64,000 bases of DNA, taken from Candidatus Harrisonbacteria bacterium (GTDB lineage Bacteria > Patescibacteriota > Minisyncoccia > UBA6257 > 1-14-0-10-44-23). Both the position numbers and the translations under genes were made by a program. Positions within the stretch are counted from its first letter, which is position 1; each line of letters begins with the position of its first letter. The stretch spans positions 39,734 through 103,733 of the forward strand of contig JAHFLF010000002.1 in assembly GCA_023255625.1 (NCBI GenBank). Reading direction: 5' to 3'. The notes below the pieces were generated by a model. The model did not search any database. It was not told the origin of the DNA and saw nothing but the letters and a program-made list of their open reading frames with translations. This document shows positions 1 to 64,000 of the stretch, one piece after another.

Positions 1-303
1 CATCGCGGCGCGGCGGCCTAGACCGAAGACTCTACGGCCCTCGCCCCGCAGTCGGTCCCCGATGCCCCTTACGAGAGGGATCTCGGGACAGACCACGACG
101 AGATCGGGCTTCTCTGTGGAGGCGAGGCGAGAAATCCCGTCGAGGTCATCGGCCTTCATCGGCCGGTTCTCGCACTTCTCTTCCTCTGCGGTGCCAGCGT
201 TGCCAGGCACCACCAGGACTTTGTTCACGCCAGAGCTTCTGCGGAGACTGCGGGCAATTCGGTGTGTTCGCCCGTCGCTACCTACAACCATGACTGTGCT
301 CAT
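1..303 (-). CDS. purD: Phosphoribosylamine--glycine ligase (PurD), N-terminal part; 5' partial, runs off the window. GC-rich.
   Basis: Reverse-strand translation from ATG at 303: MSTVMVVGSDGRTHRIARSL...NKVLVVPGNAGTAEE...KPDLVVVCPEIPLV, matching the GARS N-domain pattern (V-G-SGGREHA... / V-PGN-GTA). Not in the ORF track because it is truncated. Roughly 62% GC against a ~43% backbone. Confidence 0.55.
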   Translation of the reverse strand, partial: MSTVMVVGSDGRTHRIARSLRRSSGVNKVLVVPGNAGTAEEEKCENRPMKADDLDGISRLASTEKPDLVVVCPEIPLVRGIGDRLRGEGRRVFGLGRRAAM

Positions 304-427
304 GACCTGAGTAACTCCCTTCGAGGCGGTGATGGGCAGCACGACGCGTGCGCCCATCGGGAGTATAGGTCTCCTCGACTACTTTTTGCAACCCTTTTAG
401 TATTTTCTACAAACTACTCACTACCAA

Positions 428-1570
428 CTACAAACTTTCTAAAAAAATCTCCCCGGCGCGTTTCCAGGACAAGCGCGTACTGCCAAGGACGCGGGCTTTG
501 AGTCCCATTTGAGCGAGCTTCTCCGGATCTTTGAGTAGCTCTTGAATCGCGTCAGCAAAAACATGTGGATTGCCGGGCGGGACGAGCTTGCCGGTGATGC
601 CATCATCAACCTGTTCGGGCAGACCACCAACTTCTGTGGCAATCACTGGCCGGCCGATAGCGAGTGCCAGCGAGATCATGCCCGACTGACTCGCCTGCCG
701 ATATGGCAGCACAAGCAGGTCGCAGCCAGCGACAAAGCCGGCGGTTTCGGCGGGGGTGAGCCAGCGGTTTTCAAGGATGACTCCCAAGTCGTGTATCTTG
801 TAGCGCGTATCGTCATCAAGCTCGCCGCGGCCAGCAATTAGCAAGTTTGCGTTAACTCCGCGATTTTTCAAAATTTGGAAAGCATCCACAAGATCAGAGA
901 TTCCTTTGTAGGGCTCTATTCGGCCGATGCAGGCAATCAGCGGCTTGGTTTTTTCAGCAAAGCGCGGGTCAATCTTTATGTCTTTGGTGGCAGAGATGTA
1001 CGCGCCGAGGGGAAGAGCGGTAATCAGCTTGTCAGGTAATCGGGTAATCAGCTCGGAGCGGACGAAGTCGCTATAACAGACAACGGTGTCAGCCGATTTG
1101 AGAAATGATTGCTCAAGATTTTTGGAAAAACTGTTTCGGGTTTCCTTCTCACCAAAAGGATTTTCGTGCGCCGCGGCAAACCACCGGACTTCGCTAAAGC
1201 TTCGACCGGCAAGTCGGAATTTGAGCACGCTATGTGCCCGCGCCACAATCCAGAGCCAGGGGTGGAAGTGGGTGGTGAAAATAGTTAGTTGGTTAGTTGG
1301 TTGCTTGGTTAATTGGAGAATCAACGAAAGAAGCCGTAGTGGGCGGATTAAGGTGCAGCTCCAAAAAATGAACGAAAACGGTGAAGATGAAAAAGTCGGG
1401 ATAATTTTAACTGTACGAAAGCGATTGGAGATAAATTCTTTCTTGAGCTCATTGCCTGCGGCAATAATAATGTCGTGCTCTGTGTGTAGTTCGCACAGTG
1501 CGTTAGAAAACTCCAGAGAGTCCCGCGGCGCCGCACCGGATTTTTGCAGTGAAATAAGTAAAAGTTTCAT
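428..1570 (-). CDS. Glycosyltransferase family 4 (GT-B fold)
   Basis: C-terminal half carries GRIEPYKGISDLVDAFQIL...LLIAGRGELDD and E(Q)VDDGITG, typical of GT1/GT4. The N-terminal region holds an in-frame TAGTTGGTTAGTTGG-type repeat. Confidence 0.7.
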   Translation of the reverse strand: MKLLLISLQKSGAAPRDSLEFSNALCELHTEHDIIIAAGNELKKEFISNRFRTVKIIPTFSSSPFSFIFWSCTLIRPLRLLSLILQLTKQPTNQLTIFTTHFHPWLWIVARAHSVLKFRLAGRSFSEVRWFAAAHENPFGEKETRNSFSKNLEQSFLKSADTVVCYSDFVRSELITRLPDKLITALPLGAYISATKDIKIDPRFAEKTKPLIACIGRIEPYKGISDLVDAFQILKNRGVNANLLIAGRGELDDDTRYKIHDLGVILENRWLTPAETAGFVAGCDLLVLPYRQASQSGMISLALAIGRPVIATEVGGLPEQVDDGITGKLVPPGNPHVFADAIQELLKDPEKLAQMGLKARVLGSTRLSWKRAGEIFLESL

Positions 1571-1763
1571 AATAGGCTGCGCCCCTCCAATATTTCATTT
1601 TCAAGCGGCCGCTTGGAAGTGTAATATTGGGCGGAGTAAATTTAGGGTAAGGAATGACAGCTTATTTATAAAATTGATCAGGTGCTAATTTTAATATCTT
1701 ACCGACATTAAATCAAATGCATTCCCCTCTTATTTATGTTAAGATTTTTAAAATCTTAAGCGC

Positions 1764-3146
1764 ATGCTTTTTAATTCGTTTTCTTACATTGTTCTCTTTT
1801 TGCCGGCAGTTTTTACCATTTATTTTTTGCTTGCGAAATTATATAAAGGCCGCGCCGCACAGTGGTGGCTCGTAATCGCTTCCTTGTTTTTTTACGCTTA
1901 TTGGGATATTCGTTTCCTACCGTTATTGCTTCTCTCGATTTTAATTAATTTTTTTCTCGGTCGCTATCTACACCGGGCCAAACAGCAAGGAGCGCCCGGT
2001 CGCTGGATTTTTATCGCCGGTCTTATTTTTAATATCGGCCTTTTACTTATCTTCAAATATACGAACTTTTTTATTGAAAACGCGAACTTCCTAACCGGAA
2101 GCCACCTTTCGCTTTTCACCTTAATCCTGCCTCTTGGTATAAGTTTTTTTACTTTTACTCAAATTGCTTATTTGGCCGATGTGTACGCGGGCAAAGCCGT
2201 AAGCACCGATATAGCGGATTATTCGCTCTTCGTTACATTTTTCCCGCACCTACTGGCCGGGCCGATAATCCATCACAGCAAAATCATGCCGCAGTTTCGT
2301 GAGCCGGAAAATCATTTAGTGCAACCATCAAATATCCGAACCGGCCTTTTCCTTTTCTTTTCCGGCTTGGCCAAAAAAGTCGTCATCGCTGATTTTTTTG
2401 CAAAATGGGCCGATGCCGGTTTTGGTACAGTCGCGCCGCTTGGCACGACGGCCTGCTGGGTGGCAATTCTCTCCTATACTGTCCAGATTTACTTTGATTT
2501 CAGTGGTTACAGCGACATGGCGGTCGGTGCTGCTCTCTTTTTTAACATCAAACTGCCGATCAACTTTAATTCTCCTTACAAAGCGCTGAACATTCAAGAT
2601 TTTTGGCGAAGATGGCATATCACTTTAGGCAGCTTTTTGCGAGAATACATTTACATCCCGCTGGGCGGCAGCCGCAAAAGTAATCGCACAACTTATCGAA
2701 ATCTATTTCTGGTCTTTCTGATCGGCGGACTCTGGCACGGTGCCGGCTGGACATTTGTGATTTGGGGCGCTTTGCACGGCGCGGCAATGGTTGTCCATCG
2801 TTTTTGGAGCAAAGCCGGATATAAGTTGCCGACTCCGCTGGCCTGGTTTTCCACCTTTCTTTTTATTAATATCACTTGGGTCTTCTTCCGTTCGGGAAGT
2901 TTAACCCAGGCGCTAATCATGCTTCGCTCTCTCTTCACATTTACCCCCTCCCCGACCGCTTTTAGCTGGACGATAGTGGCTGCGCTTTGCGGAATCTTTG
3001 CTTTTATTCTATTGCTTAAAAATTCCAACTATTATGCCGAAAAATTCCGGCCCTCACTCATTGGCACAGTGTATCTCTACGCGTTATTTTTTATCGGATT
3101 TTACTTTCTGAACAATTTTTCACAATTTATTTATTTTAATTTCTGA
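1764..3146 (+). CDS. MBOAT-family membrane-bound O-acyltransferase (AlgI/DltB/PatA-like)
   Basis: Multi-TM protein with W..W.ITLGSFLREYIYIPLGG and the conserved His region characteristic of MBOAT. Confidence 0.8.
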   Translation: MLFNSFSYIVLFLPAVFTIYFLLAKLYKGRAAQWWLVIASLFFYAYWDIRFLPLLLLSILINFFLGRYLHRAKQQGAPGRWIFIAGLIFNIGLLLIFKYTNFFIENANFLTGSHLSLFTLILPLGISFFTFTQIAYLADVYAGKAVSTDIADYSLFVTFFPHLLAGPIIHHSKIMPQFREPENHLVQPSNIRTGLFLFFSGLAKKVVIADFFAKWADAGFGTVAPLGTTACWVAILSYTVQIYFDFSGYSDMAVGAALFFNIKLPINFNSPYKALNIQDFWRRWHITLGSFLREYIYIPLGGSRKSNRTTYRNLFLVFLIGGLWHGAGWTFVIWGALHGAAMVVHRFWSKAGYKLPTPLAWFSTFLFINITWVFFRSGSLTQALIMLRSLFTFTPSPTAFSWTIVAALCGIFAFILLLKNSNYYAEKFRPSLIGTVYLYALFFIGFYFLNNFSQFIYFNF

Positions 3147-3150
3147 TTTT

Positions 3151-4116
3151 ATGAATTTTAAAAAAATCATAAATGACAAAGCTCTTATTTGCATCTTTGT
3201 CGCGCTCGCGGCATCAACCCTGATGTTAGGATCCACTCTATTTTTGCTAGATATTTCAAGAAGTAGCGATGACGAGCTAAGAAAATTTCGAATTGCAAAG
3301 CTCACGGAGCCCACCGCCGTAAGCACAATAATTATCGGCGACAGTTCCGCCGGCGCAGCTCTGAATAGCTCCCTTTTTTCTAAACTTTCCGATCGTAGCA
3401 CTAAAAATCTTTCCCTGACTGTTGACGACGGAATTGTCGGGAGTTATTTGATGCTGGAAAAAGCATTGGCCGTTCATCCGGAGATCGAAACGGTCATCAT
3501 AATGCAGACTGCGGATGTTTGGCGCAAGCATTTTTCTAGTGAGGCGTATTTTGAACTAACCCGCCGGCCTGATTTCTGGCCCGGGCAGACCCGTTTTAGC
3601 TCCAGCACATCACTCATCGATTTTATGGCATACGCGACCGACCTGCACCGGCCACTTCGCGTAATCAATTACGCAGCGAAAAAGGTGTTTAATCCGCAAT
3701 GGCGCATTAGTGTTGATCCGGAGCTTGAGCAGGTAACACAACTACCGGAAACCTTTGCCGGCGGGCAGCTGCAAGTTGAGCCGTCATTTCGCCTATCTCG
3801 AACCATGGAGCCGGTTCAAATTTCATCATTCAAAATGATTGACCAGTTATGCGCGCGCCGTTCCCTGCGATGCGTTTTCCTTTTCGGCCCCATTCATGAA
3901 GCGGTCATTAAAAATTCGCCTGCGGAGCTAGCGGAGATTATTCATAATGTTACCGAGATCGCAAAACATATAAAAGTTATTCAAACAGTCCTGCTGCTAA
4001 AAAATGAGCAGGTGGGCGACACAATCAACCATGTGCTGCCGGCGTATAAAGACAAGATCACGGAAAAAATCTATCGAATTATAGAAAACGATTTAGCGTC
4101 AACTGACAGAAAATAA
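3151..4116 (+). CDS. Putative SGNH/GDSL-like partner of the MBOAT protein (DltD/AlgJ-like), N-terminal anchor
   Basis: Starts 5 bp after the MBOAT stop. N-terminal TM helix, then IIIGDSS (GDS-type) motif. Adjacency to an MBOAT gene is the classic two-component O-acetylation arrangement. Confidence 0.4.
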   Translation: MNFKKIINDKALICIFVALAASTLMLGSTLFLLDISRSSDDELRKFRIAKLTEPTAVSTIIIGDSSAGAALNSSLFSKLSDRSTKNLSLTVDDGIVGSYLMLEKALAVHPEIETVIIMQTADVWRKHFSSEAYFELTRRPDFWPGQTRFSSSTSLIDFMAYATDLHRPLRVINYAAKKVFNPQWRISVDPELEQVTQLPETFAGGQLQVEPSFRLSRTMEPVQISSFKMIDQLCARRSLRCVFLFGPIHEAVIKNSPAELAEIIHNVTEIAKHIKVIQTVLLLKNEQVGDTINHVLPAYKDKITEKIYRIIENDLASTDRK

Positions 4117-4170
4117 CCGGTTATCCGGCAAGATTTTTTTCTTTTCCGCCGGGTAATGTTTCCATCGCAT

Positions 4171-4797
4171 CTAAATTATCAGTTGATATACCTCAAAACC
4201 CTCAAAATATTTTCCTCCATGGTAAATCTGCAAGGCCATAAAATCAGCCAAACCTTTCACTGCCCGGTCCGCCATATAAACATTGGCTCCTTGAGAGTGA
4301 TGAATTTTTGTGGCTTTGGTTTTGAGATTAATCGTCGCGGTAACATCAACATACATATTCGGTGTAAATTGCCGATTCGAGCTCGGCGTTTGATAATATA
4401 AAATCATTGGCACAAATCGCCCTGCTGAAACTGCCGCCCGGGCAACTGCGCGATGATCCTGGTGGGTGTCGTTTGGAGAATTGACAATAATGCAGGTCGG
4501 TTTGAACTCTTTGATGACATGCTCCAGCATGGAGATCGTTGGATGTCCCTCCGGAATTGCGGTATCCGGTAGTTCACCAAAATACACTTTGGCATTAATC
4601 AGTTTCGCCGAGGTGAGCGCCTCATCGCGGCGCTTCTGTTCCTCGCCGCCAACTCCGCCGCAGGTTGCCACAAAATGAGCAATCCGACTCCCGTGCTTTC
4701 TATATTTTGCGAGAGTACCAAAACAACCTAGCTCAATATCGTCCGGGTGCGGTCCGATTGCTAAAATCCGACTGAATAATTCGGTAGGTTTTTTCAT
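4171..4797 (-). CDS. PIG-L/LmbE-family N-acetylglucosaminyl deacetylase
   Basis: ILAIGPHPDDIELGCFGTL (AHPDDE-like motif) and a downstream HQDH motif. Confidence 0.75.
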   Translation of the reverse strand: MKKPTELFSRILAIGPHPDDIELGCFGTLAKYRKHGSRIAHFVATCGGVGGEEQKRRDEALTSAKLINAKVYFGELPDTAIPEGHPTISMLEHVIKEFKPTCIIVNSPNDTHQDHRAVARAAVSAGRFVPMILYYQTPSSNRQFTPNMYVDVTATINLKTKATKIHHSQGANVYMADRAVKGLADFMALQIYHGGKYFEGFEVYQLII

Positions 4798-4843
4798 ACA
4801 AAAAATTATATCATGATTTTTAAAATTTGCAAGAGAAGCATCA

Positions 4844-5566
4844 TTACTTTTCCACCCGCTTCATCAAAAAATCATAACCCTCAAGCACAGTCATCAAACG
4901 AAAACCGAGCGCATCGAGCTCACTTAAAGTTTTTAAATAATCGGAGCTGTAATCGCCGTTTTGGGTTGGCCAAATTTCGATCAAAAGATAATCAGTCTGG
5001 CGCAGCATCATTTGTGCGCCAGCAATCACCTCTTGCTGCACGCCCTCTACATCGATTTTCATAAAATCGATACGTCCGATATTTTCTTGTTTTGCTATAG
5101 CATCCAGTCGTTCCAGTTGAATGGTTTCCTGACCGATATGTATTTTTTGCTCCATTGTCAAAGAGCTACGGTCAGGATTTGGGTGGAGATTGAGCCGTCC
5201 CTCGCTCGCCCTGCTGAATAATCCAATTTTAAAGAAAAGGACGCGTTCGCCAAAGCGTTTTAATTTTTTGCGCGCGGCTAAGAATGAAGAGGTCTGCGGC
5301 TCAAAAAAATACACGCGTGCTGCGGGAAATTTTTTTAAATAGGCAAAGGTAAATTCACCGTCTGCTCCCCCAACCTCGACGATCGTTTTCATTATTTTCC
5401 CCTGTTTATGTTGGTCTTTTGCAATAATTTCCATTGCCAGGTGAATGCCGTTTTTACCGACAAGTGCGTGCTTAAGCGGGCGCAGGATGCGCTTGGCTGT
5501 TTTTACGGACTGGTATCCGAAAAATTGATCTGCGAAAATACCGTATAGTTTATCTAAAAATCCCAT
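4844..5566 (-). CDS. FkbM-family SAM-dependent methyltransferase
   Basis: VEVGGADGEFTFAYLKKFPAARVYFFEP...KIDVEG pattern of FkbM methyltransferases. Confidence 0.7.
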   Translation of the reverse strand: MGFLDKLYGIFADQFFGYQSVKTAKRILRPLKHALVGKNGIHLAMEIIAKDQHKQGKIMKTIVEVGGADGEFTFAYLKKFPAARVYFFEPQTSSFLAARKKLKRFGERVLFFKIGLFSRASEGRLNLHPNPDRSSLTMEQKIHIGQETIQLERLDAIAKQENIGRIDFMKIDVEGVQQEVIAGAQMMLRQTDYLLIEIWPTQNGDYSSDYLKTLSELDALGFRLMTVLEGYDFLMKRVEK

Positions 5567-5597
5567 AGCGCAATCGTATTACAGAAGATTAAGTAAA

Positions 5598-6263
5598 TCA
5601 ATAATCTCCATTCATCAGAAAATCTAATTCTGAACAATAAGGCAAAAACGGCTCATATTGTTGCTGGTATGGTTTTTGCATTATTTCTTCCGGAGTGAGA
5701 AAAATCACTTCTATGTTATTTTTATTAAAATCCTCTACTCGCAGGTTATCCTTTGCCCAGGATGTGCCGGTATAGTATTTATCGGCCTTCAGTGCCAGAC
5801 AAATTTCTAATACCTTGTCTGATCCCTTGCTCGCAATACGCATCTCCGATGCAAAAGTGATGGTCGCGCGCAGATTCAAAAGTTCCTTGAAAAGAATGAT
5901 TAGGTCGGCGTTTAATGCAACCAGATATTGGTGATTTTTAGAATAAACCGCGGCTATTTTTGGAAACACATTTTGGAAATTTTTTGCGCGGCTGTAATGC
6001 ATTTCTATTTTTTTCAAATGCCCGACTCTCCAGTCTTTTGTAGTGTCAACGAGTATGTCTTTGATTAAAGTCTCTCTAGGTTGATGTTTCACCGGTACAG
6101 TCAGCCACTCCTCTCCCTTCTCGGTCCGAATCTTAACCCGATTATGGTATTCTTTTCGCTCGTACTGGACATCGTCAAATAAAACAAAGCAGTCGCACAA
6201 AACCATTTTGCCAAAGAAACCCGACCAGGGCATAAAATTTGGTTGATGTATACCGACCTTCAT
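5598..6263 (-). CDS. WbqC-like family protein (polysaccharide biosynthesis accessory)
   Basis: MKVGIHQPNFMPWSGFFGKM... matches the WbqC-like N-terminus (MKVAIMQPYFFPYIGYF). Overlaps the downstream gene by 4 nt. Confidence 0.65.
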   Translation of the reverse strand: MKVGIHQPNFMPWSGFFGKMVLCDCFVLFDDVQYERKEYHNRVKIRTEKGEEWLTVPVKHQPRETLIKDILVDTTKDWRVGHLKKIEMHYSRAKNFQNVFPKIAAVYSKNHQYLVALNADLIILFKELLNLRATITFASEMRIASKGSDKVLEICLALKADKYYTGTSWAKDNLRVEDFNKNNIEVIFLTPEEIMQKPYQQQYEPFLPYCSELDFLMNGDY

Positions 6264-7297
6264 ATTTTTTTTATTTTTAAATACTTTTGAATATTTTCCA
6301 GGTGCTTCTTACAGACCGCCTCCGGACTATGAATTTCATTAATGTAGCGGGCATTTTTTTCAACGAAATCTAAGCGGAACTGCGGATTGGCCAAAAGCCG
6401 CATCGCTAGCTCCGGCAATTTTTCCATCGGTACTTTAATAATTTCGTAGTTGTCGAGCGTCACAATTGGTTTTTTACAAGCCATAACCTGCATCGGCAGA
6501 AGTGAAAGCGCGCCAATCGCAGAATCGCCAAAGACCAGATCGCTGCCCCGAATAACTGCCGCTAATTTTGGCTTGTCCATATACGGAAGCCAGGAATAAT
6601 TGGGGGAGTTTTTAGTTACTTGTTTGTAATGAGCAGTTAATTCCCCGGTTTCAAGCAAATGTAGCACTGCTTCCGGATATTTCGGCAGGATATTTTTTTC
6701 AAAAATATCAAAAACAAATTCTATTTTTTTATCACCGTGCAGCCGTGCCGCTAAAAAAATCGCTGGATTACCGGCTAATTTTATAACTGGCCCGGTCGGA
6801 TTAAACTGCTCGGTATCAATCGGGTTTGGCAGCCACTGTGGAGTGCGACCGCACCACTCTGCGATTGGTTTTACTAAATCGGGTGTAGAAACATACAGAA
6901 TATTTGGTTCTTGGATTTTAGCAATCACTTTTTTCTCAATCAGCTTATCAAAAAATTTACCAAGCCAAACCTTCCAAGAAGTATGCAAATCTTTCAGGTA
7001 GTCTTGGCCGCGGACACCGATATCAAATCCATGAATTTCAAATATTGATATCTGTTTCGGATATTTTTTGAAAAGTAAAAATGCTTCGGCCCGATTGAAT
7101 TGTACAACATCAAACTTTGCAACCTCGCCCCGAACATACATTTTTTTAAGAAGCAGATAATTCCGCCACACATACGAGATAGCTCTCTCCGGCTTATCAT
7201 ATCCGGGCGGCATAAAAGTAAAATCAAACTGCTCTGATAAATGCGCCTTGAAGAGCTGGTACTGAAAGTAAAAGGAATTAATAAGATATGAGCGCAT
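6260..7297 (-). CDS. Hypothetical protein, possibly a GT-B glycosyltransferase-like fold
   Basis: C-terminal SAIGALSLLPMQVMACKKPIV resembles the E-x7-E/EAMACG-P-I segment of GT4 enzymes. Otherwise unrecognised. Confidence 0.35.
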   Translation of the reverse strand: MRSYLINSFYFQYQLFKAHLSEQFDFTFMPPGYDKPERAISYVWRNYLLLKKMYVRGEVAKFDVVQFNRAEAFLLFKKYPKQISIFEIHGFDIGVRGQDYLKDLHTSWKVWLGKFFDKLIEKKVIAKIQEPNILYVSTPDLVKPIAEWCGRTPQWLPNPIDTEQFNPTGPVIKLAGNPAIFLAARLHGDKKIEFVFDIFEKNILPKYPEAVLHLLETGELTAHYKQVTKNSPNYSWLPYMDKPKLAAVIRGSDLVFGDSAIGALSLLPMQVMACKKPIVTLDNYEIIKVPMEKLPELAMRLLANPQFRLDFVEKNARYINEIHSPEAVCKKHLENIQKYLKIKKI

Positions 7298-7300
7298 AAA

Positions 7301-8152
7301 TTAAAAAAGCATTTTAATGCGGTACTTAAACCAACCAAGCTCGCCGAAATTTGGTCCGCGGGCGTTGCGCCGCGCATATTCATAGGCAAAACTGCCGGAC
7401 TTAGCAGTTAGGAACATTTTAAACGGTAGCGGCAGATATATTTTTTTTGCTTGTTTCGCCGCCCAGGCATGTTTTTCGGTCGTTCTTTTGCATAAATCAG
7501 CGCCGCCGTCTAGAAAAACAGTATTCTCGCGCGGTGGGAGCATTGATGTATATTCCCGACGGTCATCAAGTTGCCACACGACATCTATTTTTTCGGCAAA
7601 ATAACCAGTGAAATCCCAGATCACATCTAATGTTTTCGCGCACAAAGCATCTACTTCATTTTCGGAAATATTCGGAAAGCGAGCCCGAGCATCACGAATT
7701 TTTAAAAGCAGCTCGCGGGCAAAAAATTCATACTCCGGCACCCATTTTGTAATATATTCAACATCATTTAAATGAATTAGTTTTTCACGAACATACCCGG
7801 AAGTTTTTTTGTAGCGATAAAAATTATGTTGAAATGCATAAAAAAATGCGCAGCCCAACTTAATGAAACCGGCATTCTGCGGTGCCGGAGCCGCCGGCGG
7901 TATCGGCTGACCGAAGATACACTCCAGCCCTTCATACGGTAAATAGATTTGCTTGGTTTTAAATTCATCGACTAAGAAAATTTTCCGGATATCAACATCG
8001 GGATAGGAAAATTTTATAGGTATTTCCGCATCGGTGGTTAGGACAACAATCAGATCCAAATCGGAAAGTGGCGAGCCGTCACTAAAACCCGCTCGATATA
8101 CGGCGGCGAGCCGTTCGCCAAAATAATTCTGTAGAGCAGTAAGAACCTTCAT
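7301..8152 (-). CDS. Hypothetical protein with nucleotidyltransferase-like N-terminus
   Basis: GFSDGSPLSDLDLIVVL resembles the GS-x-DxD minimal nucleotidyltransferase motif. Confidence 0.3.
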   Translation of the reverse strand: MKVLTALQNYFGERLAAVYRAGFSDGSPLSDLDLIVVLTTDAEIPIKFSYPDVDIRKIFLVDEFKTKQIYLPYEGLECIFGQPIPPAAPAPQNAGFIKLGCAFFYAFQHNFYRYKKTSGYVREKLIHLNDVEYITKWVPEYEFFARELLLKIRDARARFPNISENEVDALCAKTLDVIWDFTGYFAEKIDVVWQLDDRREYTSMLPPRENTVFLDGGADLCKRTTEKHAWAAKQAKKIYLPLPFKMFLTAKSGSFAYEYARRNARGPNFGELGWFKYRIKMLF

Positions 8153-8158
8153 GCTAAC

Positions 8159-9103
8159 CTATAAATTTTTGAAATACTCGATCGTTTTTAAAAGTCCTTC
8201 GTCCGCAATCAACCGCAAGCACGAGTGTCTCTCGCAAAGTTTTTTTAAAGTTTCGTTATCGGAATCGAAAAGGAATTGCCAGCGCGTTGGATCAACTAGG
8301 GCGAGAGAGCCGTACGGACTATGCTGGGGTAATTCGGCGGTCAGATTATTAACTGCTAACATCGCCTGATATGCCTGTTCGCGCGGTAAAATATATTTTG
8401 CAAACCCCTCTCCGTGCGTTAAAAAGTAAATACCGCCGATCGGACAGGGCGCTACATCACTGCTTTGACCTTCAGGAAACGGAAATAATCTTTCGCCATC
8501 GGTCAATGCGAAATTTTCAGCTAATATTTCCGCATGCAATTCTCTCCGCAATGCGCTAACGAGCGTGCTTTTACCGCTCCCCGGTAGACCGACCGCCAAA
8601 TGTGCCTGACCTCCTATCTTGAAAGCAGCGGCAGAAATACCAACAATCTGCCAGCGCAAAGCGAGCTGCATGAATACGAGCTGCTGCGCGAATAAACGAA
8701 TTAAAGATCGGTAATAATTATTTTTAGTTTTAGAGCCGGAAAAAAATAATCGGTGAGCTAGATATCTAAAAAAATTCTTCTTAAACTTTACTTCGGCGTG
8801 CCACGGCGCAGTTAAGGTTGCTCTGGCCTCGATTTCATTTTCAAAAATGTACAAAGTATTATTTTTCTCATCCCAACCAAGTCCGCCGCCGAGAACATGC
8901 GGAGCATATTGCGACTGATTCAATCTCCAGGAGAAGCCTGGTAAAAATTGAACGACGACATGTACATCCGCTACATAGGCAGCATCTTTCCGCGGAGTAT
9001 CTATTTCAAAACCACGGAAGTATTCTTTAGCAAAAGCCAAAAAATCCCGATTGGAACTGGTGAGCACAAGTTTAACGCCATGAACTAGAAAATGTTGCCG
9101 CAT
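8159..9103 (-). CDS. Hypothetical P-loop NTPase/kinase-like protein (HprK-related-like)
   Basis: Walker-A GLPGSGKST in the C-terminal half. Sits inside the polysaccharide locus. Confidence 0.35.
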   Translation of the reverse strand: MRQHFLVHGVKLVLTSSNRDFLAFAKEYFRGFEIDTPRKDAAYVADVHVVVQFLPGFSWRLNQSQYAPHVLGGGLGWDEKNNTLYIFENEIEARATLTAPWHAEVKFKKNFFRYLAHRLFFSGSKTKNNYYRSLIRLFAQQLVFMQLALRWQIVGISAAAFKIGGQAHLAVGLPGSGKSTLVSALRRELHAEILAENFALTDGERLFPFPEGQSSDVAPCPIGGIYFLTHGEGFAKYILPREQAYQAMLAVNNLTAELPQHSPYGSLALVDPTRWQFLFDSDNETLKKLCERHSCLRLIADEGLLKTIEYFKNL

Positions 9104-9122
9104 AAAAACAGATTAATCTTAC

Positions 9123-10205
9123 TTATTGCAAAGAGACTTGCTTAGCAAACTCCTCTGGGCCGATCATATTCTGTACTTGCATATTAGTCCATTCTGCCAC
9201 ACTAGCCATATCTGCACGAATTGCGGCCGCAAAGTCATTTACGCCGGAGCATAGTTTACCAAGGCCAGATTTTTCTAATTCAGAAAAAATCGGAAGATCA
9301 GAAAACAAAACTTGGCAACCAGCCGCCGCCGCCTCAAGTGCGACCAGTGGAAGTGCCATAGTATGCATTTCGCTTGAAGGTGGTAAAATAACCGTATTTG
9401 TAGCTGCCAAGAAGGAGCGCATCTCTGGAATATTCCGCATAATTCTTATGTTGGCGGGCAACAATGGGTTCATTTCGGAGAGAAATTTTTGAATATGGCG
9501 CTCCTGCCTTGTACCAAACTTTCGGATCGCGAGCGTGAAATCGGCCTCTGGAATCTCGCGCGCCAGTGAAATTGCTGTATGCACGCCCGATTCAACATCG
9601 CTAGAGCTTAAATATGCGATACGGTAGCGATCCGCGCGGATTTTTGGTAAAACATCTTTTTGCTTAGTGAAAAAAACGGGCTCAACTTGATTTTGCTCCG
9701 CAGGAACACCGAGATCAATCAATCGATTAGCTAAATATTTAGAAAAGCAGCGGAAGCGAAGATTTTTTCGATGAGAATTTCTTATAACAAATCTTTTGCC
9801 CGGTCCAGACAGCTCCCGCATCGAAAAAATGCAGACAGTCACCGGCAAATTCTGTAGCTTTCGAAGAACGCTCTGCAGTGCTGGTAAGAAAGACCAGTCT
9901 AGGGAAAAAATAATCAGCTTTTCCGGCTGAAAATCAGTAATTTGGTTCACAATATTTTTTGCTGAAAGAAACCAGTGTAAGTACTTTAAAAAGCGAATTT
10001 TATTTGTAGAAAAGACATATCGTACATCACGGGTAAAAACCCCGGCCTCGCCGATGAACTTTTGATCCGGCCCGTAAGAATTTTGTGAAAAAATAAGCAA
10101 AGTATTCCCTGCTTCGCGCAGCGCACGGCAAGTTTCGTGCGCACTTTTCTGAATCCCTTCAATCAGCGGTTCGTGCTGTTCGGGAGCAAATAAGCAAATT
10201 TTCAT
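9123..10205 (-). CDS. Glycosyltransferase (GT-B fold, GT1/GT4-like)
   Basis: C-terminal LPLVALEAAAAGCQVLFSDLP matches the EA-x-A-G-PV donor-binding segment. Confidence 0.6.
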   Translation of the reverse strand: MKICLFAPEQHEPLIEGIQKSAHETCRALREAGNTLLIFSQNSYGPDQKFIGEAGVFTRDVRYVFSTNKIRFLKYLHWFLSAKNIVNQITDFQPEKLIIFSLDWSFLPALQSVLRKLQNLPVTVCIFSMRELSGPGKRFVIRNSHRKNLRFRCFSKYLANRLIDLGVPAEQNQVEPVFFTKQKDVLPKIRADRYRIAYLSSSDVESGVHTAISLAREIPEADFTLAIRKFGTRQERHIQKFLSEMNPLLPANIRIMRNIPEMRSFLAATNTVILPPSSEMHTMALPLVALEAAAAGCQVLFSDLPIFSELEKSGLGKLCSGVNDFAAAIRADMASVAEWTNMQVQNMIGPEEFAKQVSLQ

Positions 10206-10207
10206 AT

Positions 10208-10978
10208 TTAAGTAATAAATGCTCGATTTAATCCAAACAGAAAACCGTTGTGTTTTGCTACGATAAAATTATTTTTACGCAAAATTTCGATCAATGGTTC
10301 TGGTTTCTGTTCAGGTTCAAAATGGTGATACTCCATGGCAATTTTTTTGATTCGGGCAAAATCAGCCGCTACCATCGAAGGTATAATTTTATATTCCGCG
10401 CCCTCACAATCCATTTTTAGAAAATCAATTTTGCCGATCGCCTGCTGCTCGCAAAAAGAAGCGAAACTTATCGTCTTGACCTCCACGATTTTTGCATCCT
10501 CGTCTCTCTTTGAAAAGCTATGCCGTGCGCTATTTTTTGATGAAAGGTAAAATTTTTCTGTGCCATTCTTATCTGCAAGTGCAACTGGCAATACAGTAAC
10601 ATTGGCAAGTTTATTAGCTGAAACATTTTGGCGAATCCGCTGGGCGAGTTCTGGAACCGGCTCAAGGGCGAAGACATGTCCTTTGTTAGCTCGCTGGGCA
10701 GCTAAAACGGTAAATGTACCAGTATTACTGCCAATATCAACTACGATGTCTGCGGGACCTATGTCGAAAAACGGCGGCGTGTACACCTTTTCATACCAAA
10801 TTTCTGTTAAAATAGACAGTTCGGCCCTACCGATTTGACCATTTTCATTCATAAATTTTGTACCGTCGCGCATAAGGATTTCCTGCACTGGAAACCTGGT
10901 TAATTTAGAAAAAAGAATCAGCATCCAGTTTGCGCACAGGGTTCTGACCGCAGAGAAGGTAAAAAGAAAGGTATTCAT
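10208..10978 (-). CDS. FkbM-family methyltransferase (second copy)
   Basis: VVDIGSNTGTFTVLAA...ALEPVPE...KMDCEGAEY. Confidence 0.7.
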   Translation of the reverse strand: MNTFLFTFSAVRTLCANWMLILFSKLTRFPVQEILMRDGTKFMNENGQIGRAELSILTEIWYEKVYTPPFFDIGPADIVVDIGSNTGTFTVLAAQRANKGHVFALEPVPELAQRIRQNVSANKLANVTVLPVALADKNGTEKFYLSSKNSARHSFSKRDEDAKIVEVKTISFASFCEQQAIGKIDFLKMDCEGAEYKIIPSMVAADFARIKKIAMEYHHFEPEQKPEPLIEILRKNNFIVAKHNGFLFGLNRAFIT

Positions 10979-11005
10979 AAAGGATTATTGTAACAGTTTT
11001 TGTGA

Positions 11006-12088
11006 TTATTTGAAAGAAAAAAGTTCGTCTAATTTTTTATCCGTTATCATCTCTGTATAACCATGGATTATTAACTTACGCGCTTTTATATTATGATCGT
11101 GCGCTAGTTCTATATTCTCTAAATATTTGTTTAAGTTTATGGCGAGTTGATCCGGATTGTAAAGCGAGTGAAAAAGCGCGCAATCGGTAAAAACAGTATT
11201 AAATTGAATAGTGTTTGGCAGACAAAGAGCCAGTCCTGAAAGCGCCGCTTCATAAACTGACAAATGCTGGCCGCTGCTGATTGCTGAATTGACAAAAATT
11301 GCAAAGGTCGGTAGCAACCGCGAAAGCTCGCTATGCGGAATGTATCCATGTTCTTTGATGCTACTACGAATACCTAAATGATCTACGAGTTCATGAAATT
11401 CCGGTATTCGAATTTCGCCAATAATGTGTAATTTAATTTTGGGTTTATTCATGTGCACCTGTGCGAATGCTCGCAAAATCGTCGGCAGATCATTGTCTGG
11501 TGTAACATTGCCAAGATAGACGATGTCATTCCCCGGGGTGATGTTGGGTTTGAACAGATAAGTATCAATCGCAATCGGCACTACAAAAATTTTCCCGGAG
11601 GCGATCCCCTGCCGGACGAGAAATTCTTTTTCACCCGGCGCTATGACTCTAATTCTCCAATAAAATCGCAACGCGGCTGTTTCAATAAATTGCTTTAGAC
11701 GAGAACGGCGAATAATGCTGTCGTGCGCCATAAACACTGTTTTTCGACAGAATAGCGGCACTAAAAGGAAGTTCTGCCAGATAACCGAGTTGGCATACAC
11801 GAGTGCGTGCCGGTTTATCCAAAGAAAACGGATCATCTGCCACAGACCGTCGTACTTCACGATTTGAGTTTCCGGGTCAAAGTGCGGATCATCCTGAATT
11901 CTTACCGTCGGAGAAATCATATAACCGATCGTTTTATAGCCTGCTTCTTTGGCCAGTCGGAGAGCGTTCAGTTGGTAATTCTGAACTTTAGAAAAACCGA
12001 AAAATTGCTTATGATAACCCCAGATGATGGAAACGAAAACTTTTTGTTGTGTCATAGTGCCTTTGTATAGTACCCTTAGGAGATACAC
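11006..12088 (-). CDS. Glycosyltransferase (GT-B fold)
   Basis: Length and C-terminal segment (HLSVYEAALSGLALCLPNT) fit GT1/GT4. Start abuts the divergent flippase gene. Confidence 0.5.
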   Translation of the reverse strand: MYLLRVLYKGTMTQQKVFVSIIWGYHKQFFGFSKVQNYQLNALRLAKEAGYKTIGYMISPTVRIQDDPHFDPETQIVKYDGLWQMIRFLWINRHALVYANSVIWQNFLLVPLFCRKTVFMAHDSIIRRSRLKQFIETAALRFYWRIRVIAPGEKEFLVRQGIASGKIFVVPIAIDTYLFKPNITPGNDIVYLGNVTPDNDLPTILRAFAQVHMNKPKIKLHIIGEIRIPEFHELVDHLGIRSSIKEHGYIPHSELSRLLPTFAIFVNSAISSGQHLSVYEAALSGLALCLPNTIQFNTVFTDCALFHSLYNPDQLAINLNKYLENIELAHDHNIKARKLIIHGYTEMITDKKLDELFSFK

Positions 12089-13360
12089 ATGGCAACGCTA
12101 CGCGAACTTTTCTTCACAAATACAACAACGCGACATACTGTTATCCGGAACGGTTTTTGGCGCAGTTTTTCTATTGGCTTTAACAAATTGATCCGTCTTT
12201 TAGCGATTTTACTGGCGGCCAGATGGCTCGGCCCGACACTTTTTGGCGAATACAGTTATGTTGTTTCTCTAATGACGCTCGCATTTATTTTTTCGGATTG
12301 GGGAATTAATCTTCTGCTGACTAGAGATCTGCAGCAGAAAAAAGACGGAAATAAAGTTTTTTCTGTCGCTCTTGCTGCTAAACTGCTGATTAACATCGCT
12401 GCCGCGATTGTCGGTTTGGCGCTGCCCTTTTTTGTCAGTGGCGCTCCGGTAATTTTATGCAGCATCATTGTCGCTTCAATGGTTGTCGGTAATATCAGAG
12501 AATTATTTGTAAATGCGATTATCGCAAGGCAACGAGGAGAACTTGAAGCGATTGTTTCCGTCTTAGAAGGAATTTTAACGGTTTTTTTAATTTTCACTTT
12601 GCTTACTGGCTATAGAACCGGCTCCGGTTTCGCACTGATAAATCTGATCACTAATTCAGCCGCATTGGTAATTTGTATCGGTTTAGTTTATCACTGGCTG
12701 GGCTTTCGATTCAAATATGTATCGCCTTCAGAAATCACTCTTTTTTTGAAGGCCGGACTGCCACTCGCACTTTTTGGGATTATCGGATATATCTTTTTTG
12801 CTTCAGATCAGCTTTTTATCAAGCATTATCTAGGCATAGAGCAGGTTGGTTACTACGCCCTAGCAACGCGAGTAATTTATGCAGCGCAATTACTACCTAG
12901 TTTGATAGTTTCAGTTTTGTTTCCAGTCATTTCGCGTTATGCGACAGACCGAGAGCGTCTTGAACCGCTTTTCAAAAAAATATTTTGGCTGCTTGTGGGA
13001 ATCGGCGCTCTTGTCGCCGGCATTATTTTTATCGCAAAGCCGCTTCTGATTATTGCCGCCCCTCAATATTTATCAGCATTACCGATTGTATCCGGGCTTA
13101 GCGGTATTCTAATTTTCATGTTTCCTTCGGTCTGGCTCGATAGTGTGCTTGTCGCGCTGAATAAACAAAAACAGGATTTTTATCTAACTTTTGGCGCGGC
13201 CGGTTTAAACATTATTTTACTTTTTATACTTGTCCAACCATATGGATTTTCTGGCGCGGTGTACGCAACTATCATCAGCCAGGCAATCAATACGGTCGCT
13301 ACCTATATTTATGCCTGGTTGGTGATCCAGAAAATCCAACCGGCAAAAATAATGGCCTAA
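12089..13360 (+). CDS. Wzx-type oligosaccharide/polysaccharide flippase (MOP superfamily)
   Basis: About 12 TM segments, with the N-terminal pattern of polysaccharide biosynthesis protein/Wzx. Confidence 0.7.
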   Translation: MATLRELFFTNTTTRHTVIRNGFWRSFSIGFNKLIRLLAILLAARWLGPTLFGEYSYVVSLMTLAFIFSDWGINLLLTRDLQQKKDGNKVFSVALAAKLLINIAAAIVGLALPFFVSGAPVILCSIIVASMVVGNIRELFVNAIIARQRGELEAIVSVLEGILTVFLIFTLLTGYRTGSGFALINLITNSAALVICIGLVYHWLGFRFKYVSPSEITLFLKAGLPLALFGIIGYIFFASDQLFIKHYLGIEQVGYYALATRVIYAAQLLPSLIVSVLFPVISRYATDRERLEPLFKKIFWLLVGIGALVAGIIFIAKPLLIIAAPQYLSALPIVSGLSGILIFMFPSVWLDSVLVALNKQKQDFYLTFGAAGLNIILLFILVQPYGFSGAVYATIISQAINTVATYIYAWLVIQKIQPAKIMA

Positions 13361-13390
13361 CATTGTTTGCGTACCGCACCGAGCGCTTTT

Positions 13391-14047
13391 TTATGATTGC
13401 GAGTATTTAATTTTAAAAAAATAAAATGCTTTGCGAACCAAGTGAAAGCGTTTTAAAAAACGATAATATAGGAATTTCGGCCAACTAAAATAATCAGTGC
13501 GCGTAACCTCCCGTAAACCCCACTGTTGCTTAAATTTTGCCACAGAAGCAAGCGCCGGATCCGGACAGCCCATGTATTGCAGTAAGCCAAAATTAAAGTG
13601 GGAGAACCCTTTGGCTCGTAAATCAAGAAACATTTCCCAAAATAAGAGATAGTTAGCACGTTCGTTTGGATAATTGTTATCCCAGGCGAATGCACGGCCA
13701 ACAGCTATATCACCCGGGCCGATGTCCGAAGCCCTTTCTTTTGTCACAAAATAACAAGAAAGCAGCTGGCCGTTTTGCATTGCCCCGTAACCAATAGCCA
13801 TCGAATCGGTGACTATATTTTTATAAAATTGATCATAAGGTATCTCTATAAAAGCGAGGTGCCGCTTAATAAGCGTCTGACACTCGGCAAGAAGCGCAGA
13901 ATTATTTTTATCAATCTCCACGACATACACTTCTTTTTTGCGCGCCTGCCGAATTTTTTTGCGGGTATCCTTGCTAAGTCGCTGTTCGTACTGTGCAAGC
14001 GGCGCAGTAAGATCGACAATGGCAAGAGTATACGATACTGAAGGCAT
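13391..14047 (-). CDS. FemAB/Acetyltransf_6-like GNAT-fold acyltransferase (putative)
   Basis: YLLFWEMFLDLRAKGFSHFNFGL resembles the W-E-x3-AK-x-G-x3-FDFGG motif. Confidence 0.4.
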   Translation of the reverse strand: MPSVSYTLAIVDLTAPLAQYEQRLSKDTRKKIRQARKKEVYVVEIDKNNSALLAECQTLIKRHLAFIEIPYDQFYKNIVTDSMAIGYGAMQNGQLLSCYFVTKERASDIGPGDIAVGRAFAWDNNYPNERANYLLFWEMFLDLRAKGFSHFNFGLLQYMGCPDPALASVAKFKQQWGLREVTRTDYFSWPKFLYYRFLKRFHLVRKAFYFFKIKYSQS

Positions 14048-14051
14048 GTCT

Positions 14052-15158
14052 TTACGACGCTAAAAACAATTTATAAATGATTCCAGTTTCATTGAACATT
14101 TTATCGTCGGTAAATTCAGCTGCTCGAAGAAGTGCCGCCTCGCCAAAGTGCTGGCGCAATATAGGGTCAATAATAATTCCTCTAAGTCCTTTTTCAATGG
14201 ATTCCGGGCTTTCAGAGCTAACAACTATTGCACTTTGCCCTAATGTTTCGGCTACACCACCAACATCAGTGGCGATAATCGGCAAACCGGCCTGCATCGC
14301 TTCAAGGATCGCAAACGGCATCCCTTCTTTGCGCGACGGCAAAACAAAAATATCAAACGCTTTGAGCAGCCGCGCGGCTGATTTTTGTGCGCCGCAAAAT
14401 TTAATTACTTTTGAAAGTCCCTGTAAAGTAACCATTTTCTCTAATTTCTCTCGTTGCGGGCCTTCACCGATAATTGCGATCATGGTAATTTTTTCTAAAA
14501 TATCCGGCGATAACTTGGCCGCTGCTTGAATAAGAATATCCACGCCTTTATTCGGATACAGATTCGCAATAGTTCCAATGCATAATCCATCAGCAGGCAA
14601 ACCCAGCTGCTGCCGCGCCGCCTGCTTGCCCAAAAAATCCATCGCCGGGATTCCGTTATGAATAATCTGCATCTTTTCTGCGCTAGCGCATTTAGAAGAC
14701 AGCAGTCCATTGTAGTCCTCCTGCGAAACCGCGATTGTATATGCTCGGCGACGGGCAGCCCGGCGCTCTAAAAATCCATAGAATGACTTTTTCAACGCGC
14801 TTAGCGCTTCATTAAGCACCAGCCCGTGAACTGTGTAAATGACCGGAATCGAACTTTTTTTCGCCGCAAAACTACCGATAACTCCCGCTTTTGAAGAATT
14901 AAGATGAATAAGATCCGGCTTAACTTCGGCTATCACTTTACGCAGTTCAAAGTACGCGGCCAAATCATGATACGGAGAGATATCCCGTTTCAGGTGTTTC
15001 AGGCGGATAGTTTCGATACCCAATCTTTTTGCCTCTTCAAAAAGCCAGTCATGTTCTATGCCACAGCCAATAATACCCCCAAAGTATTTAGCTAATTGCA
15101 ATGTATAGGTTTGGGCTCCACCTAAATCAGCGGAGGTAACTATATAAAGAATCTTCAT
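14052..15158 (-). CDS. Glycosyltransferase family 4
   Basis: MKILYIVTSADLGGAQTY... N-domain and EGMPFAILEAMQAGLPIIATDVGG C-domain. Confidence 0.8.
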   Translation of the reverse strand: MKILYIVTSADLGGAQTYTLQLAKYFGGIIGCGIEHDWLFEEAKRLGIETIRLKHLKRDISPYHDLAAYFELRKVIAEVKPDLIHLNSSKAGVIGSFAAKKSSIPVIYTVHGLVLNEALSALKKSFYGFLERRAARRRAYTIAVSQEDYNGLLSSKCASAEKMQIIHNGIPAMDFLGKQAARQQLGLPADGLCIGTIANLYPNKGVDILIQAAAKLSPDILEKITMIAIIGEGPQREKLEKMVTLQGLSKVIKFCGAQKSAARLLKAFDIFVLPSRKEGMPFAILEAMQAGLPIIATDVGGVAETLGQSAIVVSSESPESIEKGLRGIIIDPILRQHFGEAALLRAAEFTDDKMFNETGIIYKLFLAS

Positions 15159-15182
15159 ACGGTAATCCTTAAGTATCTCGAA

Positions 15183-15482
15183 CTATTTTCTATTCTTTAG
15201 CCGCTCAATCGCTTTGGTAAGACGGCTTCTCTGCCCTTCGTTCCATCTCTTAGAAATTTCAATCAGTCGCCGAATGAATTCTACTTGATCCGGTTCGGTC
15301 AAATCATCAAAAATCATTGCAAAATTTAGAAGTATTTTTGCGGTGGCCTCATCCTCTGTAAGTGCAGGATCAAGGGCGAGGGCAGCAATATCAGCCAGCT
15401 GGTCCGGCTGTATTCTTGACTCTGGGGTTTTGGCTTCATCAGCTATAGATTGAAGGGCTCTTTCAAGCTGGTCATTACTCAT
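15183..15482 (-). CDS. Hypothetical small protein
   Basis: ORF only. Confidence 0.3.
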   Translation of the reverse strand: MSNDQLERALQSIADEAKTPESRIQPDQLADIAALALDPALTEDEATAKILLNFAMIFDDLTEPDQVEFIRRLIEISKRWNEGQRSRLTKAIERLKNRK

Positions 15483-15494
15483 TTTGATGGAACT

Positions 15495-16103
15495 CTAATT
15501 TTGATTAATTTTTATTCTGTCGTGTCTGTGATAATAACTCATAATGATTCCCGCCGGAATAGCGCCTAAAAGGTTGAAAAGCAAATCGAGTGCATTATTC
15601 ATGTAGTCCCCAATCTCTTTTCCAGCATTCAGGAAAACAACCGCAAAAAGTTCCATAATCTCGTTCAGCACACCAACCCCTATTGTAAGAAGAATTATCA
15701 AAAGGGCAAGCAGGAAGAGATTATGTTTTATTTTTTGATCAAGATGCGGAGCCAGCAAGCTGTAGATAATAAGACCGAGAACAAAAGAACCCCAAAGATG
15801 AATAATATTGTCATAGCGCAGAATATCCTGAATAAACCATAGATCATAGAGCCGTACTCCATGCACGGCGATGTTTATACCCGCCACGTGCAAAAGACCG
15901 AGAACAGAAAGTCCGGCAATAATACTCGGCGCTATGTGAAGCGTCTTGTGAAAGTAATAAATTAGCGCTACCGGCAAGCTGATAAAAAAAGCAGTAATGA
16001 AAAATTCATATTTCCCGGCTTGCACCGCTATTAAACCGAAAAAAAGCAGGTAGCTGATGTTAAAAAACAGAAGCGCATTAAAACTTTTTTGGGTTTGCGT
16101 CAT
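15495..16103 (-). CDS. Hypothetical integral membrane protein
   Basis: Five to six hydrophobic helices; no recognised motif. Confidence 0.35.
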   Translation of the reverse strand: MTQTQKSFNALLFFNISYLLFFGLIAVQAGKYEFFITAFFISLPVALIYYFHKTLHIAPSIIAGLSVLGLLHVAGINIAVHGVRLYDLWFIQDILRYDNIIHLWGSFVLGLIIYSLLAPHLDQKIKHNLFLLALLIILLTIGVGVLNEIMELFAVVFLNAGKEIGDYMNNALDLLFNLLGAIPAGIIMSYYHRHDRIKINQN

Positions 16104-16259
16104 AGTTTGACTGCTGGCAAATTATTAGGATTCTTGCTATTAATTATAGTTATAGTATAGAGCATTTGGTGGGGTCGTCCCAGTACCAGAGCACGAAGTC
16201 TTGTTCCCGATTTGTCTGCGAGAACTTGAGCAGGTACAAATCGTAATCCCGTCCAAAGC

Positions 16260-16344
16260 GGAGGTGTCGCATAGCGGCTTAGTGCGCAGTCTTGGAAAGA
16301 CTGTGTGCCGAAAGGCACCGTGAGTTCGAATCTCACCACCTCCG
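16260..16344 (+). tRNA. tRNA-Ser (anticodon GGA), class II with long variable arm
   Basis: Hand-folded cloverleaf: acceptor GGAGGTG/CACCTCC, anticodon stem CAGTC/GACTG with loop TTGGAAA, variable arm GTGCC-GAAA-GGCAC, T-arm GTGAG-TTCGAAT-CTCAC, discriminator G. Confidence 0.85.
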
Positions 16345-16390
16345 CTTTGGACGGGAGAAAGGCGGCATGCCGAAAGTTTACCCGCCTTGG

Positions 16391-16425
16391 GCGGGGCATC
16401 GAGGGTTCAAATCTCTCCCCCACCG
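16391..16425 (+). ncRNA. tRNA-like fragment: GC hairpin, T-arm and acceptor-like 3' strand, with no recognisable 5' half
   Basis: CCCGCC-TT-GGGCGGG hairpin, then GAGGG-TTCAAAT-CTCTC (T-arm-like), then CCCCACC-G. The complementary GGTGGGG occurs only at 16168-16174, upstream of tRNA-Ser. Confidence 0.3.
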
Positions 16426-16453
16426 TAGGCATATTTATTATCGACAAAAGTGT

Positions 16454-17743
16454 CTATTGTCGGCCAAACAAACGGCGAAGAAAAGATGGCTTTTGTACTG
16501 GTTCTGCCGGTTTTTTTGGCGCAGGCACAGGTGAGTCAATATCCCATGATTCATCTGGCGTAACAGGCGCGCTTCTCTCAACGCGCTGCGTCTGCAGAGT
16601 TGGCATTTTTTGTATCGGTCGAGAAGTTGTAGATCCCGGCTCGAAAACCACAGCCCCATTGCATAAAGAAAAGGGTTTCGATCGGCCTATCGGATCCAGA
16701 AATTTATTGAGGGTAACAGTATAAGAGAAGCCGTCAGGCGGCATTAGCGTAACATTGACCCGAAATTCAACATCTCCGTCATGGTGGGTTGAGCCGTAAC
16801 TGCCGGGGCGTTCCGAGTACAAATGTAGGATTGCGTCAACAACATATTCCGCATCATTTTTTCTATAAAACTTGAATTCTGATGGGTCCACATTAGTTAG
16901 TCGCCCAGATGGCAGTCCTTCCTGAACACTTGAATTCTGGGCAGAAAAAATTTGCTCATTGCGTATTGCTCTTAGCTCTGGCGGCCATTTTCCTGGCTCC
17001 GTCTCAATACGAGTTAGGGCGGGTTCACTCGTAGAAACTTTTTCAACGGGCTTGGGTGCTGGCGCTGGCTCAACTGCCCGGCGGACTACCGGAGCCGCCG
17101 GCGCTGGCAGAACAGGCCTTTCTATTTTTACGGGCGGCCTTGGCGCTTCTCTTAACTTCGCATATCTTCCATTGCCATATATAGCTGGTTCTAAAGTAGT
17201 ATAGGTTCTCTTTTCGTCATGCATTCCGTCAGGCACGCTCTCAAAGGAAAATAATCCTGGAATTGCGAATGATTCTTCAGAATTTGCAACTTGACCTCCG
17301 ACATAATACTGAAAGTCGCTACCTGGATCAGACGAAACGCACATATCTAACAAACGGCACGCTCTTCTAAACGCATCCTGAATTTTTGGAATTTTTCTTG
17401 CGACCTCTTGTGATAGGGGTTTTGCAATATCGTCTTTGGTAGAAGATTCAAAAGCATATACGCCATTTTTTCCTCGTACTGCACCCCTGAAAATGCTCTG
17501 AAATAGTATATGGACAATCGTTCTTTGCTGCTCTATCTTTTTTCCTTGATCTGCAAGTTTGCCGACATTTTGATAGTCAAGCAAAATGTGTCGGATGTAT
17601 CTGTCCTCTCCTGGATCAAATTCAGGCAGAAGTTCTAATATATCTCTTAGTTCAGCCGGTGCCGCCGCTATCTCTTCTGGTGTTAATCGTTTTGGCGCAC
17701 CAGTGGGAGCCCGCCCCATCGCCCCGTCAAAATTTTCAGACAT
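16454..17743 (-). CDS. Hypothetical protein with Pro/Ala-rich linker
   Basis: Long ORF; central PAPAAPVVRRAVEPAPAPKP linker; no known motif. Confidence 0.4.
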   Translation of the reverse strand: MSENFDGAMGRAPTGAPKRLTPEEIAAAPAELRDILELLPEFDPGEDRYIRHILLDYQNVGKLADQGKKIEQQRTIVHILFQSIFRGAVRGKNGVYAFESSTKDDIAKPLSQEVARKIPKIQDAFRRACRLLDMCVSSDPGSDFQYYVGGQVANSEESFAIPGLFSFESVPDGMHDEKRTYTTLEPAIYGNGRYAKLREAPRPPVKIERPVLPAPAAPVVRRAVEPAPAPKPVEKVSTSEPALTRIETEPGKWPPELRAIRNEQIFSAQNSSVQEGLPSGRLTNVDPSEFKFYRKNDAEYVVDAILHLYSERPGSYGSTHHDGDVEFRVNVTLMPPDGFSYTVTLNKFLDPIGRSKPFSLCNGAVVFEPGSTTSRPIQKMPTLQTQRVERSAPVTPDESWDIDSPVPAPKKPAEPVQKPSFLRRLFGRQ

Positions 17744-17775
17744 AAAAACGAGGTTATATTTTATCTACCAAATTA

Positions 17776-18477
17776 TTACGAATGTATCATCGTCCCCTGT
17801 GCCTCTCTGCCTTCAATCAGATTGCGGAGATTGACTAAATCGCGGCCATTTGCCATACAGACCGTCAGATTGTGCTCTGCGGCGTGTTTTGCTGCGGTTG
17901 GGTCAAACGGGGCGCTCATGCCCGGTTTCCAGTCATTTGGAATATAACCCATGTACTCTTTCCAAGTTACATCAAAAAGTTTTTTAGCGCTCGGATCCTT
18001 TTTCGGGTCTGCAGTATACACAAAATCAGCGGTACTCAAGTTAATGACCGCCTCTCCGCCGTAATGAATGGCTAACATTGCTGAATCGTGGTCTGACGAA
18101 CGGCCTGGAATCCAGCCGCTGCCAATTACAACCGGTTTAGTTACGGCCGGCGGATGCGAGGGGTCCTCAATGACCTCGGGGTGTGCGATGTCGGTTAGGA
18201 TACTACGCAGAAGTTGGGCGTTTAGCCGCGTACTGGCGATGCCAATCCAGTCAAGGTCTGCATCTGTCGGTTTCCCGACTGTCCGCGCGGCCTCTTGATA
18301 TACTCTACACAACCTTCCTCCGCCGGTAATAATAATGAAACGATACCCCTCGCTTACATATTGACGAATCTCGTTGGCAAATTCTTTCAGGTAAGCAACA
18401 TCAAGTTCGTTCGGATAAAAAATAGAGCCGCCCAAAGAGATAACAATTAGCTTTTGCTTATCAAAATTGAATTTCAT
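17776..18477 (-). CDS. Amino-acid-kinase family protein, UMP kinase (PyrH)-like, short archaeal/CPR type
   Basis: LVISLGGS...IIITGGG...SDHDSAMLA fits the uridylate/carbamate kinase fold; about 230 aa. Confidence 0.55.
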   Translation of the reverse strand: MKFNFDKQKLIVISLGGSIFYPNELDVAYLKEFANEIRQYVSEGYRFIIITGGGRLCRVYQEAARTVGKPTDADLDWIGIASTRLNAQLLRSILTDIAHPEVIEDPSHPPAVTKPVVIGSGWIPGRSSDHDSAMLAIHYGGEAVINLSTADFVYTADPKKDPSAKKLFDVTWKEYMGYIPNDWKPGMSAPFDPTAAKHAAEHNLTVCMANGRDLVNLRNLIEGREAQGTMIHS

Positions 18478-18609
18478 ACAGTTTATTATAGCAAATCAGC
18501 GCTGGTTTAGCGCTAGCGGCAATTCTCGGAGCAGCTTGGCTGTGAGAGCATAGGGCCATTTTCCAGCAGAAAAATACGCCTGGTGCCGTCTGCGCTAAAC
18601 CCGTGCTGA

Positions 18610-20268
<1,659 letters not shown>

Positions 20269-20378
20269 TTAATTTTCATTTTATAATTTTCATTTTTCAA
20301 ACAATTTTCAATTCTTTAATTTCGAAATTTCTAGATTGGAAATTGTTTGGGAATTGAAAATTGAAAATTAGAAATTCT

Positions 20379-20666
20379 TCAAACGAGTACGGCTAGCACA
20401 TCATCTTCATCTCCGACCAAATATTTTTTTCCTTCAATTTCTATCTCATCCGGACCGTATTTTTTGAATAAAACTTTGTCGCCGACTTTAACCGTCATAG
20501 CAACCAGTTTTCCCTCGACAGTTTTACCCGGGCCGACAGCCACCACCGTACCCATCATGGGTTTTTCACCGGAGCTGTTCTCTGGCAGTACAATTCCCGA
20601 CTTGGTTGTTTTTTCAGCGCTAAGCCCCTCAATAAATAGCCGATTAGATAGTGGTTTAAAGTTCAT
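20379..20666 (-). CDS. groS: Co-chaperonin GroES (Cpn10)
   Basis: MNFKPLSNRLFIE...KTTKSGIVLPE...GTVVAVGPG. Confidence 0.9.
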   Translation of the reverse strand: MNFKPLSNRLFIEGLSAEKTTKSGIVLPENSSGEKPMMGTVVAVGPGKTVEGKLVAMTVKVGDKVLFKKYGPDEIEIEGKKYLVGDEDDVLAVLV

Positions 20667-20735
20667 AAGAGCTACGAATTACGAATATTGTACAAAAGTA
20701 CGAATATATTAGATATAAAATAACCGACTTGATAA

Positions 20736-20764
20736 AAATTTTAGCATTTTAGAGCCGATTTTAT
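20736..20764 (-). promoter_or_regulatory. Putative sigma70 promoter for groES-groEL (TTGACG-17-TAAAAT on the minus strand)
   Basis: -35 at 20759-20764 and -10 at 20736-20741, about 70 nt upstream of the groES ATG. The 5' UTR has three ATTCGTA(C/A) direct repeats; no canonical CIRCE seen. Confidence 0.45.
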
Positions 20765-20776
20765 GAATCGTCAATG

Positions 20777-22339
20777 CTACTTAGTCGGCGCCAAATTTAT
20801 ATAACCGGCATAATCAATGCCAAATCTTTGTTGGCTGCCGACGCTCTGTACGGTATAAACAGCAATTTTATTTTTACCCTTGGCAAGGTACGGAGCAATG
20901 TTGAGTACGGTTGGCGTGCTGGGAACGATCAAACCGCGTTTCTGCGGCGGTACGCTGTAGATACTCACGCCATTCACGCGCACTTCAATCTGCTTGTTGG
21001 TGCTTAAAACTGCTAAATAACCCTCGGCTGGTGCTGCCGGTAGATCAACTGTTTCCACCGCAACCATAATTGTATTTTGAACCGGGCCTTTACCATTTTC
21101 CTGCATCCCGGGTCGAAAACCAATCCAGGAGGAGTCGGGCAGGGTGGCTTCCCACGGTTGGGTCGTGCCCGGCAAAATAACCGACGGGCGCAGCTTGCTC
21201 GCTTCATATTCTACATAATGATCCTCGTCTTGACTATGGAAGTACTGCTGCGACTGGGTGGTGATTTTTAGTTCGTTAGCGGCGATACTCCCGAGCTGTG
21301 ATTCTACGCGGAGGGCAATTTTTTGCGCGCGTGCGGCAGCCGTTCTGTCGGCTTTTGGTACATCGTCCTCTCTAAGGCATTTTTGGCTATCAATGTTATT
21401 TTTGAAAAGATCAGCGCTCATGTCCCGGAGCCCGTCAACTGCTACAGCATACAGAAGATTAATAGTGTAAGCCGCGCGCACGCCATTTTTAATCGTTTTG
21501 AAGTTATTGATTCGCGTGATCGCACGATCCCGAACTTGCATAACGCTAATTTTGGGATCAGGAATAGGATTATTATCTTCTTGGAATTGTAAAAGCTGGC
21601 TCACGGAAGTCTGACAGATCTGCTTGCTTAGTTTATCTAAAACAAATTTTGCCTCTTTCGTGATGGCGGCGACTGCTTTAGTTGCTGTTTGTGGAATAGA
21701 AATTTCCGGAAGACGCACAACGGCGACCGGCGTTCCTTCGGCGCGTTTTGCGGCTGTACCAGAAAGAGGCAGGCCACTTGGGCCGGCGCCGGCCAGACTG
21801 GCAAAATTGGCCCACCCGGAAACGGTCGAAACCGTGCTGATTACCTCCCCAGCCGCAATAATCAGCGGGTCTGAAAACAGTGAAGCAGTGCCAATGATTG
21901 AGGCAAATGTCTCGCTGACAACGGCGGTAGCGCCCGTCACATCACCCAAAAAAGCCAGAGGTGTTGGGACACCGACCACCGCCAGTGCCACGCCAACGAT
22001 CACTGGCAGGCCGGTTGGTGCATCAGGAATGCGGCCATAGTTTGGCGCAAACACGCCAACCCGTTCATTACCATCGCTCCCAAATTTGATAACTTGTCCG
22101 CCCGATAATGGATTAAGTGGTTCTCGTCTCTCAACCGGTGATTTGTCGATTGACTCTGCCTGACTGGCCGAAAACTGTGCGCTCTGATTAGCGACATAAA
22201 TAATTCCGAGCGCCATGCCAAAAACAATGCCGACGATAGCCCAGGCGTACCAGCTGTGGACGCGGTGACGGCCAACGATGGTAAAGTCTTTCTTAATGTC
22301 CGCAACCGTCTTTTCGCCGAGGTTGTGTTTGTTCTCCAT
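20777..22339 (-). CDS. Membrane-anchored protein, paralog A of a tandem family with a shared N-terminal module and large unknown ectodomain
   Basis: N-terminus ...ADIKKDFTIVGRHRVHSWYAWAIVGIVFGMALGIIYVANQSAQFSASQ is near-identical to the N-termini of the two downstream paralogs. Confidence 0.5.
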   Translation of the reverse strand: MENKHNLGEKTVADIKKDFTIVGRHRVHSWYAWAIVGIVFGMALGIIYVANQSAQFSASQAESIDKSPVERREPLNPLSGGQVIKFGSDGNERVGVFAPNYGRIPDAPTGLPVIVGVALAVVGVPTPLAFLGDVTGATAVVSETFASIIGTASLFSDPLIIAAGEVISTVSTVSGWANFASLAGAGPSGLPLSGTAAKRAEGTPVAVVRLPEISIPQTATKAVAAITKEAKFVLDKLSKQICQTSVSQLLQFQEDNNPIPDPKISVMQVRDRAITRINNFKTIKNGVRAAYTINLLYAVAVDGLRDMSADLFKNNIDSQKCLREDDVPKADRTAAARAQKIALRVESQLGSIAANELKITTQSQQYFHSQDEDHYVEYEASKLRPSVILPGTTQPWEATLPDSSWIGFRPGMQENGKGPVQNTIMVAVETVDLPAAPAEGYLAVLSTNKQIEVRVNGVSIYSVPPQKRGLIVPSTPTVLNIAPYLAKGKNKIAVYTVQSVGSQQRFGIDYAGYINLAPTK

Positions 22340-22362
22340 AAAATTTACTGTACTATGCCCTA

Positions 22363-23382
22363 TTAATTCAGTTTTAGCGGTTCAAGTGGTGATTTTGGAG
22401 AATTAAAAGCATCTTGCCGATAATAACGCAATAAGCCGTTAACGCCAGAGCCAAAATCGTCGGTCATCTTGTAGTATTTTGCAATCATTGAATAAAGATA
22501 AAATTCATTAGTTATCGAAGAGGAATTTTCTGTGAAAGGAGTCGTGCCCAATTCACGATCGCAATTAGATCCTTTTAGTCCTTTGCGCGCTCCATATTTG
22601 CAAATAACATGCCCTCTTATTTTCCTATGCCCAAATTCATGAACAATGGATGGCAGTATATAAACATCTTTCTCTGGACTGATTCCGGTCATAACATGAA
22701 ACCATCCTTTTACGCATAAATGTATATTTCTCTTCCCTGTAGCACCTTCAACATATGCCGGTTGAAACGGGCCGCATTCGGCACCATTTCTAACAATACT
22801 TTTAACATTTTCGATAATATAGTCGCCTAGCGGCTTCCCATCGGGAACATAAGAGGCAAAACCGGCACTATTTTTTGTTAAGGAATTAAAAAATAGCATA
22901 GCCGACGCGACATCTGATTCCTCGGACGGACAAGGGAATTTCGCGCCCTTTCTATTCAAAAACCCTTTTAGTTTAGAAGCATTGGCTCTCCACCAGTCAT
23001 TTTGCTCCGCACAGCTGGCGTATCCCGGCATTGGCGGCAAACCAGCCGATGGCGCAGCCGGTACAGAGGTGTATCCAGGTGGCAAATCAGATGCCGAGGC
23101 GATAATCAGTTCATCAATATCAGCATCCGCTTCTTCTGCGATCGGAATACCATAATCTAAGCCCCCCTCCTCGTTACTGCTCGGAGCGTAATATTTAGCC
23201 GCCTGCGACGCGCTAAACTGCGCGGATCGATTCGCCACATACACAATGCCGAGCGCCATGCCGAAGACAATGCCTACGATGGCCCAGGCGTACCAAGCAT
23301 GGACTCGCTGTTTACCGACGATCGTGAAATCTTTTTTAATGTCCGCAACCGTCTTCTCGCCGATGTTGTGCATATCGGGCAT
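22363..23382 (-). CDS. Membrane-anchored putative zinc metallopeptidase (HExxH), paralog B of the tandem family
   Basis: Same N-terminal module (KKDFTIVGKQRVHAWYAWAIVGIVFGMALGIVYVANRSAQFSASQ). Ectodomain contains VHEFGH. Confidence 0.5.
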   Translation of the reverse strand: MPDMHNIGEKTVADIKKDFTIVGKQRVHAWYAWAIVGIVFGMALGIVYVANRSAQFSASQAAKYYAPSSNEEGGLDYGIPIAEEADADIDELIIASASDLPPGYTSVPAAPSAGLPPMPGYASCAEQNDWWRANASKLKGFLNRKGAKFPCPSEESDVASAMLFFNSLTKNSAGFASYVPDGKPLGDYIIENVKSIVRNGAECGPFQPAYVEGATGKRNIHLCVKGWFHVMTGISPEKDVYILPSIVHEFGHRKIRGHVICKYGARKGLKGSNCDRELGTTPFTENSSSITNEFYLYSMIAKYYKMTDDFGSGVNGLLRYYRQDAFNSPKSPLEPLKLN

Positions 23383-23533
23383 ATTTATTTAATTATTATT
23401 TTTTTATGCGAAAGTAATACTATAAAGAATATTCTCATCCAAAAATTTGTCAACCGAAAAACCAAAACCGTCCGCCAGATGGCGGACGGTTTTGGGAAAT
23501 GGTGGTTAAACCATTTCCCCTATTACTTACTAC

Positions 23534-24328
23534 TTAGGGTTGGCTACCAGAATTAAGACTCGGCAACAGTCCTCCATCTTCATTTGATTTTTCTCCACCG
23601 GGTGTTATCGGACCAGTTTCTTCTCCAGCCGGAGGTGGAGGTGCTCCGCCAGGACCATTCCCGGGGTTTCCTGGAAGAGTAGAGTTTCTTTCGCAATATA
23701 CGCTAAAATAAACAGTTGCTGATTGTGCTCTTGAAATGTACTTCCCCTCTTTTGCGTGAAAACCAGGAGTTTCCTCTCCTTCAGGCGCAGAAGTAACAAG
23801 CTTGCATTTTGGATCTCCATCCGGCTTAGCTATCCTAAGCGTACACTTGTCGGCTGCCACATCGCACTTATCTCCTTCGTCGAAAGCCGCGGTATATTGC
23901 CTATTAAACGAGCCATTACACTTCTCTATTGCTTTTACATTTGCCTGATGCACGGCATTCATAACTTTTTCTTCTGCCTTTTTTGCCTTATCGCTTTTAT
24001 CCTCTCCACTTTGATAACTAATCGCAAGAGACCAATCAGCAGAAGTTATGGCCACCTCGGCCGGTGTATCCGCATATACCGTAATGTCTTTAGAAAACGG
24101 ACACATTTTTGTATTTCCTGACGACGAAGAACCCCCGCCACCATCGGCGCGGCTGGCGCTAAACTGCGCGGAGCGGTTGGCGACGTAGACGATACCGAGA
24201 GCCATACCGAAAACAATGCCGACAATGGCCCAGGCATACCAGCTGTGGACGCGCTGTTTGCCGACGATCTTAAAATCCTTTTTTAAATTTGCAACTGCAT
24301 CCTCGGCCTGATTCGACTGCTGATCCAT
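23534..24328 (-). CDS. Membrane-anchored Cys-rich protein with Gly/Pro-rich tail, paralog C of the tandem family
   Basis: Same N-terminal module (KKDFKIVGKQRVHSWYAWAIVGIVFGMALGIVYVANRSAQFSASR). Gly/Ser linker, 8 Cys, C-terminal PGNPGNGPGGAPPPPAG. Confidence 0.5.
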   Translation of the reverse strand: MDQQSNQAEDAVANLKKDFKIVGKQRVHSWYAWAIVGIVFGMALGIVYVANRSAQFSASRADGGGGSSSSGNTKMCPFSKDITVYADTPAEVAITSADWSLAISYQSGEDKSDKAKKAEEKVMNAVHQANVKAIEKCNGSFNRQYTAAFDEGDKCDVAADKCTLRIAKPDGDPKCKLVTSAPEGEETPGFHAKEGKYISRAQSATVYFSVYCERNSTLPGNPGNGPGGAPPPPAGEETGPITPGGEKSNEDGGLLPSLNSGSQP

Positions 24329-24345
24329 ATAATTAATAAATAAAA

Positions 24346-24813
24346 TTATTTTTTGAATAATGGCTTCAAGACATCGTAACGACTAACGACGCCAACTAAT
24401 TTTCGCTGCGGATCGATGACCGGGATTGGATTAATCGCGTGATGACTCTGAAAAGCTTTAACTACCTCTTCATACGAAGAGGTGCTGGCGAGCGAAAAAG
24501 GATCAACATTCATAATGTCTTTAGCCGTTAACTTCGTAACCGAGGCGACATCATCAGAAAAATCCTTTTGATCCTTGCTAAAAACCGGTAGATCGCCGAG
24601 CACCTTCTGCAGCGTCGGTAAATGAATACCCATTTGCCCGCTAATCAAATTATATTCAGTGATAATTCCAACTAAAGTATTTTCTGCATCAACAACCGGC
24701 ACGCCATTGAATTTATTGTCGGTCAAAAGTTTGGCAACATCAACTAGCGCCGTTTCCGGGCGTACCGTCATCGGCTTTTCAGTCATGATGTCTCGGATAC
24801 TTAATTCAGTCAT
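24346..24813 (-). CDS. CBS-domain pair protein
   Basis: Two CBS repeats (IMTEKPMTVRPETALVDVAKLL... / IMNVDPFSLASTSSYEEVVKAF...). Confidence 0.75.
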   Translation of the reverse strand: MTELSIRDIMTEKPMTVRPETALVDVAKLLTDNKFNGVPVVDAENTLVGIITEYNLISGQMGIHLPTLQKVLGDLPVFSKDQKDFSDDVASVTKLTAKDIMNVDPFSLASTSSYEEVVKAFQSHHAINPIPVIDPQRKLVGVVSRYDVLKPLFKK

Positions 24814-24869
24814 TGATTTAACTATATATCCGCTAGATATTTATGTCCACTGTGGATAAGACCGGGGGA

Positions 24870-25820
24870 TTACTTATGGGCGCCGGTGAGCTGGTTGCGA
24901 TGCAAAAAATCGTAAATGTTCAATAGGCCCTTTACCGCATCTCCGGCCGAGATATTGTTTTGCTTGTAAAGAACATCCGAGACATCGCCAGCCGCCCAAA
25001 TCCCAACGCAGGAGCTTTGCTGCGTTTTATGATCAACCACAATCTCGTTGCCCGGATTCAGAGTAACAAGCTCTTTAACAAAATCAGAATTTGGGAGCGA
25101 GCCGATTTCCACAAAGAGCCCTTGGGCCTGTATTTCTTTTGTCTGGCCAGTCGCTTTGTCTTGATATTTCACTGAATTAACCACTTTTTCTCCGAGTACC
25201 TCCGTGGGAACCGCCCCATATATAATTTTTACTTTCGGATGGCTTTTAACCTTATCTTGCGTGACTGAATCCCCCTTTAGCTCGGTGCCGCGCACCAGCA
25301 GCGTGATGCTACTAGCATACGGGATTGAATCAACGATTGCCTCGAGACCGGCATTGCCAGCACCGACAACAACCACATCTTTATTCTTAAAAAGCGGCGC
25401 GTCGCAGGTGCTGCAAAATACAACGCCCTTGCCGTCCAAACGATCCTCGCCCGGGATGCCGAGCCGTCGCCTCCGGCTGCCGGAGGCAATCATAATGGTC
25501 TTAGTTTCAAAAATTTTACCGCTAGAGGTTGTAAGCGAAAAATGGCCAGCCGGCGGGCCTCCGTCAACTTTCGCAACTGCGGTAACCCGTTCGCCGTCAA
25601 CAATCTCTATTCCGTGAGCGCGAACATGCTCCTCCAAATCCTGCGCGAGTTTTAATCCAGAGATGGCCTTAGTACCAACCCAGTTATAAATTTCGTTCGA
25701 GACAATTGATTGTCCACCGAAAGTTTCGGTGATGAGCGCCGTCTTAATTTGTTTTCGGCCGGCATAGACGCCGGCGGCGACAGCCGCCGGCCCGCCTCCG
25801 ATGATGATTAATTCAAACAT
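24870..25820 (-). CDS. trxB: Thioredoxin-disulfide reductase
   Basis: IIIGGGPAAVAAGVYAGR FAD site, CSTCD redox-active disulfide, second GAGNAGLEA NADPH site. Confidence 0.9.
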   Translation of the reverse strand: MFELIIIGGGPAAVAAGVYAGRKQIKTALITETFGGQSIVSNEIYNWVGTKAISGLKLAQDLEEHVRAHGIEIVDGERVTAVAKVDGGPPAGHFSLTTSSGKIFETKTIMIASGSRRRRLGIPGEDRLDGKGVVFCSTCDAPLFKNKDVVVVGAGNAGLEAIVDSIPYASSITLLVRGTELKGDSVTQDKVKSHPKVKIIYGAVPTEVLGEKVVNSVKYQDKATGQTKEIQAQGLFVEIGSLPNSDFVKELVTLNPGNEIVVDHKTQQSSCVGIWAAGDVSDVLYKQNNISAGDAVKGLLNIYDFLHRNQLTGAHK

Positions 25821-25822
25821 AA

Positions 25823-25921
25823 ATTGGTTAGTTGGTTACTTGGTTGGCTGGTTAGTTAGTAATGCAAATAGCAAGACAAATTAATTGATTTTTTACCAAC
25901 TAACTAGCTAACTGACTAACA
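25823..25921. repeat. Imperfect inverted repeat built from GGTTAGTTGG/TTGGTT units
   Basis: ttggttagttggttacttggttggctggttagttagt ... accaactaactagctaactgactaac in the trxB-grx spacer. The same unit (agttagttggttagttggttgcttggtt) recurs at about 1274-1312 inside the first GT gene. Confidence 0.4.
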
Positions 25922-25927
25922 AAGTAA

Positions 25928-26161
25928 CTATCCCGCCAGGGCGCGCTCCACCTCGCTCTTATTAAAACCGACAAAAATCTGCCCATCAATATCAATCACC
26001 GGCACACCCATCTGACCGGATTTAGTAACCATCTCGTCGCGAGCCGCATCGTCCTCGGCAACATTCACATCAGAATAAGCCAGCCCTTTGCTTTTGAAAT
26101 ATTCTTTGGCCATTTTGCAGTATACGCAGGTCGGAGTCGAATAAACTTTGATTGTTTTCAT
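25928..26161 (-). CDS. Glutaredoxin/NrdH-like small redoxin
   Basis: 77 aa, CVYC active site, KVYSTPTC...GVPVI fold signature. Confidence 0.85.
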   Translation of the reverse strand: MKTIKVYSTPTCVYCKMAKEYFKSKGLAYSDVNVAEDDAARDEMVTKSGQMGVPVIDIDGQIFVGFNKSEVERALAG

Positions 26162-26345
26162 AGAGTAATCGCTAATAATGCGAATGATTAGGTAATAATG
26201 CGAATGAGAGATGAACGATAAATATTATAGCATGCGAAGAAAATAGAAGAAGTCTGAATCGGGGGCGGTTTGCTGACAAAAAGGCGGCCGTAAAGAAGTC
26301 CTGGCCGATCTTTTGTCAGCAAACCGCCAACATGCGCAAACTACT

Positions 26346-27023
26346 CTACTTCTTAGCTAGCTCATCGTCAATCGCCTTTTTGAAGGAATCGTATGGGTAC
26401 GCCCCCTCGATGAAAACATTGTTAACAAAGCTGGCTGGCGTACCGCTGATTCCTAGATTAATTCCGTCTTCTAAATCTTTTTTCACCTCGGCGGCGGTTG
26501 CCGGATTCTTCAAACACGCGCCAAAAGCGGTGGTATCAAGCTGAAGTGAGCCGGCCAGTTGACTAAAATCTAGCTTCGGAAGCTCGCTTTGCTTTTCAAA
26601 CAGCGCGTCATGATATTCCCAATACTTTCCCTGCGCTCCGGCACACTGCGCTGCGATTGCCGCAGGAGTCGCAAAAGGATGGATATTTTCAAGCGGAAAA
26701 TCGCGATGCACCATGCGTAACTTCCCAGTTTTTACATATTCTTCCCGCAATCGACTTTCTACCGTATCAAACTGTTGCTTGCAAAATGGACACTGAAAAT
26801 CGCCGAAGATAATCATCGTTACCGGCGCATTAACATCTCCAAGCACAGCATCGTCGTCGATAGACAAAGTCGCCTTCCGCGCATCGCCGACTGGCACTAT
26901 CTCCGATTCCGCTCCCGGCTTATACATCAGTGCGCCGGCAATCAGCACTCCGGCAATGATAATACTGACCGGCAGTAATAATTTTGATGTTTTGCCCGAC
27001 GACTCTATTTGTTGTTCATTCAT
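26346..27023 (-). CDS. DsbA-family thiol:disulfide oxidoreductase, N-terminal TM anchor
   Basis: FGDFQCPFCKQ (CxxC) in a thioredoxin-like domain, with an N-terminal hydrophobic helix. Confidence 0.8.
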   Translation of the reverse strand: MNEQQIESSGKTSKLLLPVSIIIAGVLIAGALMYKPGAESEIVPVGDARKATLSIDDDAVLGDVNAPVTMIIFGDFQCPFCKQQFDTVESRLREEYVKTGKLRMVHRDFPLENIHPFATPAAIAAQCAGAQGKYWEYHDALFEKQSELPKLDFSQLAGSLQLDTTAFGACLKNPATAAEVKKDLEDGINLGISGTPASFVNNVFIEGAYPYDSFKKAIDDELAKK

Positions 27024-27135
27024 AATGAAAAAGTTATTGAATTAAATCCGTATAAAGAGTATACTATATTTTAAGTTTGCGTCCATTCGGTTTGGTAATT
27101 CAGGGTCAGCGGGGCGCTTTTTTAATGTAAAATAT

Positions 27136-28548
27136 ATGCGAACTAACACGCATTCACAGCGCCCATCACCGCAGCCAGCCGGTTGGCTTCATGGTGGCGC
27201 GCGCTACGCACTACTACTTTTTGGCGATATTCTGATTTTTTATACAACCCTCATTTTAACCTTAGTCCTGCGCTACGGTTATGAAGGATTCGAGAGCGAG
27301 GTATTTTTCGCCCACCGATACGCGTTTACTATCGGTTTACTTTTATGGCTGATCATCTTTTACCTGGGCGGGCTATATGACCGGTTAGTCGTTGTCCGCA
27401 ACATTTTGGACCGGCGTTTTTTCGCTTTAGTCGGCATCGGCGGATTATTTTTAATCCTGATGTTTTATTTTATGCCATCGCTGGGCATTACACCCAAAAC
27501 AACTCTTTTAATTTTTATCTTTGTGTACGCCGTGGTTGGCTATGGTTGGCGCATGATTTTTAATGCACTGGTGCGTGGTGCGGCTGGCCGCGGAGCAGTG
27601 CGAATCATGATGATCGGCTCATCTCTTGCCGCCGGAGAAATTTGCGACGCCATCGCAAACCAACCTGGCTACGGCTACACGATCGGCTATTCTCTGAAAG
27701 ATGGCCTGCAAACTTTTCAAAATCCAGAACTCTTTCTCAAAGAAATACGCGACCACAACATCGATCTGCTGGTGATTCCTCAACAATTAGAGCATGACCC
27801 GGGCGCGGTGCGAATTTTGTATGCCGCACTTTTAAATGGTACTTCAATCAGTACCTTGCCGGACTTTTACGAACGGCTTTTTGAAAAAGTCGCACTTTCA
27901 ATTTTGGACGAAACCTGGCTAATTCGAAATTTGGCCGACCGGCGATCGCGCTACCAAACACTCCGCCGTGTCAGCGAAATCAGCATCGCCATTATCCTCT
28001 GGCTCTTGGCCAGCCCGATTTTACTGCTGATTACACTACTCATACCGCTTACTTCCAGCGGCTCTGTTCTGTATCGACAACCGCGCATCGGCTACGATGG
28101 AAAACTATTCACATTGTACAAATTTCGCAGCATGTACTCGCACAAAGAAAAAAATCCGGATGCTGATGCCGGCTCTGCGCAGTGGTCTAGCGGCAACGGC
28201 GACGCCCGGGTAACACCATTTGGCCGTTTCTTGCGGAATACTCACCTGGATGAGCTACCGCAACTTTTTAACATTATCTGCGGAGACATGTCCTTTGTCG
28301 GGCCGCGTCCGGAACGCCCGGAGTTCACCGCCGATCTGGAAAAGAAAATACCCTATTATACTCTTCGTTACCTAGTTCGGCCCGGCATTACCGGCTGGGC
28401 ACAACTTAACTATCAATACGGCGCTTCAGTTGATGATGCTTATCAAAAACTGCAATATGATATTTACTATATAAAACGCCGCTCTTTGTGGCTGGACATG
28501 ATCATTATTTTAAAAACAATTAAGCGGCTGTTCGTGGAGCCCGATTAA
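27136..28548 (+). CDS. Polyprenyl-phosphate sugar phosphotransferase (WbaP/bacterial sugar transferase family)
   Basis: Four N-terminal TM helices plus C-terminal LYRQPRIG..G..F..YKFRSM...DELPQL.N...GDMSFVGPRP. Confidence 0.85.
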   Translation: MRTNTHSQRPSPQPAGWLHGGARYALLLFGDILIFYTTLILTLVLRYGYEGFESEVFFAHRYAFTIGLLLWLIIFYLGGLYDRLVVVRNILDRRFFALVGIGGLFLILMFYFMPSLGITPKTTLLIFIFVYAVVGYGWRMIFNALVRGAAGRGAVRIMMIGSSLAAGEICDAIANQPGYGYTIGYSLKDGLQTFQNPELFLKEIRDHNIDLLVIPQQLEHDPGAVRILYAALLNGTSISTLPDFYERLFEKVALSILDETWLIRNLADRRSRYQTLRRVSEISIAIILWLLASPILLLITLLIPLTSSGSVLYRQPRIGYDGKLFTLYKFRSMYSHKEKNPDADAGSAQWSSGNGDARVTPFGRFLRNTHLDELPQLFNIICGDMSFVGPRPERPEFTADLEKKIPYYTLRYLVRPGITGWAQLNYQYGASVDDAYQKLQYDIYYIKRRSLWLDMIIILKTIKRLFVEPD

Positions 28549-28552
28549 ATCT

Positions 28553-29464
28553 ATGAAAAAATTAAAGATATTAGTTACCGGCGGGGCGGGCTTCATCGGC
28601 AGCCATGTGGTGGATGCTTATATTTCCGCCGGCCACTCGGTTTCAGTAATTGACAATCTTTCGACCGGCAATCCGGCCAATGTGCACCCGAAGGCGCGTT
28701 TTTACAAAGTGGATATTCGCGACAGCGCCGGGGTCGCCGCAGTTTTTAGCCGCGAAAAACCGGAAATAGTAAACCATCAGGCGGCGCTGGCCTCCGTAAC
28801 TCTTTCTCTAAAAAGGCCACTGGAAACATATGAGGTTAATACACTCGGCACAATCAATCTCCTGTTAGCCAGCGCACCGTATATTAAAAAATTTATCTTT
28901 GCCAGTAGCGGCGGTGCTATTTACGGGCAGCCAAAAAAAATCCCGACTACCGAACAGGAACTGCCCAGCCCAATCTCTGCTTATGGATTTTCCAAACAAC
29001 TCGCCGAAGATGCCGTTCGTTTTTATGCCGGGCAACTCGGTTTTGAATATATAATTCTGCGCCCGTCGAATGTTTTCGGCCCGCGACAGAATAATGGCGG
29101 CGAGGGTGGCATTTTTGCAATTTTTACCGCTCTGGCGGCGACCGGTTCGCAGCCAACTATATATAGAAAAGAATCAACTCGCGATTATGTTTATGTTACC
29201 GATATTGCAAAGGCCAATCTGCTGGCCACCACAAAAGCCAAAAATGAGACACTGCATATCAGCTCGGCCAGACAAACTTCCAACCAGCAGGTTTACGAAA
29301 TAATCGCCAAAGAATTTGATTGGCAGAAAAAACCAATCTATCAAGCCGCCCGGCCGGGTGAAATTGCCCGAAGCGCTCTTTCTGCCGTAAAAGCTGAAAA
29401 AATGCTTGGTTGGCAGCCCACCGTCAGTATTCCGCAAGGCGTCAAAAACATGAAACTTTATTAG
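28553..29464 (+). CDS. NAD-dependent epimerase/dehydratase (UDP-sugar 4-epimerase-like, SDR family)
   Basis: ILVTGGAGFIGSHVV Rossmann motif; the YxxxK catalytic region is present. Confidence 0.85.
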   Translation: MKKLKILVTGGAGFIGSHVVDAYISAGHSVSVIDNLSTGNPANVHPKARFYKVDIRDSAGVAAVFSREKPEIVNHQAALASVTLSLKRPLETYEVNTLGTINLLLASAPYIKKFIFASSGGAIYGQPKKIPTTEQELPSPISAYGFSKQLAEDAVRFYAGQLGFEYIILRPSNVFGPRQNNGGEGGIFAIFTALAATGSQPTIYRKESTRDYVYVTDIAKANLLATTKAKNETLHISSARQTSNQQVYEIIAKEFDWQKKPIYQAARPGEIARSALSAVKAEKMLGWQPTVSIPQGVKNMKLY

Positions 29465-29476
29465 TCGTTTTTTATT

Positions 29477-30934
29477 ATGGCCCTTGCTAATTTAAAACGG
29501 CTTTTTTTCTCAAACAGCAGTACCAGCCAGACAATCGCTAAAAATACTGCGTGGCTTTTTATCGGCGAGATTGTCGGGCGACTGATTCGTTTTTGGATTG
29601 TCGTCTACGCCGCCCGCGTTTTGGGTGCCGCTGAATACGGAATTTTTTCTTATGTACTCACGCTGGCCGCATTTGCCACAATCTTTGCGGATATCGGACT
29701 TTCCGCCCTGCTGACGCGCGAGACCAGCAAGGCCCCGGAGCTTCGCCAGAGTTACTTTAACTCAATGCTCACGGCTAAGGCCGGATTGATTTTAGTTGTC
29801 GGCTTAGGAATTTATTTAATTACTCCGCTGATTACTAACCTAACCGGCGCGATGGCGCTTCTGCCGCTGGTTATTTTGATGTTCATTTTTGACTCTTTGC
29901 GCGAGTTTGGCTTTGGCATGCAACGCGGGCTGGAAAGAATGGAGCTCGAGGCCATCACGAAAATAATTATGAATGCGCTAATTACCGGTTTGGGCTTTGC
30001 GGCTTTGTGGTATCAGCAAAGCGCCGGCTCGCTGGTTACCGGCTATGTTCTGGGCGCCGGCATTGGCTGTCTGATCACTGCTTGGCTCCTGCGCCGATTC
30101 ATCGCCCGGCTGAAAGACGGAGTCAATTTAAAACTGATCTGGCCAATTTTTAAGATGGCTTGGCCGCTCGGAGTGCTGCAACTGCTCGGGGCGATTATGA
30201 TTAATACCGACATGCTGATTCTCGGCTGGTTTCGCAGCCCGGTCGAGCTTGGCTATTACGGCGCGGCGCAAAAAATCATTTTGCTGCTCTATGTGGCGCC
30301 AAATTTACTGGCTTCAGCGGTTTTTCCGGTCTTCTCCCGGTTGGCCAGAGTCAATAACGAGCGATTCCGTTTATTATTCGAGAAGGTAGTTGCCTGTTCG
30401 GAGATTTTAGCCATTCCTCTGGCCGTCGGTAGCATCGTGCTGGCACCGCAAATTATCCGACTTTTATTTGGCGCTGAATATCTGCCGGGCACAGCGACTC
30501 TAGCACTGCTGATGACCACTCTAGTCATCGTCTTTCCAAGCACAATTTTTTCTAACGCGCTGTTTGCTTTTAATCAGCAGAAAAAATTTATGCTGTATGT
30601 GGCCATCGGAGTTGTTTCTAATATTATTTTAGACATTATCTTTATCCCCCGCTGGGGCATCGAGGGTTCGGCTTGGGCCACAATTATTTCCCAGGTGCTG
30701 ACCAACATCTTCATATGGCGAGCGATGTACAAAACTAATCCGTACAATATCTTAAAGCGTATTCTCCGCCCGCTGACCGCCGCAATCCTGATGGGTGCGT
30801 TGATTTACGGCCTGGCTGTTCTTGGCCTGCCGCTTTTGTTAATTATTGCTCTCGGCGCAGCCAGCTACCTAGCACTGCTCTATCTTTTACGCGAACCGCT
30901 GCTGGCTGAAGCAAGAACCCTTTTCAGGGGCTAA
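29477..30934 (+). CDS. Wzx-type polysaccharide flippase (second copy, MOP superfamily)
   Basis: About 14 TM segments; N-terminus parallels the 12089..13360 protein. Confidence 0.7.
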   Translation: MALANLKRLFFSNSSTSQTIAKNTAWLFIGEIVGRLIRFWIVVYAARVLGAAEYGIFSYVLTLAAFATIFADIGLSALLTRETSKAPELRQSYFNSMLTAKAGLILVVGLGIYLITPLITNLTGAMALLPLVILMFIFDSLREFGFGMQRGLERMELEAITKIIMNALITGLGFAALWYQQSAGSLVTGYVLGAGIGCLITAWLLRRFIARLKDGVNLKLIWPIFKMAWPLGVLQLLGAIMINTDMLILGWFRSPVELGYYGAAQKIILLLYVAPNLLASAVFPVFSRLARVNNERFRLLFEKVVACSEILAIPLAVGSIVLAPQIIRLLFGAEYLPGTATLALLMTTLVIVFPSTIFSNALFAFNQQKKFMLYVAIGVVSNIILDIIFIPRWGIEGSAWATIISQVLTNIFIWRAMYKTNPYNILKRILRPLTAAILMGALIYGLAVLGLPLLLIIALGAASYLALLYLLREPLLAEARTLFRG

Positions 30935-30958
30935 ATTTGACTTAATAACAGAACTTAT

Positions 30959-32341
30959 TTATCGGGAACTCAAAGATTGCCGGATAAACGCGACTAATTC
31001 TCCGGCAGCGCGCTGCACGGTGTAATTCGCAAGTGCCTGCTGGCGAGGATGATAATTCGGCAAATTCTCTAGAAATTTCTGCAATGCACCGGAGAAATCT
31101 TCCGCATTTTTGAATACGGCACCGCATTCTTTGGTCGGGTCTTCGGTGGAAATCTCGGACTCTTCGGTCATTGCTGGCTCTGCGCCATACTGGCCCGGTT
31201 GCCAAGAGAAGGTTGGAACATCAGCCATCCAGGCCTGCTTCAGTTCCTGACCGGTTAAGTCATGGCTGGCAATAAAAATCAGGCAGCGGGCACGCTGCAG
31301 AAGCCGCCGATACTGTCTCTCTGAAAAAAGGGCATTTTTTGAAACAACAATCGGCATCTTTTGATCCCACAACTTCGCGGTAATTTCGTGAAACAGTTTT
31401 TCTGGCGCGTCTTTAGCATAAACGATGCAGTGTCCGGTCTCCGCCGCACTACTTTCCCGAGAGCCAAAATCGGTAACTCCATTTGACCAGATGATCGCCT
31501 TTTCAAAATATTGATCGACACTCATCAGCCACTTCTTAATCCAACTCATACTGACTAAAATCAAATCAATTTCCGGAGAACGAAGCAATGCGCCGGGTTG
31601 GGCTGGCGCGGAAAGAATCTCTGGCCCGGCCAAAATCAACCGGACAAATCCCCTATTTTTTTGTTCAATCGCCAAAGCCAGATTTTCTTCGCCCGAGATA
31701 ACTAAAACTGTATCCGTAATTAATTCTGCCGGTGGATTGACCCGCACCTCAATTCCCAATTTGGCTAGCTCTGTGCTTAACTCTGATACAGGAGAGCCCG
31801 TCCCCCTTCGAATCGAATTAAAAAAACTGGTTATACGGCTAATTCCAAAAACCGGCTGCTGCGTAAAAATACAAATCTTACCAAGATCAGAGGGCAGCAG
31901 CGATGCCGGCAGCCGAATTTTTGCCGGTTGAGGAGCTTCGGACTCATTATCTGAACCAAGTGTTCTGACTAAAACACAGGGCACGCCAAGCCGCAGAGCC
32001 AGCCGGCCGTCATCATGCAAAGAATCGCCGATGACTACTATCGGCTTGTTTTTAACCTGCAGTTCCTGCAAAACTCGTCCGACATAGGGCTTTGGAGTAT
32101 CAAGCGACAACCACTGAATCGGCATTTTTAAATTTTCGTTTTTTTTCTGTGCTTCGGTAGTGTCGCCGTTGCTGCAAATATAAATTTCATTGCCTTGCGT
32201 AGCCAGCCGGCAAATAACCTCGGAAGATTCCGGATCAATCTCGCTGCTTATTGGCGCGGTAATCGTGCCGGTCAAATCCAACAAAATTAACGAGTCATGA
32301 AGCCGGGAGAGATCCAGCTCTTTGAAGTATCGGCGGTTCAT
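30959..32341 (-). CDS. Hypothetical two-domain protein: HAD-like N-terminal domain plus unknown C-terminal domain
   Basis: LLDLTGTI (DxDGT-like motif I) and VVIGDSLHDD (motif IV-like) at the N-terminus; C-terminal about 300 aa unrecognised. Confidence 0.4.
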   Translation of the reverse strand: MNRRYFKELDLSRLHDSLILLDLTGTITAPISSEIDPESSEVICRLATQGNEIYICSNGDTTEAQKKNENLKMPIQWLSLDTPKPYVGRVLQELQVKNKPIVVIGDSLHDDGRLALRLGVPCVLVRTLGSDNESEAPQPAKIRLPASLLPSDLGKICIFTQQPVFGISRITSFFNSIRRGTGSPVSELSTELAKLGIEVRVNPPAELITDTVLVISGEENLALAIEQKNRGFVRLILAGPEILSAPAQPGALLRSPEIDLILVSMSWIKKWLMSVDQYFEKAIIWSNGVTDFGSRESSAAETGHCIVYAKDAPEKLFHEITAKLWDQKMPIVVSKNALFSERQYRRLLQRARCLIFIASHDLTGQELKQAWMADVPTFSWQPGQYGAEPAMTEESEISTEDPTKECGAVFKNAEDFSGALQKFLENLPNYHPRQQALANYTVQRAAGELVAFIRQSLSSR

Positions 32342-32344
32342 ATT

Positions 32345-34582
32345 TTACAATTCGCTCATTCCGAGTTCGCTAAAAATTTCCTGGAAAGCTGGATAATTTT
32401 CCGATTCCTTCAGATCCGGAACCTGCTTGCGTAACAGCGTAAAGTACTCTCTGGCTTTCTCCTGGTCGTCGCGGTAATAACTGATAATCCCAAGTTTCGC
32501 CAGAATCTCGTTATTTTCCGGCGCTAATTCGTGTGCAGCCAAAAATAATGAATATGCACGATCATATAAACCCTCCTCGCCAAAATATCCGCCAAGCTGC
32601 GCATATTCTTGCGCGCTTTCCGGATGATAGCCAAGCTCCAGCGCCTGATCAAACATTTTAAGCGCATGCGTTTTATCGCTCGAGTACGGATATTCCAGTA
32701 AACCGTAATGATAATATGGCGCGGAAGCGATTGGATCTAAGTCAATAGATTCTTGCAGATCAGCCAGTGCACCGCTGAAATCATTTGCAGTTAATTTTAG
32801 TTTAGCGGAGACATACCAGTTTTGCTGTCGTTTCGGAGATAGTTTAAAGGCAACTGCCAGATCGCTCGCAGCATTGGCCAAAAACTTTTTGCCGAAACGA
32901 CCGAGAGTAATTTGAGCATCAGCAAAAGAAATTCGGAGCGGATAGTTATCCGGCTGCTGCTCTATAGCCGCTCTGGCGTCGGCAAAAATCGGTGCGATGT
33001 AGCGCGCAGAATCCGGAACAAGCACAAGCTGCGACTGCCGGCTAATTAAACTAAACGCGTCCTGAACCAGCAATGTTTTAAACGGGTAGTAACTTTGCTG
33101 CGCATTTTGGTAAGCCACCATGCCCGGTTTGGCGTCCTCGCCGGTAAAATGATCGAGCATGACATAATGCTGCGTGTTCGCGTATACGGTTGAGGTATGG
33201 GCGTAAAAAAGCGCCGCAACTCCCAGCCCGCCGACCAAACCGGTAAAAATACGACGGAATTTATTTTTCGAATTGTCGGTCGCACCAGTCGGTGCCACAG
33301 ACGCTGTCCCTTGGCCAAAAACCAAGAGCGCCGCCAAACCAGCAAAAAGGTTTAAATATGTACCAAAAGTATCAAACAAGAAAAATCCCTGAATAAGATA
33401 GCCGATAAAAGCAGCGTAAGCCAACCTCCGATGGTTTGGCGAAATTTGGAGACGAGAAATCCCCCGCCAGATTATCCAAAGCAGATAAATATACGCGGCA
33501 AAACCGATAATACCGCCGGTCGCGAGCATTTCAAAGGGCGTACTATGTGGCTTATCAAAATATGTTTCGCTAAACCCGCCACGCAGCTGCCTCGGATCAT
33601 AGTTCGCATCGCTGATCTCACGAAAATTTTCAAAACCAACACCCAGAATCGGGTTTTGGACAAATCCTTTCAGTGCAATTCGCCAGCCGATCAGTCGGTT
33701 GTTGATACTGGCATCATTAGCTGAAAATGCCAGTAAACGGTTAATGCCGGGTACATTACGCCAAAGGTTTGAGTCATGCGTAGAATAAACCAAACCAATG
33801 AGCACAATGACTATGCCGGCAGCTACCGCAATCAGCTTGCCTCCAGATACTCCGGAAACTGCCTTGTAGCGGTCATAAAGAAATCCGCCGATTAGTAAAG
33901 CCAGGCCGGCTAAAAAGCCAAGCATCGCACCTCGGGTATTAGCATTTAGAAAACTGAAAAGTACGATCAAAGTAGCGATAGAAACATAAATCCGGTTGGC
34001 TGGATTTTTTGAACTGGTGCGCAGAAGCGCCCAGCCCAAGAAAAGATAAGTGAGAAGATAGCCGGCCAGATAAGCGGGGTTACCGAGTGTGCCGCCCGGC
34101 CGTTCACCGCCGCCGACATAAAATACGGAGGGGGCAATATATTGTAGAAAAGCAAAAAGCGAAACCGCTACTGATACCCAAAAAAGATATGTCAGGTATT
34201 TTTTCCAGTCCTGCTTCTCCAAAAAAATTGAAAGCAGCAGAAAATACATATAAAAATGCCAGAGTCCGATGATTCCAATCGCGCGTTCCGGAGTTGAGAA
34301 AAGCGCCTGAAGCGGGTTGTGGCTGATTAGTCCGCCTACAGTAAAAACCGCCAGAAAAATCAAAATTGCAGAGTGGATCCGGTTCAGATGAGGCCGATAT
34401 TGACTACCCTTGAATGCCAGGTAAAACCAAGCGAGCGCGGCTAACTCAATGACCAGATAAAAGCCGTAAGTCTTGAGAGTGATAAACGGATAAAGAGTCT
34501 GTTTGTAAAAAACCAGCAAAAAAAGCGGAGCAACATAAAGTCCGATTGTAATCGCCCGCTTGCAAAAATGTTCTAAGGTCAT
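32345..34582 (-). CDS. O-antigen ligase-like (Wzy_C) polytopic membrane protein with C-terminal TPR repeats
   Basis: About 12 N-terminal TM helices with a large periplasmic loop; C-terminal about 250 aa contain TPR-like repeats (YDRAYSLFLAAHELAPENNEILAKLGIISYY...). Confidence 0.55.
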   Translation of the reverse strand: MTLEHFCKRAITIGLYVAPLFLLVFYKQTLYPFITLKTYGFYLVIELAALAWFYLAFKGSQYRPHLNRIHSAILIFLAVFTVGGLISHNPLQALFSTPERAIGIIGLWHFYMYFLLLSIFLEKQDWKKYLTYLFWVSVAVSLFAFLQYIAPSVFYVGGGERPGGTLGNPAYLAGYLLTYLFLGWALLRTSSKNPANRIYVSIATLIVLFSFLNANTRGAMLGFLAGLALLIGGFLYDRYKAVSGVSGGKLIAVAAGIVIVLIGLVYSTHDSNLWRNVPGINRLLAFSANDASINNRLIGWRIALKGFVQNPILGVGFENFREISDANYDPRQLRGGFSETYFDKPHSTPFEMLATGGIIGFAAYIYLLWIIWRGISRLQISPNHRRLAYAAFIGYLIQGFFLFDTFGTYLNLFAGLAALLVFGQGTASVAPTGATDNSKNKFRRIFTGLVGGLGVAALFYAHTSTVYANTQHYVMLDHFTGEDAKPGMVAYQNAQQSYYPFKTLLVQDAFSLISRQSQLVLVPDSARYIAPIFADARAAIEQQPDNYPLRISFADAQITLGRFGKKFLANAASDLAVAFKLSPKRQQNWYVSAKLKLTANDFSGALADLQESIDLDPIASAPYYHYGLLEYPYSSDKTHALKMFDQALELGYHPESAQEYAQLGGYFGEEGLYDRAYSLFLAAHELAPENNEILAKLGIISYYRDDQEKAREYFTLLRKQVPDLKESENYPAFQEIFSELGMSEL

Positions 34583-34610
34583 AGAAAGAATTTTACCATA
34601 AAGTTAGCTT

Positions 34611-35315
34611 TTAGTGGAAATTCTGATCGTTCTGCTCTTTGCTGAAATTGCTTAATAGCTGGCACTGTCCATCTGCCGGCAGCGGGCCCCAAATCTTTTC
34701 AATCTCTTGTTTAGCTGTCGCCGCCCTGCCTTCATCCCGCCCAAGTCGATACAGACAATACAAACTATTCCAAATAGCATAATCGCCTTTCGGCCGTTTC
34801 TGGAGTCCCTCGTTATAGTATGCTACGGCTTTTTCGTAATCAAGATAATTCTTGTCGGTGCCAAATAATAATCCGTACGCTGCGCCGAGATTCAGCGGTA
34901 TCGTGATGTCATTTTTATTGATTGGATTGTGCGGCTCTAAAAGCGCAATAGCGCTGCGCCAACTTGCTAATTGCTGGCCGCTGACAATTTGATCTTTTGC
35001 GGTTTTGTAAACTCTAAATAGCAATGTCTGATTATCAATCGGTGGATATGCGTCCAGAAGCGCCGCCGCTCCTTTTGCAAACTGCTCCGGTTCCATCCCC
35101 CGCTCGTCATACAAAAAATGGCTAATCTGAATATCTTTACGAATAAAAGTAAAACTTGTGTATAAGCAAAGAAGAGTTAAAAAAAATCCCAGGATGAATA
35201 AAACCCTGGCGGAAATAGATAAAGGTTTTTCTGGAAATCTCTGGCGCTCGCTCATGCACTTAAAAATAGCATATAGATTGTCCAGAAACCACAAAGGGCC
35301 CCGTGAGGAGCCCAA
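34611..35315 (-). CDS. Hypothetical membrane-anchored TPR-like protein
   Basis: N-terminal TM segment plus helical repeat-like C-terminus. Confidence 0.35.
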   Translation of the reverse strand: MGSSRGPLWFLDNLYAIFKCMSERQRFPEKPLSISARVLFILGFFLTLLCLYTSFTFIRKDIQISHFLYDERGMEPEQFAKGAAALLDAYPPIDNQTLLFRVYKTAKDQIVSGQQLASWRSAIALLEPHNPINKNDITIPLNLGAAYGLLFGTDKNYLDYEKAVAYYNEGLQKRPKGDYAIWNSLYCLYRLGRDEGRAATAKQEIEKIWGPLPADGQCQLLSNFSKEQNDQNFH

Positions 35316-35354
35316 TTGTGGTGATTCTGATAACCGAATCCCTTACAGCTATTA

Positions 35355-38300
35355 CTAGATGTAGGTAACGTCGGCGATCGTGAACGGAGCAACGCCAGTT
35401 TCAAGCTGGATGTTGGCCGTTGTACCGTCGTTCCAGAGAACATCGCCAGCCGCGTTGATCAACAGACCGAGACTCTCGGTGTTGGTGTCCGGGTTAGCAA
35501 AGCTCGTGGAGACTACGCGAATCTGCGCTACATCCGGGCTGTTGGCATAGATTTCTATGCTCGGCTCGAAGGTTACGCTGCAAGTGTCGCCAACCGTCGG
35601 AGTGCAAGTCTTGTTAGTCGCACTACCGAAGGCGGTTCCATCTGTGCGAACCATTGACACTGTAAAGGCGGTCGTGCTTGAAGCAACGGCGCTGCCGATG
35701 AACTTCAAGGAGACCGACTGCAGGGTCAATGTGTAGCTGCCAGTGTTGTTGAAGGTAATATTCGCAAGTTTGTCGGTCGCCTGACGGCTGCGGCTGGATG
35801 TAGTACCAAGCACTTCAGCTGCCATACCGAACTTCGTGCGGTAAACCTTCTGCGTGTTACTGGCAATCGTCGTACTGCCACCAGCGGCGCTACCAGAAAC
35901 GGTAACGGTCGCGGATGCAGAACCGACTGCTTTAGCCGTGATATCGGTCGCGGCTTGGATCTTGAAGACATGGCTGCTGTTACTGACAGCACCACCCGAA
36001 CTTACATCCGGAACATCTGCCTTCAAGGTTAGAGCCAGAGTCTTGTTCTTCTCAACCACCACGCCCGAACCAAGCAACGCTAGGTCAATGGTCGAAGTTG
36101 TGATTGAAACCGAGGTTGCCTGAACAGTGCCGGAAACAGCGGCACCGGTCGAATCAACCAATTGGAAGTTCTGGAACGAAGTCTTACCCGTAGCACCGCT
36201 AGCGATTGTGTCGCTGACGATCACGCGAGTAATGCGGACTGCATCAACACCGTTGTTCGCGAAGTTCATCGTGTACAATGGGTTGTTCCTTGTGTCCATA
36301 GACAAGTTCTGGGCCTTTGGCGAGGTGTTGTGCTTCGATACCGTCAAGGTCGGACCAGTGGAGATCGTTACGGTCTGACCAGCTTGCTCGCTGGTAAACG
36401 CAATCGAGCTACCAGAGATTCCGCCGTTGGCGGTCCAGTTCTTGAAGTCGATGACAGAGGCGTAATCTGCCGCGGTTGAACTGTTGAGAATGTCAGCAGT
36501 TACATCGAAGCGAGTTGAACCACCTGCCGGGACAACTACGTCACCAGAGAAGGTCATGCCAGTTTCAGTGGCAGCAACCGACTGCTGGGTGTAACCGTAC
36601 TGCGCGCTACCAACCCAAACCCTCAAATTCTGAAGGTCTAAGCCAGAGTTTGCATCGCGGTCAAGAGTAATCGTGCGGATCGTGGCTGACTGGGCCGAAG
36701 AGGCGGTCAGAACGAAGGCGGCGATTCTGGCGTCAGAGGCACCGTTAATGTATGTCGGTCCGTTTAGTGACGGATCAACAGCAACGGTCAAAGGAGTGCT
36801 GTTAACAGTACGAGTCGCACCGGTAGCTGCACCAGAGTCAGCGGCCTGGAAGGAAACTTGTCCCTCCAAAGCACTGCTGCCGGCGACGAGAGCCGCGGCG
36901 ATCGTGTTGATATCAGCGTTGCTACCAATGTCCGCAATCACCGAGAAGACCTGGGTGGTGTTCGGGGCGATTACGAAGTTGATGTTGCTGCTGCTCGTAC
37001 CAAAGTGACAAGTCAGGACTGTGGTCGAGGAGACCGTACAGTCATTGTTGCCACCGGCACCAACGATCGTAGTGATTGAACTACCAAGCTGTCGTCCATC
37101 ATCCGCAACAATGCGAACATTGGAGAGATCGTCCTGGTAAGTAGCTGCGGCAACCCATCCCTCGGTCGGAACCGGGCTGATGCGCTGCGTCAAGCTGACA
37201 TCCAGGAACTTAACCTTCACAGCTTCACCGGCAGCATAAATGGTGAACTTAGCGAGGGTTACGCCCGAGGCGCCAACCGGAACATCATAAGTCGGGGAAT
37301 CCGAAGCGGTCGAAACCGTTATGGAACCCTTGTTGATGGTGATCGAGGTCGAGCTACCGCTCAAACTGGCAGTGATGTTCTGGTGGTACTGCGAGTCCAT
37401 AGCAACAGCATCAAACGGACGAAGGATCGAGAATTGAATGCTTCGGTTTGGGCTGCCCGTCACATCAGCGTAAATCGAAATGTTCGAGTTACCGGTCTGA
37501 AGACGAACCGGGTTAGCGGCCATGCTGAAGACAATCGTGTTTGCGCCCATCGGAACTGAAGCCACCTGCGTTCCGTTTACACGGAGAGCAATGTTCTTCA
37601 GGTCGCCGACATTTGCCGAGCCAACCAGGGTAACCTGGATGCTCTTCAAATCAACCGGGCTGTTGGTAACTGCAGCGGTCCACGAGCCAACATTGACACC
37701 ATTGGTGCCGGCGTTAACTGTGCTACCAACTGCCTGCGCCGTAAGAGTCAGACCGGCGATGGACGGGTTGCTAACGGTTGTAACGGTGAGGACGTTACCA
37801 CGGACCGGAAGACCGGCCACCGGAGCATTACCCGAGGTCATAACACCTGTCAGATCAAAGGCGATTGTGTTACCAGAAGCGGCCGAGGTCGAAACATCAG
37901 CACGCAATTCACCGCGCCACGACTGGCCGGCCGGAACATTCAAGTTCAAGCCAGAGAAGGTAGCGATGCCGCCGTTAAGCGACTGGAATTGAGCGATAAC
38001 TGCACCGGTCGCAACATCAGCGAGATAAAGGTTGCTGATGAGCGAGTCAGAGAGAACACCAGTCTTGGTGAAGGAAAGGCCTGTAACGGTAACACCCATA
38101 GTGGACGGAGCCGTAAAGGTGTAACCAGCTACGCGAACCTGGCCTGCGCCAGAGATGATGCTGCCAGTAACATTGCCGGTGTTATCCGCAGCGATCCAAA
38201 GTGAACCGCTCGAGTTAACAATCGGAGCCGGAGTACCTGGAGTTGCCGGAGTTCCTGGCATGGACGGAGCCATGGCCATAAACCTTGCGCGGGACAACGG

Positions 38301-38738
38301 ACCGAAGTATCCGGTGTTTGAAACACCGCTAGCCATCTGCCATTTCATGACAGCGGCTTTGGTGAGAGCACCAAAGTAGCCGGTGTTGTAACCAGCGCCA
38401 AGGTGACCACCTGAAATCAAAGCGTTTTGGAGGCAGGTAACATCTGTACCTCGAGATCCGACCATCAGGTCGCGAGTAAAGGTGCAAGATGAGCTCACTG
38501 CCATGCTACCGCCCTGCAAAGCAGCCAAGGCAGCTGTCAGCTGGGCAATCTGTGCCTGGAGCTGTTCAACTGTCATGGTCTGTGCACCGGCGACGCTTGC
38601 AAACGAGCCAAGGCCCGAAAGCGAAACAATCGTCGTTGCAGTCAGAACTGCGGCAGCAACTTTTTTGGAAAACGTACTCATGATATATAAGTTGCTAAAT
38701 AACTTTATTACTAATGGATTTATAATTCTTTTCGGCAA
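35355..38738 (-). CDS. Giant secreted/cell-surface protein (1127 aa): signal peptide, coiled coil, peptidoglycan-binding (PG_binding_1-like) module, long Thr/Ser/Ala/Val/Gly-rich beta-repeat region
   Basis: N-terminal ...AAAVLTATTIVSLSGLGSFASVAGAQT signal; QLQAQIAQLTAALAALQ coil; DVTCLQNALISGGHLGAGYNTGYFGALTKAAVMKWQMASGVSNTGYFGPLSRARF resembles PG_binding_1; then about 900 aa of T/S/A/V/G-rich sequence. Confidence 0.6.
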   Translation of the reverse strand: MPKRIINPLVIKLFSNLYIMSTFSKKVAAAVLTATTIVSLSGLGSFASVAGAQTMTVEQLQAQIAQLTAALAALQGGSMAVSSSCTFTRDLMVGSRGTDVTCLQNALISGGHLGAGYNTGYFGALTKAAVMKWQMASGVSNTGYFGPLSRARFMAMAPSMPGTPATPGTPAPIVNSSGSLWIAADNTGNVTGSIISGAGQVRVAGYTFTAPSTMGVTVTGLSFTKTGVLSDSLISNLYLADVATGAVIAQFQSLNGGIATFSGLNLNVPAGQSWRGELRADVSTSAASGNTIAFDLTGVMTSGNAPVAGLPVRGNVLTVTTVSNPSIAGLTLTAQAVGSTVNAGTNGVNVGSWTAAVTNSPVDLKSIQVTLVGSANVGDLKNIALRVNGTQVASVPMGANTIVFSMAANPVRLQTGNSNISIYADVTGSPNRSIQFSILRPFDAVAMDSQYHQNITASLSGSSTSITINKGSITVSTASDSPTYDVPVGASGVTLAKFTIYAAGEAVKVKFLDVSLTQRISPVPTEGWVAAATYQDDLSNVRIVADDGRQLGSSITTIVGAGGNNDCTVSSTTVLTCHFGTSSSNINFVIAPNTTQVFSVIADIGSNADINTIAAALVAGSSALEGQVSFQAADSGAATGATRTVNSTPLTVAVDPSLNGPTYINGASDARIAAFVLTASSAQSATIRTITLDRDANSGLDLQNLRVWVGSAQYGYTQQSVAATETGMTFSGDVVVPAGGSTRFDVTADILNSSTAADYASVIDFKNWTANGGISGSSIAFTSEQAGQTVTISTGPTLTVSKHNTSPKAQNLSMDTRNNPLYTMNFANNGVDAVRITRVIVSDTIASGATGKTSFQNFQLVDSTGAAVSGTVQATSVSITTSTIDLALLGSGVVVEKNKTLALTLKADVPDVSSGGAVSNSSHVFKIQAATDITAKAVGSASATVTVSGSAAGGSTTIASNTQKVYRTKFGMAAEVLGTTSSRSRQATDKLANITFNNTGSYTLTLQSVSLKFIGSAVASSTTAFTVSMVRTDGTAFGSATNKTCTPTVGDTCSVTFEPSIEIYANSPDVAQIRVVSTSFANPDTNTESLGLLINAAGDVLWNDGTTANIQLETGVAPFTIADVTYI

Positions 38739-38766
38739 ACCGCCAGCGCTGTCTCTCCCGCAGGAA

Positions 38767-38846
38767 ACACAGAACTTAGAACACAGAACTTAGAACATGG
38801 AGCTTCCGCCCCTGTCCTTAGTTCTTAGTCCTTTGTCCTTAGTTCC
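38767..38846. repeat. Short tandem repeats upstream of the giant surface-protein gene
   Basis: cacagaacttagaa repeated twice in tandem, then tccttagtt three times (gtccttagttcttagtcctttgtccttagttcc). Confidence 0.4.
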
Positions 38847-39255
38847 CCAAAGGATCGACCTACACAGCTGCTAGTAGTTCTGGATCAAATTCAGATCCGA
38901 AACCGTGTGAGGTAGAGCCCGTTTTGGCTCTAGTGGTCCCGAAACCTTGCTAATAATACATAAGCCCCGCGTGAGCGGGGCAAATGAATTAAGAAGCAAG
39001 CGTGCGGGCGTAAGTAGCGCAAGTCAAAAAGTAAATAGACTTTCAACTTGCGCCAGCTTTCTACCAGCGCGCCTACCTCCAACGCATCCTGCCTCACGCA
39101 AGAAACGAAAGAAGAAACGAAAAAGATTTTATCTGATGACTATATCAAAGTTCCTCTGCACTGTCCATTTCAGATTCTCATCATCGCAAATTTCCGAATA
39201 CTCCAACAAAAATACTGACAGCTACTAACCACTACAGAATAGAACGAGCCGACTA

Positions 39256-39954
39256 CTAACTGGTTACAAGCTGTGGATAACCTTCCTCCTTAATTTTGAT
39301 CACATAGTAGTTACTTGGCCCACCATCCCCTTGCCGCATTATTTTTCCGGAATCTGTAAGAATTTTTAAATCATTCCGAATAGTTCTTTCACTTAATTCC
39401 GGAAATACGGCAATAAAGTCTCTTAATTGCAATTTTCCGGAAATTGCCGAACCTAATAATTCCATTATTTTGTCTTGCCGCATTTTTGCCGTATATTCTG
39501 CCGTATTATCTAATTCTGAAGTTACCGGCTCATTGCCTATTTCTGAATCATCGATGATTACCTCCTGAAAATCATTTTTTGACCTTACCTCTGGCGCTGA
39601 TCTTGCTACTTGTTTTTTTATTGGAACTTTAACAGTAAATAAAGAGGCAGCATCAATCTTCTCGGCCAGTCCACTAATTTGCCGGATATCGGTCTCTAAA
39701 GATTCAAGTTCGCGTTCTAAAATTTTGGCATTTACCGGTTCGATCTCGTAAAGATTCTTGCCCAAAATAATAAATTGCCGGATAGCATTAAAAACCGGCA
39801 AAATCGTTTCCGGATTACTGAATGCCATATTCTGAAGCAGATCGTAGCTTAATTTCTCAATTCTTTGCCGCAATTCGGTTCGGCGGATGTATGCGGCAAT
39901 CTTTATTACGGCAAAAGCAATTTCCTGACCCTTCTGAATGATCATTTTTTGCAT
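39256..39954 (-). CDS. Hypothetical regulator: four-helix-bundle-like N-terminal domain plus C-terminal HTH
   Basis: C-terminal LRDFIAVFPELSERTIRNDLKILTDSGKIMRQG resembles a DeoR/winged-HTH segment. Confidence 0.35.
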   Translation of the reverse strand: MQKMIIQKGQEIAFAVIKIAAYIRRTELRQRIEKLSYDLLQNMAFSNPETILPVFNAIRQFIILGKNLYEIEPVNAKILERELESLETDIRQISGLAEKIDAASLFTVKVPIKKQVARSAPEVRSKNDFQEVIIDDSEIGNEPVTSELDNTAEYTAKMRQDKIMELLGSAISGKLQLRDFIAVFPELSERTIRNDLKILTDSGKIMRQGDGGPSNYYVIKIKEEGYPQLVTS

Positions 39955-40080
39955 GCATATATACTAGCAGTTATGCCGTATTATGTCAATACATTCAATA
40001 AATAAAGCTTTGACATAAAAATCTAATAAGGTTATCGTTATTGTGCTAATGATACCCATCAGACAGAAAGGGGGTGGACG

Positions 40081-40527
40081 ATGGCCACCAAAAAGAAGCC
40101 GGGCGTGCGTGGACCGTACCGCCACTCCTCTGACTTTTTAGGGGGACAGATGCGTAAGGCAAAGGCGCGGAAAAAGGCCCAGCACGAAAAGGCCTGGCTT
40201 CCGCGAAACAGGCCGCGCATCAAGATCCTGGCCAGAATGAGGCAACGGGGAGCAAGTGGAGCAGAGATCGGACTGGCGCTTGGCGGATTGTGCAAGCAAC
40301 GGATCGGGGAGATCCTGAAAAGAGCCGAACGGCTCCTGGGGAAGGAGATGTTCGAGCCCAAGGAACCGATGGTCACGCTGCGAGAAGCGGCGGCAAGGTT
40401 CGGCGTCCGAGCCAGTTGGATCCGCTATCTCTGCAAAAAAGATAAGATCCCTCATGAGCGGTGCGGCAGACGCTACCGCTTAACCAAGGAGAGCATGGAT
40501 TTCTTACAGGAATGCCTGGAGGAATAA
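40081..40527 (+). CDS. GC-rich small basic protein with C-terminal excisionase/AlpA-family HTH (HTH_17-like)
   Basis: Arg/Lys-rich N-terminus; C-terminal MVTLREAAARFGVRASWIRYLCKKDKIPHERCGRRYRLTKESMDFL fits the excisionase-family pattern. Embedded in an about 540-bp >60% GC patch. Confidence 0.45.
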   Translation: MATKKKPGVRGPYRHSSDFLGGQMRKAKARKKAQHEKAWLPRNRPRIKILARMRQRGASGAEIGLALGGLCKQRIGEILKRAERLLGKEMFEPKEPMVTLREAAARFGVRASWIRYLCKKDKIPHERCGRRYRLTKESMDFLQECLEE

Positions 40528-40580
40528 GCATCGGCCCGGGCCAGAAGCGTCCCCGACGCTCCTCGCCCGGGCCGCTTTCA

Positions 40581-42344
40581 TTATTCCACTGTCCCTCTAA
40601 TCCTCCTGACGCCTGACGACACCGGCTCTTCTTTCGCAATTTTGAACCTTCCCACTTCAGCGGTGTGGCCAACATGCGGACCGCCACAAAACTCTTTGCT
40701 GAAACAATTATCGATTGACTCCCCCATCACATATACTTTGACCGGGTCGCCATACTTGGCTTTGAAAAAGAAAAGGGCGCCAGTTTTTTCGGCCTCTTTT
40801 TTGGGCAGCAGATGAAAAGTAACCTGCAGATCGTCGGCAACCGCCTTATTCACCAAATCCTGTGTCTTTTTTATCTCCTCTGGAGTTAATTTGCGGGGAA
40901 AGGTAAAATCAAAACGAGTGCGTTCGGCGGTGATATCTGAACCGGCCTGATGCACCTCATTACCCAAAACCTGCCGCAGCGCTGCCTGCAGCAAATGAGT
41001 TGCTGTGTGCAAACGAGTAACTTTAACTAATTCAATTTCATCTTTGGCTTTGAGCTCGCCGGTATCGAGCAACAAACCGTGTCCGCCAAATTTCTTTTCT
41101 GTACCCGCTCGGGAAATCTCCTGATGCTTCTTAAATTCCCGGTCAAAATCATGCTGCGAAATACCGCTTGTCGGCTCCGGAGCCATCTCCTTCATAAGTT
41201 CAAAATTAAGTCCGTAGGTCGAGGAGATCCCAAAAGCGCCGGCGGCATCAAGCACCGCGTGCTTTTTTAATTCAGCAAGTCCGCCAACTACCGCCTTTTC
41301 AAACTTATCCTGCTCATCACTAATAACATTGAGAATCTCCGGATTATTCAGTTCCGGGTAAATAGTACCAAATTTCTGCTGGACTACCGGCACAAGCGAG
41401 CCAAAAATATCCCCATGAATATCGGCCTTAATCTTGTGAGCCAAAACTCGCCGGATCAAACGGCGCAAAATGTATCCGGCATCTTTGTTGGCAGGACGGA
41501 CTCCATCAGCGATCAGGAATACACTTGCACGGATGTGGTCAGCAATAATGCGCTGCACTCGTTCCTCTGCTAGTGGTGCGAGCTCCCGAATCTTCGCCAT
41601 TATGCCGACGAATAGATCGGTATCATAATTACTTTGTACTCCCTGTTTGGTCATTACAACGCGCTCAAGCCCGGCGCCAGTATCAATACCTTGAATTGCG
41701 AGCGGCTTGAGCTCCTTGCCGGGTACACCTTTAAGCAGCTCGTCGCGACTACCCGGATAAAAAAACTGATTAAAAACAATATTCCAAATTTCAACATCCT
41801 TGCCTTCCGCATTCTTACAATAAATTTCAGTCGTTGGACCGCATGGGCCGGATGTACCGGTTGGCCCCCAAAACACATCCTCCATCCCTTCTTCCCGAAT
41901 ATCTTTTATGCCCAGCGATTGCCAAATTGCACGACTTTCTTCATCTTTCGGCACAGCAGCCGAACCCCGGAAAATCGTCACATACGAAATTGGCATGTTC
42001 AAATGCTGCGTAAACAGTTCATAGGCAAAGGTAATTGCTTCTTTTTTCCAGTAACCACCGAAGGAAAAATTGCCAAGCATTTCAAAAAATGTCTGGTGTG
42101 TGGCGTCGCCCGTCTCTTCAATGTCTGAAGTACGGAAAGACTTTTGAATCGAAACGGTGCTCATGCTCCCAAAATCTTTCTGCGCGTCGAGATCACCCGT
42201 AAAATAGGGCTTAAACTGCTGCATGCCCGCGGTCGTGAGTAAAACGGACGGATCACTCGGCGAAAGCGAAGAAGACTTCACAAGTGTGTGCCCGCGACTC
42301 GTAAAGTAATCAATAAACTTTTTGCGAATCTCTTCAGAGGTCAT
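40581..42344 (-). CDS. alaS: Alanine--tRNA ligase, catalytic plus editing domains only (587 aa, no C-Ala domain)
   Basis: N-terminus MTSEEIRKKFIDYFTSRGHTLVKSSSLSPSDPSVLLTTAGMQQFKPYF; editing-domain H-x3-H...CGGPHVGHTAEVGRFKI at the C-terminus, then stop. Confidence 0.9.
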   Translation of the reverse strand: MTSEEIRKKFIDYFTSRGHTLVKSSSLSPSDPSVLLTTAGMQQFKPYFTGDLDAQKDFGSMSTVSIQKSFRTSDIEETGDATHQTFFEMLGNFSFGGYWKKEAITFAYELFTQHLNMPISYVTIFRGSAAVPKDEESRAIWQSLGIKDIREEGMEDVFWGPTGTSGPCGPTTEIYCKNAEGKDVEIWNIVFNQFFYPGSRDELLKGVPGKELKPLAIQGIDTGAGLERVVMTKQGVQSNYDTDLFVGIMAKIRELAPLAEERVQRIIADHIRASVFLIADGVRPANKDAGYILRRLIRRVLAHKIKADIHGDIFGSLVPVVQQKFGTIYPELNNPEILNVISDEQDKFEKAVVGGLAELKKHAVLDAAGAFGISSTYGLNFELMKEMAPEPTSGISQHDFDREFKKHQEISRAGTEKKFGGHGLLLDTGELKAKDEIELVKVTRLHTATHLLQAALRQVLGNEVHQAGSDITAERTRFDFTFPRKLTPEEIKKTQDLVNKAVADDLQVTFHLLPKKEAEKTGALFFFKAKYGDPVKVYVMGESIDNCFSKEFCGGPHVGHTAEVGRFKIAKEEPVSSGVRRIRGTVE

Positions 42345-42436
42345 ACAGTATTCGCGAACACGCTAATAAACCTAATATGCGTATAAAAACTAACCATTAG
42401 CATATTAGCGTAAATTAGTATGTTAGTGAATACTCT

Positions 42437-43327
42437 CTAAAATGCCCTGATCAGTAGCAAATTTTTCAAATCAATCAGCTGCTGATTGCCGGCTAATTCC
42501 GGAGAGTTCAGCAAAAACAAAACCGTCTGCAGGCGCTCACCGGAACTACCGGCGGCAGAGCCGATCTGGCTTACTAGCGCCAAACCGCCCTGGATAGCAA
42601 TTCTGGTCAGGATAGCTGCGCGCTGCTCCAATAAAGTTGTAGCAACTTGATTACTGCCCTTAAAAGCCGCCTCTCTAGCGATTAGGTCAAAAACCTCTGC
42701 TGTCCGTAATTGTTCTACCGGTGCTTTTTCTGAAAGACCTTCGGTGGCAATCGAAACAAATTTTTCACTTCCTATAACCGATTCAATTTCTGCAACGGCG
42801 ACCGAACTCATCCGCTCTTTAACATCGCCCAAAACCGCCTGATGTGCGTTACTCAAATTTGACCAGCCGGTCATTTCATCGACTAGGCGCAGATTACTCA
42901 TAAATGTCGTAACAATGCCGGCCGACAGCCCCAATTTATCGCCGGCAGCTGACCAATTAAAATGCGAAAGCGTCAGCCCGTATTGATAATTCGCAAGCTG
43001 ATAATCCCGTAGCGCCTCAAGTGTCAATTTATCGTTTTTCGGACTGACCTCGTAAGTCTTTAAAAGTCGGGCTGCATATTGATTTAGCAGCAGAGTCCGA
43101 GAAGCGAGCTTGTCGTCGGCGAATGAACTTTTTATATCATCAACTACGCGCACTAACCGGAAAAATGGATTAGAGCGAACAAATGTAACCTGCTCCACAC
43201 CGAACATATCGGTAGTCGACGATCCCGGGGCCATTGGTTTAGTTTTAGCGCCAACTGGAGTAATCGCTAATACGCTAATAGCCAATAATGCTAATAGAGG
43301 AAAAAATGTTTTTTTTATCTTTTTCAT
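42437..43327 (-). CDS. Hypothetical secreted protein
   Basis: MKKIKKTFFPLLALLAISVLAITPVGA signal peptide; no known motif. Confidence 0.4.
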   Translation of the reverse strand: MKKIKKTFFPLLALLAISVLAITPVGAKTKPMAPGSSTTDMFGVEQVTFVRSNPFFRLVRVVDDIKSSFADDKLASRTLLLNQYAARLLKTYEVSPKNDKLTLEALRDYQLANYQYGLTLSHFNWSAAGDKLGLSAGIVTTFMSNLRLVDEMTGWSNLSNAHQAVLGDVKERMSSVAVAEIESVIGSEKFVSIATEGLSEKAPVEQLRTAEVFDLIAREAAFKGSNQVATTLLEQRAAILTRIAIQGGLALVSQIGSAAGSSGERLQTVLFLLNSPELAGNQQLIDLKNLLLIRAF

Positions 43328-43369
43328 AATCTTATTCGTATGATTAGAGCGTTCGTATGTTCGTGAACA

Positions 43370-44599
43370 CTAATATCCCTCCAGCATATTCGCCTTCAAA
43401 TGCCCGCGAATCCGTTGCAGCGCTTTGGCCTCGATCTGACGAATGCGCTCGCGCGTAACACCGAACTCTTTGCCAACCTCTTCCAGGGTGTGAGTAACGC
43501 CATCCTCGAGCCCAAAACGCATTTGCAAAATTTTCTGCTCGCGCTCCGCCAGATCAACCAAAATATCTTTAATCCGCTCGCGCAGTAAAGTCTGACTGGC
43601 GATTTGTGCCGGCGTCAAACTCTTGTCGTCTTTAATAAATTCAGAAAGCGTCGAGTCATCGTCGTCATCACCAACCGGCGACTCGAGCGAAACAACATCC
43701 TGGCTGATTTTCTGAATGTAATGGATTTTATCAATCGGTAGCTCCATTTCCACGGCGATCTCCTCAACGAGCGGTTCGCGCCCTAACTCCTGGGTTAGTC
43801 GGCGCTTAACTTGCGTATACTTGGAAATCGTCTCCACCATATGCACCGGAATTCTAATTGTCCGGCTCTGATCAGCCAGTGCTCGGGTAATGGCCTGACG
43901 AATCCACCAGGTGGCGTAAGTTGAAAATTTAAAACCGCGCTTGTAGTCAAACTTGTCGACGGCGCGGGAAAGACCAATATTGCCCTCCTGAATTAAGTCC
44001 AAAATACCCAAATTTGCCGAACGATTCACATAGCGCTTGGCGATAGAGACAACCAAACGCAGGTTGGCGGAGATAAACTTTTTGCGGGCCTCTTCATCGC
44101 CGGTTGCAATCTTTTTCGCCAGCTCTCGTTCATCCAGAGCTTTAAGCAGCGGCGCCTTACCGATTTCTTTCAAATACATCTGCACTGAATCCGGCATTTC
44201 TAGCTCGACATTGGTTGCCGCCACCAATTCTTTTTCGCTGACCTCTTCTTTTTCCGGTACGCTGATGAGCTGGCTAGTCTCGATTACCTTGATATTATGC
44301 TTATCTAGCGAAGCATAAACATTGTCTAAAAATGTAACATCCTGCTCAATATGCGGGAAATAACTTAAAACCTCTGTATCGGTTACATAGCCACGATCCT
44401 TTCCGCGCTCAATCAGTTCTTCAAGCTGCTGCTCGTTCAGTTCCAGCCGCTTAGCAGCTTTTGGCGGAATCTTTTTAGAATGCTTGATTGGCTTTTTAAA
44501 AACTTTCTTGGTGCTTTTAGCGGCTTTTTTCACCGCTTTCTTAGCGGATTTATGCTTCTTCACCGGCTTTTTAAAAATCTTTTTAATACTCTTAGCCAT
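43370..44599 (-). CDS. rpoD: RNA polymerase sigma-70 factor RpoD with Lys-rich N-terminal extension
   Basis: Regions 2-4 recognisable ([16 protein letters not shown]; C-terminal region 4 HTH). Confidence 0.9.
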
Positions 44600-44696
44600 A
44601 AACAGGAAAAGCCCGGAGACACTCCATTAAACCCGTCTCAAAGCTCAAGTATTAGTATACCCTACAAAAGCACTTTTGTCCACCAGATGAGTAAAA

Positions 44697-46508
44697 CTAC
44701 CCACGAGCCAGATCCCTATAATCTTCTAACAATTTTGTCAATTTTTCGGCATCTTTTGAAAGCTCCGCCTTACGGATCTCCTCTTGCAGCTCCTTCCGGC
44801 GCAAAGACGCCCCCTCTTTCGAAAGCTCGGCAAAAAGCTGCTCTGTCTCCCCTTTTCCCGGCTCAAACCCGGATTCTAAATAAATCAGGTTGACTATACC
44901 GATAAGCTCCGGAGCCAGTGCGCTATCGCTGATTTGCGTGCCGGTAACCAAATTCTGCGCTAAATATTCCAAAACCGGTTGATACGCACTGGGAAAATAC
45001 TTTTTACTATCCAGCGCCTGCTGCATAACTATTTTATCGCGCAGCGCCAGAGAGAGAATCCGCCGGACTATTCTCTCCAGCCGATTTATGGGCTGATCAA
45101 CGAAAGCCACTGCAGATTTTGGCTCCTCTACCTTTGCGCCGGCCGCCGCCGAGATCTTTACAACATTCATTTCGGCGCTAATCGCCTGCTCCGACAATCC
45201 GGTTCTTGAAGCCAGTAGCTGCAGCCAATGCTGCTGCTCAATAGGACTAGCAATTCCTTTTATTTTTTGCAGCGCCTGCCTAATCCCCTTTTTTAAAATA
45301 GCAAAGTCCCCGCCCCGGCCGCGATCAATTCCGTAATAGTTAAAATAATATTCCATTGCCGGAATTGCTTTACCAATTAATTCGGCGAAGTGGCCCGGCT
45401 TATTCTTTGCAATGTCGGCTGGATCTTTAAGTGTCGGGTCGTTTCCGACGCCTGATGGGTCGGAACCCCGACCTTGCACCGCAAGCGTCGGGGCATACAC
45501 GATCACCTTCGTATTCAAGTCATTTTGCTGCGCCAGATCAATCGTCCGCTCCGCCGCCGCCTTGCCGGCACTGTCGTTGTCAAATGAAAGCACTAAATTT
45601 TCTGCCAGCCGGCGCAGTAGCTTCAAATGCTCATCGGTCAGAGCCGTTCCAGAGGTAGCCACCACATTTTTCACTCCGTCCTGGTAAGTCATTAAAAAAT
45701 CCATCTGCCCCTCGACAAGCACCGCCTGATTCTGTTCGCGCACGCTATTTTTTGTCTTCCAAAACCCGTACAGTAACTTTGATTTCTGAAAAATCGGAGT
45801 TTCCGGCGAATTAACATATTTTCCGACCTCCGGACTTTCTTCGCCTGGTTGGACACGCCCCGTGAAACCAATTACCTTGCCGAAGTGATTATGCAAAGGA
45901 AACATAATCCGGTTTCGGAATCGGTCATAATACATCCCGCGCTCGGTTTTAAAAATAAGTCCGGCTCGTTCAATGTCGGCTGCCGAAAAACCAAGTTTGA
46001 CTAGATGCCGCATCAGATTATCGCTACCCGGCAATGCTACGCCAAGCTCAAATTCGTTGATGGTCTCTTCTTTCAACCCGCGATCTTTCAGATACGCAAG
46101 CGCGGGGTTGCCCGCTGCAGCGGGCAACCCCGCGCCCTCCCACATACTTGCCCGAAAATAATCTTTAGCAATCCGGTTAATCTCGTAAAGCACCTCATAT
46201 TTTTTCTGGTCACTCGTCCCGACTCGCTTTAACTCAACTCCGGCTCGGTCAGCCAAAACTTTCAGCGCCTCGATAAATTCAATATTTTCAAACTGCATCA
46301 AAAATGCAAAAATATCGCCGCCCTTGCCACAACCAAAACAATGCCAAATCTGCCGTTCCGGATTGACCATAAACGACGGCGACTTCTCTTTATGAAAAGG
46401 ACACAGCCCTTTCAAGTTCCGGCCAGCCGGTTTAAGCGCAACATAACCGGCGACAAAATCTTTAACATCTATTTTTTGCTTAATCGCGTCGATAGTTGGG
46501 TCGGCCAT
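44697..46508 (-). CDS. dnaG: DNA primase DnaG
   Basis: CHC2 zinc finger (GLCPFHKEKSPSFMVNPERQIWHCFGCGKGGD); TOPRIM core (VLVEGQMD). Contains two GC-rich palindromic in-frame insertions. Confidence 0.9.
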   Translation of the reverse strand: MADPTIDAIKQKIDVKDFVAGYVALKPAGRNLKGLCPFHKEKSPSFMVNPERQIWHCFGCGKGGDIFAFLMQFENIEFIEALKVLADRAGVELKRVGTSDQKKYEVLYEINRIAKDYFRASMWEGAGLPAAAGNPALAYLKDRGLKEETINEFELGVALPGSDNLMRHLVKLGFSAADIERAGLIFKTERGMYYDRFRNRIMFPLHNHFGKVIGFTGRVQPGEESPEVGKYVNSPETPIFQKSKLLYGFWKTKNSVREQNQAVLVEGQMDFLMTYQDGVKNVVATSGTALTDEHLKLLRRLAENLVLSFDNDSAGKAAAERTIDLAQQNDLNTKVIVYAPTLAVQGRGSDPSGVGNDPTLKDPADIAKNKPGHFAELIGKAIPAMEYYFNYYGIDRGRGGDFAILKKGIRQALQKIKGIASPIEQQHWLQLLASRTGLSEQAISAEMNVVKISAAAGAKVEEPKSAVAFVDQPINRLERIVRRILSLALRDKIVMQQALDSKKYFPSAYQPVLEYLAQNLVTGTQISDSALAPELIGIVNLIYLESGFEPGKGETEQLFAELSKEGASLRRKELQEEIRKAELSKDAEKLTKLLEDYRDLARG

Positions 46509-46618
46509 GCCTTTACTATATCCCTACGCGCCCGCTGGCGCAATAAAAGATTGTAAATTTATGAACCCTGCGCTATGTTGAATCTGTGACGCCTCGCGCG
46601 TCCGGAAAGGAGTCGGTC

Positions 46619-46792
46619 ATGACAAGTTTGCAGTTCTTTGGCGGGATCCTGATTCTGGTGGGAATCCTGCTCTTCCTACTCGGCTACAACCTAGTCGGTA
46701 AGAACGGGGGCGGCGTGATAGCCGGACTCTTCGGCATGCTGTCAGTTGCCTGCGCCGCAATCGGTATGGTGTTTTTCCTTGGGAGGGGCTAA
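46619..46792 (+). CDS. Small hydrophobic protein (57 aa, 2 predicted TM), GC-rich
   Basis: SD GGAAAGGAG 5 nt before the ATG at 46619. MTSLQFFGGILILVGILLFLLGYNLVGKNGGGVIAGLFGMLSVACAAIGMVFFLGRG. Confidence 0.45.
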   Translation: MTSLQFFGGILILVGILLFLLGYNLVGKNGGGVIAGLFGMLSVACAAIGMVFFLGRG

Positions 46793-46944
46793 TGAACCCC
46801 TTGCTAACGATTGCCGGCGTCATCCTGGTTCTCGCTAGTGCCGCTCGTGGCTACAGAGCGGTGTGGCAGGAGGAATACGAGGAGGCGGCTGGATACGCAT
46901 TTCTGTTCCTGGTCGGCGCCTGCTTCCTGGTGGCGGCCCGATGA
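46792..46944 (+). CDS. Small hydrophobic protein (50 aa, 2 TM), translationally coupled
   Basis: ATG overlaps the upstream stop (TAATG). MNPLLTIAGVILVLASAARGYRAVWQEEYEEAAGYAFLFLVGACFLVAAR. Confidence 0.4.
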   Translation: MNPLLTIAGVILVLASAARGYRAVWQEEYEEAAGYAFLFLVGACFLVAAR

Positions 46945-47354
46945 TGAACATCTTCGTGCTCGCACCGTTGTGCATCCTTCCCGTGCTGGTGTTCGGCCTG
47001 ATCATGATCGGGCGCGTGCGAGTTATCTTCCGAACCTGCTACCCGCCCGGGGCAGAGCGCCCACCCTGCATCGTTCGGTGGCCACGACATCGCTTCGAGG
47101 CCTGGTTCTACCTCGCTGTAGGATCAGCGCTGATAGGAACGGCGAGCGCCTGCCTCGTCGGAGTTCTGCTTCTACTCGCAGGCGTCGACCAGGTCCGGCG
47201 AGAAGAGATCTTCTGGTTCCAGAGCGCATGGTGCTGGCTGGCCGGTGGAGGCATCCTGGCGAACCTCTGCGGATTCACCACGCAGCGGTTCGATGGACTC
47301 AATCGTGATTGGACGAAATTCAAGGAGGAACAACATAAGTGCGCGACCAGCTAA
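46941..47354 (+). CDS. Small membrane protein (137 aa, 3-4 TM), translationally coupled (ATGA overlap)
   Basis: MMNIFVLAPLCILPVLVFGLIMIG... The ORF track's longer N-terminus (from 46863) is probably spurious. Confidence 0.4.
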   Translation: MMNIFVLAPLCILPVLVFGLIMIGRVRVIFRTCYPPGAERPPCIVRWPRHRFEAWFYLAVGSALIGTASACLVGVLLLLAGVDQVRREEIFWFQSAWCWLAGGGILANLCGFTTQRFDGLNRDWTKFKEEQHKCATS

Positions 47355-47376
47355 CATCACGCTCGGTCCCGCTTAG

Positions 47377-47425
47377 CTCGAACCCGTCATGCAGACTCGT
47401 CGTCCGCCCGACGGGTTCTGCATTT
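47377..47425 (+). terminator. Hairpin after the small-membrane-protein operon
   Basis: GAACCCGTC ... GACGGGTTC 9-bp stem followed by TGCATTT. Confidence 0.35.
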
Positions 47426-47516
47426 AAAGCTGCCCCTTGCACTTTTTATATATTTCTAGTATTCTATCTCTTATCTTATTCGCATTATTAGCTATCCGCG
47501 TATTAGCGATTACTCT

Positions 47517-47831
47517 ATGAAACACTGTGAAGTTTGCAAAAAGACCTCAATCATGGCCGGCACCAGAATTCTTTTGCGTGGTCACTACAACCCGACCAAC
47601 TGGAGCCGTAAGTACCCGAACCTGCAAAAATCAGTTAATCCGGCCGGCGAAAAAGTTTTTTGCTGCACCGGCTGCATCCGCACCTTTGGCAAGGTAGCAC
47701 GAATGAAAGATAAAAAAGCAAAAGCAATTGTTGCTGCAGCTGCGAAAGCCGCTGCGCCGAAGCCAGTTGCAAAGCCCGCCGCTCCAGCGAAAGTAAAGAA
47801 ACCGAAAGCCGAAAAGAAAGCGGCAAAGTAG
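47517..47831 (+). CDS. rpmB: Ribosomal protein bL28 with Lys/Ala-rich C-terminal tail
   Basis: C-x2-C...RKYPNLQK...C-x2-C pattern like bL28 (KRRFLPNLQ). Tail AAAAKAAAPKPVAKPAAPAKVKKPKAEKKAAK. Upstream TTGCAC-17-TATTCT promoter-like; downstream hairpin ATCCCT/AGGGAT with T-run at 47858-47892. Confidence 0.6.
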   Translation: MKHCEVCKKTSIMAGTRILLRGHYNPTNWSRKYPNLQKSVNPAGEKVFCCTGCIRTFGKVARMKDKKAKAIVAAAAKAAAPKPVAKPAAPAKVKKPKAEKKAAK

Positions 47832-48081
47832 TTGGAAAAAAATCAAAGTAAATAATCAAAATCCCTTTGCCAGACGGCGAGGGATTTTTGAATGCTGCAG
47901 AATACTAAATATCACTTATTATTACGGCCGTGATAATAAGTGATATTTGAATAAAAAATAATTTTAGAAAAAATATTTTTGTTGCGGCCAACCCGTCAAT
48001 AAGCTATTCTGTAGTCAAAACTTAAATTAAAACAGCTTGTCTAACTAATTGAATTCGCGCTGACAAGTCGTAGGCAGATAA

Positions 48082-48152
48082 CGGGATGTGGTGTAGTGGT
48101 AGCACGCGTGGCTGGGGGTCATGCAGTCCGGGTCCGATTCCCGGCATCCCGA
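48082..48152 (+). tRNA. tRNA-Pro (anticodon GGG)
   Basis: Hand-folded: acceptor CGGGATG/CATCCCG, D-arm GTGT-AGTGGTA-GCAC, anticodon stem CGTGG/TCATG (2 G-U) with loop CTGGGGG, T-arm CCGGG-TCCGATT-CCCGG, discriminator A. The GC-rich island starts immediately 3'. Confidence 0.75.
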
Positions 48153-48414
48153 CCTTTAAATAAATTATGACGGGTAAATATATGGCAGACTCAGTTTCGG
48201 CTGATCCCTTCAGGGTTGTCAGCTTTTCGGCTACCTGCTATGTTGGGGTAGCGAGCCAGAAGCTCTGGCTTCTGTCCTCGCTACCCCGTCGTGCAGAATA
48301 GGCAAAAAGCTGCACAACGCGGTGTAAAGATACTTTTGAGACGGGTTCTGGAGTAAGATAAAATTTCGGTTGTTCGGCCACCGAAATTAAAGTGCCGACT
48401 TAGGGAGATTCCCG

Positions 48415-48849
48415 ATGCAGACGCATGAGCCACTTTTTTGTGTCGCTGGCGGATTTCCCGCTGCAACAATCGCCTGTTTCGGTCCGACCGCGACGGCACA
48501 TTTCGTCGAGATGACCGCAGTAGAGGCGGTCGGCTGGATCCGCGCCAAGGACACGGCAACACTGAAGCTCCTTTGGCGATACGGCCCAGAGGAGTCGCTG
48601 CTTCGTGAATTCATGGCTGGTCAAGGCCTGGCCGACCTGCTCAAGGGACGCGATCGCCCAGACCGTCTGAACGGCAGCCGCTTCGAACGGCTCGAGGCGA
48701 TCATCGTCTTTCGCACCGAAAGCGGGGCTGTCCGTATTCGTCTGTTGACAATGGAGCCAACCTGTCCCCTCGACTCTGAAGAAGAGCCGACGGTCGAGGT
48801 TCAACTGCCACCAGAGGAGATCGCTGACATCAACCAACTCGGCGAGTGA
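48415..48849 (+). CDS. Hypothetical protein (GC-rich island)
   Basis: GGGAG SD 8 nt before the ATG. Competing minus-strand ORFs exist in this high-GC stretch, so the frame choice is tentative. Confidence 0.3.
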   Translation: MQTHEPLFCVAGGFPAATIACFGPTATAHFVEMTAVEAVGWIRAKDTATLKLLWRYGPEESLLREFMAGQGLADLLKGRDRPDRLNGSRFERLEAIIVFRTESGAVRIRLLTMEPTCPLDSEEEPTVEVQLPPEEIADINQLGE

Positions 48850-48964
48850 GTAACCTCGCCAACCGCACCAGGGGCCCCGACGCAAATGCGCTCGGGGCCC
48901 TCGGACTATTCGGTCTCAACGCATAAGCTCCGAAGTCCCGCCAAGATGAGATATAATCGGCTAA

Positions 48965-49033
48965 CCCCCAAACTTTTCCCCAAGATGAGCAGGGATACCT
49001 TTTACTGCTCCCTTTGGGGAAAAGTTTGGGGGG
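48965..49033. repeat. Core-conserved palindromic element, copy 1 (+ orientation)
   Basis: Arm ccccaaacttttcccc, core CAAGATGAGCAGGGATACCTTTTACTGCTCCCTTTGG, arm ggggaaaagtttgggg; the arms are exact reverse complements. Confidence 0.6.
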
Positions 49034-49038
49034 CCGGC

Positions 49039-49103
49039 AACCAAAAATTCCCGCCATAGGGAGCAGTAAATCCTATCTGCTCATCTTGACGGGAATTTTG
49101 GGA
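49039..49103. repeat. Core-conserved palindromic element, copy 2 (- orientation, variant core), convergent with copy 1
   Basis: Arms ccaaaaattcccg / cgggaattttgg; core variant CCATAGGGAGCAGTAAATCCTATCTGCTCATCTTG. Confidence 0.55.
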
Positions 49104-49264
49104 TTGCGCTTTTATTAAAAGACTATTTTTGTTTTTTATATTTCTAAATTAAAATCTTAAAAATCACAAAGGGCCGGACGAAGATCGTCACGGCCCTTGT
49201 GCTGTTGCGAGGACACTTACTTCGGGCGGTCCTCGACTTTGCCCGTTGAGCTTGCGCTCCATGT

Positions 49265-49873
49265 CTACCTCCTCCGTCGCGACTGCGACGGGATCTCGTA
49301 GCCGCCGTAGCGGCTGCGAGGCAGGTTCACGCCTGCCGAGCGGTGGGTCCATGTCCCGCCGCCGTTGCCGCTGTTGTACCCGCCGACATATGCCGGCTGA
49401 TACAGCGGCGTAGAAGCCGACGACGCCCCGATCGCGACGCCGGTCGCATATGACTGCGACTGCGTCGTCGGCTGGGAGTCCGGCGGCTCCCATCCGGCCT
49501 CGATGAGGAGCTTCCTCATCTCGTCCGGCGAAACGCCCCCCAGCCCCGTCGTCGCGGCCGCGCTGACCGCAGCCGCGTTGGCAGGCGTCGGCGTCGCGGA
49601 GTGGGCGCGAATCCATTCCTTGATCAAGGAAGGCGGACCGTTGAACTGGTCTCCTCCCTCCTTGATCAATCGCCTCGTGCCGTCGGGGTCGGTCGAGTTC
49701 GTCGACCCCTCCGAGGAATGCCGCGTGAACTCCACGGATTCCTCGGGCTCGTCCGACTCGACGATCTGAACGAACGTCTGCCGGACCTCTTCCATCGGAT
49801 TCACGGCCCGACACCCCGTCGCGACACCCAGTGTCGTCGCGATGACACACAGAACGATGAGGGGGTTCCTCAT
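49265..49873 (-). CDS. Putative lipoprotein (GC-rich island)
   Basis: Likely start MRNPLIVLCVIATTLGVATGC (lipobox ATGC) with GGAGG SD. Ser/Thr/Gly-rich mature region. Confidence 0.5.
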   Translation of the reverse strand: MRNPLIVLCVIATTLGVATGCRAVNPMEEVRQTFVQIVESDEPEESVEFTRHSSEGSTNSTDPDGTRRLIKEGGDQFNGPPSLIKEWIRAHSATPTPANAAAVSAAATTGLGGVSPDEMRKLLIEAGWEPPDSQPTTQSQSYATGVAIGASSASTPLYQPAYVGGYNSGNGGGTWTHRSAGVNLPRSRYGGYEIPSQSRRRR

Positions 49874-49930
49874 GTTCGTCTCCTTCCGGCCCGTAGGCCT
49901 CCCCAACTGCACTATGCGTTGGTGGAATAT

Positions 49931-49959
49931 ATTATACACCTATTGTATCAAAATGTCAA
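49931..49959 (-). promoter_or_regulatory. Consensus sigma70 promoter TTGACA-17-TATAAT driving the 49265..49873 gene
   Basis: Minus-strand read: tttgacattttgatacaataggtgtataat. -35 region motif ttgacattttgat shared with the other three island promoters. Confidence 0.55.
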
Positions 49960-50000
49960 ATCTAACACCAGCGAATTCAGCAAGTAAGTAAAAGTCCCGA

Positions 50001-50070
50001 GCCCCTAAACTTCCCGCCAAAGGGAGCAGTAAAAGGTATCCCTGCTCATCTTGGCGAGAAGTTTAGGGGC
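50001..50070. repeat. Core-conserved palindromic element, copy 3 (- orientation)
   Basis: Arms gcccctaaacttc / gaagtttaggggc flank the exact complement of the copy-1 core. Confidence 0.6.
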
Positions 50071-50085
50071 TCATTTTATTCATAA

Positions 50086-50292
50086 AAATGAAAAGAGCCG
50101 AGTACCAGTGAAGGTATCCTCGGACTCTTTTCGCTACCGGTATTTCTCGGGTCTTCCTGCCCGCGTTCCCACCGGTAGGAACAACTCTCACTGGAACGAA
50201 CTTTCACCTCTCAATCTGGGAATACTCCTTTTCTTCAGCTACTCTCAACCAGATTCCCCTTTGGTTGAGTGGCTGTGGCGCGAAGTTGCGCC
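50086..50292 (-). repeat. 207-bp duplicated element, copy 1, starting 1-2 nt after a stop codon and ending in a hairpin plus U-run
   Basis: About 99% identical to 52250..52456. On the transcribed strand it begins with a GGCGC-AACTTC-GCGCC hairpin, contains CTCAACCA/TGGTTGAG and GTTCC-TACCGGTGG-GAAC hairpins, and ends GAGTCCGAGGATACC..GGTACTCGGCTC + TTTT. The ORF-track proteins 50051..51097 and 52221..52619 on the plus strand just translate it. Confidence 0.6.
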
Positions 50293-50293
50293 G

Positions 50294-50998
50294 TCAGAGC
50301 CGAGCGAGATCATCGACCAAGCTCTTCGCCAAGTCAGTGTCCCGCACATGGGCATTGATCTGCTCGATCATCTTCGAGAGACCAACGTCCGCGATGAGCG
50401 CCGGATAGCTCCGACGCATCGCCTGCCGCCGATCTTCGGCGACCTTGGGCAGAGGCGGCCTGGACGTGAGAGCTGCGAAATAGCTCTCCGCGTCCTTGCC
50501 GAACGCCTCCAAGGCGGCGTTCTGGACCACCTTCACCTTCGCCGCTGCCTGCGCGTCGGCGAAGTCGCGCATCGCCGCCCGGATCAGATCCGGCGTCTTC
50601 GCCTGCTGCTCGGCCAGGTCCTTGACCTGCGCCGCCAGCGCGACGATGGCCGGGTCGACTCTCGGCGCCTTCTCGAGCGCCTCGAGTCGCTTCTCGAGCG
50701 TGCTCTTGTCGGCGAGCTGCTTCGCCAGCCCGGCGATCTGCGCCTGCAGCTGCTTGAAGGACTCGTCGGACACCTGCGATGCGGCACTCTGTGTGCCGGA
50801 CAGTCTGGCGAGACTCGCCTCCGACGCCGCCAGCCGCGTCTCGAGCCGGTTGATCCCCTCGGTCGCCGCGTCGACGCGCCCGGAGACCTCGTCGGCGTGC
50901 TGACTGCCGCCGCCGAACTGTCCGTAGGAAACCCCCCACGCGACGGCGCCCAGGACCGCGACCGCCCCGACCCACAGAAGAATATTCGTGAGCTTCAT
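50294..50998 (-). CDS. Membrane-anchored coiled-coil protein (GC-rich island)
   Basis: Likely start MKLTNILLWVGAVAVLGAVAWGV (TM anchor) after SD GGAGAGGGAGGG; Ala/Gln/Leu-rich heptad-like remainder. Confidence 0.5.
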   Translation of the reverse strand: MKLTNILLWVGAVAVLGAVAWGVSYGQFGGGSQHADEVSGRVDAATEGINRLETRLAASEASLARLSGTQSAASQVSDESFKQLQAQIAGLAKQLADKSTLEKRLEALEKAPRVDPAIVALAAQVKDLAEQQAKTPDLIRAAMRDFADAQAAAKVKVVQNAALEAFGKDAESYFAALTSRPPLPKVAEDRRQAMRRSYPALIADVGLSKMIEQINAHVRDTDLAKSLVDDLARL

Positions 50999-51079
50999 AA
51001 AACCCTCCCTCTCCGACCCTACTTGGGGTACGGACCAACGGCTTCTGGCCGCTGGCAATCGGGCATTTCCGACCTAAAT

Positions 51080-51109
51080 ATTATAGCATATAAATAGCAT
51101 CTCTGTCAA
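51080..51109 (-). promoter_or_regulatory. Consensus sigma70 promoter TTGACA-18-TATAAT driving 50294..50998
   Basis: Minus-strand read: cttgacagagatgctatttatatgctataat. Confidence 0.5.
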
Positions 51110-51234
51110 GCAATCAAATTGTTATAAAAACGGCACGCCCCCAAAGTACAGTTCTTCTGTATCTCCAGGGGCGCATGCTCGGACTGATTTTGCTTGATTC
51201 CGATGAAGTCCGTAGACATCGGAGCAATTGGTGA

Positions 51235-51900
51235 TCACTTCTTGAAGAAGATCACCGGGTGCGGCTTCTCTGCCGGAGCCGGAGTCGCGTGCGGCTGTCG
51301 GCTCGCCCGAATGAAGTTCAGGACGGCGAAGCCGAGCAGGATCACCAGGACGGCGAAGACAATCCGCAGCGGCCAGCTCGTCCTCGGCTGCTGCTCGACG
51401 ACCTCGTCGGACTCCGGCTGCTCGGAGACCTCCGTCCGATCGTCGGCAGCTGGAGCTGCCGGGCGGCCTCGTCGAAAGACCTCCTGGACAGCCAAGGCGT
51501 CTGGCTGCCTTGCAGCCGCAGGGACTTCGTCGACGAAGGTGTCCTGTCTCGAGATCTCGACCGTCGCCATCCTCGGCTCGGCCGACGACAGGTCCAGGTC
51601 GTCCCCCTCGCCGAAGATCAGGTCGTCGGAGGCATCCTCCGAGTCGCCCTTCTTCCCAGCCGAGAGGTCGATGACGCCCGTCTCCTCTTCGGACCGCACG
51701 CCGGTCAGGTCGAGGTTCTCGACGTCCGCCTTGCGGAACTTCATGACGTCGATCTTCTGACCAGGTTTCGCCGGATCATCCTGCTTCTCGCGTAAGGCGC
51801 GGATCTCTCCCTCCGAGACCAGCCGCTTCAGCTTGGGCTCGTCGATGGTGAGGCGCTTCAGGACCTCGTCGAATGTCAAGAACTCGCCGCTCTTGCCCAT
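51235..51900 (-). CDS. HTH (excisionase/MerR-like), acidic linker and C-terminal TM-anchor protein (GC-rich island)
   Basis: Likely start MGKSGEFLTFDEVLKRLTIDEPKLKRLVSEGEIRALRE (HTH_17-like); Asp/Glu-rich middle; C-terminal WPLRIVFAVLVILLGFAVLNFI helix. Confidence 0.45.
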   Translation of the reverse strand: MGKSGEFLTFDEVLKRLTIDEPKLKRLVSEGEIRALREKQDDPAKPGQKIDVMKFRKADVENLDLTGVRSEEETGVIDLSAGKKGDSEDASDDLIFGEGDDLDLSSAEPRMATVEISRQDTFVDEVPAAARQPDALAVQEVFRRGRPAAPAADDRTEVSEQPESDEVVEQQPRTSWPLRIVFAVLVILLGFAVLNFIRASRQPHATPAPAEKPHPVIFFKK

Positions 51901-51980
51901 GATCGTCTCCCTTCCCTCCGTGCAAAAACACAGAGGAACGCAGCACAACGCCGCGTTTAACGGTCATTTCCGTCAAAATT

Positions 51981-52009
51981 AACATAGCATTTTATTATCA
52001 AAATGTCAA
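51981..52009 (-). promoter_or_regulatory. sigma70-like promoter TTGACA-17-TATGTT driving 51235..51900
   Basis: Minus-strand read: tttgacattttgataataaaatgctatgtt. Confidence 0.45.
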
Positions 52010-52049
52010 ATCTAACACCGCGAGTTCAACAAGTAAGTGCAAAGCCGCA

Positions 52050-52118
52050 AACCTAGAGTTTCCCCCAAGATGAGCAGGGATACCTTTTACTGCTCCCTTT
52101 GGGGGAAACTCTAGGTTT
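52050..52118. repeat. Core-conserved palindromic element, copy 4 (+ orientation)
   Basis: Arms aacctagagtttccccc / gggggaaactctaggttt; core identical to copy 1. Confidence 0.6.
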
Positions 52119-52130
52119 GCGATTCGGAAT

Positions 52131-52202
52131 GAAAACTTAAGATTCTCCCCATAGGGAGCACTAAATCCTATGTGCTCATCTTGGGGAGAATCTTAAGTTT
52201 TC
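52131..52202. repeat. Core-conserved palindromic element, copy 5 (- orientation, variant core with compensatory stem change), convergent with copy 4
   Basis: Arms gaaaacttaagattctcccc / ggggagaatcttaagttttc. Inner stem GAGCAC/GTGCTC replaces GAGCAG/CTGCTC. Confidence 0.55.
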
Positions 52203-52249
52203 TGATTAATCAACATCGGTATGTGTTTTGGGTTAAATACATTCAACAA

Positions 52250-52456
52250 AAAAGAAAAGAGCCGAGTACCAGTGAAGGTATCCTCGGACTCTTTTCGCTA
52301 CCGGTATTTTTCGGGTCTTCCTGCCCGCGTTCCCACCGGTAGGAACAACTCTCACTGGAACGAACTTTCACCTCTCAATCTGGGAATACTCCTTTTCTTC
52401 AGCTACTCTCAACCAGATTCCCCTTTGGTTGAGTGGCTGTGGCGCGAAGTTGCGCC
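52250..52456 (-). repeat. 207-bp duplicated element, copy 2, directly after the TAG stop of 52456..53043
   Basis: One mismatch against copy 1 (tatttttcgg vs tatttctcgg). Confidence 0.6.
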
Positions 52457-53043
52457 TACGGGAGCTGGGCGGTCGCCAGCCCGATCAGCCCACTGTGCTT
52501 GGTGGCCACGACGGCCGCCAGACAGGTGGCGTTGTCGGGAAAGGGCTTGCCGCCGTTGCCCACCCTGCGGAACTTCCGCACCAGGAACACCGCTTCGGCG
52601 CTCCTGCCGTCGTCGATGAGCGCCGCGGCCTCGGCGAGCAGCTTGTCCGCGACCGGACCCGCTGCCGGAGCCGACTTCTTCTCGAGGACATCGACCCGCG
52701 CCCCGAGGTCGACGACCTCGTCGGCGATCGCGCCGACGACCGTGGACGATGCCCAGTCCTTGGGGTTGAACCCCGCGGACGACGCCGGCACGGCAGTCTG
52801 CGCGGCGACCGGAGCGGTGGCAGAGGCCGCCGGCGCAGGGGCCGCCACCGCCACCGGCTGGCTCACGACCGGCGTCGGCAGTGTCGCAGCCGGAGCCGCC
52901 ACGACAGCCGCCGGCGTGGCGGCAGTCGCCTGCTGCGGGCACGAACCCGCAGTCGGATCGGCGCTGACGCCGATCCCGAACACGCTCCGACATCCTCCCG
53001 CCGCGAGCACCGCGGCGAGCACGACCAACCTTCGCGTCTGCAT
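52456..53043 (-). CDS. Putative lipoprotein, Ala/Pro-rich (GC-rich island)
   Basis: MQTRRLVVLAAVLAAGGC signal/lipobox; PAAVVAAPAATLPTPVVSQPVAVAAPAPAASATAP linker; SD GGGAGGAG. Confidence 0.5.
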   Translation of the reverse strand: MQTRRLVVLAAVLAAGGCRSVFGIGVSADPTAGSCPQQATAATPAAVVAAPAATLPTPVVSQPVAVAAPAPAASATAPVAAQTAVPASSAGFNPKDWASSTVVGAIADEVVDLGARVDVLEKKSAPAAGPVADKLLAEAAALIDDGRSAEAVFLVRKFRRVGNGGKPFPDNATCLAAVVATKHSGLIGLATAQLP

Positions 53044-53123
53044 CGTTCGATCTCCTCCCGGGGTTTTACCCCGTTCTAATGGACCCGCCCGACCCTCGCT
53101 GGGTCAGTCCGAATCGCCTAAAA

Positions 53124-53152
53124 TATATAGCATATTGCAATAAAAATGTCAA
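53124..53152 (-). promoter_or_regulatory. sigma70-like promoter TTGACA-17-TATATA driving 52456..53043
   Basis: Minus-strand read: tttgacatttttattgcaatatgctatata. Confidence 0.45.
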
Positions 53153-53191
53153 ATATCGTTCTATTGAGTTCAAAACTAGGCCAGCATTTAG

Positions 53192-53263
53192 CCAATGCAA
53201 AATCCGCACCAAGATGAGCAGGGATACCTTTTACTGCTCCCTATGGTGCGGACTTTGCATTGG
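53192..53263. repeat. Core-conserved palindromic element, copy 6 (+ orientation); a degenerate partner lies at about 53271-53300
   Basis: Arms ccaatgcaaaatccgcacc / ggtgcggactttgcattgg (1 mismatch); core CAAGATGAGCAGGGATACCTTTTACTGCTCCCTATGG. Confidence 0.55.
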
Positions 53264-53391
53264 CTGTCTCGCCAAATAGATCTTATCTGCTCACCTTGGG
53301 GAGAAGCTTGGGGCAACTGCTCTAGCCAAAATGACCGCTCTATAGTTCAATATTGCATTTCTGTTAGATTTTCAAATAAAAACTTAAATCT

Positions 53392-53425
53392 CCATGTTAC
53401 AGCGTACTAGTACGCTGTAACATGG
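53392..53425. repeat. Perfect 34-bp palindrome
   Basis: ccatgttacagcgtac-ta-gtacgctgtaacatgg with no flanking T/A run; lies between the island and the leuS terminator. Confidence 0.6.
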
Positions 53426-53463
53426 CTAGGAAATAAACTGAAGTAAAAAATGAGCGACAAGAT

Positions 53464-53520
53464 AAAAAATTACGGGATTTTGGCAATAGAACCCCGTTTG
53501 CCAAAATCCCGTAATTTTTT
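53464..53520 (-). terminator. Bidirectional intrinsic terminator downstream of leuS
   Basis: 23-bp perfect inverted repeat aaaaaattacgggattttggcaa / ttgccaaaatcccgtaatttttt with A/T runs on both sides. Confidence 0.65.
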
Positions 53521-53540
53521 ATTGCCCGCCAAAACAAAAA

Positions 53541-55964
53541 TCAAATAATTAGATTAATCAGCCGGTCTGGCACAAAGATCACTTTCTTCGGAGCGCCGCT
53601 CACCCATTTTTTAATACTTTCTTGCAAAAGAGCCAACTCAATCGCCTCGGCTTGAGTAATCCCCTTTTGTGCCTGTATAGTCCCACGCACCCGGCCGTTC
53701 ACCTGAATAATTAAATCAAAAGTATGCTCGATAATAAGCGAGGGATCAAAGGAGGGCCAGGGCTGTTGGCACAGTAGTAACGAATCGCGAGTAGCGAGTA
53801 GCGAGTTTAATTCTTCAGTGATATGCGGAGCGAAGGGCGACAAAATTTTCAGGAATTTCTGCCAATCTTCATTTGTAATCTGTAATTTGTAATTCGTGAT
53901 TTGATTTATGAATATCATCATCGCAGAAACAGCTGTGTTAAACGACATGCTCTCAATGTCTTCTGAAACTTTTTTGATGGTCTTATGCAGTAAACGAACC
54001 ACTTTGGTATCACTCGTGCTCACCCGTGCCTCACTTGTGCCCACATGTATCCCTATCTTCCATATCTTCTCCAAAAACCTGGCCGTACCTAATACGCCAT
54101 GGTTATCCCACGCCGCCGCTTGATTAAATGGTGCGATAAACAAAATGTAGAGCCGCAGGGCGTCAGCACCAAACTCTTTAACAAAATCATCCGGGTTGAC
54201 AATGTTGCCAACGGACTTGCTCATCTTAGCTCCATCGCTGGCAAGAATAGTCCCCTGCGCCGTTCGCTTTTGATACGGTTCTTTGACCGGTACAAGCCCC
54301 TGATCGTACAAAAATAAATTCCAAAAACGGGAATAAAGTAAATGTAGCGTAACATGCTCCATGCCGCCGTTGTACCAATCCACGGGCAGCCAATAAGATA
54401 GTTTATCAAGTTCCAAGTTCCAAGTTGCAAGTGAGACAGGATTCTTAAAAGCATTCGGACTCAAAAGATACGCCATGTAGTACCACGAAGAACCGGCCCA
54501 GTTGGGCATAGTGTCGGTCTCGCGCTTGGCCGGCCCCTTACACTGCGGGCACTTCGTATTTACCCATTTCGTCATTGTTGAAAGCGGCGACTCGCCGTTG
54601 TCTGTGGGCTGATACTTTTCAACTTTAGGCAGCTTTACGGGTAAATCTTTTTCAGGCACCGCAACCCAGCCGCACTTTGCGCAGTTAATAAGCGGGATCG
54701 GTTCACCCCAATATCGCTGGCGGCTAAAAACCCAGTCACGCAGTTTATAGGTAACTGTTTTTTTGCCACCGGTAATTGCCAATGCTTCATCAAAGGAGAT
54801 GAGCGGCTTATCAACAATCGGCAACTTGAATGTCTCTGCGAAGGCCCGGTCGCGCTCGTCATGTTGCGGCACTGCCATAATAGCTCCGGTTCCATAAGCG
54901 ACGAGCACATAATCGCCTATCCATACCGGGATCTTTTCTTTTGTCGCCGGATTAATAACTTTAATGCCTTTTAGCTCAACTCCGGTTTTTGCTTTCCCTT
55001 CCGAGGATCGGTCAAGATCGCTCTTCAGCTTTGTTTCTGCAATGTACTCTTGAACCTCTTTATAATTTGCAATTTGCAATTTAATTTTCTCGATAATTGA
55101 ATGTTCCGGCGCAAGCACGAGATAGGTCGCTCCGGAAATAGTGTCCGGCCGGGTGGTGAAGACCTTGATTAACTGGATTGCCACGCTACGCCCGCCAGAG
55201 GCGGGCAAGCTCGCAATGACAAGCGGGAATTCAATTTCCGCTCCCTCGCTGCGTCCAATCCAGTTTTCTTGCTGCGCTTTTATCTCCGGCAGATACTCAA
55301 CCTCTTTCAGCCCTTCAAGCAGTTTATCGGCATAAGCCGTAATTTTCAGCATCCATTGCTCCTTCTCACGCTGCTCAACTGCAGTGCCACATCGTTCGCA
55401 CTTGCCGCTAATAACTTCTTCGTTCGCCAGACCAATTTTATCTTTTGGACACCAGTTAATATTGACCCGCGCCTTGTAAGCCAGTCCGGCCTTAAATAAT
55501 TGCAGAAAAATCCACTGCGTCCATTTGTAATACTGCGGATCGGTCGTATTCACCTCGCGACTCCAGTCAAAAGAATACCCAAGCGACTGTAGCTGTTTAC
55601 GAAAATTTGTAGTATTTTGTTTGGTCGCAGTCTGCGGCGGAATACCAGTTTTAATCGCATAATTTTCAGTCGGCAGGCCAAAAGCGTCCCAACCCATGGG
55701 AAAAAGCACATTGTAACCTTCCATACGCCGCTTGCGGGCAAGCACATCAAAAGCCGTATAGGAACGCAGGTGGCCCATATGCATGCCCGCGCCAGATGGG
55801 TATGGAAATTCAACCAGGGCGTAGTACTTCTCCGACGCTTGCGGCGCAAGGTCGGAGCCCCGACCCTCCAGGCGTCGGGGTGGATCATCCTTGGCCTCGA
55901 AAACTTTTTCCGCTGTCCATTTTTTCTGCCACTTTTTTTCTATTTTCTGCGGATCGTAGTTCAT
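53541..55964 (-). CDS. leuS: Leucine--tRNA ligase
   Basis: MNYDPQKIEKKWQKKW start (the ORF-track N-terminus from 56066 is probably spurious). HMGH and KMSKS (AKMSKSVGN) motifs, CP1 editing domain. Contains a GC-rich palindromic in-frame insertion (PPRRLEGRGSDLAPQASE) just before the YPSG motif. Confidence 0.9.
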   Translation of the reverse strand: MNYDPQKIEKKWQKKWTAEKVFEAKDDPPRRLEGRGSDLAPQASEKYYALVEFPYPSGAGMHMGHLRSYTAFDVLARKRRMEGYNVLFPMGWDAFGLPTENYAIKTGIPPQTATKQNTTNFRKQLQSLGYSFDWSREVNTTDPQYYKWTQWIFLQLFKAGLAYKARVNINWCPKDKIGLANEEVISGKCERCGTAVEQREKEQWMLKITAYADKLLEGLKEVEYLPEIKAQQENWIGRSEGAEIEFPLVIASLPASGGRSVAIQLIKVFTTRPDTISGATYLVLAPEHSIIEKIKLQIANYKEVQEYIAETKLKSDLDRSSEGKAKTGVELKGIKVINPATKEKIPVWIGDYVLVAYGTGAIMAVPQHDERDRAFAETFKLPIVDKPLISFDEALAITGGKKTVTYKLRDWVFSRQRYWGEPIPLINCAKCGWVAVPEKDLPVKLPKVEKYQPTDNGESPLSTMTKWVNTKCPQCKGPAKRETDTMPNWAGSSWYYMAYLLSPNAFKNPVSLATWNLELDKLSYWLPVDWYNGGMEHVTLHLLYSRFWNLFLYDQGLVPVKEPYQKRTAQGTILASDGAKMSKSVGNIVNPDDFVKEFGADALRLYILFIAPFNQAAAWDNHGVLGTARFLEKIWKIGIHVGTSEARVSTSDTKVVRLLHKTIKKVSEDIESMSFNTAVSAMMIFINQITNYKLQITNEDWQKFLKILSPFAPHITEELNSLLATRDSLLLCQQPWPSFDPSLIIEHTFDLIIQVNGRVRGTIQAQKGITQAEAIELALLQESIKKWVSGAPKKVIFVPDRLINLII

Positions 55965-56034
55965 GGGAATGAAGTATGGGATAAGAATTATGAAGTATGG
56001 AAAATAAATTCCCGCTGCCCTTAATTCATACTTC

Positions 56035-56937
56035 TCACTTCTTAATTCCGAAAATGCGTTCCGCATTTTCGGTGGTTATTCTTGCCATTTCATCATACGA
56101 CACTCCCTTAATTTCCGCTAATTTTTTTACAACCTCTGTAATATATGCCGGCTCGTTGCGCTTCCCGCGGTGCGGCTCGGGGCTAACATACGGGGCGTCG
56201 GTTTCGGTCAGCAGCCGGTCAAGAGGAATCATTTTAATCTGCTCATCATAGTCCGGGCACTTGCCCGCCTTAGGCGGGAAGGTAATGACACCACCGAATT
56301 CAAAGTTAAATCCTGCTTGAAGAAATTTCTTGGTCATTGCTGCGGAGCCAACATAGAAATGTAGGACTCGCGGAAGTATGAAGTTAGAATTATGAATTAT
56401 GGCAAGGAGGTCTTCGTAAGCATCATCGGTGCTTTTGCCGGGCTTGCCCTCCGTAGCTTTAGCGAAGGAGGGCCGGCAATGAATCATGAGCGCTTTACCG
56501 ACCTCCTGCGCAATCCGTACATGCTGCAAAAACACATCTTTCTGTTTTATTCGTACTTTCGTAAAAGATTCGTCATTCGTAGCTCTATAGTAATCCAACC
56601 CGCACTCGCCGATAGCAACGACTTTTGGGTCGCGCGCTAAATTCAAATAAAAATCGTAATCAAACTCTTCCTCGCGACTCGTAAAACTCTTTGCCGCCGC
56701 TCCGCCCCCAAGCTCATTCTCATCATGATACGACTTTGCGGTGTGAACAGGATGCAAGCCGATCGCGGCGTAAACATCCTTTTCATAAAAGTTGGCAATC
56801 TCAACCGCCCGCGCAGAGGTATCCCGCTGCGTACCAACATTAATGATTGAAACGCCGGCAGCTAAAGAGCGGTCAATGACCTCTTTCCAATCCTTTTCAA
56901 AAGCGGCAAATTGTACATGCGTATGGCAATCGAACAT
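56035..56937 (-). CDS. tatD: TatD-family metal-dependent hydrolase/DNase
   Basis: MFDCHTHVQF (HxH), later GLHP and GECGLDY motifs. Confidence 0.8.
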   Translation of the reverse strand: MFDCHTHVQFAAFEKDWKEVIDRSLAAGVSIINVGTQRDTSARAVEIANFYEKDVYAAIGLHPVHTAKSYHDENELGGGAAAKSFTSREEEFDYDFYLNLARDPKVVAIGECGLDYYRATNDESFTKVRIKQKDVFLQHVRIAQEVGKALMIHCRPSFAKATEGKPGKSTDDAYEDLLAIIHNSNFILPRVLHFYVGSAAMTKKFLQAGFNFEFGGVITFPPKAGKCPDYDEQIKMIPLDRLLTETDAPYVSPEPHRGKRNEPAYITEVVKKLAEIKGVSYDEMARITTENAERIFGIKK

Positions 56938-57296
56938 AAAGAGTAATCGCTAATATACGAATAGCGAATAATGCTAATGGAAATATGATACCAGAAAAAT
57001 TAATTTCAGATAGCCGCTTGACTTAAATTCATTGCTGTTATAGATTACTAAGCAACGGAGAGAGAAAATCTCTCTGGTAAACATAACCTGTGAATCGGAG
57101 TTGGGGTTGAGATGTGGGTTACACGGCCCACCCCGTTAGTCGAAAGAGTCTTGTAAAGCGACTTGTCGAGCCAACTGGAGGGTCTTCCGATCCCTCTTCA
57201 TAACTCGGCATTAGCCACCCTAACTCCTCCATCCTCGCGCGACCCGACAGAAGCTCTGCCGGGTCTTTGATTTTTAAAATATAATCGCTCAACTTG

Positions 57297-57367
57297 TCGG
57301 GATGCCGGGAGTTGAACCCGGGCCGCACAGTCCCGAACCGTGCATACTACCGCTATACGACATCCCG
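57297..57367 (-). tRNA. tRNA-Pro (anticodon CGG)
   Basis: Minus-strand fold: acceptor CGGGATG/CATCCCG, anticodon stem CACGG/CTGTG with loop TTCGGGA, T-arm CCGGG-TTCAACT-CCCGG, discriminator A. Same acceptor as the tRNA-Pro(GGG) at 48082. Confidence 0.75.
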
Positions 57368-57615
57368 TTTTTACCCGCCTCCGGCAGGCCTTCGCTGAAA
57401 GCCCGCTCCGCTACGACATCTAGCATAAAGCATTTGCTCAATTTTGAAAAGTTCATGTATGAGGCCTTATACGGTTAAAAATTCTCCTCTTTCGTTTATA
57501 CCAAATTATCTCCGGAAAAAACTTGATATCATTAAAAGACGACCGTTCTTTAATTATATCAAGTTGCTATCGGACAAAAAATGGGGAAAAAATATCCTGC
57601 TCTTCTACATCTCTT

Positions 57616-58191
57616 CTACAAAAGCTCTCTTGTAGTTCCCGAACTGCCAACCTCTATGATCTCTACATATTCCTCAATGCTAAATTTCAAAAGATCATTG
57701 ATAAATTCTTTTGGCAATAAAAACTTACCTATCCAGACGCTGTTCTGCAACTTTTGGAAGCCGAGTCTTTTGAGAACTGCACGGAGCCATTCGCGCTGCT
57801 TACGCAGCTTTTCTGGAATGTCATATGCGATAACGATTAACTTCTTGCCCGGCTTGGCCTCGTAGCTAGCGCCGATTGCTCTGCGTGTATTCTCGGCACG
57901 CAAAACATCGCGGCGCCTCCTACCGTCTGCTGTGAGAGAGTATCTAATTACATCACCAACCTTCCGCGCTGAAATAAGCTCATTTTTCTTAATGTAAGAA
58001 AGCATATTCATATAACGCATATAGCGCTTGCGTCGCTGTACACGCAGAACCCTTGCCTCTGCTACACTACCAAAGATATTTTGAGTGAACTCGTCGGTCA
58101 TCGTTAGCACCCCAATCACCTCTACTGCCGTCAGGGCGCCGTCGCTAAGCGCATCAAGGATTTTAATTGTCAGATTCGCCGGCTTTCCCAT
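57616..58191 (-). CDS. PaaX-family-like regulator: N-terminal winged HTH plus C-terminal Cas2-like domain
   Basis: C-terminal KKLIVIAYDIPEKLRKQREWLRAVLKRLGFQKLQNSVWIG closely resembles the Cas2 core (VV-YDI-d-krr-kv-k-L-yG-rvQnSVF). No CRISPR array or other cas genes in the window. Confidence 0.45.
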   Translation of the reverse strand: MGKPANLTIKILDALSDGALTAVEVIGVLTMTDEFTQNIFGSVAEARVLRVQRRKRYMRYMNMLSYIKKNELISARKVGDVIRYSLTADGRRRRDVLRAENTRRAIGASYEAKPGKKLIVIAYDIPEKLRKQREWLRAVLKRLGFQKLQNSVWIGKFLLPKEFINDLLKFSIEEYVEIIEVGSSGTTRELL

Positions 58192-58292
58192 AATCCATGT
58201 AAATGAATTTGATATAGTTATTGAACGACCGTTTTTTAATTATAGCACTTGATGACCTAACGGATACGCCAAAAACGATTCTTTCCTTGTGG

Positions 58293-59840
58293 TTATTTTA
58301 CGAAATACCTCTTCTTAATCTCCTCATCGATCGAATTTTGCGCTGCGGCTGCACGCTCTTTTGCCTTGGCTTTCAGAGGTTCAAGCTCATCGTTTGATAG
58401 TTTCGCAAGATCAGCGGCTCGCTTCAACAAAATTTCTTTCGTGTTTAATGTCGGGTCGCCAAGCACCTCTTCGAGCAATACCGCAATAATCTGCCCGATT
58501 AAACGGCCGGCAGGAATCTTGAGCTCCTTCATCAAGTCCTCGCCGTTAATCGCCAGCATCTTCGCGCTGATCGGATCAGTTTTCACCTTTTCAATCATGG
58601 CGAGCAGATAGCGTAGACGATACGGCTGGGCTTTGGGCACGCCGCTACCAATCCGGTCGGCCTCGCGGACGCGAACCAAATCATCAATATTTTCTGCGCC
58701 AACCCGTGCCAGCAGTCGCCGCACACCGGCCAGCGTAACAATTTCCGGATCATAGACAAACATGTGCTCGTACACGAGCATGCTGACCTGATCAATAATC
58801 TCGTTACTGAAATGCAACCGCGTCAGCATCTTTGCCGCCATCTTTGCCCCGACTACCTGGTGACTATAGAAAGTCCAATCGCCTTTTTTGCCTGCACGCA
58901 CCTTTTTACCCGTTGCCGTATCTTTCCAAACCCGGGTTGCCGGCTTGCCAACATCGTGCAGTAGTGCCGCAAGCCGCACCGCCAGCGAATGGCCCTTAGT
59001 TGCAGAATATTCCAACGATTTTAGATTGTGCTCATAGACATCGTAAATATGATGCTGGTTCTGCTCGCAGCCCACACCATCGAGGAGTTCCGGCAGCACG
59101 AACTTCAGCAGTCCGGTCGTACGCATGATCTCAATTCCCTCGCCGGCACGCTTAGTCATGATCATCTTCGTCAGCTCATCGCGGATCCGCTCGGCGGCGA
59201 TGTGCTCGAGTAATTTTGCTTCGGCTTTAAGCGCCTCCATTGTTTCTTTCTCAATCTTAAAACCAAGTTGAGCATGGAAACGAACTGCTCGCATCAGCCG
59301 GAGCGCGTCTTCGCGAAATCGCTCGCCAGCGTCTCCGACTGCGCGAAGCATCCCTTCGACAAGGTCATGCTGACCGCCGAATGGATCAACTAATAACTTA
59401 TGACTCATAACTAATAACTGGAAACGCTCGCCCTCGTTATTTGTTATAAGTTCTAAGTTATGAGTTAAGTCGACCGCCATCGCATTCACAGTAAAATCCC
59501 GCCGCGCCAAATCCTCTTCAATAGTTTTCACAAACTTCACCTCATCCGGCCGGCGCTTGTCGCTGTAACTGCCCTCGGTACGGAAGGTTGTAACTTCGAT
59601 AATCTTGCAAGTCGGATCCATACTCTCGGTCTTCACGCCGACCGTACCAAAGCTATTTTCGTAAACGCTATCCGGAAACAATAAATGCACCTGCTCTGGC
59701 AAAGCATCGGTAGCAATATCCCAGTCCTTTGGCGGAACATCAGTCAGCAAATCGCGCAAACAACCGCCGACTAAATACGCTTTGTATTTATTAGCGTGCA
59801 GAATAGCGGCGATTTGTAAAACCTCTTTGGCAATTTGCAT
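58293..59840 (-). CDS. cca: CCA-adding tRNA nucleotidyltransferase / poly(A) polymerase family with HD domain
   Basis: Likely start MQIAKEVLQIA...; LVGGCLRDLL...DWDIAT head domain; HD motif LAALLHDVGK. Confidence 0.8.
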   Translation of the reverse strand: MQIAKEVLQIAAILHANKYKAYLVGGCLRDLLTDVPPKDWDIATDALPEQVHLLFPDSVYENSFGTVGVKTESMDPTCKIIEVTTFRTEGSYSDKRRPDEVKFVKTIEEDLARRDFTVNAMAVDLTHNLELITNNEGERFQLLVMSHKLLVDPFGGQHDLVEGMLRAVGDAGERFREDALRLMRAVRFHAQLGFKIEKETMEALKAEAKLLEHIAAERIRDELTKMIMTKRAGEGIEIMRTTGLLKFVLPELLDGVGCEQNQHHIYDVYEHNLKSLEYSATKGHSLAVRLAALLHDVGKPATRVWKDTATGKKVRAGKKGDWTFYSHQVVGAKMAAKMLTRLHFSNEIIDQVSMLVYEHMFVYDPEIVTLAGVRRLLARVGAENIDDLVRVREADRIGSGVPKAQPYRLRYLLAMIEKVKTDPISAKMLAINGEDLMKELKIPAGRLIGQIIAVLLEEVLGDPTLNTKEILLKRAADLAKLSNDELEPLKAKAKERAAAAQNSIDEEIKKRYFVK

Positions 59841-59847
59841 AATAATT

Positions 59848-59919
59848 TGTGCCCTCGTGAGGAATCGAACCTCAATCCTCTGGTTCGAAGCCAGAAGTCC
59901 TATCCGTTGAACGACAAGG
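59848..59919 (-). tRNA. tRNA-Arg (anticodon TCG)
   Basis: Minus-strand fold: acceptor GCCCTTG/CGAGGGC (one G-U), D-arm GTTC-AACGGATA-GGAC, anticodon stem TCTGG/CCAGA with loop CTTCGAA, T-arm TGAGG-TTCGATT-CCTCA, discriminator A. Confidence 0.85.
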
Positions 59920-59954
59920 GCCACATACAAATCCTACCCTAATCAGACAAAAAC

Positions 59955-60022
59955 AAAAAGCCCGGCATCGTTTCGCGGGACTGTGAGTCAAGTGTCTCGC
60001 GAAACGAACCGGGCTTCATTTT
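59955..60022 (-). terminator. Long bidirectional intrinsic terminator after the 60030..60725 gene
   Basis: AAAAAGCCCGG-cat-CGTTTCGCGGGAC...GTCTCGCGAAACG-aa-CCGGGCTT-ca-TTTTTT. Confidence 0.55.
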
Positions 60023-60029
60023 TTCTAAT

Positions 60030-60725
60030 CTACTTTCTCATCTCCTCTCCCCAGCGGCCAAGAAAACGCGCCGCCTGATCCTTACCGCCCAGACCAAAGG
60101 CCAATCCGCCGGCCAGAGCCAGCATAGCAATGAGCCCAGTAACTAAAGTTTGGATGATGCCGGTGTTAACTCCGACCTGCGGCAAAGCCGTCAGGAAACC
60201 GAAAACAACGACAACCCACCAGACTAATACACCAAGACCTCGGGCGTGATGCAACTTTGCACCAGCCACCGAAGCGGTAACCAGGTTACGAAGGAAGTTG
60301 GCAACAACCATTGCAGCCAGCATAATCAAGGTCGCGATGATGACATTCGGGATAAAGGCCAAAACGCTCTTCAAGAAATCCGAGAAGGCGCCAAATTTGA
60401 GAATCTCCGAAGCCGCGAGCAGGAATGCCACGACGATAAACCAATAAACTAGCTTACCGACAAACACGCCGACATTCAGCTTGATGTTGGCGCGCTCCAG
60501 GTAACCCTCAACCTCTGCCTTGCGCATGACCGAATCAATTCGCAGATAGTGGACAATGCGCTCCACCAGCTTTTCCAGCAATGAGGCGATGATTAAACCG
60601 ATAATAAAAACAACCACCGCGCCAATCAGCGCCGGCAAGAAAGAAACAACCGTGCTCCACAAACCGGAAAGCGAATTACCAGTAGTGTTAATCCATTCGT
60701 TAAAAATCGTGCTGTCTGGGTACAT
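60030..60725 (-). CDS. Hypothetical polytopic membrane protein (TM-helix-repeat type)
   Basis: Five to six TM helices; no catalytic motif seen. Confidence 0.4.
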   Translation of the reverse strand: MYPDSTIFNEWINTTGNSLSGLWSTVVSFLPALIGAVVVFIIGLIIASLLEKLVERIVHYLRIDSVMRKAEVEGYLERANIKLNVGVFVGKLVYWFIVVAFLLAASEILKFGAFSDFLKSVLAFIPNVIIATLIMLAAMVVANFLRNLVTASVAGAKLHHARGLGVLVWWVVVVFGFLTALPQVGVNTGIIQTLVTGLIAMLALAGGLAFGLGGKDQAARFLGRWGEEMRK

Positions 60726-60902
60726 ATAGTTAGTGAATGTAATATTAATTGATAGTTTTTGTAATATGCGCTGCCACGGGTTGTCCTAAGAAACAGGACT
60801 AATTCGACCGTTCCCGTTTTCTTTACTCATATAAGTATAACCCCGCCAGTAACAGGCGCAAGCATATTTCATGCACAGCCCCGTTGATCCTATAAATTTG
60901 TA

Positions 60903-61346
60903 CTACTGAATCCGCGAAACCAGTAGACCCAATAGGTTTTTGACCGCCCATTGCGCGTCTCTTTCTGTAGCGCTAGTGGTAAATCGTTGCCAAGACGCCA
61001 GTATCTCCTCGTCCTCGAGATCGCGGACGGCGCTTTCCAGTTTCAAACGGGTCTCAAAATCAATCTCGTTATCGGCCTTCAGCACCTTATCAATAAAAAG
61101 CTGGGTGAAGGCCAGGACTTTAGTATTCGTAGCGGCCGCCGTCTGTCGACTTTGAACACGCACAAGCTCCTGGCCGACATCTTTGTAAGCCAGGAAAAAA
61201 TACGCCGAGAGCATGGCGAGCAGAACAATCACGATGCCGGCCAGAATATCTATGCCGGTAACATGGCTGGTCAGGAAGGATTTTAGGGTAACTTCCTTTT
61301 CAATTTTCGAGAGAGTAATTTTTTCCATAGTAGCTAGTAATAACAA
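60903..61346 (-). CDS. Hypothetical membrane-anchored protein
   Basis: Single N-terminal TM helix and a helical C-terminus. Confidence 0.3.
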   Translation of the reverse strand: MLLLATMEKITLSKIEKEVTLKSFLTSHVTGIDILAGIVIVLLAMLSAYFFLAYKDVGQELVRVQSRQTAAATNTKVLAFTQLFIDKVLKADNEIDFETRLKLESAVRDLEDEEILASWQRFTTSATERDAQWAVKNLLGLLVSRIQ

Positions 61347-61366
61347 GTGATAACTATTGCCTGGCC

Positions 61367-63334
61367 TTACGGCAGGCCCTGAACATCCTCCCTTCTTGGC
61401 GGCCCTACTCCGAGGAGAAGTCGTTCACGGCGTTCTCTTAGTTTATCACGGTAGAAATTGTAGACCAGGAGAAGGAAAACGATGAGCAGCATAATCTCTT
61501 TCCAATCCAGAGACTTTAGCAATTGGAAACTAGTGGCCAGCTCAATATTTTCATGAACTGCCCGGCCATCCTGCACGATAAACGGCTTGCCTTCGTGAAC
61601 TGAATACCCCGGCGCTTCGACCTTGATTTGATACCAGCCCTGTGGAACTAAAAATGAGTACTGCCCCGTCTGATCAGTAATTTGCGGATTCACCTGCTGG
61701 AATTCTGCGGCCGGCCATGGCTTATATGTGTCTGTTGTCGGGTCAAGCCAGGAAAGCGTTACTATTGCCCCGGGCACGCGCACCTCTTTACCACCTGGAG
61801 CCAATTCATAAACATATCCCTCCGGATCAACTACGGTAACCATTTTCAGTAACTGATCGCCGAGTTTTACATCTTGATAGGAAATCAGAGTGAGTACCTC
61901 GTACTCTCCGCTAGCTACTGGTGCATCTACCTGTGCAGTATAAATACCGTCCTGATCCGGGTCGGTGAATTCAAATTCAGATAAAACTAATGCTGTTTGA
62001 GCGGCTTCGGCGGCATGCGCCGTACTAACACCAAAAAAATCTGCCAGTGGCTGCTCTAGCTGCACGCCAGAGATAACACGATTACGGAATACAATATACC
62101 CTTTCACGCTACTGGCTGAATATTGTGGACGAACAGAGAGTGTTAAAGTTTTACCGACTAAAGTTCGGATTACTTGTTCGCTCTCGCCGCCAGAAGTCAG
62201 GTGCAGGTTTGGTGAAATATCAATTAGCCCACCGGCAAATTTTGCAAATAAAACTCCTTTCGGAAATTTCGCGCGCAGATCAGGCGTCAGTTCAGCAATT
62301 TGCAATGATTTGCCTCCGGAAACTTTTCCGCCAGAAACTGCGGTAATGGGTAGGCGGAGTACATCGGTCAGCCCGGGCATTTTCAAAGAAATTTTCCGCA
62401 GCTTCTCCAGGTCACCGAAACGATTAATCCCGACCTCGGCAAAAAGCTTGCCCAGCTGCGGCACCTGGCCGGCTAAGTTGCGCAATTCTTCCGGAAGCGG
62501 CCGGAAGACAAATTCGTTGAGTACCTCGCGGGAAATCAACCGCCATTTTGCTTGAAAGGCCAGCGGCGAATTTTTTGGAACAACATCTTCCAGTGGCACT
62601 TTGCCGATAACTAACGGCGGCGGCTTTGGCTGAAAAATCCCGCTGATTACATCTACAATTTTATCAATAATGCCGACCGGCGGTTGCTCGACCGGAGTTA
62701 CGATAATTCCCGGTGGCGGCATGGCCGGTGACGGCCCAGGACTGATATATATTGGTGGCGCATAGCTACTACCACCGCCACCGCTGGCGGCATGGAAAGC
62801 TTGAGGAAATGCCGAAACCTCCAGCGAGGTCGCGACAACGCTGCCGCTCTCTTTTACCCGAACAACAAAATAGTACTGTTGCGAAAAAGACAGATTAGAA
62901 ATAATCGCCGAAAGTCCGCTTTGGCCGCTAGCAAAGGTGTATGGCCCGCCGCTAGTCAGCGAAACACCCGGTTCATAACTCGGGCTATTAACCTCCTGCG
63001 CCGCAGTCCAAGTCAGTGTTACATCGCCGTAATCCGGCCCGCTGATTGCAGTTACAACCGGCGCCACAACATTTACACCAACTCCGGCCTCGCCAGGAAC
63101 TATCTGAAAACCGGTTGAAGTTGCTTTGCTACCGGAAATAAACGGGATTCCTCCCTGAACTCGAAAACTGGTCGAAGTGGAAACGCCGCTCAATTCTTCA
63201 ATGCTTGGATTTCTAACCTTAAAGTTTGAAGACGAAAAATCTGCAGCAAAAATTGGCGATGCGCCAAGTAGACCAATGAGTCCGGCCAGACCTATCAGCC
63301 CTATCGGTCGTATAAGCCGCGTGCGGAAAATCAT
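61367..63334 (-). CDS. Secreted/cell-surface protein with Fn3-like and carboxypeptidase-regulatory-like (prealbumin-fold) domains and a C-terminal TM anchor
   Basis: Signal MIFRTRLIRPIGLIGLAGLIGLLGASPIFA; YGDVTLTWTAAQ...YYFVVRV (Fn3-like); DQTGQYSFLVPQGWYQIKVEAPGY (CarbopepD_reg-like); C-terminal EIMLLIVFLLLVYNFY helix. Confidence 0.45.
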   Translation of the reverse strand: MIFRTRLIRPIGLIGLAGLIGLLGASPIFAADFSSSNFKVRNPSIEELSGVSTSTSFRVQGGIPFISGSKATSTGFQIVPGEAGVGVNVVAPVVTAISGPDYGDVTLTWTAAQEVNSPSYEPGVSLTSGGPYTFASGQSGLSAIISNLSFSQQYYFVVRVKESGSVVATSLEVSAFPQAFHAASGGGGSSYAPPIYISPGPSPAMPPPGIIVTPVEQPPVGIIDKIVDVISGIFQPKPPPLVIGKVPLEDVVPKNSPLAFQAKWRLISREVLNEFVFRPLPEELRNLAGQVPQLGKLFAEVGINRFGDLEKLRKISLKMPGLTDVLRLPITAVSGGKVSGGKSLQIAELTPDLRAKFPKGVLFAKFAGGLIDISPNLHLTSGGESEQVIRTLVGKTLTLSVRPQYSASSVKGYIVFRNRVISGVQLEQPLADFFGVSTAHAAEAAQTALVLSEFEFTDPDQDGIYTAQVDAPVASGEYEVLTLISYQDVKLGDQLLKMVTVVDPEGYVYELAPGGKEVRVPGAIVTLSWLDPTTDTYKPWPAAEFQQVNPQITDQTGQYSFLVPQGWYQIKVEAPGYSVHEGKPFIVQDGRAVHENIELATSFQLLKSLDWKEIMLLIVFLLLVYNFYRDKLRERRERLLLGVGPPRREDVQGLP

Positions 63335-63349
63335 TCTAAAAGTATAACA

Positions 63350-63835
63350 CTACTTCTTGTTCTGCTGATAGTTCGCGATGGACTTAACTACATTACTGTC
63401 GCTGCGCAGGTCTTCAACAAGCAAAATCTGGTCGCGGTTGATGTACATTTTATCGGTCGGCCCGTGCAATTCAGCGCCCAACTTTATGAGCGAAAGAATT
63501 GGCTCCGGATCCGGATTTTTCTTAGTCGTTGGCTGCACCTGTTGATGCAAATAATAAATATCCTCGAGCTCAACAAACTGACTGCTCAAACTGTTTGTGA
63601 TTTTGCCAAAATAAACCTGGTTGTTGACCAAAAAAACCGCCTGGTAATCACTGGATTTAACCACAACGGCCGGCTCGACAACTGGCGCTGCACGATCCAA
63701 GGACGGAATGGTAAATCCCGCCAAAAGCAAATAAGAGACAACGGCCAAAGCAATCGCGACAACCAAAATCAAAATTACCAACGACTTCTTCGAGCTGCGC
63801 TTTTTTGTGTTATCTATATTTTCCTCCATAGTCAA
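63350..63835 (-). CDS. Hypothetical membrane-anchored protein
   Basis: N-terminal TM (LVILILVVAIALAVVSYLLLAGF); no motif. Confidence 0.3.
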   Translation of the reverse strand: MTMEENIDNTKKRSSKKSLVILILVVAIALAVVSYLLLAGFTIPSLDRAAPVVEPAVVVKSSDYQAVFLVNNQVYFGKITNSLSSQFVELEDIYYLHQQVQPTTKKNPDPEPILSLIKLGAELHGPTDKMYINRDQILLVEDLRSDSNVVKSIANYQQNKK

Positions 63836-64000
63836 TAAAAAATTAAGAAACTAATGCTGAAAGTGTATTCTAAATATAGCACACGCTATACTGGTTTCCT
63901 AAAACCTGGCTGCTTGTGGATAAACTCTACTGCTATTCCCTTTCCAGAACTTTGATAATTTTTCCGATTATATCTTTCTTGTTAACCAAACCAAACTGCG

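What the first reader, a model, noticed from the sequence alone, without database searches (positions are those of the whole stretch)
16247..16425. tRNA-Ser(GGA) embedded in a 20-bp continuous helix, followed by an orphan tRNA-like T-arm/acceptor fragment
Thirteen base pairs beyond the 7-bp acceptor stem are perfectly complementary (…cccgtccaaagcg|GGAGGTG…CACCTCCg|ctttggacggg…), so the tRNA sits on top of a 20-bp stem. That is an unusual precursor geometry, a possible RNase III-type processing stem. Some 45 nt downstream lies CCCGCC-TT-GGGCGGG followed by a canonical-looking T-arm (GAGGG-TTCAAAT-CTCTC) and a 3' acceptor-like CCCCACC-G. No 5' half lies between it and the tRNA. The only complementary GGTGGGG is at 16168-16174, upstream of the tRNA-Ser. 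This could be a tRNA remnant such as an old integration scar, a permuted or split tRNA-like RNA, or part of a larger structured RNA that encloses the tRNA-Ser. A tmRNA was considered, but no tag reading frame is present.
Basis: seen in the sequence. Interest (0 to 1): 0.6.

Follow-up and report, generated by a model that had tools for sequence, protein, structure and literature searches.

The report
Serine tRNA gene nested inside another
An intact serine tRNA gene, clamped by 13-base inverted repeats, sits inside the anticodon loop of an older, now broken copy of the same gene, and the same arrangement recurs in other ultra-small (CPR/Patescibacteria) bacteria, pointing to an undescribed way of replacing tRNA genes.

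Summary
tRNA-Ser(GGA) (16260-16344) carries perfect 13-nt complementary flanks, giving a 20-bp helix.

The downstream 'orphan' T-arm/acceptor (16357-16425) is the 3' half (positions 35-73) of a second tRNA-Ser(GGA) gene. The upstream GGTGGGG (16168-16203) begins its decayed 5' half (positions 1-34). The intact gene therefore lies inside the anticodon loop of an older gene.

The two nearest relatives carry an intact, unbracketed GGTGGGG-type tRNA-Ser(GGA) at the syntenic site. The outer pieces are therefore the lineage's resident gene and the inner gene is an incomer.

One metagenome scan and its follow-up found ten further bracketed tRNA-Ser genes (CGA, GCU, GGA) plus four orthologues with decaying arms. 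Among the ten:
- The extension stops at 13-14 bp.
- The six positions not fixed by the search are Watson-Crick in 59 of 60 cells, with different sequences.
- Most sit inside relics of a same-anticodon tRNA-Ser split in the anticodon or T loop.

No other tRNA type shows this. No integrase or transposase lies nearby. tmRNA, group I intron and archaeal-type intron readings fail.

Best reading: a non-coding cassette that replaces tRNA-Ser genes. How it moves, and whether the helix serves as an RNA processing stem, remain open.

The parts
16134..16161 (+). Possible promoter of the old (outer) gene: TTGCTA, 16-nt spacer, TATAGA. It would place the transcript start at about G16168.
   Evidence: Read by eye. 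It is not reported by the consensus scan, which requires T at the last position of the second hexamer. Low confidence.
16168..16203 (+). 5' half (tRNA positions 1-34) of the outer, resident-type tRNA-Ser(GGA) gene, decayed. Layout: GGTGGGG TC GTCC CAGTACCAGA GCAC G AAGTC TTG.
   Evidence: A glocal profile of the 5' halves of 22 relatives scores it 15.7 bits. Only one other non-tRNA locus in 128 kb of search space reaches that score. Its first 10 nt equal those of the intact tRNA-Ser(GGA) in the two nearest relatives, L113 and L115. It is 7/7 complementary to 16418-24, including the rare U3:A70 pair. A local nhmmer search did not pick it up.
16210..16246 (+). Secondary small palindromic insertion (hairpin 16208-16243), flanked by TCCCG direct repeats at 16205-09 and 16247-51.
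   Evidence: Read. The hairpin appears in the MFE fold. Removing it brings the 5' arm to 1 nt from the outer half, as in L087. This is an inference.
16247..16259 (+). 5' arm of the bracket: TCCCGTCCAAAGC.
   Evidence: Inverted repeat I1. Same proximal heptamer CCAAAGC as in nine metagenome loci.
16260..16344 (+). Inner, intact tRNA-Ser(GGA). No CCA is encoded.
   Evidence: ARAGORN. Rfam 52.5 bits. nhmmer 72.4 bits, full length.
16344..16356 (+). 3' arm of the bracket: GCTTTGGACGGGA. Its first base is the discriminator G73.
16357..16425 (+). 3' half (positions 35-73) of the outer tRNA-Ser(GGA). Layout: GAAA, anticodon-stem 3' strand GGCGG, variable arm ATGCC/GGCAT, T arm, acceptor 3' strand CCCCACC, G73.
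   Evidence: nhmmer E-values of 2.8e-8 and 9.4e-6. About 88% identical to the 3' half of the L014 tRNA (by-eye count), and the differences are compensatory in the stems. Direct repeat D1 with the inner gene.
16377..16395 (+). 19-nt insertion in the loop of the outer variable arm, carrying the hairpin CCCGCC TTG GGCGGG.
   Evidence: Shown as an insert state in the nhmmer alignment. The same stem, CCCGCC/GGCGGG, occurs next to the cassette in L087 and L090.

Best explanation
The locus is a layered tRNA-Ser(GGA) gene.

**Shown.**
- An intact tRNA-Ser(GGA) gene, bracketed by perfect 13-nt inverted repeats, lies between nt 34 and 35 of an older tRNA-Ser(GGA) gene.
- The two halves of that older gene flank it as relics.
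- The older gene is the resident type of this lineage.
- The same bracketed unit occurs at other tRNA-Ser genes of Patescibacteria. It is usually nested in a relic of a same-anticodon tRNA-Ser that is broken in the anticodon loop or the T loop.

**Inferred.**
- The bracketed tRNA-Ser is a small non-coding insertion cassette.
- It enters the hairpin loops of a resident tRNA-Ser gene, destroys that gene, and supplies the replacement. Only same-anticodon replacements survive, and once the old copy decays the cassette cannot be lost.
- It is moved by something encoded elsewhere: a recombinase acting on the 13-14-bp inverted arms, or homing-type repair.
- The inner tRNA is transcribed from the old gene's promoter as part of a transcript of about 260 nt or more.
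- In that transcript the arms zip into a 20-bp leader-trailer helix. That helix must be cut or opened (an RNase III-type cut is the obvious candidate) before RNase P and a 3' nuclease can finish the tRNA and CCA is added.

**How sure.** The stated confidence is for the whole reading. Taken separately: nesting in a relic of the resident gene about 0.9; a mobile replacement cassette about 0.55; an RNase III-type processing role for the helix about 0.3.
For: **Nesting in the window.**
- 3' half: nhmmer E = 9.4e-6.
- 5' half: 15.7 bits, with only one chance locus in 128 kb reaching that score.
- The halves break at 34|35, so the two pieces UUG and GAAA make up one 7-nt loop.
- Acceptor strands are 7/7 complementary.
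- Joining the halves in silico gives a sub-threshold tRNA-Ser(GGA), score 95.6.

**Resident versus incoming gene.**
- The nearest relatives are L115 (pyrH 66% identical) and L113 (62%). Both have groES-groEL-pyrH followed by an intact GGTGGGG-type tRNA-Ser(GGA) without arms.
- The inner and outer copies are only 72% identical. Each is closer to tRNAs of other genomes than to the other.

**Family.**
- The pattern CCAAAGCGGAGG-N62-86-CCTCCGCTTTGG hit 9 metagenome loci. All 9 are tRNA-Ser.
- An 11th case, L086b, has unrelated arm sequences.
- The extension stops at 13-14 bp in every case.
- Positions 8-13 are Watson-Crick in 59 of 60 cells, with 2-4 pair types per position.
- Covariation score is 0.45 against 0.145 in shuffles (0 of 500 shuffles reach it), and at most 0.12 in slid controls.
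- Only tRNA-Ser genes have arms: 11 of 53 tRNAs.

**Relics around other members.**
- L087, L090, L092, L086a, L086b by nhmmer.
- L088 and L089 by eye.
- The anticodon agrees between inner and outer copy in all 5 fully readable cases.

**Distribution.**
- It is patchy. L089's GroEL is 51% identical to the window's, while L089's own nearest relatives lack arms.
- L085 and L086 are Candidatus Buchananbacteria.

**Leader-trailer pairing and RNase P.** Pairing that extends the acceptor stem inhibits bacterial RNase P (PMC9433436 abstract).
Against: - No mobility gene lies within about 2.5 kb of any member. Neighbours are housekeeping genes.
- There are no target-site duplications and no second copy of the arms in the 64-kb window. 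No empty-versus-filled allele pair was found within one species.
- The 5' half is much more decayed than the 3' half, and the two anticodon-stem strands (AAGTC and GGCGG) do not pair. The halves may therefore differ in age or history.
- ARAGORN 'completion' of the 3' half is not significant by itself: 115 of 127,928 random 36-mers score at least as well.
- The ten metagenome and window arms were ascertained with a pattern that fixes 7 of the 13 extension pairs.
- In the orthologous series upstream of DUF4446-infB the tRNA stays 98-100% conserved while arm pairing decays (13/13, 12/13, 11/13, 10/13, 8/13) with no compensatory change. This argues against strong selection on an RNA helix, and so against the processing-stem part.
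- No RNA data exist for any member.
Confidence: 0.6

Rival explanations
1. The 13-14-bp extension is above all a selected RNA feature. It would be a leader-trailer processing stem, like those flanking rRNAs, that lets RNase III release tRNA-Ser from a longer structured transcript. On this view the nesting in relics is incidental. This overlaps with the best explanation rather than excluding it.
For: - The helix is exactly continuous with the acceptor stem in 11 of 11 loci, and total length is constant at 20-21 bp.
- Within the related arms of L086a, L088 and L092 there are two compensatory double changes and no single change. Position 15 is a G.U pair in 4 loci.
- L091 and L093 carry the bracket without any relic. 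It lies behind a conserved TATAAT box about 52 nt upstream and ahead of DUF4446-infB.
Against: - Positions 1-13 are strictly Watson-Crick with no G.U in the ten pattern-found loci, which looks more like DNA-level copying.
- In the orthologous series the pairing decays by both wobble and disruptive transitions (3 versus 2) with no compensation.
- 42 other tRNAs in the same contigs need no such stem.
- This reading does not explain why the unit sits inside same-anticodon relics.
Confidence: 0.25
2. These are classical integration scars. An integrase-bearing island integrated into the tRNA-Ser gene at the anticodon or T loop, displaced part of the gene, and was later deleted, leaving fragments next to the restored gene.
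For: - The breaks lie in the anticodon loop or the T loop, which are the preferred crossover sublocations of tRNA-targeting integrases (Williams 2002, from my own knowledge).
- Variable genes flank the site: an orphan 429-aa ORF and a glycosyltransferase cluster.
- Several MAG contigs end at this tRNA.
- In L086a, L086b and L092 the relic stem is repeated on both sides of the insert, as in attL/attR.
Against: - Integrase events duplicate only the 3' part, downstream of a hybrid gene. Here a 5' half lies upstream and a complete, independent tRNA lies in between.
- No integrase was found in any of 11 loci.
- The 'element' would be about 110 bp.
- The perfect arms abutting the mature tRNA ends are not explained.
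Confidence: 0.08
3. This is an intron-like arrangement. The bracketed tRNA would be an intervening sequence that is excised at the RNA level, so that both outer and inner tRNAs mature from one transcript.
For: - The topology equals archaeal split or intron-containing tRNAs, in which halves are held by a 12-14-nt complementary helix (PMC4033280).
- The two outer genes of L086 keep all stems. With the 5' exon cut back by 3-4 nt, ARAGORN calls them at its default threshold (105.6 and 108.4).
Against: - No bulge-helix-bulge motif is present. The helix is continuous, and the loop remnants lie opposite each other.
- No bacterial enzyme for such splicing is known.
- The window's outer copy lacks G18G19, has mismatched D and anticodon stems, carries a 19-nt insertion, and scores only 95.6.
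- The L086 relic T loops read UGAAAAU, lacking U55 and C56.
- The L087 constructs give no sensible tRNA.
Confidence: 0.06
4. It is a tmRNA, a permuted tRNA or another known tRNA-like RNA. Alternatively it is a chance match or an assembly artefact.
For: - The MFE fold closes GGTGGGG with CCCCACC next to a T arm, z = -7.2.
- There is a weak mascRNA-like minihelix match, E = 0.19.
Against: - No tmRNA is found by ARAGORN even at a 70% threshold or by Rfam, including scans of each flank alone.
- The identical sequence appears in independent assemblies (ENA, Logan, NCBI), and the same architecture appears in 9 other metagenome contigs.
- The fold z-score is dominated by the tRNA, its 13-bp arms and a 12-bp hairpin.
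Confidence: 0.01

Closest known systems
tRNA gene fragments left at integration sites of genomic islands and prophages (attL/attR duplications)
   Same: - Partial tRNA copies lie next to an intact gene.
- Breakpoints fall in the anticodon loop or the T loop.
- The function of the hit gene is preserved by sequence brought in by the invader.
   Different: - The invader brings a whole tRNA gene, not a 3' part.
- It is only about 110 bp and has no integrase.
- It is bounded by inverted repeats that abut the mature tRNA ends.
- It leaves both halves of the old gene around it.
Archaeal split and intron-containing tRNA genes (e.g. Nanoarchaeum equitans split tRNAs; tRNA introns that carry a C/D box RNA)
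   Same: - Two tRNA halves are joined through a helix of about 12-14 bp at a loop position.
- An intervening sequence can itself be a functional RNA (PMC4033280; the C/D box example is from my own knowledge).
   Different: - The host is bacterial.
- There is no bulge-helix-bulge motif.
- The outer halves look like pseudogene pieces.
- The intervening RNA is a complete isoacceptor tRNA.
rRNA leader-trailer processing stems cut by RNase III
   Same: A mature structured RNA sits on top of a long perfect helix, of about two turns, formed by its 5' and 3' flanks.
   Different: - Such stems are not known for bacterial tRNAs.
- Here the helix is continuous with the acceptor stem, which would hinder RNase P (PMC9433436).
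- Conservation of pairing is not convincing in the one orthologous series available.
Group I introns in bacterial tRNA anticodon loops
   Same: - An insertion in the anticodon loop of a bacterial tRNA gene.
- Reported for CPR tRNAs (PMC8172020).
- The only disrupted tRNA gene type listed for Bacteria in the 2014 review.
   Different: - There is no group I intron hit.
- The insert of about 153 nt is mostly a tRNA and is too small for a catalytic core.
Eukaryotic Dada DNA transposons, and free-standing homing endonuclease genes
   Same: - Selfish DNA that specifically targets small RNA genes (PMC8869645 summary).
- Small GIY-YIG genes sit directly next to tRNA-Ser(GGA) in six related MAG loci. 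In one of them, L115, the gene lies between a duplicated 5' fragment and the intact tRNA gene.
   Different: - The cassette here encodes no protein.
- No GIY-YIG gene lies in the window or next to any bracketed tRNA.

Membership tests
tRNA (Rfam RF00005), for the inner gene | Cloverleaf with a score above the gathering threshold, and a class II long variable arm for Ser. | tested here: met
   52.5 bits against a gathering score of 29. ARAGORN calls Ser(gga).
tRNA, for the outer pieces taken as one gene | After removal of the insert, a cloverleaf that passes a tRNA detector. | tested here: not met
   ARAGORN finds nothing at its default threshold. It scores 95.6 only at a 95% threshold and only after the 19-nt insertion is also deleted. 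The D stem and anticodon stem are mismatched and G18G19 are lost.
tmRNA | tRNA-like domain plus a tag reading frame and pseudoknots, detectable by ARAGORN or the Rfam tmRNA models. | tested here: not met
   No tmRNA at default or 70% thresholds, with or without the inner tRNA deleted. No Rfam hit, including scans of the flanks alone.
Archaeal-type (bulge-helix-bulge) tRNA intron or split tRNA | Two 3-nt bulges separated by a 4-bp helix at the exon-intron boundaries. | tested here: not met
   The helix is continuous for 20-21 bp without bulges. The loop remnants (UUG and GAAA) face each other.
Archaeal-type (bulge-helix-bulge) tRNA intron or split tRNA | A splicing endonuclease and ligase encoded in the genome. 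| not testable with these tools
   Only a 64-kb window of the genome is available.
Group I intron in tRNA | A P1-P10 catalytic core detectable by the Rfam Intron_gpI model. | tested here: not met
   No hit at E-values up to 10 in 15900-16700. The insert is about 153 nt, of which 85 are the tRNA.
Integrase att-site scar | A duplicated tRNA 3' part that starts in the anticodon loop or the T loop. | tested here: met
   The 3' half starts at position 35. T-loop cases occur in L086.
Integrase att-site scar | An integrase-bearing element lies between the intact gene and the fragment, and no 5' fragment is present. | tested here: not met
   12 nt separate the gene and the fragment. A 5' half lies upstream. 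No integrase was found in any locus.
RNase III processing stem | A perfect or near-perfect RNA duplex of about 20 bp or more formed by the flanks. | tested here: met
   20 bp in the window. 20-21 bp in 10 further loci.
RNase III processing stem | Pairing maintained in evolution by compensatory change. | tested here: inconclusive
   Covariation across the family is strong, but it is confounded by possibly independent origins. The orthologous series shows uncompensated decay.
RNase III processing stem | Cleavage inside the stem. | not testable with these tools
   No RNA data are available.
DNA transposon / MITE | Terminal inverted repeats. | tested here: met
   13-14-bp inverted arms.
DNA transposon / MITE | Target-site duplication, conserved outermost bases, and many copies per genome. 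| tested here: not met
   No direct repeats flank the arms. The distal ends are the variable part. No other copy occurs in the window.
Integron attC-type folded recombination site | RYYYAAC...GTTRRRY boxes and extrahelical bases in the stem. | tested here: not met
   Only L085, L091 and L093 have AAC/GTT at the right place. The stems have no bulged bases.

The most novel reading that the evidence does not exclude
Patescibacteria harbour a previously undescribed class of protein-less selfish element: a hairpin-bracketed tRNA-Ser cassette. It inserts site-specifically after the third base of the 7-nt anticodon loop or T loop of a resident tRNA-Ser gene. It carries the spare copy of the very gene it destroys, which makes it both tolerable and irreversible. 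A rarer version of this reading is a bacterial 'tRNA-in-tRNA' in which the nested tRNA is excised like an intron and both tRNAs mature.
Probability: 0.4. Interest if true: 0.85.

Novelty: new variant of a known kind. Interest (0 to 1): 0.72.

Why it matters
The only disrupted tRNA genes catalogued for bacteria in the review consulted are those with group I introns (PMC4033280). A recurrent tRNA gene nested inside a same-anticodon tRNA relic, always on a 20-21-bp clamp, would add three things:

- a new tRNA gene architecture;
- a new route of tRNA gene turnover and horizontal replacement in reduced genomes, which often hold single-copy tRNAs;
- possibly a new kind of non-coding mobile element or processing signal.

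It also has practical weight. Annotators call a spurious antisense ORF over the locus. tRNA scanners see only the inner gene. MAG contigs tend to break at this tRNA.

Finally, it gives a concrete substrate for testing how RNase P copes with a fully paired leader and trailer.

Tried and rejected
- **tmRNA, and relaxed or intron-aware ARAGORN on the native and deleted constructs.** Only low-threshold, mutually inconsistent calls resulted (tRNA-Ala, Pro, Arg-with-intron).
- **Rfam at E-values up to 10 on the region and on each flank alone.** Nothing relevant.
- **nhmmer with a 5'-half HMM.** It did not find 16168-16203, so a glocal profile was needed.
- **ARAGORN completion test for the 5' half.** Not significant: 115 of 127,928 random 36-mers do as well. 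One search used a wrong ARAGORN flag and was redone.
- **Close relatives.** The 429-aa neighbour is an orphan and the nearest pyrH is only 66% identical. No species-level comparison of the window's own locus was possible.
- **Relatives found through GroEL.** They have tRNA-Ser(GGA) without arms or relics.
- **Viral contigs.** No bracketed tRNA. A looser pattern gave 7 chance hits without any tRNA.
- **A shared neighbouring protein family across loci.** None found.
- **tRNA sequence identity as a way to trace a common cassette body.** Uninformative.
- **A model in which the hit stem-loop is duplicated either side of the insert (lox/dif-like recombination).** It fits L086a, L086b and L092, but not the window or L087. 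It is left as unexplained.
- **Literature searches** for nested tRNAs, CPR tRNA introns, or tRNA processing stems found no description of this arrangement.
Full report
**1. What is in the sequence**

ARAGORN and Rfam both call one tRNA in the region: tRNA-Ser(GGA) at 16260-16344, with no encoded CCA. The repeat finder reports arms 16247-16266 and 16337-16356, 20 nt and 100% complementary. That is the 7-bp acceptor stem plus 13 further pairs, starting with C(-1):G73.

The whole 16160-16430 stretch folds with GGTGGGG/CCCCACC as the closing stem (z = -7.2). That score is dominated by the tRNA, its arms and a 12-bp hairpin.

The organism is a Patescibacteria (CPR) bacterium:
- It has a bacterial GroEL and an archaeal-type pyrH.
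- The best GroEL matches are Patescibacteria MAGs at 67-76% identity.
- The same sequence is present in ENA, Logan and NCBI assemblies.

**2. What the 'orphan' pieces are**

I built an HMM from 22 tRNA-Ser(GGA) genes that lie downstream of groEL in related MAGs. It aligns 16358-16425 to tRNA positions 37-85 of 85, with E = 2.8e-8 locally and 9.4e-6 against the whole window.

The piece holds, in order:
- the last four bases of the anticodon loop (GAAA);
- the 3' strand of the anticodon stem;
- a variable arm with an intact ATGCC/GGCAT stem;
- the T arm;
- the acceptor 3' strand and G73.

A 19-nt insertion (16377-16395) sits in the variable-arm loop.

The upstream piece 16168-16203 reads GGTGGGG TC GTCC CAGTACCAGA GCAC G AAGTC TTG. 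That corresponds to positions 1-34 of a tRNA-Ser(GGA), with a decayed D arm in which G18G19 are lost.
- A local nhmmer search misses it.
- An ARAGORN 'completion' test is not significant.
- A glocal profile of the 5' half scores it 15.7 bits. Only one other non-tRNA locus in the 128 kb of search space reaches that score.

The two pieces meet at 34|35: UUG plus GAAA make the loop UUGGAAA. Their acceptor strands pair 7/7 through a rare U3:A70 pair. Joined in silico they give a sub-threshold tRNA-Ser(GGA) (95.6; nothing at the default threshold) with two A.G mismatches in the anticodon stem.

The intact gene with its arms therefore lies inside the anticodon loop of a second, broken tRNA-Ser(GGA) gene. 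A 37-nt palindromic stretch (16210-16246), flanked by TCCCG direct repeats, looks like a later insertion between the 5' half and the 5' arm. This is read and is an inference.

**3. Which copy is the native one**

pyrH has no relative above 66% identity among 5.8 billion proteins, so no species-level comparison is possible.

The two nearest relatives are L115 (66%) and L113 (62%). Both keep the order groES-groEL-pyrH-tRNA-Ser(GGA); L115 also continues into the same glycosyltransferase genes as the window. Their tRNA-Ser(GGA) is intact, has no arms, and starts GGTGGGGTCG, with U3:A70, like the window's outer pieces.

The inner gene (GGAGGTG...CACCTCC) is only 72% identical to the reconstructed outer gene. 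Each is closer to tRNAs of other genomes than to the other.

The outer halves are therefore the resident gene of the lineage, and the bracketed gene is an incomer rather than a local duplicate.

**4. It is a family**

None of the 32 tRNAs first examined in GroEL-linked loci had more than 2 bp of extension.

A single metagenome scan with CCAAAGCGGAGG-N62-86-CCTCCGCTTTGG returned nine loci. All nine are tRNA-Ser, with anticodons CGA, GCU or GGA.

The pattern fixes seven of the extension pairs. The six or seven beyond them were free. In those free positions:
- positions 8-13 are Watson-Crick in 59 of 60 cells, with 2-4 pair types per position;
- position 14 pairs in 6 of 10 loci;
- from position 15 on, pairing is at chance level.

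On a gap-free alignment the covariation score is 0.45. Shuffles give 0.145 (0 of 500 reach the observed value) and slid controls give at most 0.12.

An eleventh case, the tRNA-Ser(GGA) of L086, has unrelated arms (CCCCGTACTGAGC / GCCTAGTACGGGG). It forms 13 pairs including one A.C and one G.U.

Across all 53 evaluable tRNAs the distribution is bimodal. Eleven tRNA-Ser genes have 11-13 of 13 positions paired. Everything else has at most 7. That group includes other tRNA types and one tRNA-Ser(UGA) on the same contigs.

L085 and L086 are Candidatus Buchananbacteria. L089 is a Patescibacterium whose GroEL is only 51% identical to the window's. Its own nearest relatives have unbracketed tRNA-Ser(GGA). 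The distribution is therefore patchy.

**5. Nesting recurs**

| Locus | What flanks the bracketed gene | Basis |
|---|---|---|
| L087 | 5' piece (positions 1-34) abutting the 5' arm; 3' piece (35-85) 31 nt after the 3' arm | nhmmer |
| L090 | Same 5' piece as L087; a Phd/YefM antitoxin gene where the 3' piece should be | nhmmer; Pfam |
| L092 | 3' piece including the whole CUCGAAA loop, right after the arm | nhmmer |
| L086a | tRNA-Ser(GCU) relic split in the T loop | nhmmer |
| L086b | tRNA-Ser(GGA) relic split in the T loop, plus a third-layer 3' relic further downstream | nhmmer and sequence |
| L088 | 5' relic with a 20-nt palindrome in its D arm | by eye |
| L089 | Decayed 3' relic containing TTTGGAAAG | by eye |

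Where the anticodon of the relic can be read in full (window, L086a, L086b, L089, L092), it equals that of the nested gene.

L085, L091 and L093 show no relic.

No integrase, transposase or endonuclease lies within about 2.5 kb of any member. Neighbours are enolase, IF-2, DsbA, HtrA, MgtE and the like.

**6. What argues about mechanism**

*For a DNA-level insertion:*
- the nesting itself;
- the foreign origin of the inner gene;
- the patchy distribution;
- insertion after the third base of a 7-nt hairpin loop (34|35 in the window and L087/L090; apparently the equivalent T-loop position in both L086 cases, by eye);
- strictly Watson-Crick arms of constant length.

In L086a, L086b and L092 the distal arm bases repeat the stem of the hairpin that was hit. 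For example, L086a reads GAGGG CCUG CCCCUCA CCAAAGC ... GCUUUGG UGAGGGG UGAAAAU CCCUC. That is what a small circle with a lox/dif-like site would leave behind. The window and L087 do not show this, so I leave it as unexplained.

*For an RNA role:* the arms are always exactly continuous with the acceptor stem, giving 20-21 bp, about two helical turns.

Such pairing should block RNase P. Leader-3' end pairing that extends the acceptor stem inhibits the bacterial enzyme (PMC9433436). A prior cut or unwinding is therefore needed, and RNase III is the natural candidate.

*Against strong selection on the helix:* I examined five orthologous loci upstream of DUF4446-infB.
- The tRNA is 98-100% conserved.
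- Arm pairing runs 13/13, 12/13, 11/13, 10/13 and 8/13.
- There are three wobble-compatible and two disruptive transitions, and no compensatory change.

*In-silico removal of the insert:*
- It does not give a passable tRNA in the window or in L087.
- It does for the two L086 relics if 3-4 nt more are removed. An intron-like reading is therefore not fully excluded there, although their T loops (UGAAAAU) lack U55 and C56.

**7. A lead on the driver**

Every match of a GIY-YIG HMM (built from three of these ORFs) in the roughly 1.2 Mb of fetched loci lies directly next to a tRNA-Ser(GGA). The loci are L006, L012, L014, L033, L043 and L115, the last also seen as L116. Three of the six were checked against Pfam and match the GIY-YIG domain.

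In L115, the nearest relative of the window, the GIY-YIG gene sits between two features:
- a duplicated 5' fragment (tRNA positions 1-24), which is interrupted by the palindrome CCTGCCTGCCGGCAGGCAGG;
- the intact tRNA gene.

tRNA-Ser(GGA) is thus a target of selfish DNA in this group. At least one such insertion restores the gene by bringing part of it along. No GIY-YIG gene lies in the window or next to a bracketed tRNA, so a link to the cassette is only an inference.

**8. Comparison with what is known**

The 2014 review of tRNA gene diversity lists only group I intron-containing tRNAs as disrupted tRNA genes in Bacteria. Group I introns have been noted in CPR tRNAs (PMC8172020). Here no intron model matches, and the insert is too small.

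The locus resembles four known things and fails a defining feature of each (see the membership table):
- integrase scars;
- archaeal split or intron-containing tRNAs;
- rRNA processing stems;
- MITEs.

My literature searches found no description of a tRNA nested in a same-anticodon tRNA relic or of bracketed tRNA-Ser genes. The library searched is incomplete.

**9. Verdict**

The 'orphan' fragment and the upstream GGTGGGG are the two halves of the lineage's original tRNA-Ser(GGA) gene. That gene was broken by the insertion of a bracketed replacement gene.

The bracketed tRNA-Ser unit is a recurrent feature of Patescibacteria that I found described nowhere.

How it moves is not established. Whether the 20-bp helix acts in RNA processing, in DNA recombination, or in both is also not established.

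Noticed in passing
L006 11435-11824, L012 6185-6565, L014 10826-11146, L033 9552-9818, L043 11573-11950, L115 3776-4000 (also seen as L116 2137-2361): Small stand-alone GIY-YIG ORFs lie directly next to tRNA-Ser(GGA) in six Patescibacteria MAG loci. These are the only GIY-YIG matches in about 1.2 Mb of fetched loci. This suggests a homing-endonuclease family that lives at this tRNA gene.
   Followed up: partly
L115 3761-3808: In the nearest relative, a duplicated 5' fragment of the tRNA-Ser(GGA) (positions 1-24) lies about 290 nt upstream of the intact gene. The GIY-YIG ORF sits between them.
   Followed up: partly
L115 3777-3796; L088 relic D arm (about 50-70 nt upstream of the 5' arm, tRNA strand): A nearly identical 20-nt GC-rich perfect palindrome (CCTGCCTGCCGGCAGGCAGG and CCTGCCTGTCGGTAGGCAGG) is inserted in the D-arm region of tRNA-Ser relics in two distant genomes. 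It may be a tiny mobile palindromic element.
   Followed up: no
window 16381-16395 and 16208-16243; L087 just 3' of the cassette; L092 just 5' of it; L086 13129-13148: Small perfect GC-rich hairpins litter the relic pieces, often in former loops. The stem CCCGCC/GGCGGG is shared by the window and by L087/L090. They could be 'solo arms' or a separate class of hairpin insertions.
   Followed up: no
window 16454-17743 (-): The 429-aa ORF next to the locus is an orphan. It matches only itself among 5.8 billion proteins and has no Pfam or NCBIfam hit. It and the DUF2238 gene (15495-16103) are absent from the syntenic gap in L115.
   Followed up: partly
window 16100-16447 (-): Public gene calls place a 110-aa protein antisense across the whole tRNA locus (L001 7312-7644). 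This is almost certainly a spurious ORF.
   Followed up: no
window 17776-18477 (-): The UMP kinase scores as the archaeal type (TIGR02076, 163 bits) rather than the bacterial type, in a genome with a bacterial GroEL.
   Followed up: no
L005-L084, e.g. L006 11813, L009 9438, L011 12070, L016 11502: tRNA-Ser(GGA) lies 2-5 kb downstream of groES-groEL in more than 20 Patescibacteria MAGs, in either orientation. Several MAG contigs end exactly at it, which hints at strain-variable DNA beyond it.
   Followed up: partly
L090 508-774: A Phd/YefM antitoxin ORF sits where the sister locus L087 has the 3' relic of the outer tRNA-Ser.
   Followed up: no
window about 50507-50545 (-): A weak tRNA-Ser 5'-half-like match (16.1 bits in the glocal profile; nhmmer E = 2.9) lies inside long ORFs. 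It is probably chance.
   Followed up: no

What the first reader, a model, noticed from the sequence alone, without database searches (positions are those of the whole stretch)
20777..24328. Three tandem paralogs share a 45-aa N-terminal anchor module fused to unrelated ectodomains, one with an HExxH motif
The three consecutive minus-strand genes begin with almost the same segment, (A)DIKKDFTIVG(K/R)(Q/H)RVH(S/A)WYAWAIVGIVFGMALGI(V/I)YVAN(R/Q)SAQFSAS. This is a short cytoplasmic basic motif, one TM helix and a conserved juxtamembrane SAQFSAS. After that point the proteins are completely unrelated: a 470-aa domain of unknown function, a 290-aa domain containing VHEFGH (a candidate zincin protease), and a 210-aa Cys-rich domain with a Gly/Pro tail. 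The module is not a prepilin leader, lipobox or Tat signal. Conservation of the cytoplasmic and membrane part with cassette-like swapping of extracellular 'heads' suggests a lineage-specific sorting or anchoring module, possibly a polymorphic surface-effector family in an episymbiont-like organism, or a substrate tag for a dedicated protease or secretion step.
Basis: seen in the sequence. Interest (0 to 1): 0.8.

Follow-up and report, generated by a model that had tools for sequence, protein, structure and literature searches.

The report
CPR-specific N-terminal export/anchor module
Three neighbouring genes of an ultra-small (CPR/Patescibacteria) bacterium start with the same unannotated ~61-residue export-and-membrane segment, which is found on hundreds of otherwise unrelated surface or secreted proteins of this lineage and so looks like a new kind of protein-sorting signal.

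Summary
Genes A (20777-22339), B (22363-23382) and C (23534-24328), all on the minus strand, share their first ~61 residues at 72-85% identity. Their remaining parts show no detectable similarity. This is not a recent duplication: synonymous sites in the module are saturated (pS 0.63-0.76) and dN/dS is about 0.05-0.12.

An exhaustive profile search found the module in 305 protein clusters. It is always at the extreme N-terminus, on proteins of 47-1386 aa. The consensus is an amphipathic helix, then KDFxVVGKxRVxSW, then a 21-residue GxxxGxxxG transmembrane helix, then VANRSG(E/Q)Fxx(S/G)xA. The spacings are essentially invariant.

The fused parts fall into at least 52 unrelated clusters. Those that can be recognised are extracytoplasmic (subtilases, LamG, Ig/fn3, beta-helix, CBM, dockerin). 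Cysteine counts are mostly even.

No Pfam or NCBIfam model covers the module, and it fails the prepilin, lipobox, Tat, YSIRK, KxYKxGKxW and ESPR tests. The module genes sit in a conserved slot, TrxB-CBS-[module genes]-GroES.

My best reading is a lineage-specific extended Sec-type signal sequence. It is either cleaved at the invariant S-x-A or retained as an anchor; this remains unresolved. A carries a CBM-like jelly roll, C belongs to a recurrent Cys-rich family, and B (HExxHxxxxxH) is an orphan whose protease nature is untested.

The parts
23534..24328 (-). Gene C, 264 aa: module, Gly/Ser linker, Cys-rich ectodomain (6 Cys) and Gly/Pro-rich tail
   Evidence: ORF. It is identical to database protein P0007. 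Its ectodomain belongs to a Cys-rich family that includes the genes in the same position in L005 and L010 (jackhmmer).
22363..23382 (-). Gene B, 339 aa: module, acidic/Pro-rich linker and an orphan ectodomain with HExxHxxxxxH
   Evidence: ORF. The only database match is itself (P0010, called from Met4). There are no Pfam, NCBIfam, PHROG or PDB hits.
20777..22339 (-). Gene A, 520 aa: module, FGSDGNE linker motif, Gly/Ala/Val-rich hydrophobic stretch, helical region and a C-terminal jelly-roll domain
   Evidence: ORF. It is identical to P0006.
24146..24328 (-). N-terminal module of C (residues 1-61)
   Evidence: Alignments. Family HMM score 103.7 bits.
23200..23382 (-). N-terminal module of B (residues 1-61)
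   Evidence: Alignments. Family HMM score 101.8 bits.
22157..22339 (-). N-terminal module of A (residues 1-61)
   Evidence: Alignments. Family HMM score 103.5 bits.
22187..22252 (-). Transmembrane helix of A (W30-N51) with the G37xxxG41xxxG45 glycine zipper. The equivalent segments are B 23230-23295 and C 24176-24241.
   Evidence: Kyte-Doolittle mean above 2 over residues 29-51. G38/G42/G46 of the family profile are present in 138/149, 149/150 and 123/150 sequences, and the W31-to-N52 distance is 21 in 138 of 139.
22157..22165 (-). S59-Q60-A61 of A, a candidate signal-peptidase-I (-3,-1) site at the end of the module. The equivalents are B 23200-23208 (SQA) and C 24146-24154 (SRA).
   Evidence: Family profile: position 60 is S in 105 and G in 23 sequences; position 62 is A in 137 of 139. 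The distance N52 to A62 is 10 in 137 of 139. Pro never occurs at +1.
20780..21199 (-). C-terminal beta-sandwich domain of A (residues 381-520), a galactose-binding-like / CBM-type jelly roll
22609..22641 (-). H248-E-F-G-H252-R-K-I-R-G-H258 in B: an HExxH motif with a third His at metzincin spacing
   Evidence: Sequence. HExxH occurs in only 2 of 129 cargo parts, against 0.17 expected from composition. The fold is not verifiable.
23693..24103 (-). Cys-rich core of C's ectodomain (Cys at residues 76, 137, 155, 162, 175 and 212)
   Evidence: Cys positions. Family membership.
23462..23495 (-). Intrinsic-terminator-like hairpin (15-bp stem, 10 G-C pairs, T tail) just after C
23426..23453 (-). Sigma-70-like promoter match (TTGACA-16-TATTCT) ahead of B. 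B and A are only 23 nt apart, so they are probably one transcription unit.
   Evidence: This is a consensus match only.
24346..24813 (-). CBS-pair gene ending 17 nt upstream of C. It marks the upstream edge of the conserved slot.
   Evidence: Pfam CBS, E 5e-27. The same CBS-then-module gene pair occurs in L005, L010, L011 and L016.
20379..20666 (-). groES, the downstream edge of the conserved slot (groEL is at 18610-20262)
   Evidence: Pfam Cpn10 and Cpn60. Synteny with L010 and L006.

Best explanation
The shared segment is a lineage-specific, extended Sec-type signal sequence of a Parcubacteria-group CPR clade. It marks a large, heterogeneous set of exported proteins.

Anatomy, in family-profile numbering (window residue = profile position minus 1):
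- a variable polar tip;
- a conserved amphipathic helix, (A/V)(E/D)K-V-V-x-x-L-x-K-D-F;
- a basic turn, x-V-V-G-K-x-R-V-(H/R)-S;
- a 21-residue transmembrane helix that starts with a W-(Y/H)-A-W aromatic belt and carries a GxxxGxxxG zipper;
- an exactly 10-residue outer segment, N-R-S-G-(E/Q)-F-x-x-(S/G)-x-A.

Proposed mechanism. The positive n-region and the hydrophobic helix insert through Sec with the N-terminus inside and the C-terminus outside. This exposes a Pro/Gly/Ser-rich linker and a disulfide-bonded ectodomain. The invariant (S/G)-x-A, held at a fixed distance from the membrane, is the site where signal peptidase I (or a related protease) detaches the cargo. The unusual conservation of the n-region, of one face of the helix and of the outer motif indicates a further sorting step, such as docking to a particular membrane partner or secretion site, as with YSIRK/GXXS signals in Firmicutes.

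Shown here: the module is real, ancient and under strong purifying selection. It is always N-terminal. Its geometry is fixed. It is fused to unrelated extracytoplasmic domains. It is interchangeable with an ordinary signal peptide on homologous cargo. No curated family covers it.

Inferred, not shown: Sec dependence, cleavage at S-x-A, and the existence of a partner.

In this window the module delivers a conserved Cys-rich protein (C), an orphan with a metzincin-like HExxHxxxxxH motif (B) and a probable glycan-binding protein (A). All three sit in a conserved genomic slot next to a DsbA/Grx/TrxB redox cluster.
For: - Reality and selection: the modules are 72-85% identical while the cargo is unrelated. 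pS is 0.63-0.76 and dN/dS 0.05-0.12. Tandem paralogs in L009 show the same pattern, with 84% nucleotide identity but only 59% at third positions.
- Family size: 305 clusters at 50% identity have E<=1e-3 and 141 have E<=1e-10. The module begins within the first ~30 residues in every case.
- Fixed geometry: F20-W31 is 11 residues in 139/139, W31-N52 is 21 in 138/139, and N52-A62 is 10 in 137/139.
- Candidate cleavage site: A62 is present in 137/139, position 60 is S or G in 128/141, Pro never occurs at +1, and Pro becomes common from +3.
- Cargo: 52 BLAST-unlinked clusters among 129 cargo parts. Pfam and NCBIfam hits are all extracytoplasmic, including Peptidase_S8 with prodomain, Laminin_G_3, fn3, Big_7/9, beta-helix, CBM9, dockerin, PHB depolymerase and pectate lyase.
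- Disulfides: Cys counts are even in 99 cargo parts and odd in 12 (p 3e-18). A DsbA-like/Grx/TrxB cluster lies in conserved synteny.
- Interchangeable with a plain signal peptide: window protein 35355-38738 has an ordinary Sec signal peptide, yet its C-terminal 330 aa are 33-36% identical (E 1e-30 to 1e-42) to module-bearing proteins in L007. Other ordinary signal peptides occur in the window.
- No curated family covers the module, and the motif strings do not appear in the literature library.
Against: - The hydrophobic helix is 21 residues long with aromatic belts at both ends, and the outer segment is 10-11 residues. By established rules for signal peptidase I substrates (h-regions usually 7-15 residues, c-regions 3-9; from my own knowledge) this looks more like a stable signal-anchor, so cleavage is uncertain.
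- Almost no cargo has another anchor: 1 of 129 has a C-terminal TM segment and there is no real LPXTG. Yet many cargo parts look like adhesins.
- The one homologous cargo with an ordinary signal peptide carries a PG_binding_1 domain, which the module-bearing homologues lack. This hints that the module itself supplies retention.
- No SignalP-type predictor, proteomic data or experiment was available.
- The partner or sorting step is pure inference.
- The periodicity of conservation in the helix is only marginally significant (permutation p 0.055).
- The taxonomic range rests on two named MAGs plus unnamed metagenome contigs.
Confidence: 0.5

Rival explanations
1. The module is an uncleaved type II signal-anchor. 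It exports the ectodomain and then stays in the membrane as the sole tether. The glycine-zipper face and the NRSG(E/Q)F juxtamembrane motif pack against a partner or against other copies. The Pro/Gly/Ser-rich linker acts as a stalk through the cell wall, and the S-x-A has a structural role or is used only for occasional shedding.
For: - The TM helix is a fixed 21 residues with W/Y belts at both ends.
- Conservation peaks with period 4: W34, G38, G42, G46, V50.
- Cargo parts lack any other anchor, with 1 of 129 having a C-terminal TM.
- Linkers are Pro-rich from +3.
- The homologous cargo with a plain signal peptide carries PG_binding_1, while the module-bearing homologues do not.
Against: - The near-invariant Ala at the exact point where homology ends, S/G at -3 and the absence of Pro at +1 are the signature of a signal peptidase I site and have no obvious role in an anchor.
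- Several cargo types are classically soluble secreted enzymes, including subtilases with prodomains, PHB depolymerase and pectate lyase.
Confidence: 0.33
2. The module is the recognition tag of a dedicated, still unidentified CPR sorting or processing machine, an N-terminal counterpart of the sortase/exosortase-type tags. Alternatively, the 61-residue peptide is itself a functional glycine-zipper membrane micro-protein, possibly working with the CBS-domain protein encoded immediately upstream.
For: - Conservation extends over every sub-region with invariant spacing, far beyond what Sec and signal peptidase need.
- A module-only gene of 66 aa (P0005) is kept in three independent samples.
- A CBS-pair gene overlaps or abuts the first module gene in five genomes, including the distant RVRSWHAWL subgroup.
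Against: - No candidate enzyme is seen next to module genes, and neighbourhoods other than the CBS/groES slot differ.
- P0005 has a degenerate outer motif and may be a remnant.
- The other apparent stand-alone copy (L011) is a frameshift.
- The CBS link may be simple inherited synteny.
Confidence: 0.12
3. The proteins are pilin-like subunits. The conserved N-terminal helix would be the assembly interface of a filament and the variable heads would be its exposed parts, as in type IV pilins.
For: The logic is the same, a conserved N-terminal hydrophobic helix with variable globular heads and tandem genes. CPR bacteria rely heavily on pili (PMC6744442; preprint 10.64898/2026.03.03.709456).
Against: - After the invariant Gly24 come charged residues (K/S/T-x-R-V-H/R-S), not a hydrophobic +1 residue, and position +5 is H/R/K rather than Glu.
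- There are no N_methyl/TIGR02532 hits in 125 members.
- Cargo includes 900-1386-aa multidomain proteins and enzymes.
- The recently described CPR Pam pilins use ordinary Sec signal peptides.
Confidence: 0.03
4. This is an ordinary recent tandem duplication or gene conversion with no special function for the N-terminus.
For: The three genes are adjacent and on the same strand.
Against: - Synonymous sites are saturated while the peptide is conserved.
- The downstream parts are unrelated.
- The same module occurs in hundreds of clusters and in several genomes.
Confidence: 0.01

Closest known systems
YSIRK/GXXS signal peptides of Firmicutes surface proteins (e.g. S. aureus protein A; PMC5962339, PMC7644249)
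   Same: Both are long Sec signal peptides carrying conserved motifs that mark a subset of surface proteins with unrelated mature parts. In YSIRK proteins the motif directs an extra sorting step (septal secretion). Both occur in monoderm envelopes.
   Different: There is no sequence similarity (no PF04650/TIGR01168 hit). In the CPR module the whole h-region and c-region are also conserved with fixed spacing. The h-region is 21 residues. The cargo lacks LPXTG anchors. It occurs in a different phylum.
KxYKxGKxW signal peptide (TIGR03715) of Gram-positive serine-rich adhesins
   Same: Both have an extended n-region rich in K, an aromatic residue, G-K and W (compare K-D-F-x-V-V-G-K-x-R-V-x-S-W), and both sit on large surface proteins.
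   Different: The spacing differs and there is no HMM match. No accessory SecA2/Y2 context is seen in the window. The cargo is not serine-rich repeat protein.
ESPR (extended signal peptide region, PF13018) of proteobacterial autotransporters/TPS proteins
   Same: Both are conserved N-terminal extensions that make signal peptides 50-60 residues long on large secreted proteins.
   Different: There is no homology. ESPR conserves only the extension, not the h- and c-regions. ESPR occurs in diderm hosts.
Type IV prepilin-like N-terminal (N_methyl) module fused to diverse heads (pilins, pseudopilins, many Planctomycetes/Verrucomicrobia proteins)
   Same: The design is the same: a conserved N-terminal membrane helix combined with swappable extracellular heads.
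   Different: The defining G|F-x-x-x-E cleavage/methylation motif is absent and the residues after the conserved Gly are charged. There are no HMM hits.
RsgI-type anti-sigma factors of Clostridia (conserved N-terminal cytoplasmic domain, TM helix, variable CBM sensor heads)
   Same: Both form paralogous families with a conserved cytoplasmic N-terminus, one TM helix and variable carbohydrate-binding ectodomains.
   Different: The cytoplasmic part here is only ~28 residues. There is no adjacent sigma factor. The cargo includes hydrolases and proteases. No RsgI_N hit was found.

Membership tests
Generic Sec (type I) signal peptide | Positively charged n-region followed by a hydrophobic h-region, giving N-in/C-out topology | tested here: met
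   K18, K25, R27 and H/R29 precede the hydrophobic stretch. All recognisable cargo domains are extracytoplasmic and Cys counts are even.
Generic Sec (type I) signal peptide | Small uncharged residues at -3 and -1, and no Pro at +1 | tested here: met
   Position 60 is S in 105 and G in 23 sequences. Position 62 is A in 137 of 139. Pro occurs at +1 in 0 of 129.
Generic Sec (type I) signal peptide | Short h-region (about 7-15 residues) and c-region of 3-9 residues | tested here: not met
   The h-region is 21 residues and the c-region 10-11 residues, both invariant. The limits quoted are from my own knowledge of E. coli studies, and monoderm signals are longer.
Generic Sec (type I) signal peptide | Actual cleavage by signal peptidase I | not testable with these tools
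   This needs N-terminal proteomics or a reporter assay.
Type IV prepilin (class III) signal | G(-1)|[FMLIV](+1), Glu at +5, and an N_methyl (PF07963/TIGR02532) match | tested here: not met
   After G24 come K/S/T-x-R-V-(H/R)-S. No such family appears among the hits of 125 members or of A, B and C at E<=1.
Lipoprotein signal (SPase II) | Lipobox L-[AS]-[GA]-C with an invariant Cys at +1 | tested here: not met
   No conserved Cys occurs anywhere in the 64-position profile.
Tat signal | Twin-arginine motif S/T-R-R-x-F-L-K before a weakly hydrophobic h-region | tested here: not met
   The consensus is G-K-x-R-V-(H/R)-S-W, with single Arg residues separated by other residues, and the h-region is strongly hydrophobic.
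YSIRK/GXXS, KxYKxGKxW and ESPR extended signal peptides | Match to the family HMM or motif (PF04650/TIGR01168, TIGR03715, PF13018) | tested here: not met
   No hit at E<=1 for A, B or C. No family is matched by more than 5 of 125 members.
Zincin / metzincin metallopeptidase (protein B) | HExxH zinc-binding motif in a hydrophobic context | tested here: met
   S-I-V-H248-E-F-G-H252. The motif is rare in this family: 2 of 129 cargo parts against 0.17 expected.
Zincin / metzincin metallopeptidase (protein B) | Extended HExxHxxGxxH motif with a third His and a conserved Gly, plus a Met-turn | tested here: inconclusive
   The third His is at the right spacing (H258), but the Gly at +8 is replaced by Ile (a Gly sits at +10). 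A possible Y-S-M-I turn lies ~44 residues downstream and is not diagnostic.
Zincin / metzincin metallopeptidase (protein B) | Zincin fold or sequence homology to a peptidase family | tested here: inconclusive
   No Pfam, NCBIfam or PDB hit. No homologue among 5.8 billion proteins. The single-sequence AlphaFold2 model has pLDDT 33 and is unusable.
Galactose-binding-like / CBM jelly roll (C-terminal domain of A) | Beta-sandwich jelly-roll fold matching sugar-binding modules | tested here: met
Galactose-binding-like / CBM jelly roll (C-terminal domain of A) | Conserved ligand-binding residues or actual glycan binding | not tested
   No residue-level comparison was made. Confirmation needs binding assays.
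Polymorphic toxin / effector systems | Variable C-terminal toxin domains, each followed by a cognate immunity gene | tested here: not met
   The cargo is adhesin-, lectin- or hydrolase-like. The B-A gap is 23 nt, and the C-B gap holds only a terminator and a promoter-like site.

The most novel reading that the evidence does not exclude
The module is the address tag of a dedicated, undescribed protein-sorting system of CPR bacteria, an N-terminal counterpart of the sortase/exosortase tags. Its fixed-geometry peptide (cytoplasmic KDFxVVGKxRV motif, glycine-zipper helix, NRSGEFxxSxA) would be read by a specific membrane partner or protease. The released 61-residue peptide, or stand-alone copies such as P0005, may have a function of their own, possibly together with the translationally coupled CBS-domain protein.
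Probability: 0.18. Interest if true: 0.9.

Novelty: new variant of a known kind. Interest (0 to 1): 0.7.

Why it matters
CPR/Patescibacteria are a very large, mostly uncultured part of bacterial diversity. They are thought to live attached to other microbes, and how they build their surface is largely unknown. Most CPR-enriched protein families are unannotated membrane or extracellular proteins (PMC6744442).

A sequence tag that can be recognised with E-values of 1e-10 to 1e-34 would immediately define a surface or secreted proteome of lectin-like proteins, Ig/fn3 proteins, proteases and many orphans for one CPR clade. It would flag candidates for host attachment. It would also provide a handle, through phylogenetic profiling of the tag, to find the machinery that reads it.

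It would add a fourth, phylogenetically remote example to the short list of motif-bearing extended signal peptides (YSIRK, KxYKxGKxW, ESPR). It differs from those in that the membrane helix and the cleavage region are conserved as well, with invariant spacing.

Tried and rejected
- The word-indexed protein search with the module returned only 5-9 short fragments and greatly under-reports the family. The exhaustive HMMER scan was needed.
- The search for homologues of B's ectodomain found only B itself. The PDB sequence search and the single-sequence AlphaFold2 model (pLDDT 33) were uninformative, so no fold search was run for B.
- Pfam, NCBIfam and PHROGs on A, B and C gave nothing.
- The module profile against PDB sequences gave only non-significant TM resemblance, to inovirus coat protein at E 0.25-3.3. 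I rejected this as chance.
- The CPR 'Pam pilus' preprint was checked as a possible explanation. Its pilins use ordinary Sec signal peptides, so it is unrelated.
- Literature searches for the motif strings and for CPR signal peptides found no prior description.
- Of the stand-alone 'module-only' genes, L011 is a frameshift, while L001/P0005 is truly truncated with a degenerate outer motif.
- A global alignment of A with its cluster was too scrambled to use because the shared domain sits at different positions. I replaced it with a domain-level alignment.
- A regex screen of the window for signal peptidase I or sortase motifs found no candidate enzyme.
- The database names of family members are all 'hypothetical protein'.

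Full report
**1. Observation**

- A, 20777-22339, 520 aa;
- B, 22363-23382, 339 aa;
- C, 23534-24328, 264 aa.

Their first 61 residues align without gaps and 44 columns are invariant. tblastn of each N-terminus against the window recovers only the three copies, at E 1e-29 to 1e-34, and the next best hit has E 0.14. A broader family HMM run over all six reading frames also finds only these three.

Beyond residue ~61 the proteins are unrelated; the best pairwise BLASTP between the downstream parts is E 0.36.

At the DNA level the modules are only 69-77% identical. The differences pile up at synonymous sites (pS 0.63-0.76, i.e. saturated), while pN is 0.07-0.19, giving dN/dS of about 0.05-0.12. 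So this is an old duplication kept constant at the peptide level. It is not a recent duplication or a gene conversion.

**2. The module defines a large family**

The word-indexed search found only five short fragments. The exhaustive HMMER scan of 1.84 billion cluster representatives found 305 clusters at E<=1e-3 and 141 at E<=1e-10. In every listed hit the module starts within the first ~30 residues, on proteins from 47 to 1386 aa. A and C are themselves in that library as P0006 and P0007, and B is P0010, called from Met4.

The logo of 150 members shows the following, in profile numbering (window residue = profile position minus 1):
- a variable polar tip;
- an amphipathic helix with conserved V12, V13, L16, K18, D19 and F20;
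- the turn V23-G24-K-x-R27-V28-(H/R)29-S;
- a helix opening W31-(Y/H)-A33-W34, with G38, G42 (149/150) and G46 forming a GxxxGxxxG zipper;
- Y49-V50-A51-N52-R53-S54-G55-(Q/E)-F57-x-x-(S/G)60-x-A62, where A62 is present in 137 of 139 sequences.

The geometry is essentially invariant:
- F20 to W31 is 11 residues in 139/139;
- W31 to N52 is 21 residues in 138/139;
- N52 to A62 is 10 residues in 137/139.

Homology ends at A62. Position +1 is most often Ala and never Pro, and Pro becomes common from +3.

**3. What the module is fused to**

The 129 downstream parts of at least 40 aa fall into 52 clusters that BLASTP does not link. About a fifth carry recognisable domains, and all of these are extracytoplasmic:
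- Peptidase_S8 with a fervidolysin-type prodomain;
- Laminin_G_3, fn3, He_PIG, Big_7, Big_9 and Big_13;
- right-handed beta-helix / pectate lyase;
- CBM9 and dockerin;
- PHB depolymerase and exoglucanase.

Cys counts are even in 99 cargo parts and odd in 12 (binomial p 3e-18), as expected for disulfide-bonded exported proteins. Only 1 of 129 has a C-terminal hydrophobic segment, and LPXTG-like strings occur at chance level.

Together with the positive charges before the helix, this fixes the topology as N-in/C-out and the function as export.

The module is also interchangeable with a plain signal peptide. Window protein 35355-38738 starts with an ordinary Sec signal peptide (…SLSGLGSFASVAGA|QT) and a PG_binding_1 domain. 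Its C-terminal ~330 aa are nevertheless 33-36% identical (E 1e-30 to 1e-42) to the module-bearing proteins of locus L007. Other ordinary ~25-35-aa signal peptides occur in the window, so the organism uses the module for only a subset of its exported proteins.

**4. Genomic setting**

Module carriers were found in these sources:
- a Candidatus Harrisonbacteria MAG (JAHFLG01, five copies on three contigs);
- a MAG labelled Saccharibacteria (CAZLKS01, two copies);
- several metagenome contigs.

Harrisonbacteria belong to the Parcubacteria group of Patescibacteria. The window's GroEL is 79% identical to that of L006, and its TrxB is 74% identical to that of L005. The window therefore comes from a relative of these MAGs.

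The gene order is conserved:
- window: epimerase, sugar transferase | DsbA-like, Grx, TrxB, CBS, [C, B, A], GroES, GroEL, amino-acid kinase;
- L005: epimerase, sugar transferase | DsbA-like, TrxB, CBS, [two module genes], then the contig end;
- L010: CBS, [two module genes], GroES;
- L006: one module gene between GroEL and the kinase.

So the CBS-to-groES interval is a conserved slot whose content varies. The CBS gene overlaps or abuts the first module gene in five genomes, including L016 from the distant RVRSWHAWL subgroup. The CBS orthologues are 50-67% identical.

Within the window, a strong terminator-like hairpin (23462-23495) and a promoter-like site (23426-23453) separate C from B. B and A are 23 nt apart.

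**5. The three cargo parts**

- **C.** Iterative profile search shows that its Cys-rich ectodomain belongs to a family with about 17 other module proteins. These include the first genes after CBS in L005 and L010. C is therefore the conserved resident of the slot.
- **B.** It is an orphan. Only itself is found among 5.8 billion proteins, there are no Pfam, NCBIfam, PHROG or PDB hits, and the single-sequence model is unusable at pLDDT 33. Its motif S-I-V-H-E-F-G-H-R-K-I-R-G-H has metzincin His spacing (HExxHxxxxxH) but lacks the canonical Gly. HExxH is rare in the family, at 2 of 129 against 0.17 expected. A metallopeptidase is therefore plausible, but this rests on the motif only.

**6. Mechanism**

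The following are shown:
- a fixed-geometry N-terminal peptide under strong purifying selection;
- always at the N-terminus;
- placing diverse disulfide-bonded domains outside the cell;
- replaceable by an ordinary Sec signal peptide.

I infer a Sec-dependent extended signal sequence.

The near-invariant (S/G)-x-A at the exact end of homology, the absence of Pro at +1 and the presence of classically soluble enzymes among the cargo all favour cleavage by signal peptidase I. I put this at about 50%.

Several features favour a retained signal-anchor, which I put at about 33%:
- the 21-residue helix with aromatic belts;
- the 10-residue outer segment;
- the lack of any other anchor in the cargo;
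- the Pro-rich stalks;
- the PG-binding domain on the one homologue that uses a plain signal peptide.

In both cases the conservation of the cytoplasmic motif, of one helix face (period-4 peak, permutation p 0.055) and of NRSG(E/Q)F goes well beyond what Sec targeting needs. It points to an additional partner or sorting step. At the extreme this would be a dedicated machine or a functional released peptide, which I put at about 12-18%.

**7. Comparison with what is known**

The module fails the tests for prepilin, lipobox, Tat, YSIRK/GXXS, KxYKxGKxW and ESPR signals. No Pfam 2025 or NCBIfam 2026 model covers it, since no family is matched by more than 5 of 125 members. Database names are 'hypothetical protein'. 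The motif strings are absent from the paper library. The recently described CPR Pam pilus uses ordinary signal peptides.

In function it most resembles the motif-bearing extended signal peptides of Firmicutes, in which the YSIRK/GXXS motif directs septal secretion (PMC5962339). In design it resembles the pilin-type N-terminal module with swappable heads. It differs from all of these in sequence, in phylum, and in conserving the membrane helix and the cleavage region with invariant spacing.

**8. Verdict**

This is a real, widespread and apparently undescribed N-terminal export/anchoring signal of a CPR clade. I classify it as a new variant of a known kind, the specialised extended signal sequence.

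Limits:
- cleavage, the partner and the taxonomic range are inferred from sequence only;
- B's protease nature is untested.

Noticed in passing
window 24346-24813 (minus); also L005 4766-5248, L010 57-524, L011 560-1024, L016 2905-3387: A stand-alone CBS-pair gene lies immediately upstream of the first module gene in five different genomes, including the distant RVRSWHAWL subgroup. It either overlaps that gene or ends within 17 nt of it; L011 has a larger gap. The CBS orthologues are 50-67% identical. This could be inherited synteny or a functional pairing with the module's cytoplasmic motif.
   Followed up: partly
window 24870-27023 (minus): A DsbA-like thioredoxin with an N-terminal anchor, a glutaredoxin and a thioredoxin reductase sit just upstream of the CBS/module genes. 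They are syntenic in the Harrisonbacteria contig L005. This fits the even-numbered Cys content of the module cargo and the CPR-enriched MdbA-like oxidoreductase family noted in PMC6744442.
   Followed up: partly
window 35355-38738 (minus): A 1127-aa surface protein has an ordinary Sec signal peptide and a PG_binding_1 domain. Its C-terminal ~330 aa are homologous to module-bearing proteins of another genome (L007). This is a natural swap between a plain signal peptide plus wall-binding domain and the module.
   Followed up: yes
window 48082-53500: A stretch of about 5 kb has 57-61% G+C, against ~45-50% elsewhere. It starts at tRNA-Pro(GGG) (48082-48154). ORFs overlap on both strands and have no Pfam or Rfam hits. 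Two of the plausible ORFs (49265-49939 and 52456-53043, minus strand) begin with lipobox-like signals. It looks like a foreign island integrated at a tRNA, or an assembly chimera.
   Followed up: partly
window about 21740-22030 (protein A residues ~104-200): A Gly/Ala/Val/Ser/Thr-rich hydrophobic stretch has a Kyte-Doolittle 19-residue mean above 1.6 around residues 105-117. It is absent from A's relatives. It could be extra membrane segments or a low-complexity spacer, and it would complicate A's topology if it spans the membrane.
   Followed up: no
L001 6384-6584 (P0005); L011 1497-1661: There are two apparent 'module-only' genes. The L011 copy is a frameshifted full-length gene, since the +1 frame continues with IDPSSADTT… and a Cys-rich cargo. 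P0005 (66 aa, next to the mraZ/rsmH/PBP/Mur cluster) is genuinely truncated, has a degenerate outer motif, and recurs identically in three samples.
   Followed up: partly
window 23462-23495 and 23426-23453 (minus): A strong terminator-like hairpin (15-bp stem) directly after gene C is followed by a TTGACA-16-TATTCT promoter-like site ahead of B. C (probably transcribed with CBS) and B-A therefore appear to be separate transcription units.
   Followed up: no
module profile (alignment A6) against PDB sequences: The only resemblance is weak and non-significant (E 0.25-3.3), to the transmembrane segment of inovirus major coat proteins (…YAWAMVVVIVGATIG…). I treated it as chance similarity between Gly/Ala-rich single-span helices.
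   Followed up: no

What the first reader, a model, noticed from the sequence alone, without database searches (positions are those of the whole stretch)
45434..55880. GC-rich palindromic elements inserted in-frame inside essential genes: dnaG twice and leuS
Three 36-60-bp, over 70% GC, strongly palindromic segments sit inside AT-rich essential coding sequences without breaking the frame. (a) dnaG 45434-45493: GTCGG..CCGAC / GGTCGGaaccCCGACC / CCCCGAC-cttgcaccgcaag-GTCGGGG, encoding ...QGRGSDPSGVGNDPTLKD... (b) dnaG 46100-46135: a perfect 36-bp palindrome gcgcggggttgcccgc-tgca-gcgggcaaccccgcgc, encoding GAGLPAAAGNPALA. (c) leuS 55832-55880: CCGAC-gcttgcggcgcaag-GTCGG + CCCCGAC-cctccaggc-GTCGGGG, encoding an 18-aa insert PPRRLEGRGSDLAPQASE between the conserved FEAKDD and KYYALVEFPYPSG(HMGH) region. 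Elements (a) and (c) share modules (GGTCGGA(A/G)CCCCGACC ... GCGTCGGGG and CTTGC-nnn-GCAAG) and are in opposite orientations, yet both read out an RGSD-containing peptide because of the palindromic symmetry. This resembles Rickettsia palindromic elements (RPEs), which colonise ORFs and create new peptide segments. A related GTCCCCGAC motif sits at the 3' edge of the GC-rich patch at 40540-40580.
Basis: partly seen in the sequence, partly recalled or inferred. Interest (0 to 1): 0.8.

Follow-up and report, generated by a model that had tools for sequence, protein, structure and literature searches.

The report
Tiny double-hairpin elements inside essential genes
Two of the three palindromes are copies of a roughly 50-base double-hairpin DNA element, scattered through genomes of ultra-small (CPR/Patescibacteria) bacteria, that sits in frame inside essential genes and adds a floppy 17-residue loop to each protein; the third palindrome is a local inverted duplication.

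Summary
All three segments are at the stated places, fold strongly, keep the frame, and are absent from every aligned DnaG or LeuRS relative.

Segments (a) 45443-45493 and (c) 55830-55880 are two 51-nt copies (41/47 identical, opposite orientation) of one element made of two tandem hairpins. Thirteen more copies turned up in other Patescibacteria assemblies. Six of the 15 are in frame in housekeeping genes: dnaG, leuS, fmt, tatD, ybeY and cca. All 226 tested stem positions pair, four of them with compensatory changes. The element is almost stop-free in all six frames.

Deleting exactly the 51 nt restores the relatives' codons (Y-D-D-P-T-L in DnaG, P-K-Y-Y in LeuRS), with no target-site duplication. 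In cca, 2 of 15 alleles at 89% identity or more carry the element and 13 do not.

Segment (b) is different. Its 18-nt arm at 46118-46135 is an inverted copy of the adjacent native 18 nt.

AlphaFold models place all the inserts in low-confidence coil.

The RPE analogy holds for behaviour but not for family membership. The element fails the RPE, MITE, REP and IS200/IS605 definitions where I tested them. No mobilising enzyme was found, and I found no published description.

The parts
45443..45493 (+). Copy (a) of the double-hairpin element, 51 nt. On the + strand it reads hairpin 1 (TTCCGAC-gcctgatgg-GTCGGAA) followed by hairpin 2 (CCCCGAC-CTTGC-acc-GCAAG-C-GTCGGGG). It lies in dnaG, which is on the - strand, and encodes (A)PTLAVQGRGSDPSGVG(N), residues 339-356.
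   Evidence: Covariance model R1 scores 67 bits, E 5e-12. Fold. Absent from 22 relatives. Deleting these 51 nt gives TAT GAC GAC CCG ACA CTT (Y-D-D-P-T-L), against F-D-D-P-T-L in the closest relative. AlphaFold pLDDT is below 50 for residues 340-355, modelled as coil.
55830..55880 (-). Copy (c) of the same element, 51 nt, with hairpin 1 then hairpin 2 read on the - strand, which is the leuS sense strand. It encodes PRRLEGRGSDLAPQASE, residues 63-79 of the 841-aa ORF.
   Evidence: R1 scores 67.9 bits, E 3e-12. It is 41/47 identical to (a) in opposite orientation. Deleting the 51 nt gives D-D-P-K-Y-Y, which restores the P-K-Y-Y of relatives. A 13-residue gap opens against T. thermophilus LeuRS 1h3n. 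pLDDT is below 50 for residues 63-77.
46100..46135 (.). Perfect 36-bp palindrome (b) in dnaG. 46100-46117 is the native sequence (AAGNPA-L). 46118-46135 is an inserted inverted copy of it (GAGLPA), a net gain of 18 nt or 6 codons.
   Evidence: Arms are 100% complementary. Relatives are 6 residues shorter, not 12. Window minus 46118-46135 reads E-A-A-G-N-P-A-L-A-Y-L, against E-P-A-G-A-P-A-L-A-Y-L in the closest relative's DNA. It lies in coil 124-133 between two helices, at the joint between the zinc-finger and polymerase domains.
44697..46508 (-). dnaG (DNA primase, 603 aa), host of (a) and (b).
   Evidence: Pfam Zn_ribbon_DnaG, DNAG_N and Toprim. Homologues.
53541..55964 (-). leuS (leucyl-tRNA synthetase), host of (c) and of a second insert. 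The open frame runs on to 56066, but homologues start at Met35.
   Evidence: Pfam. Alignment A2. The N-terminal 34 residues have pLDDT around 30.
55177..55217 (.). Second in-frame GC-rich imperfect palindrome in leuS (ATTGCGAGCTTGCCCGCC-tct-GGCGGGCGTAGCGTGGCAAT). It encodes IASLPASGGRSVAIQ, a net gain of about 11 codons.
   Evidence: pLDDT is below 50 for residues 287-296. At the same site, relatives P0122, P0126 and P0135 carry other repeat-like peptides (VIPAEAGIQ, VIASEAKQS).
56035..56937 (-). tatD-family hydrolase, host of two further in-frame hairpin inserts.
   Evidence: Alignment A5 with the 75%-identical orthologue in L002. Pfam TatD_DNase on that orthologue.
56437..56476 (.). Copy of a second hairpin family, in tatD (CCCTCC-ttcgctaaagctac-GGAGGG then CAAGCCCGG). 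It adds 10 codons (FAKATEGKPG).
   Evidence: It is 30/36 identical, with a compensatory stem change (G..C to T..A), to an insert in the dnaG of a related genome (L003, AFAEASAGKPG).
56260..56280 (.). Small hairpin CCCGCC-taa-GGCGGG in tatD. It adds 6 codons (PPKAGK).
   Evidence: The motif CCCGCC-NNN-GGCGGG occurs three times in the window, against 0.13 expected for the one-mismatch search that found them.

Best explanation
Segments (a) and (c) are two copies of a small, non-autonomous, selfish DNA element of 47-60 nt, most often 48 or 51 nt.

The element is exactly two tandem hairpins with 7-bp stems built on CCGAC/GTCGG:
- Hairpin 1 has a variable loop.
- Hairpin 2 carries a conserved inner stem, CTTGC-nnn-GCAAG, with a bulged C.

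What is shown:
- It is dispersed at low copy number in Patescibacteria (CPR) genomes of at least two lineages, Saccharibacteria and Paceibacteria-like.
- It inserts precisely, with no target-site duplication at the sites I could check.
- It lands both between genes and inside them.

What is inferred:
- Because it is GC-rich, it has almost no stop codons in any of the six frames. Copies whose length is a multiple of three that land in a tolerant surface loop therefore leave an essential protein working, and they persist.
- The result is a new 16-17-residue disordered loop whose sequence depends only on orientation and frame.
- Selection acts on the DNA or single-strand hairpin, not on the peptide.
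- The mobilising activity is not identified. No target-site duplication plus hairpin ends points to a single-strand, hairpin-recognising mechanism (HUH/Y1-type or copy-choice) rather than a DDE transposase.

Segment (b) has a different origin. It is a one-off templated inverted duplication (strand switch or snap-back during replication or repair) that copied 18 nt of native dnaG in inverted orientation next to itself. That created a perfect coding palindrome and six extra residues in an interdomain linker.
For: Family and structure
- (a) and (c) are 41/47 identical.
- A scan of one genome per species for hairpin 2 found 6 more copies in 5 assemblies. Three are labelled Saccharibacteria or Patescibacteria.
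- A metagenome scan added 6 distinct loci, one of them from a Paceibacterota assembly.
- Hairpin 1 was in neither search pattern, yet it is present in every copy.
- On 12 copies, 226 of 226 stem cells pair. Four pairs outside the searched-for bases show changes on both sides (14 cells). 0 of 500 shuffles reach this, and slid controls drop to 29-49% paired.

Coding behaviour
- There are 7 stops in 78 frames.
- Six copies are in frame: dnaG, leuS, fmt, tatD, ybeY and cca.
- These copies use three different reading frames (PTLAxQGR, RRLxSKVG, PRRLEGRGSD). So the peptide is not what is conserved.

Precise insertion
- L061 holds the same 25-nt tRNA 5' fragment both intact (CTACCA|TTGAGC) and filled with exactly the 52-nt element. 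There is no duplication.
- Removing 51 nt restores the relatives' codons in dnaG and leuS.

Mobility
- 2 of 15 cca alleles at 89% identity or more carry the element and 13 lack it.
- None of 240 DnaG and LeuRS homologues other than the window's own carries it.
- None is found in 52 kb of syntenic relatives.

Tolerance
- The inserts fall in pLDDT<50 coil.

Segment (b)
-.
Against: - No transposase, HUH/Y1 or integrase domain was found among about 50 window ORFs, so the mobilising step is inferred.
- Only 15 copies are in hand, and both large scans required an exact hairpin 2. The apparent conservation of that hairpin and the restriction to CPR are partly built in by the search.
- Boundaries and absence of a target-site duplication rest on three clean sites. 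The cca filled/empty pair differs by 54 nt, not 48-49, and its empty site (TCCTGAC) resembles an element arm. The dnaG site also has CCCGAC 4 nt away. A homology-guided or duplication-generating mechanism is therefore not excluded.
- Flanks show no shared tetranucleotide, as IS200/IS605 transposition would need.
- Translation of the inserts is inferred from intact frames, not observed.
- Two of the host assemblies are labelled only 'bacterium'.
Confidence: 0.75

Rival explanations
1. The double hairpin is a functional structured RNA or DNA signal of Patescibacteria, such as a processing site, a protein-binding site or a terminator-like element, kept by selection. The copies inside genes would then be incidental or regulatory, not parasitic.
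For: - Stems pair perfectly, with compensatory changes.
- The stem sequence, not only the pairing, is the same across distant lineages, while the loops vary.
- Several copies lie just upstream or downstream of genes or next to tRNA sequences (L043 before mraZ, L051 before a GIY-YIG-like ORF, L052 and L061 by tRNA).
- The L040 copy is followed by TTTTTT.
Against: - No Rfam family matches (best E 1.6).
- Copies sit in both orientations, in unrelated genes and at unrelated positions.
- There is no consistent neighbour.
- Close cca alleles differ by presence or absence.
- A terminator inside dnaG or leuS would be harmful, and the window's copies have no T-run.
- Conservation of hairpin 2 was imposed by the search patterns.
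Confidence: 0.1
2. All of the palindromes, including (a) and (c), arose independently on the spot by template switching or snap-back synthesis on native sequence, as (b) did. No mobile family is involved.
For: - (b) is demonstrably such an event.
- The native dnaG and cca target sites contain a CCNGAC motif close to the insertion point.
- The tatD insert at 56437-56476 pairs with adjacent native codons.
Against: - (a) and (c) share 41/47 nt including loop sequence.
- The same 24-nt hairpin 2 and the same two-hairpin plan recur in at least 13 other places in other genomes and genes.
- Independent local events cannot produce that.
- The covariance model scores all copies at 45-76 bits, while the best other hit in the window scores 14 bits.
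Confidence: 0.03
3. The inserts are kept because the peptides are useful. For example, an RGSD/RGD-like loop could have been selected in primase and LeuRS.
For: Both window copies read out G-R-G-S-D. The inserts sit on predicted exposed loops, and (a) lies a few residues before the Toprim DPAD motif.
Against: - The six in-frame copies use three different frames and give unrelated peptides.
- The nucleotide sequence and the pairing are what is conserved.
- Intergenic copies are as well conserved as the coding ones.
- The inserted segments are predicted disordered.
- The shared RGSD follows from the near-symmetry of the element.
Confidence: 0.05
4. The inserts are assembly or amplification artefacts, for example chimeric inverted joins.
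For: Perfect palindromes such as (b) can be produced by displacement amplification. The genome is a metagenome assembly.
Against: - A second contig in ENA (k141_6480314) is identical to the window over 15,591 nt, including (a) and (b).
- All inserts keep the frame of essential genes.
- Family members occur in many independent samples and assemblers.
Confidence: 0.02

Closest known systems
Rickettsia palindromic elements (RPE; Ogata et al. 2000, as summarised in PMC2229807 and PMC10969869)
   Same: - A dispersed palindromic repeat with open frames.
- It is found between genes and fused in frame inside conserved housekeeping genes.
- It also occurs in RNA-gene context: RPEs in tmRNA and RNase P RNA, and here next to or inside tRNA fragments.
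- The inserts are tolerated in exposed parts of the protein.
- The hosts have reduced genomes and depend on other cells.
   Different: - RPEs are 105-146 bp and fold into one long stem-loop with terminal inverted repeats. They are specific to Rickettsia.
- This element is 47-60 nt, forms two short tandem hairpins, is 60-76% GC, and lives in Patescibacteria.
REP/BIME elements and their RAYT (Y1/HUH) transposases (own knowledge; mentioned in PMC3184786)
   Same: Short GC-rich imperfect palindromes, often in pairs, with no target-site duplication. They are thought to move as single-strand hairpins.
   Different: REPs are extragenic, occur at high copy number, and carry a conserved GTAG-like tetranucleotide at the foot of the hairpin. 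Here 6 of 15 copies are intragenic, there are only 2 copies per 64 kb, and no conserved flanking tetranucleotide is present. No RAYT was found in the window.
IS200/IS605-derived palindrome-associated elements and classical MITEs
   Same: Both are small and non-autonomous with hairpin or inverted-repeat ends. Insertion without duplication matches IS200/IS605.
   Different: IS200/IS605 inserts 3' of a fixed tetra- or pentanucleotide, which is not seen here. Classical MITEs are AT-rich, usually end in TA and make target-site duplications (PMC2229807), and neither is seen here. No related full-length insertion sequence was found.
Coding palindromes in Nematomorpha mitochondrial genes (PMC6649704), and quasi-palindrome template-switch mutations (own knowledge)
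   Same: This is the analogue for (b): a perfect inverted repeat embedded in a protein-coding gene, with both arms translated.
   Different: The Nematomorpha repeats are numerous, reach 284 bp and cover conserved protein regions. (b) is a single 36-bp case, and one of its arms is extra sequence in a linker.
Double-hairpin elements of Allomyces mitochondria and GC clusters of yeast mitochondria (own knowledge, not checked here)
   Same: Short GC-rich mobile elements made of two hairpins. They occur in a lower-GC genome, sometimes in frame within coding regions.
   Different: These are organellar and eukaryotic, and their sequences are unrelated as far as I recall. I made no test.

Membership tests
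Rickettsia palindromic elements (RPE) | Length 105-146 bp, folding as one long stem-loop with terminal inverted repeats | tested here: not met
   Copies are 47-60 nt and fold as two separate 7-bp-stem hairpins. RPE dimensions are taken from PMC2229807.
Rickettsia palindromic elements (RPE) | Repeated family found in frame inside unrelated conserved protein genes as well as between genes | tested here: met
   Six copies are in frame (dnaG, leuS, fmt, tatD, ybeY, cca). Nine are non-coding or in tRNA context.
Rickettsia palindromic elements (RPE) | Sequence similarity to one of the RPE families; host in Rickettsia or Rickettsiales | not testable with these tools
   No RPE sequences were available. 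The hosts here are Patescibacteria.
Rickettsia palindromic elements (RPE) | Insert lies in an exposed, structurally tolerant part of the host protein | tested here: met
   AlphaFold gives DnaG 340-355 and LeuRS 63-77 pLDDT below 50, modelled as coil between regular elements. Gaps open against the solved DnaG and LeuRS structures.
MITE (miniature inverted-repeat transposable element) | Target-site duplication flanking the element | tested here: not met
   The L061 filled and intact tRNA fragments show no duplication. Exact 51-nt deletion restores the native codons in dnaG and leuS. The cca pair is ambiguous, with 5-6 extra nt.
MITE (miniature inverted-repeat transposable element) | Terminal inverted repeats matching a full-length insertion sequence in the same genomes | tested here: inconclusive
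   The termini are inverted (CCCCGAC...GTCGGRG). No transposase was found among about 50 window ORFs. The IS1595 in relative L002 carries no copy. Whole genomes were not available.
REP/BIME with RAYT | Extragenic location, high copy number, and a conserved GTAG-type tetranucleotide next to the hairpin | tested here: not met
   Six of 15 copies are intragenic. There are 2 copies in 64 kb and 0 in 52 kb of relatives. The flanks are variable.
IS200/IS605-type hairpin elements | Hairpin ends and insertion without duplication | tested here: met
IS200/IS605-type hairpin elements | Insertion always 3' of one conserved tetra- or pentanucleotide; a Y1 transposase in the genome | tested here: not met
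   The left flanks end in CGT, CCA, CTG, TTG, CTT, CCG, TAA, CAG, CAC and so on. No Y1_Tnp hit was found in the window, but the rest of the genome was not seen.
Templated inverted duplication (for segment b) | Net insertion equals one arm; the other arm is native sequence; the arms are perfectly complementary and abut | tested here: met
   Arms are 18 nt, 100% complementary, with 0 spacing. Relatives are shorter by 6 codons. The window minus 46118-46135 is collinear with the closest relative's DNA.
Rfam RNA families | Match to a curated covariance model | tested here: not met
   Only four tRNAs reach the gathering score in the window. The best E-value on the element is 1.6.

The most novel reading that the evidence does not exclude
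A previously undescribed family of about 50-nt double-hairpin mobile elements is shared across distant Patescibacteria lineages. It moves precisely, without target duplication, through a single-strand hairpin intermediate and an enzyme or replication mechanism not yet recognised. Together with at least one other hairpin family and with spontaneous inverted duplications, it keeps seeding new disordered loops into essential proteins and tRNA-gene regions of these ultra-small genomes. Three neighbouring genes in this window already carry six such inserts.
Probability: 0.45. Interest if true: 0.7.

Novelty: new variant of a known kind. Interest (0 to 1): 0.58.

Why it matters
Patescibacteria have some of the smallest and most streamlined bacterial genomes. 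Even so, three adjacent essential genes here (dnaG, leuS, tatD) carry six in-frame hairpin inserts.

This shows that selfish palindromic DNA invading coding sequence, so far best known from Rickettsia, also operates in this large uncultivated radiation. It does so with an element a third of the size and of different architecture.

Practical consequences:
- It explains odd low-complexity peptides and length variation in CPR proteins.
- It warns annotators and structure predictors about such segments.
- It offers presence/absence markers for strain typing.
- The element is tiny, its ends are exactly defined and it leaves no target duplication, so it is a clean substrate for finding the activity that moves hairpin DNA in organisms with almost no known transposases.
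- Segment (b) is a clear natural example of a template-switch event creating new coding sequence.

Tried and rejected
- **Loose architecture pattern in viral contigs.** CCGAC-N-GTCGG-NNNN-CCGAC-N-GTCGG gave 34 hits. All were GC-rich phage sequence or tandem arrays with no similarity to the element, so I dropped the pattern.
- **Exact hairpin 2 in viral contigs.** No hits.
- **Metagenome hits.** Thirteen of the 21 loci were one unrelated GC-rich coding sequence without hairpin 1. I excluded them.
- **Peptide profile search.** I built a profile from the six reading frames of the element and searched the protein collection to list host proteins.
- **Rfam.** No family matched at gathering or E-value thresholds.
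- **Covariance model on the window and relatives.** No further copies in the window or in the syntenic relatives. The 40532-40574 patch is not a relative.
- **tRNA restoration.** Excising the element in silico from L052 and L061 did not give an ARAGORN-detectable tRNA, so I do not claim 'inserted in a functional tRNA gene'.
- **Transposase search.** I looked for a transposase, HUH or integrase domain among about 50 window ORFs. None was found.
- **Literature.** Searches for the element's sequence, its peptides, or palindromic or MITE-type elements in Patescibacteria found no description.
- **Conserved target or duplication.** I looked in the flanks of all copies and found none. A CCNGAC motif lies near two of four known target sites, which I leave as a lead.

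Full report
**Setting**

The window is 47.8% GC overall, and 46.7% outside a 5-kb island of about 60% GC. Nearly all genes lie on the minus strand.

The ORF at 44697-46508 (-) is DNA primase (zinc ribbon, DNAG_N, Toprim). The ORF at 53541-56066 (-) is leucyl-tRNA synthetase. Their closest database relatives are 72% and 71% identical. More distant relatives are named Paceibacterota, Harrisonbacteria, Wolfebacteria or 'Patescibacteria group'. So the organism belongs to the Candidate Phyla Radiation.

A second public contig (ENA k141_6480314) matches window 34697-50287 with no mismatch.

**Checking the observation**

All three segments are present as described.

Folded as single-stranded DNA, (a) and (c) each form two adjacent hairpins. 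dG is -20 to -22 kcal/mol, z is -4.1 to -4.7, and none of 200 shuffles folds as well. (b) forms one 16-18-bp hairpin, with dG -25.8 and z -6.4.

(b) is a perfect palindrome with 18-nt arms and no spacer.

The shared 16-mer GGTCGGARCCCCGACC occurs exactly at (a) and (c), against 0.05 expected.

(a) on the plus strand aligns without gaps to (c) on the minus strand at 41 of 47 positions. The same-strand alignment is much poorer.

Corrections:
- (a) is 68% GC.
- The host genes are 48-49% GC, not AT-rich.
- The patch at 40532-40574 is a separate intergenic hairpin. It is not recognised by the element's covariance model.

**Are they lineage-specific insertions?**

- In an alignment of 23 primases, none of the 22 relatives has the 17 residues APTLAVQGRGSDPSGVG or the six residues GAGLPA.
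- In 20 LeuRS sequences, the 17 residues PRRLEGRGSDLAPQASE are unique to the window.
- A regular-expression scan of all 240 retrieved homologues found the element's peptides only in the window's own two proteins.

**A dispersed family**

I scanned one genome per bacterial and archaeal species for hairpin 2 (CCGACCTTGCNNNGCAAGCGTCGG). This returned five contigs with six matches. Two are labelled Saccharibacteria, one 'Patescibacteria group' and two only 'bacterium'.

Every match is preceded by a hairpin 1 of the form N1-3-CCGAC-loop-GTCGG-N1-3. That hairpin was not part of the query.

A metagenome scan with a shifted pattern added six more distinct loci. One is attributable to Paceibacterota. 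It also returned 13 unrelated GC-rich coding hits, which I discarded.

On an alignment of 12 copies:
- All 226 stem cells form standard pairs.
- Four stem positions that neither pattern constrained show changes on both sides: CG/UA/GC/AU at the base of hairpin 1, and CC-GG, CT-AG or TC-GA at the base of hairpin 2.
- 0 of 500 shuffles reach the observed covariation.
- Sliding the partners drops pairing to 29-49%.

A covariance model built from this alignment scores all copies at 45-76 bits. In the window it finds only (a) and (c); the next best hit scores 14 bits. It finds nothing in 52 kb of the syntenic regions of three close relatives.

No Rfam family matches, and no viral contig carries hairpin 2.

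**Where the copies sit**

| Location | Copies |
|---|---|
| In frame in housekeeping genes | dnaG and leuS (window), fmt (L041, STPTLASQGRSPDQSVGA), tatD (L042, SRRLQSKVGTPTGTSGQ), ybeY (L040, PRRLQSKVGVPTKASG), CCA-adding enzyme (L063, SRRLPSKVGTPTESVGA) |
| Intergenic | Upstream of a glmU-like gene (two copies), upstream of mraZ, upstream of a GIY-YIG-like ORF, and two others |
| tRNA-derived sequence | L052, L061 |

The element is almost free of stop codons, with 7 stops in 78 frames. The six in-frame copies use three different frames. So nucleotide sequence and pairing are conserved, and the peptide is not.

**Exact boundaries**

In L061 the same tRNA 5' fragment occurs intact (CTACCA|TTGAGCTACGCCGGAATC) and interrupted at that point by exactly CCCCGAC...GTCGGAG (52 nt). 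Nothing is duplicated or lost.

Applying the same boundaries to the window:
- Deleting 45443-45493 turns TAT G[51 nt]AC GAC CCG ACA CTT into Y-D-D-P-T-L-K-D-P. The closest relative reads F-D-D-P-T-L-K-D-P.
- Deleting 55830-55880 gives D-D-P-K-Y-Y, which restores the P-K-Y-Y of relatives.

So the element is precisely the two 7-bp-stem hairpins. At these three sites there is no target-site duplication.

By these boundaries, in-frame copies are 51, 51, 48, 48 and 48 nt (49 nt in cca). Non-coding copies include 47, 49, 52, 58 and 60 nt. This is what a frame filter would leave.

**Mobility**

The 90%-identity cluster of the L063 CCA-adding enzyme holds 15 readable members. Two carry the insert and 13 read KIFP-DSFYENE.

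A nucleotide comparison of a filled and an empty allele (89% identical) shows the element plus 5-6 further bases. The empty site, TTTTTCCTGAC, resembles an element arm. The dnaG target also has CCCGAC 4 nt from the insertion point. The leuS and L061 targets do not.

I therefore leave open whether microhomology plays a part.

The window's own cca gene (58293-59930) lacks the element.

**Structural placement**

AlphaFold2 models built on the homologue alignments gave mean pLDDT 81 for DnaG and 78.5 for LeuRS.

| Insert | Residues | Model |
|---|---|---|
| (a) | DnaG 340-355 | pLDDT below 50, coil between strand 332-335 and helix 363-369, just before the Toprim DPAD motif |
| (b) | DnaG 124-133 | Coil between helices, at the zinc-finger/polymerase junction |
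| (c) | LeuRS 63-77 | pLDDT below 50, before the first strand of the catalytic fold |
| Second leuS insert | LeuRS 287-296 | pLDDT below 50 |

Alignments to solved structures show gaps at the same places.

**Segment (b) is a different thing**

Relatives are shorter by six residues, not twelve. Codon alignment with four relatives, including the closest (L066), shows the following:
- Window minus 46118-46135 reads GAG GCA GCG GGC AAC CCC GCG CTT GCG TAT (E-A-A-G-N-P-A-L-A-Y).
- The relative reads GAG CCG GCT GGT GCG CCT GCG CTC GCG TAT (E-P-A-G-A-P-A-L-A-Y).

The extra 18 nt are the exact reverse complement of the adjacent native 18 nt. This is the signature of a templated inverted duplication (strand switch or snap-back), not of an inserted 36-nt element. 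It is not detected by model R1.

**More of the same nearby**

- leuS carries a second GC-rich imperfect palindrome (55177-55217, about +11 codons). At that site three relatives carry other repeat-like peptides.
- tatD (56035-56937) has two inserts relative to its 75%-identical orthologue.
- One of them, 56437-56476 (+10 codons, FAKATEGKPG), is 30/36 identical, with a compensatory stem change, to an insert in the dnaG of a related genome (L003). This defines a second dispersed hairpin family.
- The other is a CCCGCC-taa-GGCGGG hairpin (+6 codons). That motif occurs three times in the window, against 0.13 expected for the one-mismatch search.

Three adjacent essential genes therefore carry six in-frame hairpin inserts.

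**Mechanism**

Shown:
- A repeated, structurally constrained, precisely bounded element.
- Insertion without duplication at three sites.
- Filled and empty alleles.
- Frames preserved.
- Placement in predicted disordered loops.

Inferred:
- The element is selfish DNA that moves as a folded single strand.
- In-frame copies survive by being stop-free, a multiple of three in length, and in tolerant loops.

Unknown: the mobilising activity. No transposase, HUH or integrase domain was found among about 50 ORFs of the window. The flanks carry no shared tetranucleotide, which argues against a standard IS200/IS605 mechanism. The missing duplication argues against a DDE-type MITE.

**Comparison with known elements**

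The behaviour matches Rickettsia palindromic elements: in-frame fusions in conserved genes, copies in RNA-gene context, and tolerated surface inserts (PMC2229807, PMC10969869).

It is not an RPE by size, fold, composition or host. It also fails the tested defining features of MITEs, REP/BIME and IS200/IS605 derivatives.

(b) is closest to the coding palindromes described in Nematomorpha mitochondria (PMC6649704) and to template-switch mutations.

Searches of the paper library for the sequence, the peptides, or palindromic or MITE-type elements in Patescibacteria found no description.

**Verdict**

The finding is real. It is a previously undescribed small double-hairpin family in a different phylum. 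(b) is a local inverted duplication.

Limits: only 15 copies are in hand, the search patterns fixed hairpin 2, whole genomes were not available, and there is no expression evidence.

Noticed in passing
window 48965-49032, 49049-49096, 52046-52121, 52131-52202, 53190-53265: Five long hairpins in alternating orientation. They share an invariant apex (CCAAGATGAGCA..GATA..TTTAC/GTGCTCCCTwTGG). Their outer stems differ completely between copies yet stay complementary. They punctuate a 5-kb island of about 60% GC whose ORFs have no Pfam hit. The island lies between tRNA-Pro (48082-48154) and leuS. It looks like a cassette-like array or a mobile island. No match in viral contigs.
   Followed up: partly
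window 50089-50136 and 52253-52300; end of the ENA contig at window 50287: A 48-nt direct repeat sits at the start of two island ORFs (50051-51097 and 52221-52619). The second public assembly of this genome breaks at 50287, inside the island. The island may be repeated or strain-variable.
   Followed up: partly
window 56437-56476 and L003 about 10650-10690 (dnaG of a related genome): A second dispersed in-frame hairpin family (CCCKCC-TTCGCTRAAGCTWC-GGMGGG-yAAr-CCCGG; peptide [SA]FA[KE]A[TS][EA]GKPG). It occurs in tatD here and in dnaG of a relative, 30/36 identical with a compensatory stem change.
   Followed up: partly
window 16381-16395, 55191-55205, 56264-56278: The small hairpin motif CCCGCC-NNN-GGCGGG occurs three times, against 0.13 expected for the one-mismatch search. 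Two copies are in-frame inserts (leuS, tatD) and one lies just after tRNA-Ser.
   Followed up: partly
LeuRS alignment A2, columns about 290-330 (window 55177-55217): The start of the LeuRS editing domain is a hot spot. Four of 20 aligned relatives carry different repeat-like peptides there: VIASEAKQS..., VIPAEAGIQ (twice), and the window's IASLPASGGRSVAIQ.
   Followed up: no
window 40532-40574: A strong GC-rich hairpin (20-nt arms, dG -20.9) lies between the 3' ends of a convergent HTH gene and alaS. It contains GTCCCCGAC but is not a member of the double-hairpin family. It has no T-run, so the simple terminator scan does not call it.
   Followed up: yes
L061 about 1230-1700: Three tandem copies of the first 22-25 nt of a tRNA gene, one of them interrupted by the element. 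The full tRNA-like sequence that follows appears to carry a long insert after its anticodon loop, which may be a group I intron. ARAGORN calls no tRNA there.
   Followed up: partly
L052 14670-14916: The element lies between tRNA-Ala(tgc) and a sequence that looks like the 3' two-thirds of a tRNA-Cys (D-arm, GCA anticodon arm, T-arm, CCA). The 5' part of that tRNA is missing or disrupted.
   Followed up: partly
window 55965-56066: The leuS open frame extends 34 codons upstream of the start used by all homologues and overlaps the end of tatD. The extension has pLDDT around 30, so it is probably not translated.
   Followed up: yes
window 23462-23495, 47907-47948, 53392-53425, 53462-53522: Four perfect or near-perfect intergenic hairpins with arms of 16-25 nt. 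Some are AT-rich. They are possible terminators or further repeat families.
   Followed up: no
window 57616-58191: A 191-aa ORF with a Cas2-like/PaaX central domain. No CRISPR array or other cas genes are nearby in the window.
   Followed up: no
L041 1938-3002 (fmt): Besides the double-hairpin element, this fmt gene carries a second low-complexity insert (SPPPSLPPSSSAEATADRQEGGKDGGAE). It looks like another translated repeat.
   Followed up: no
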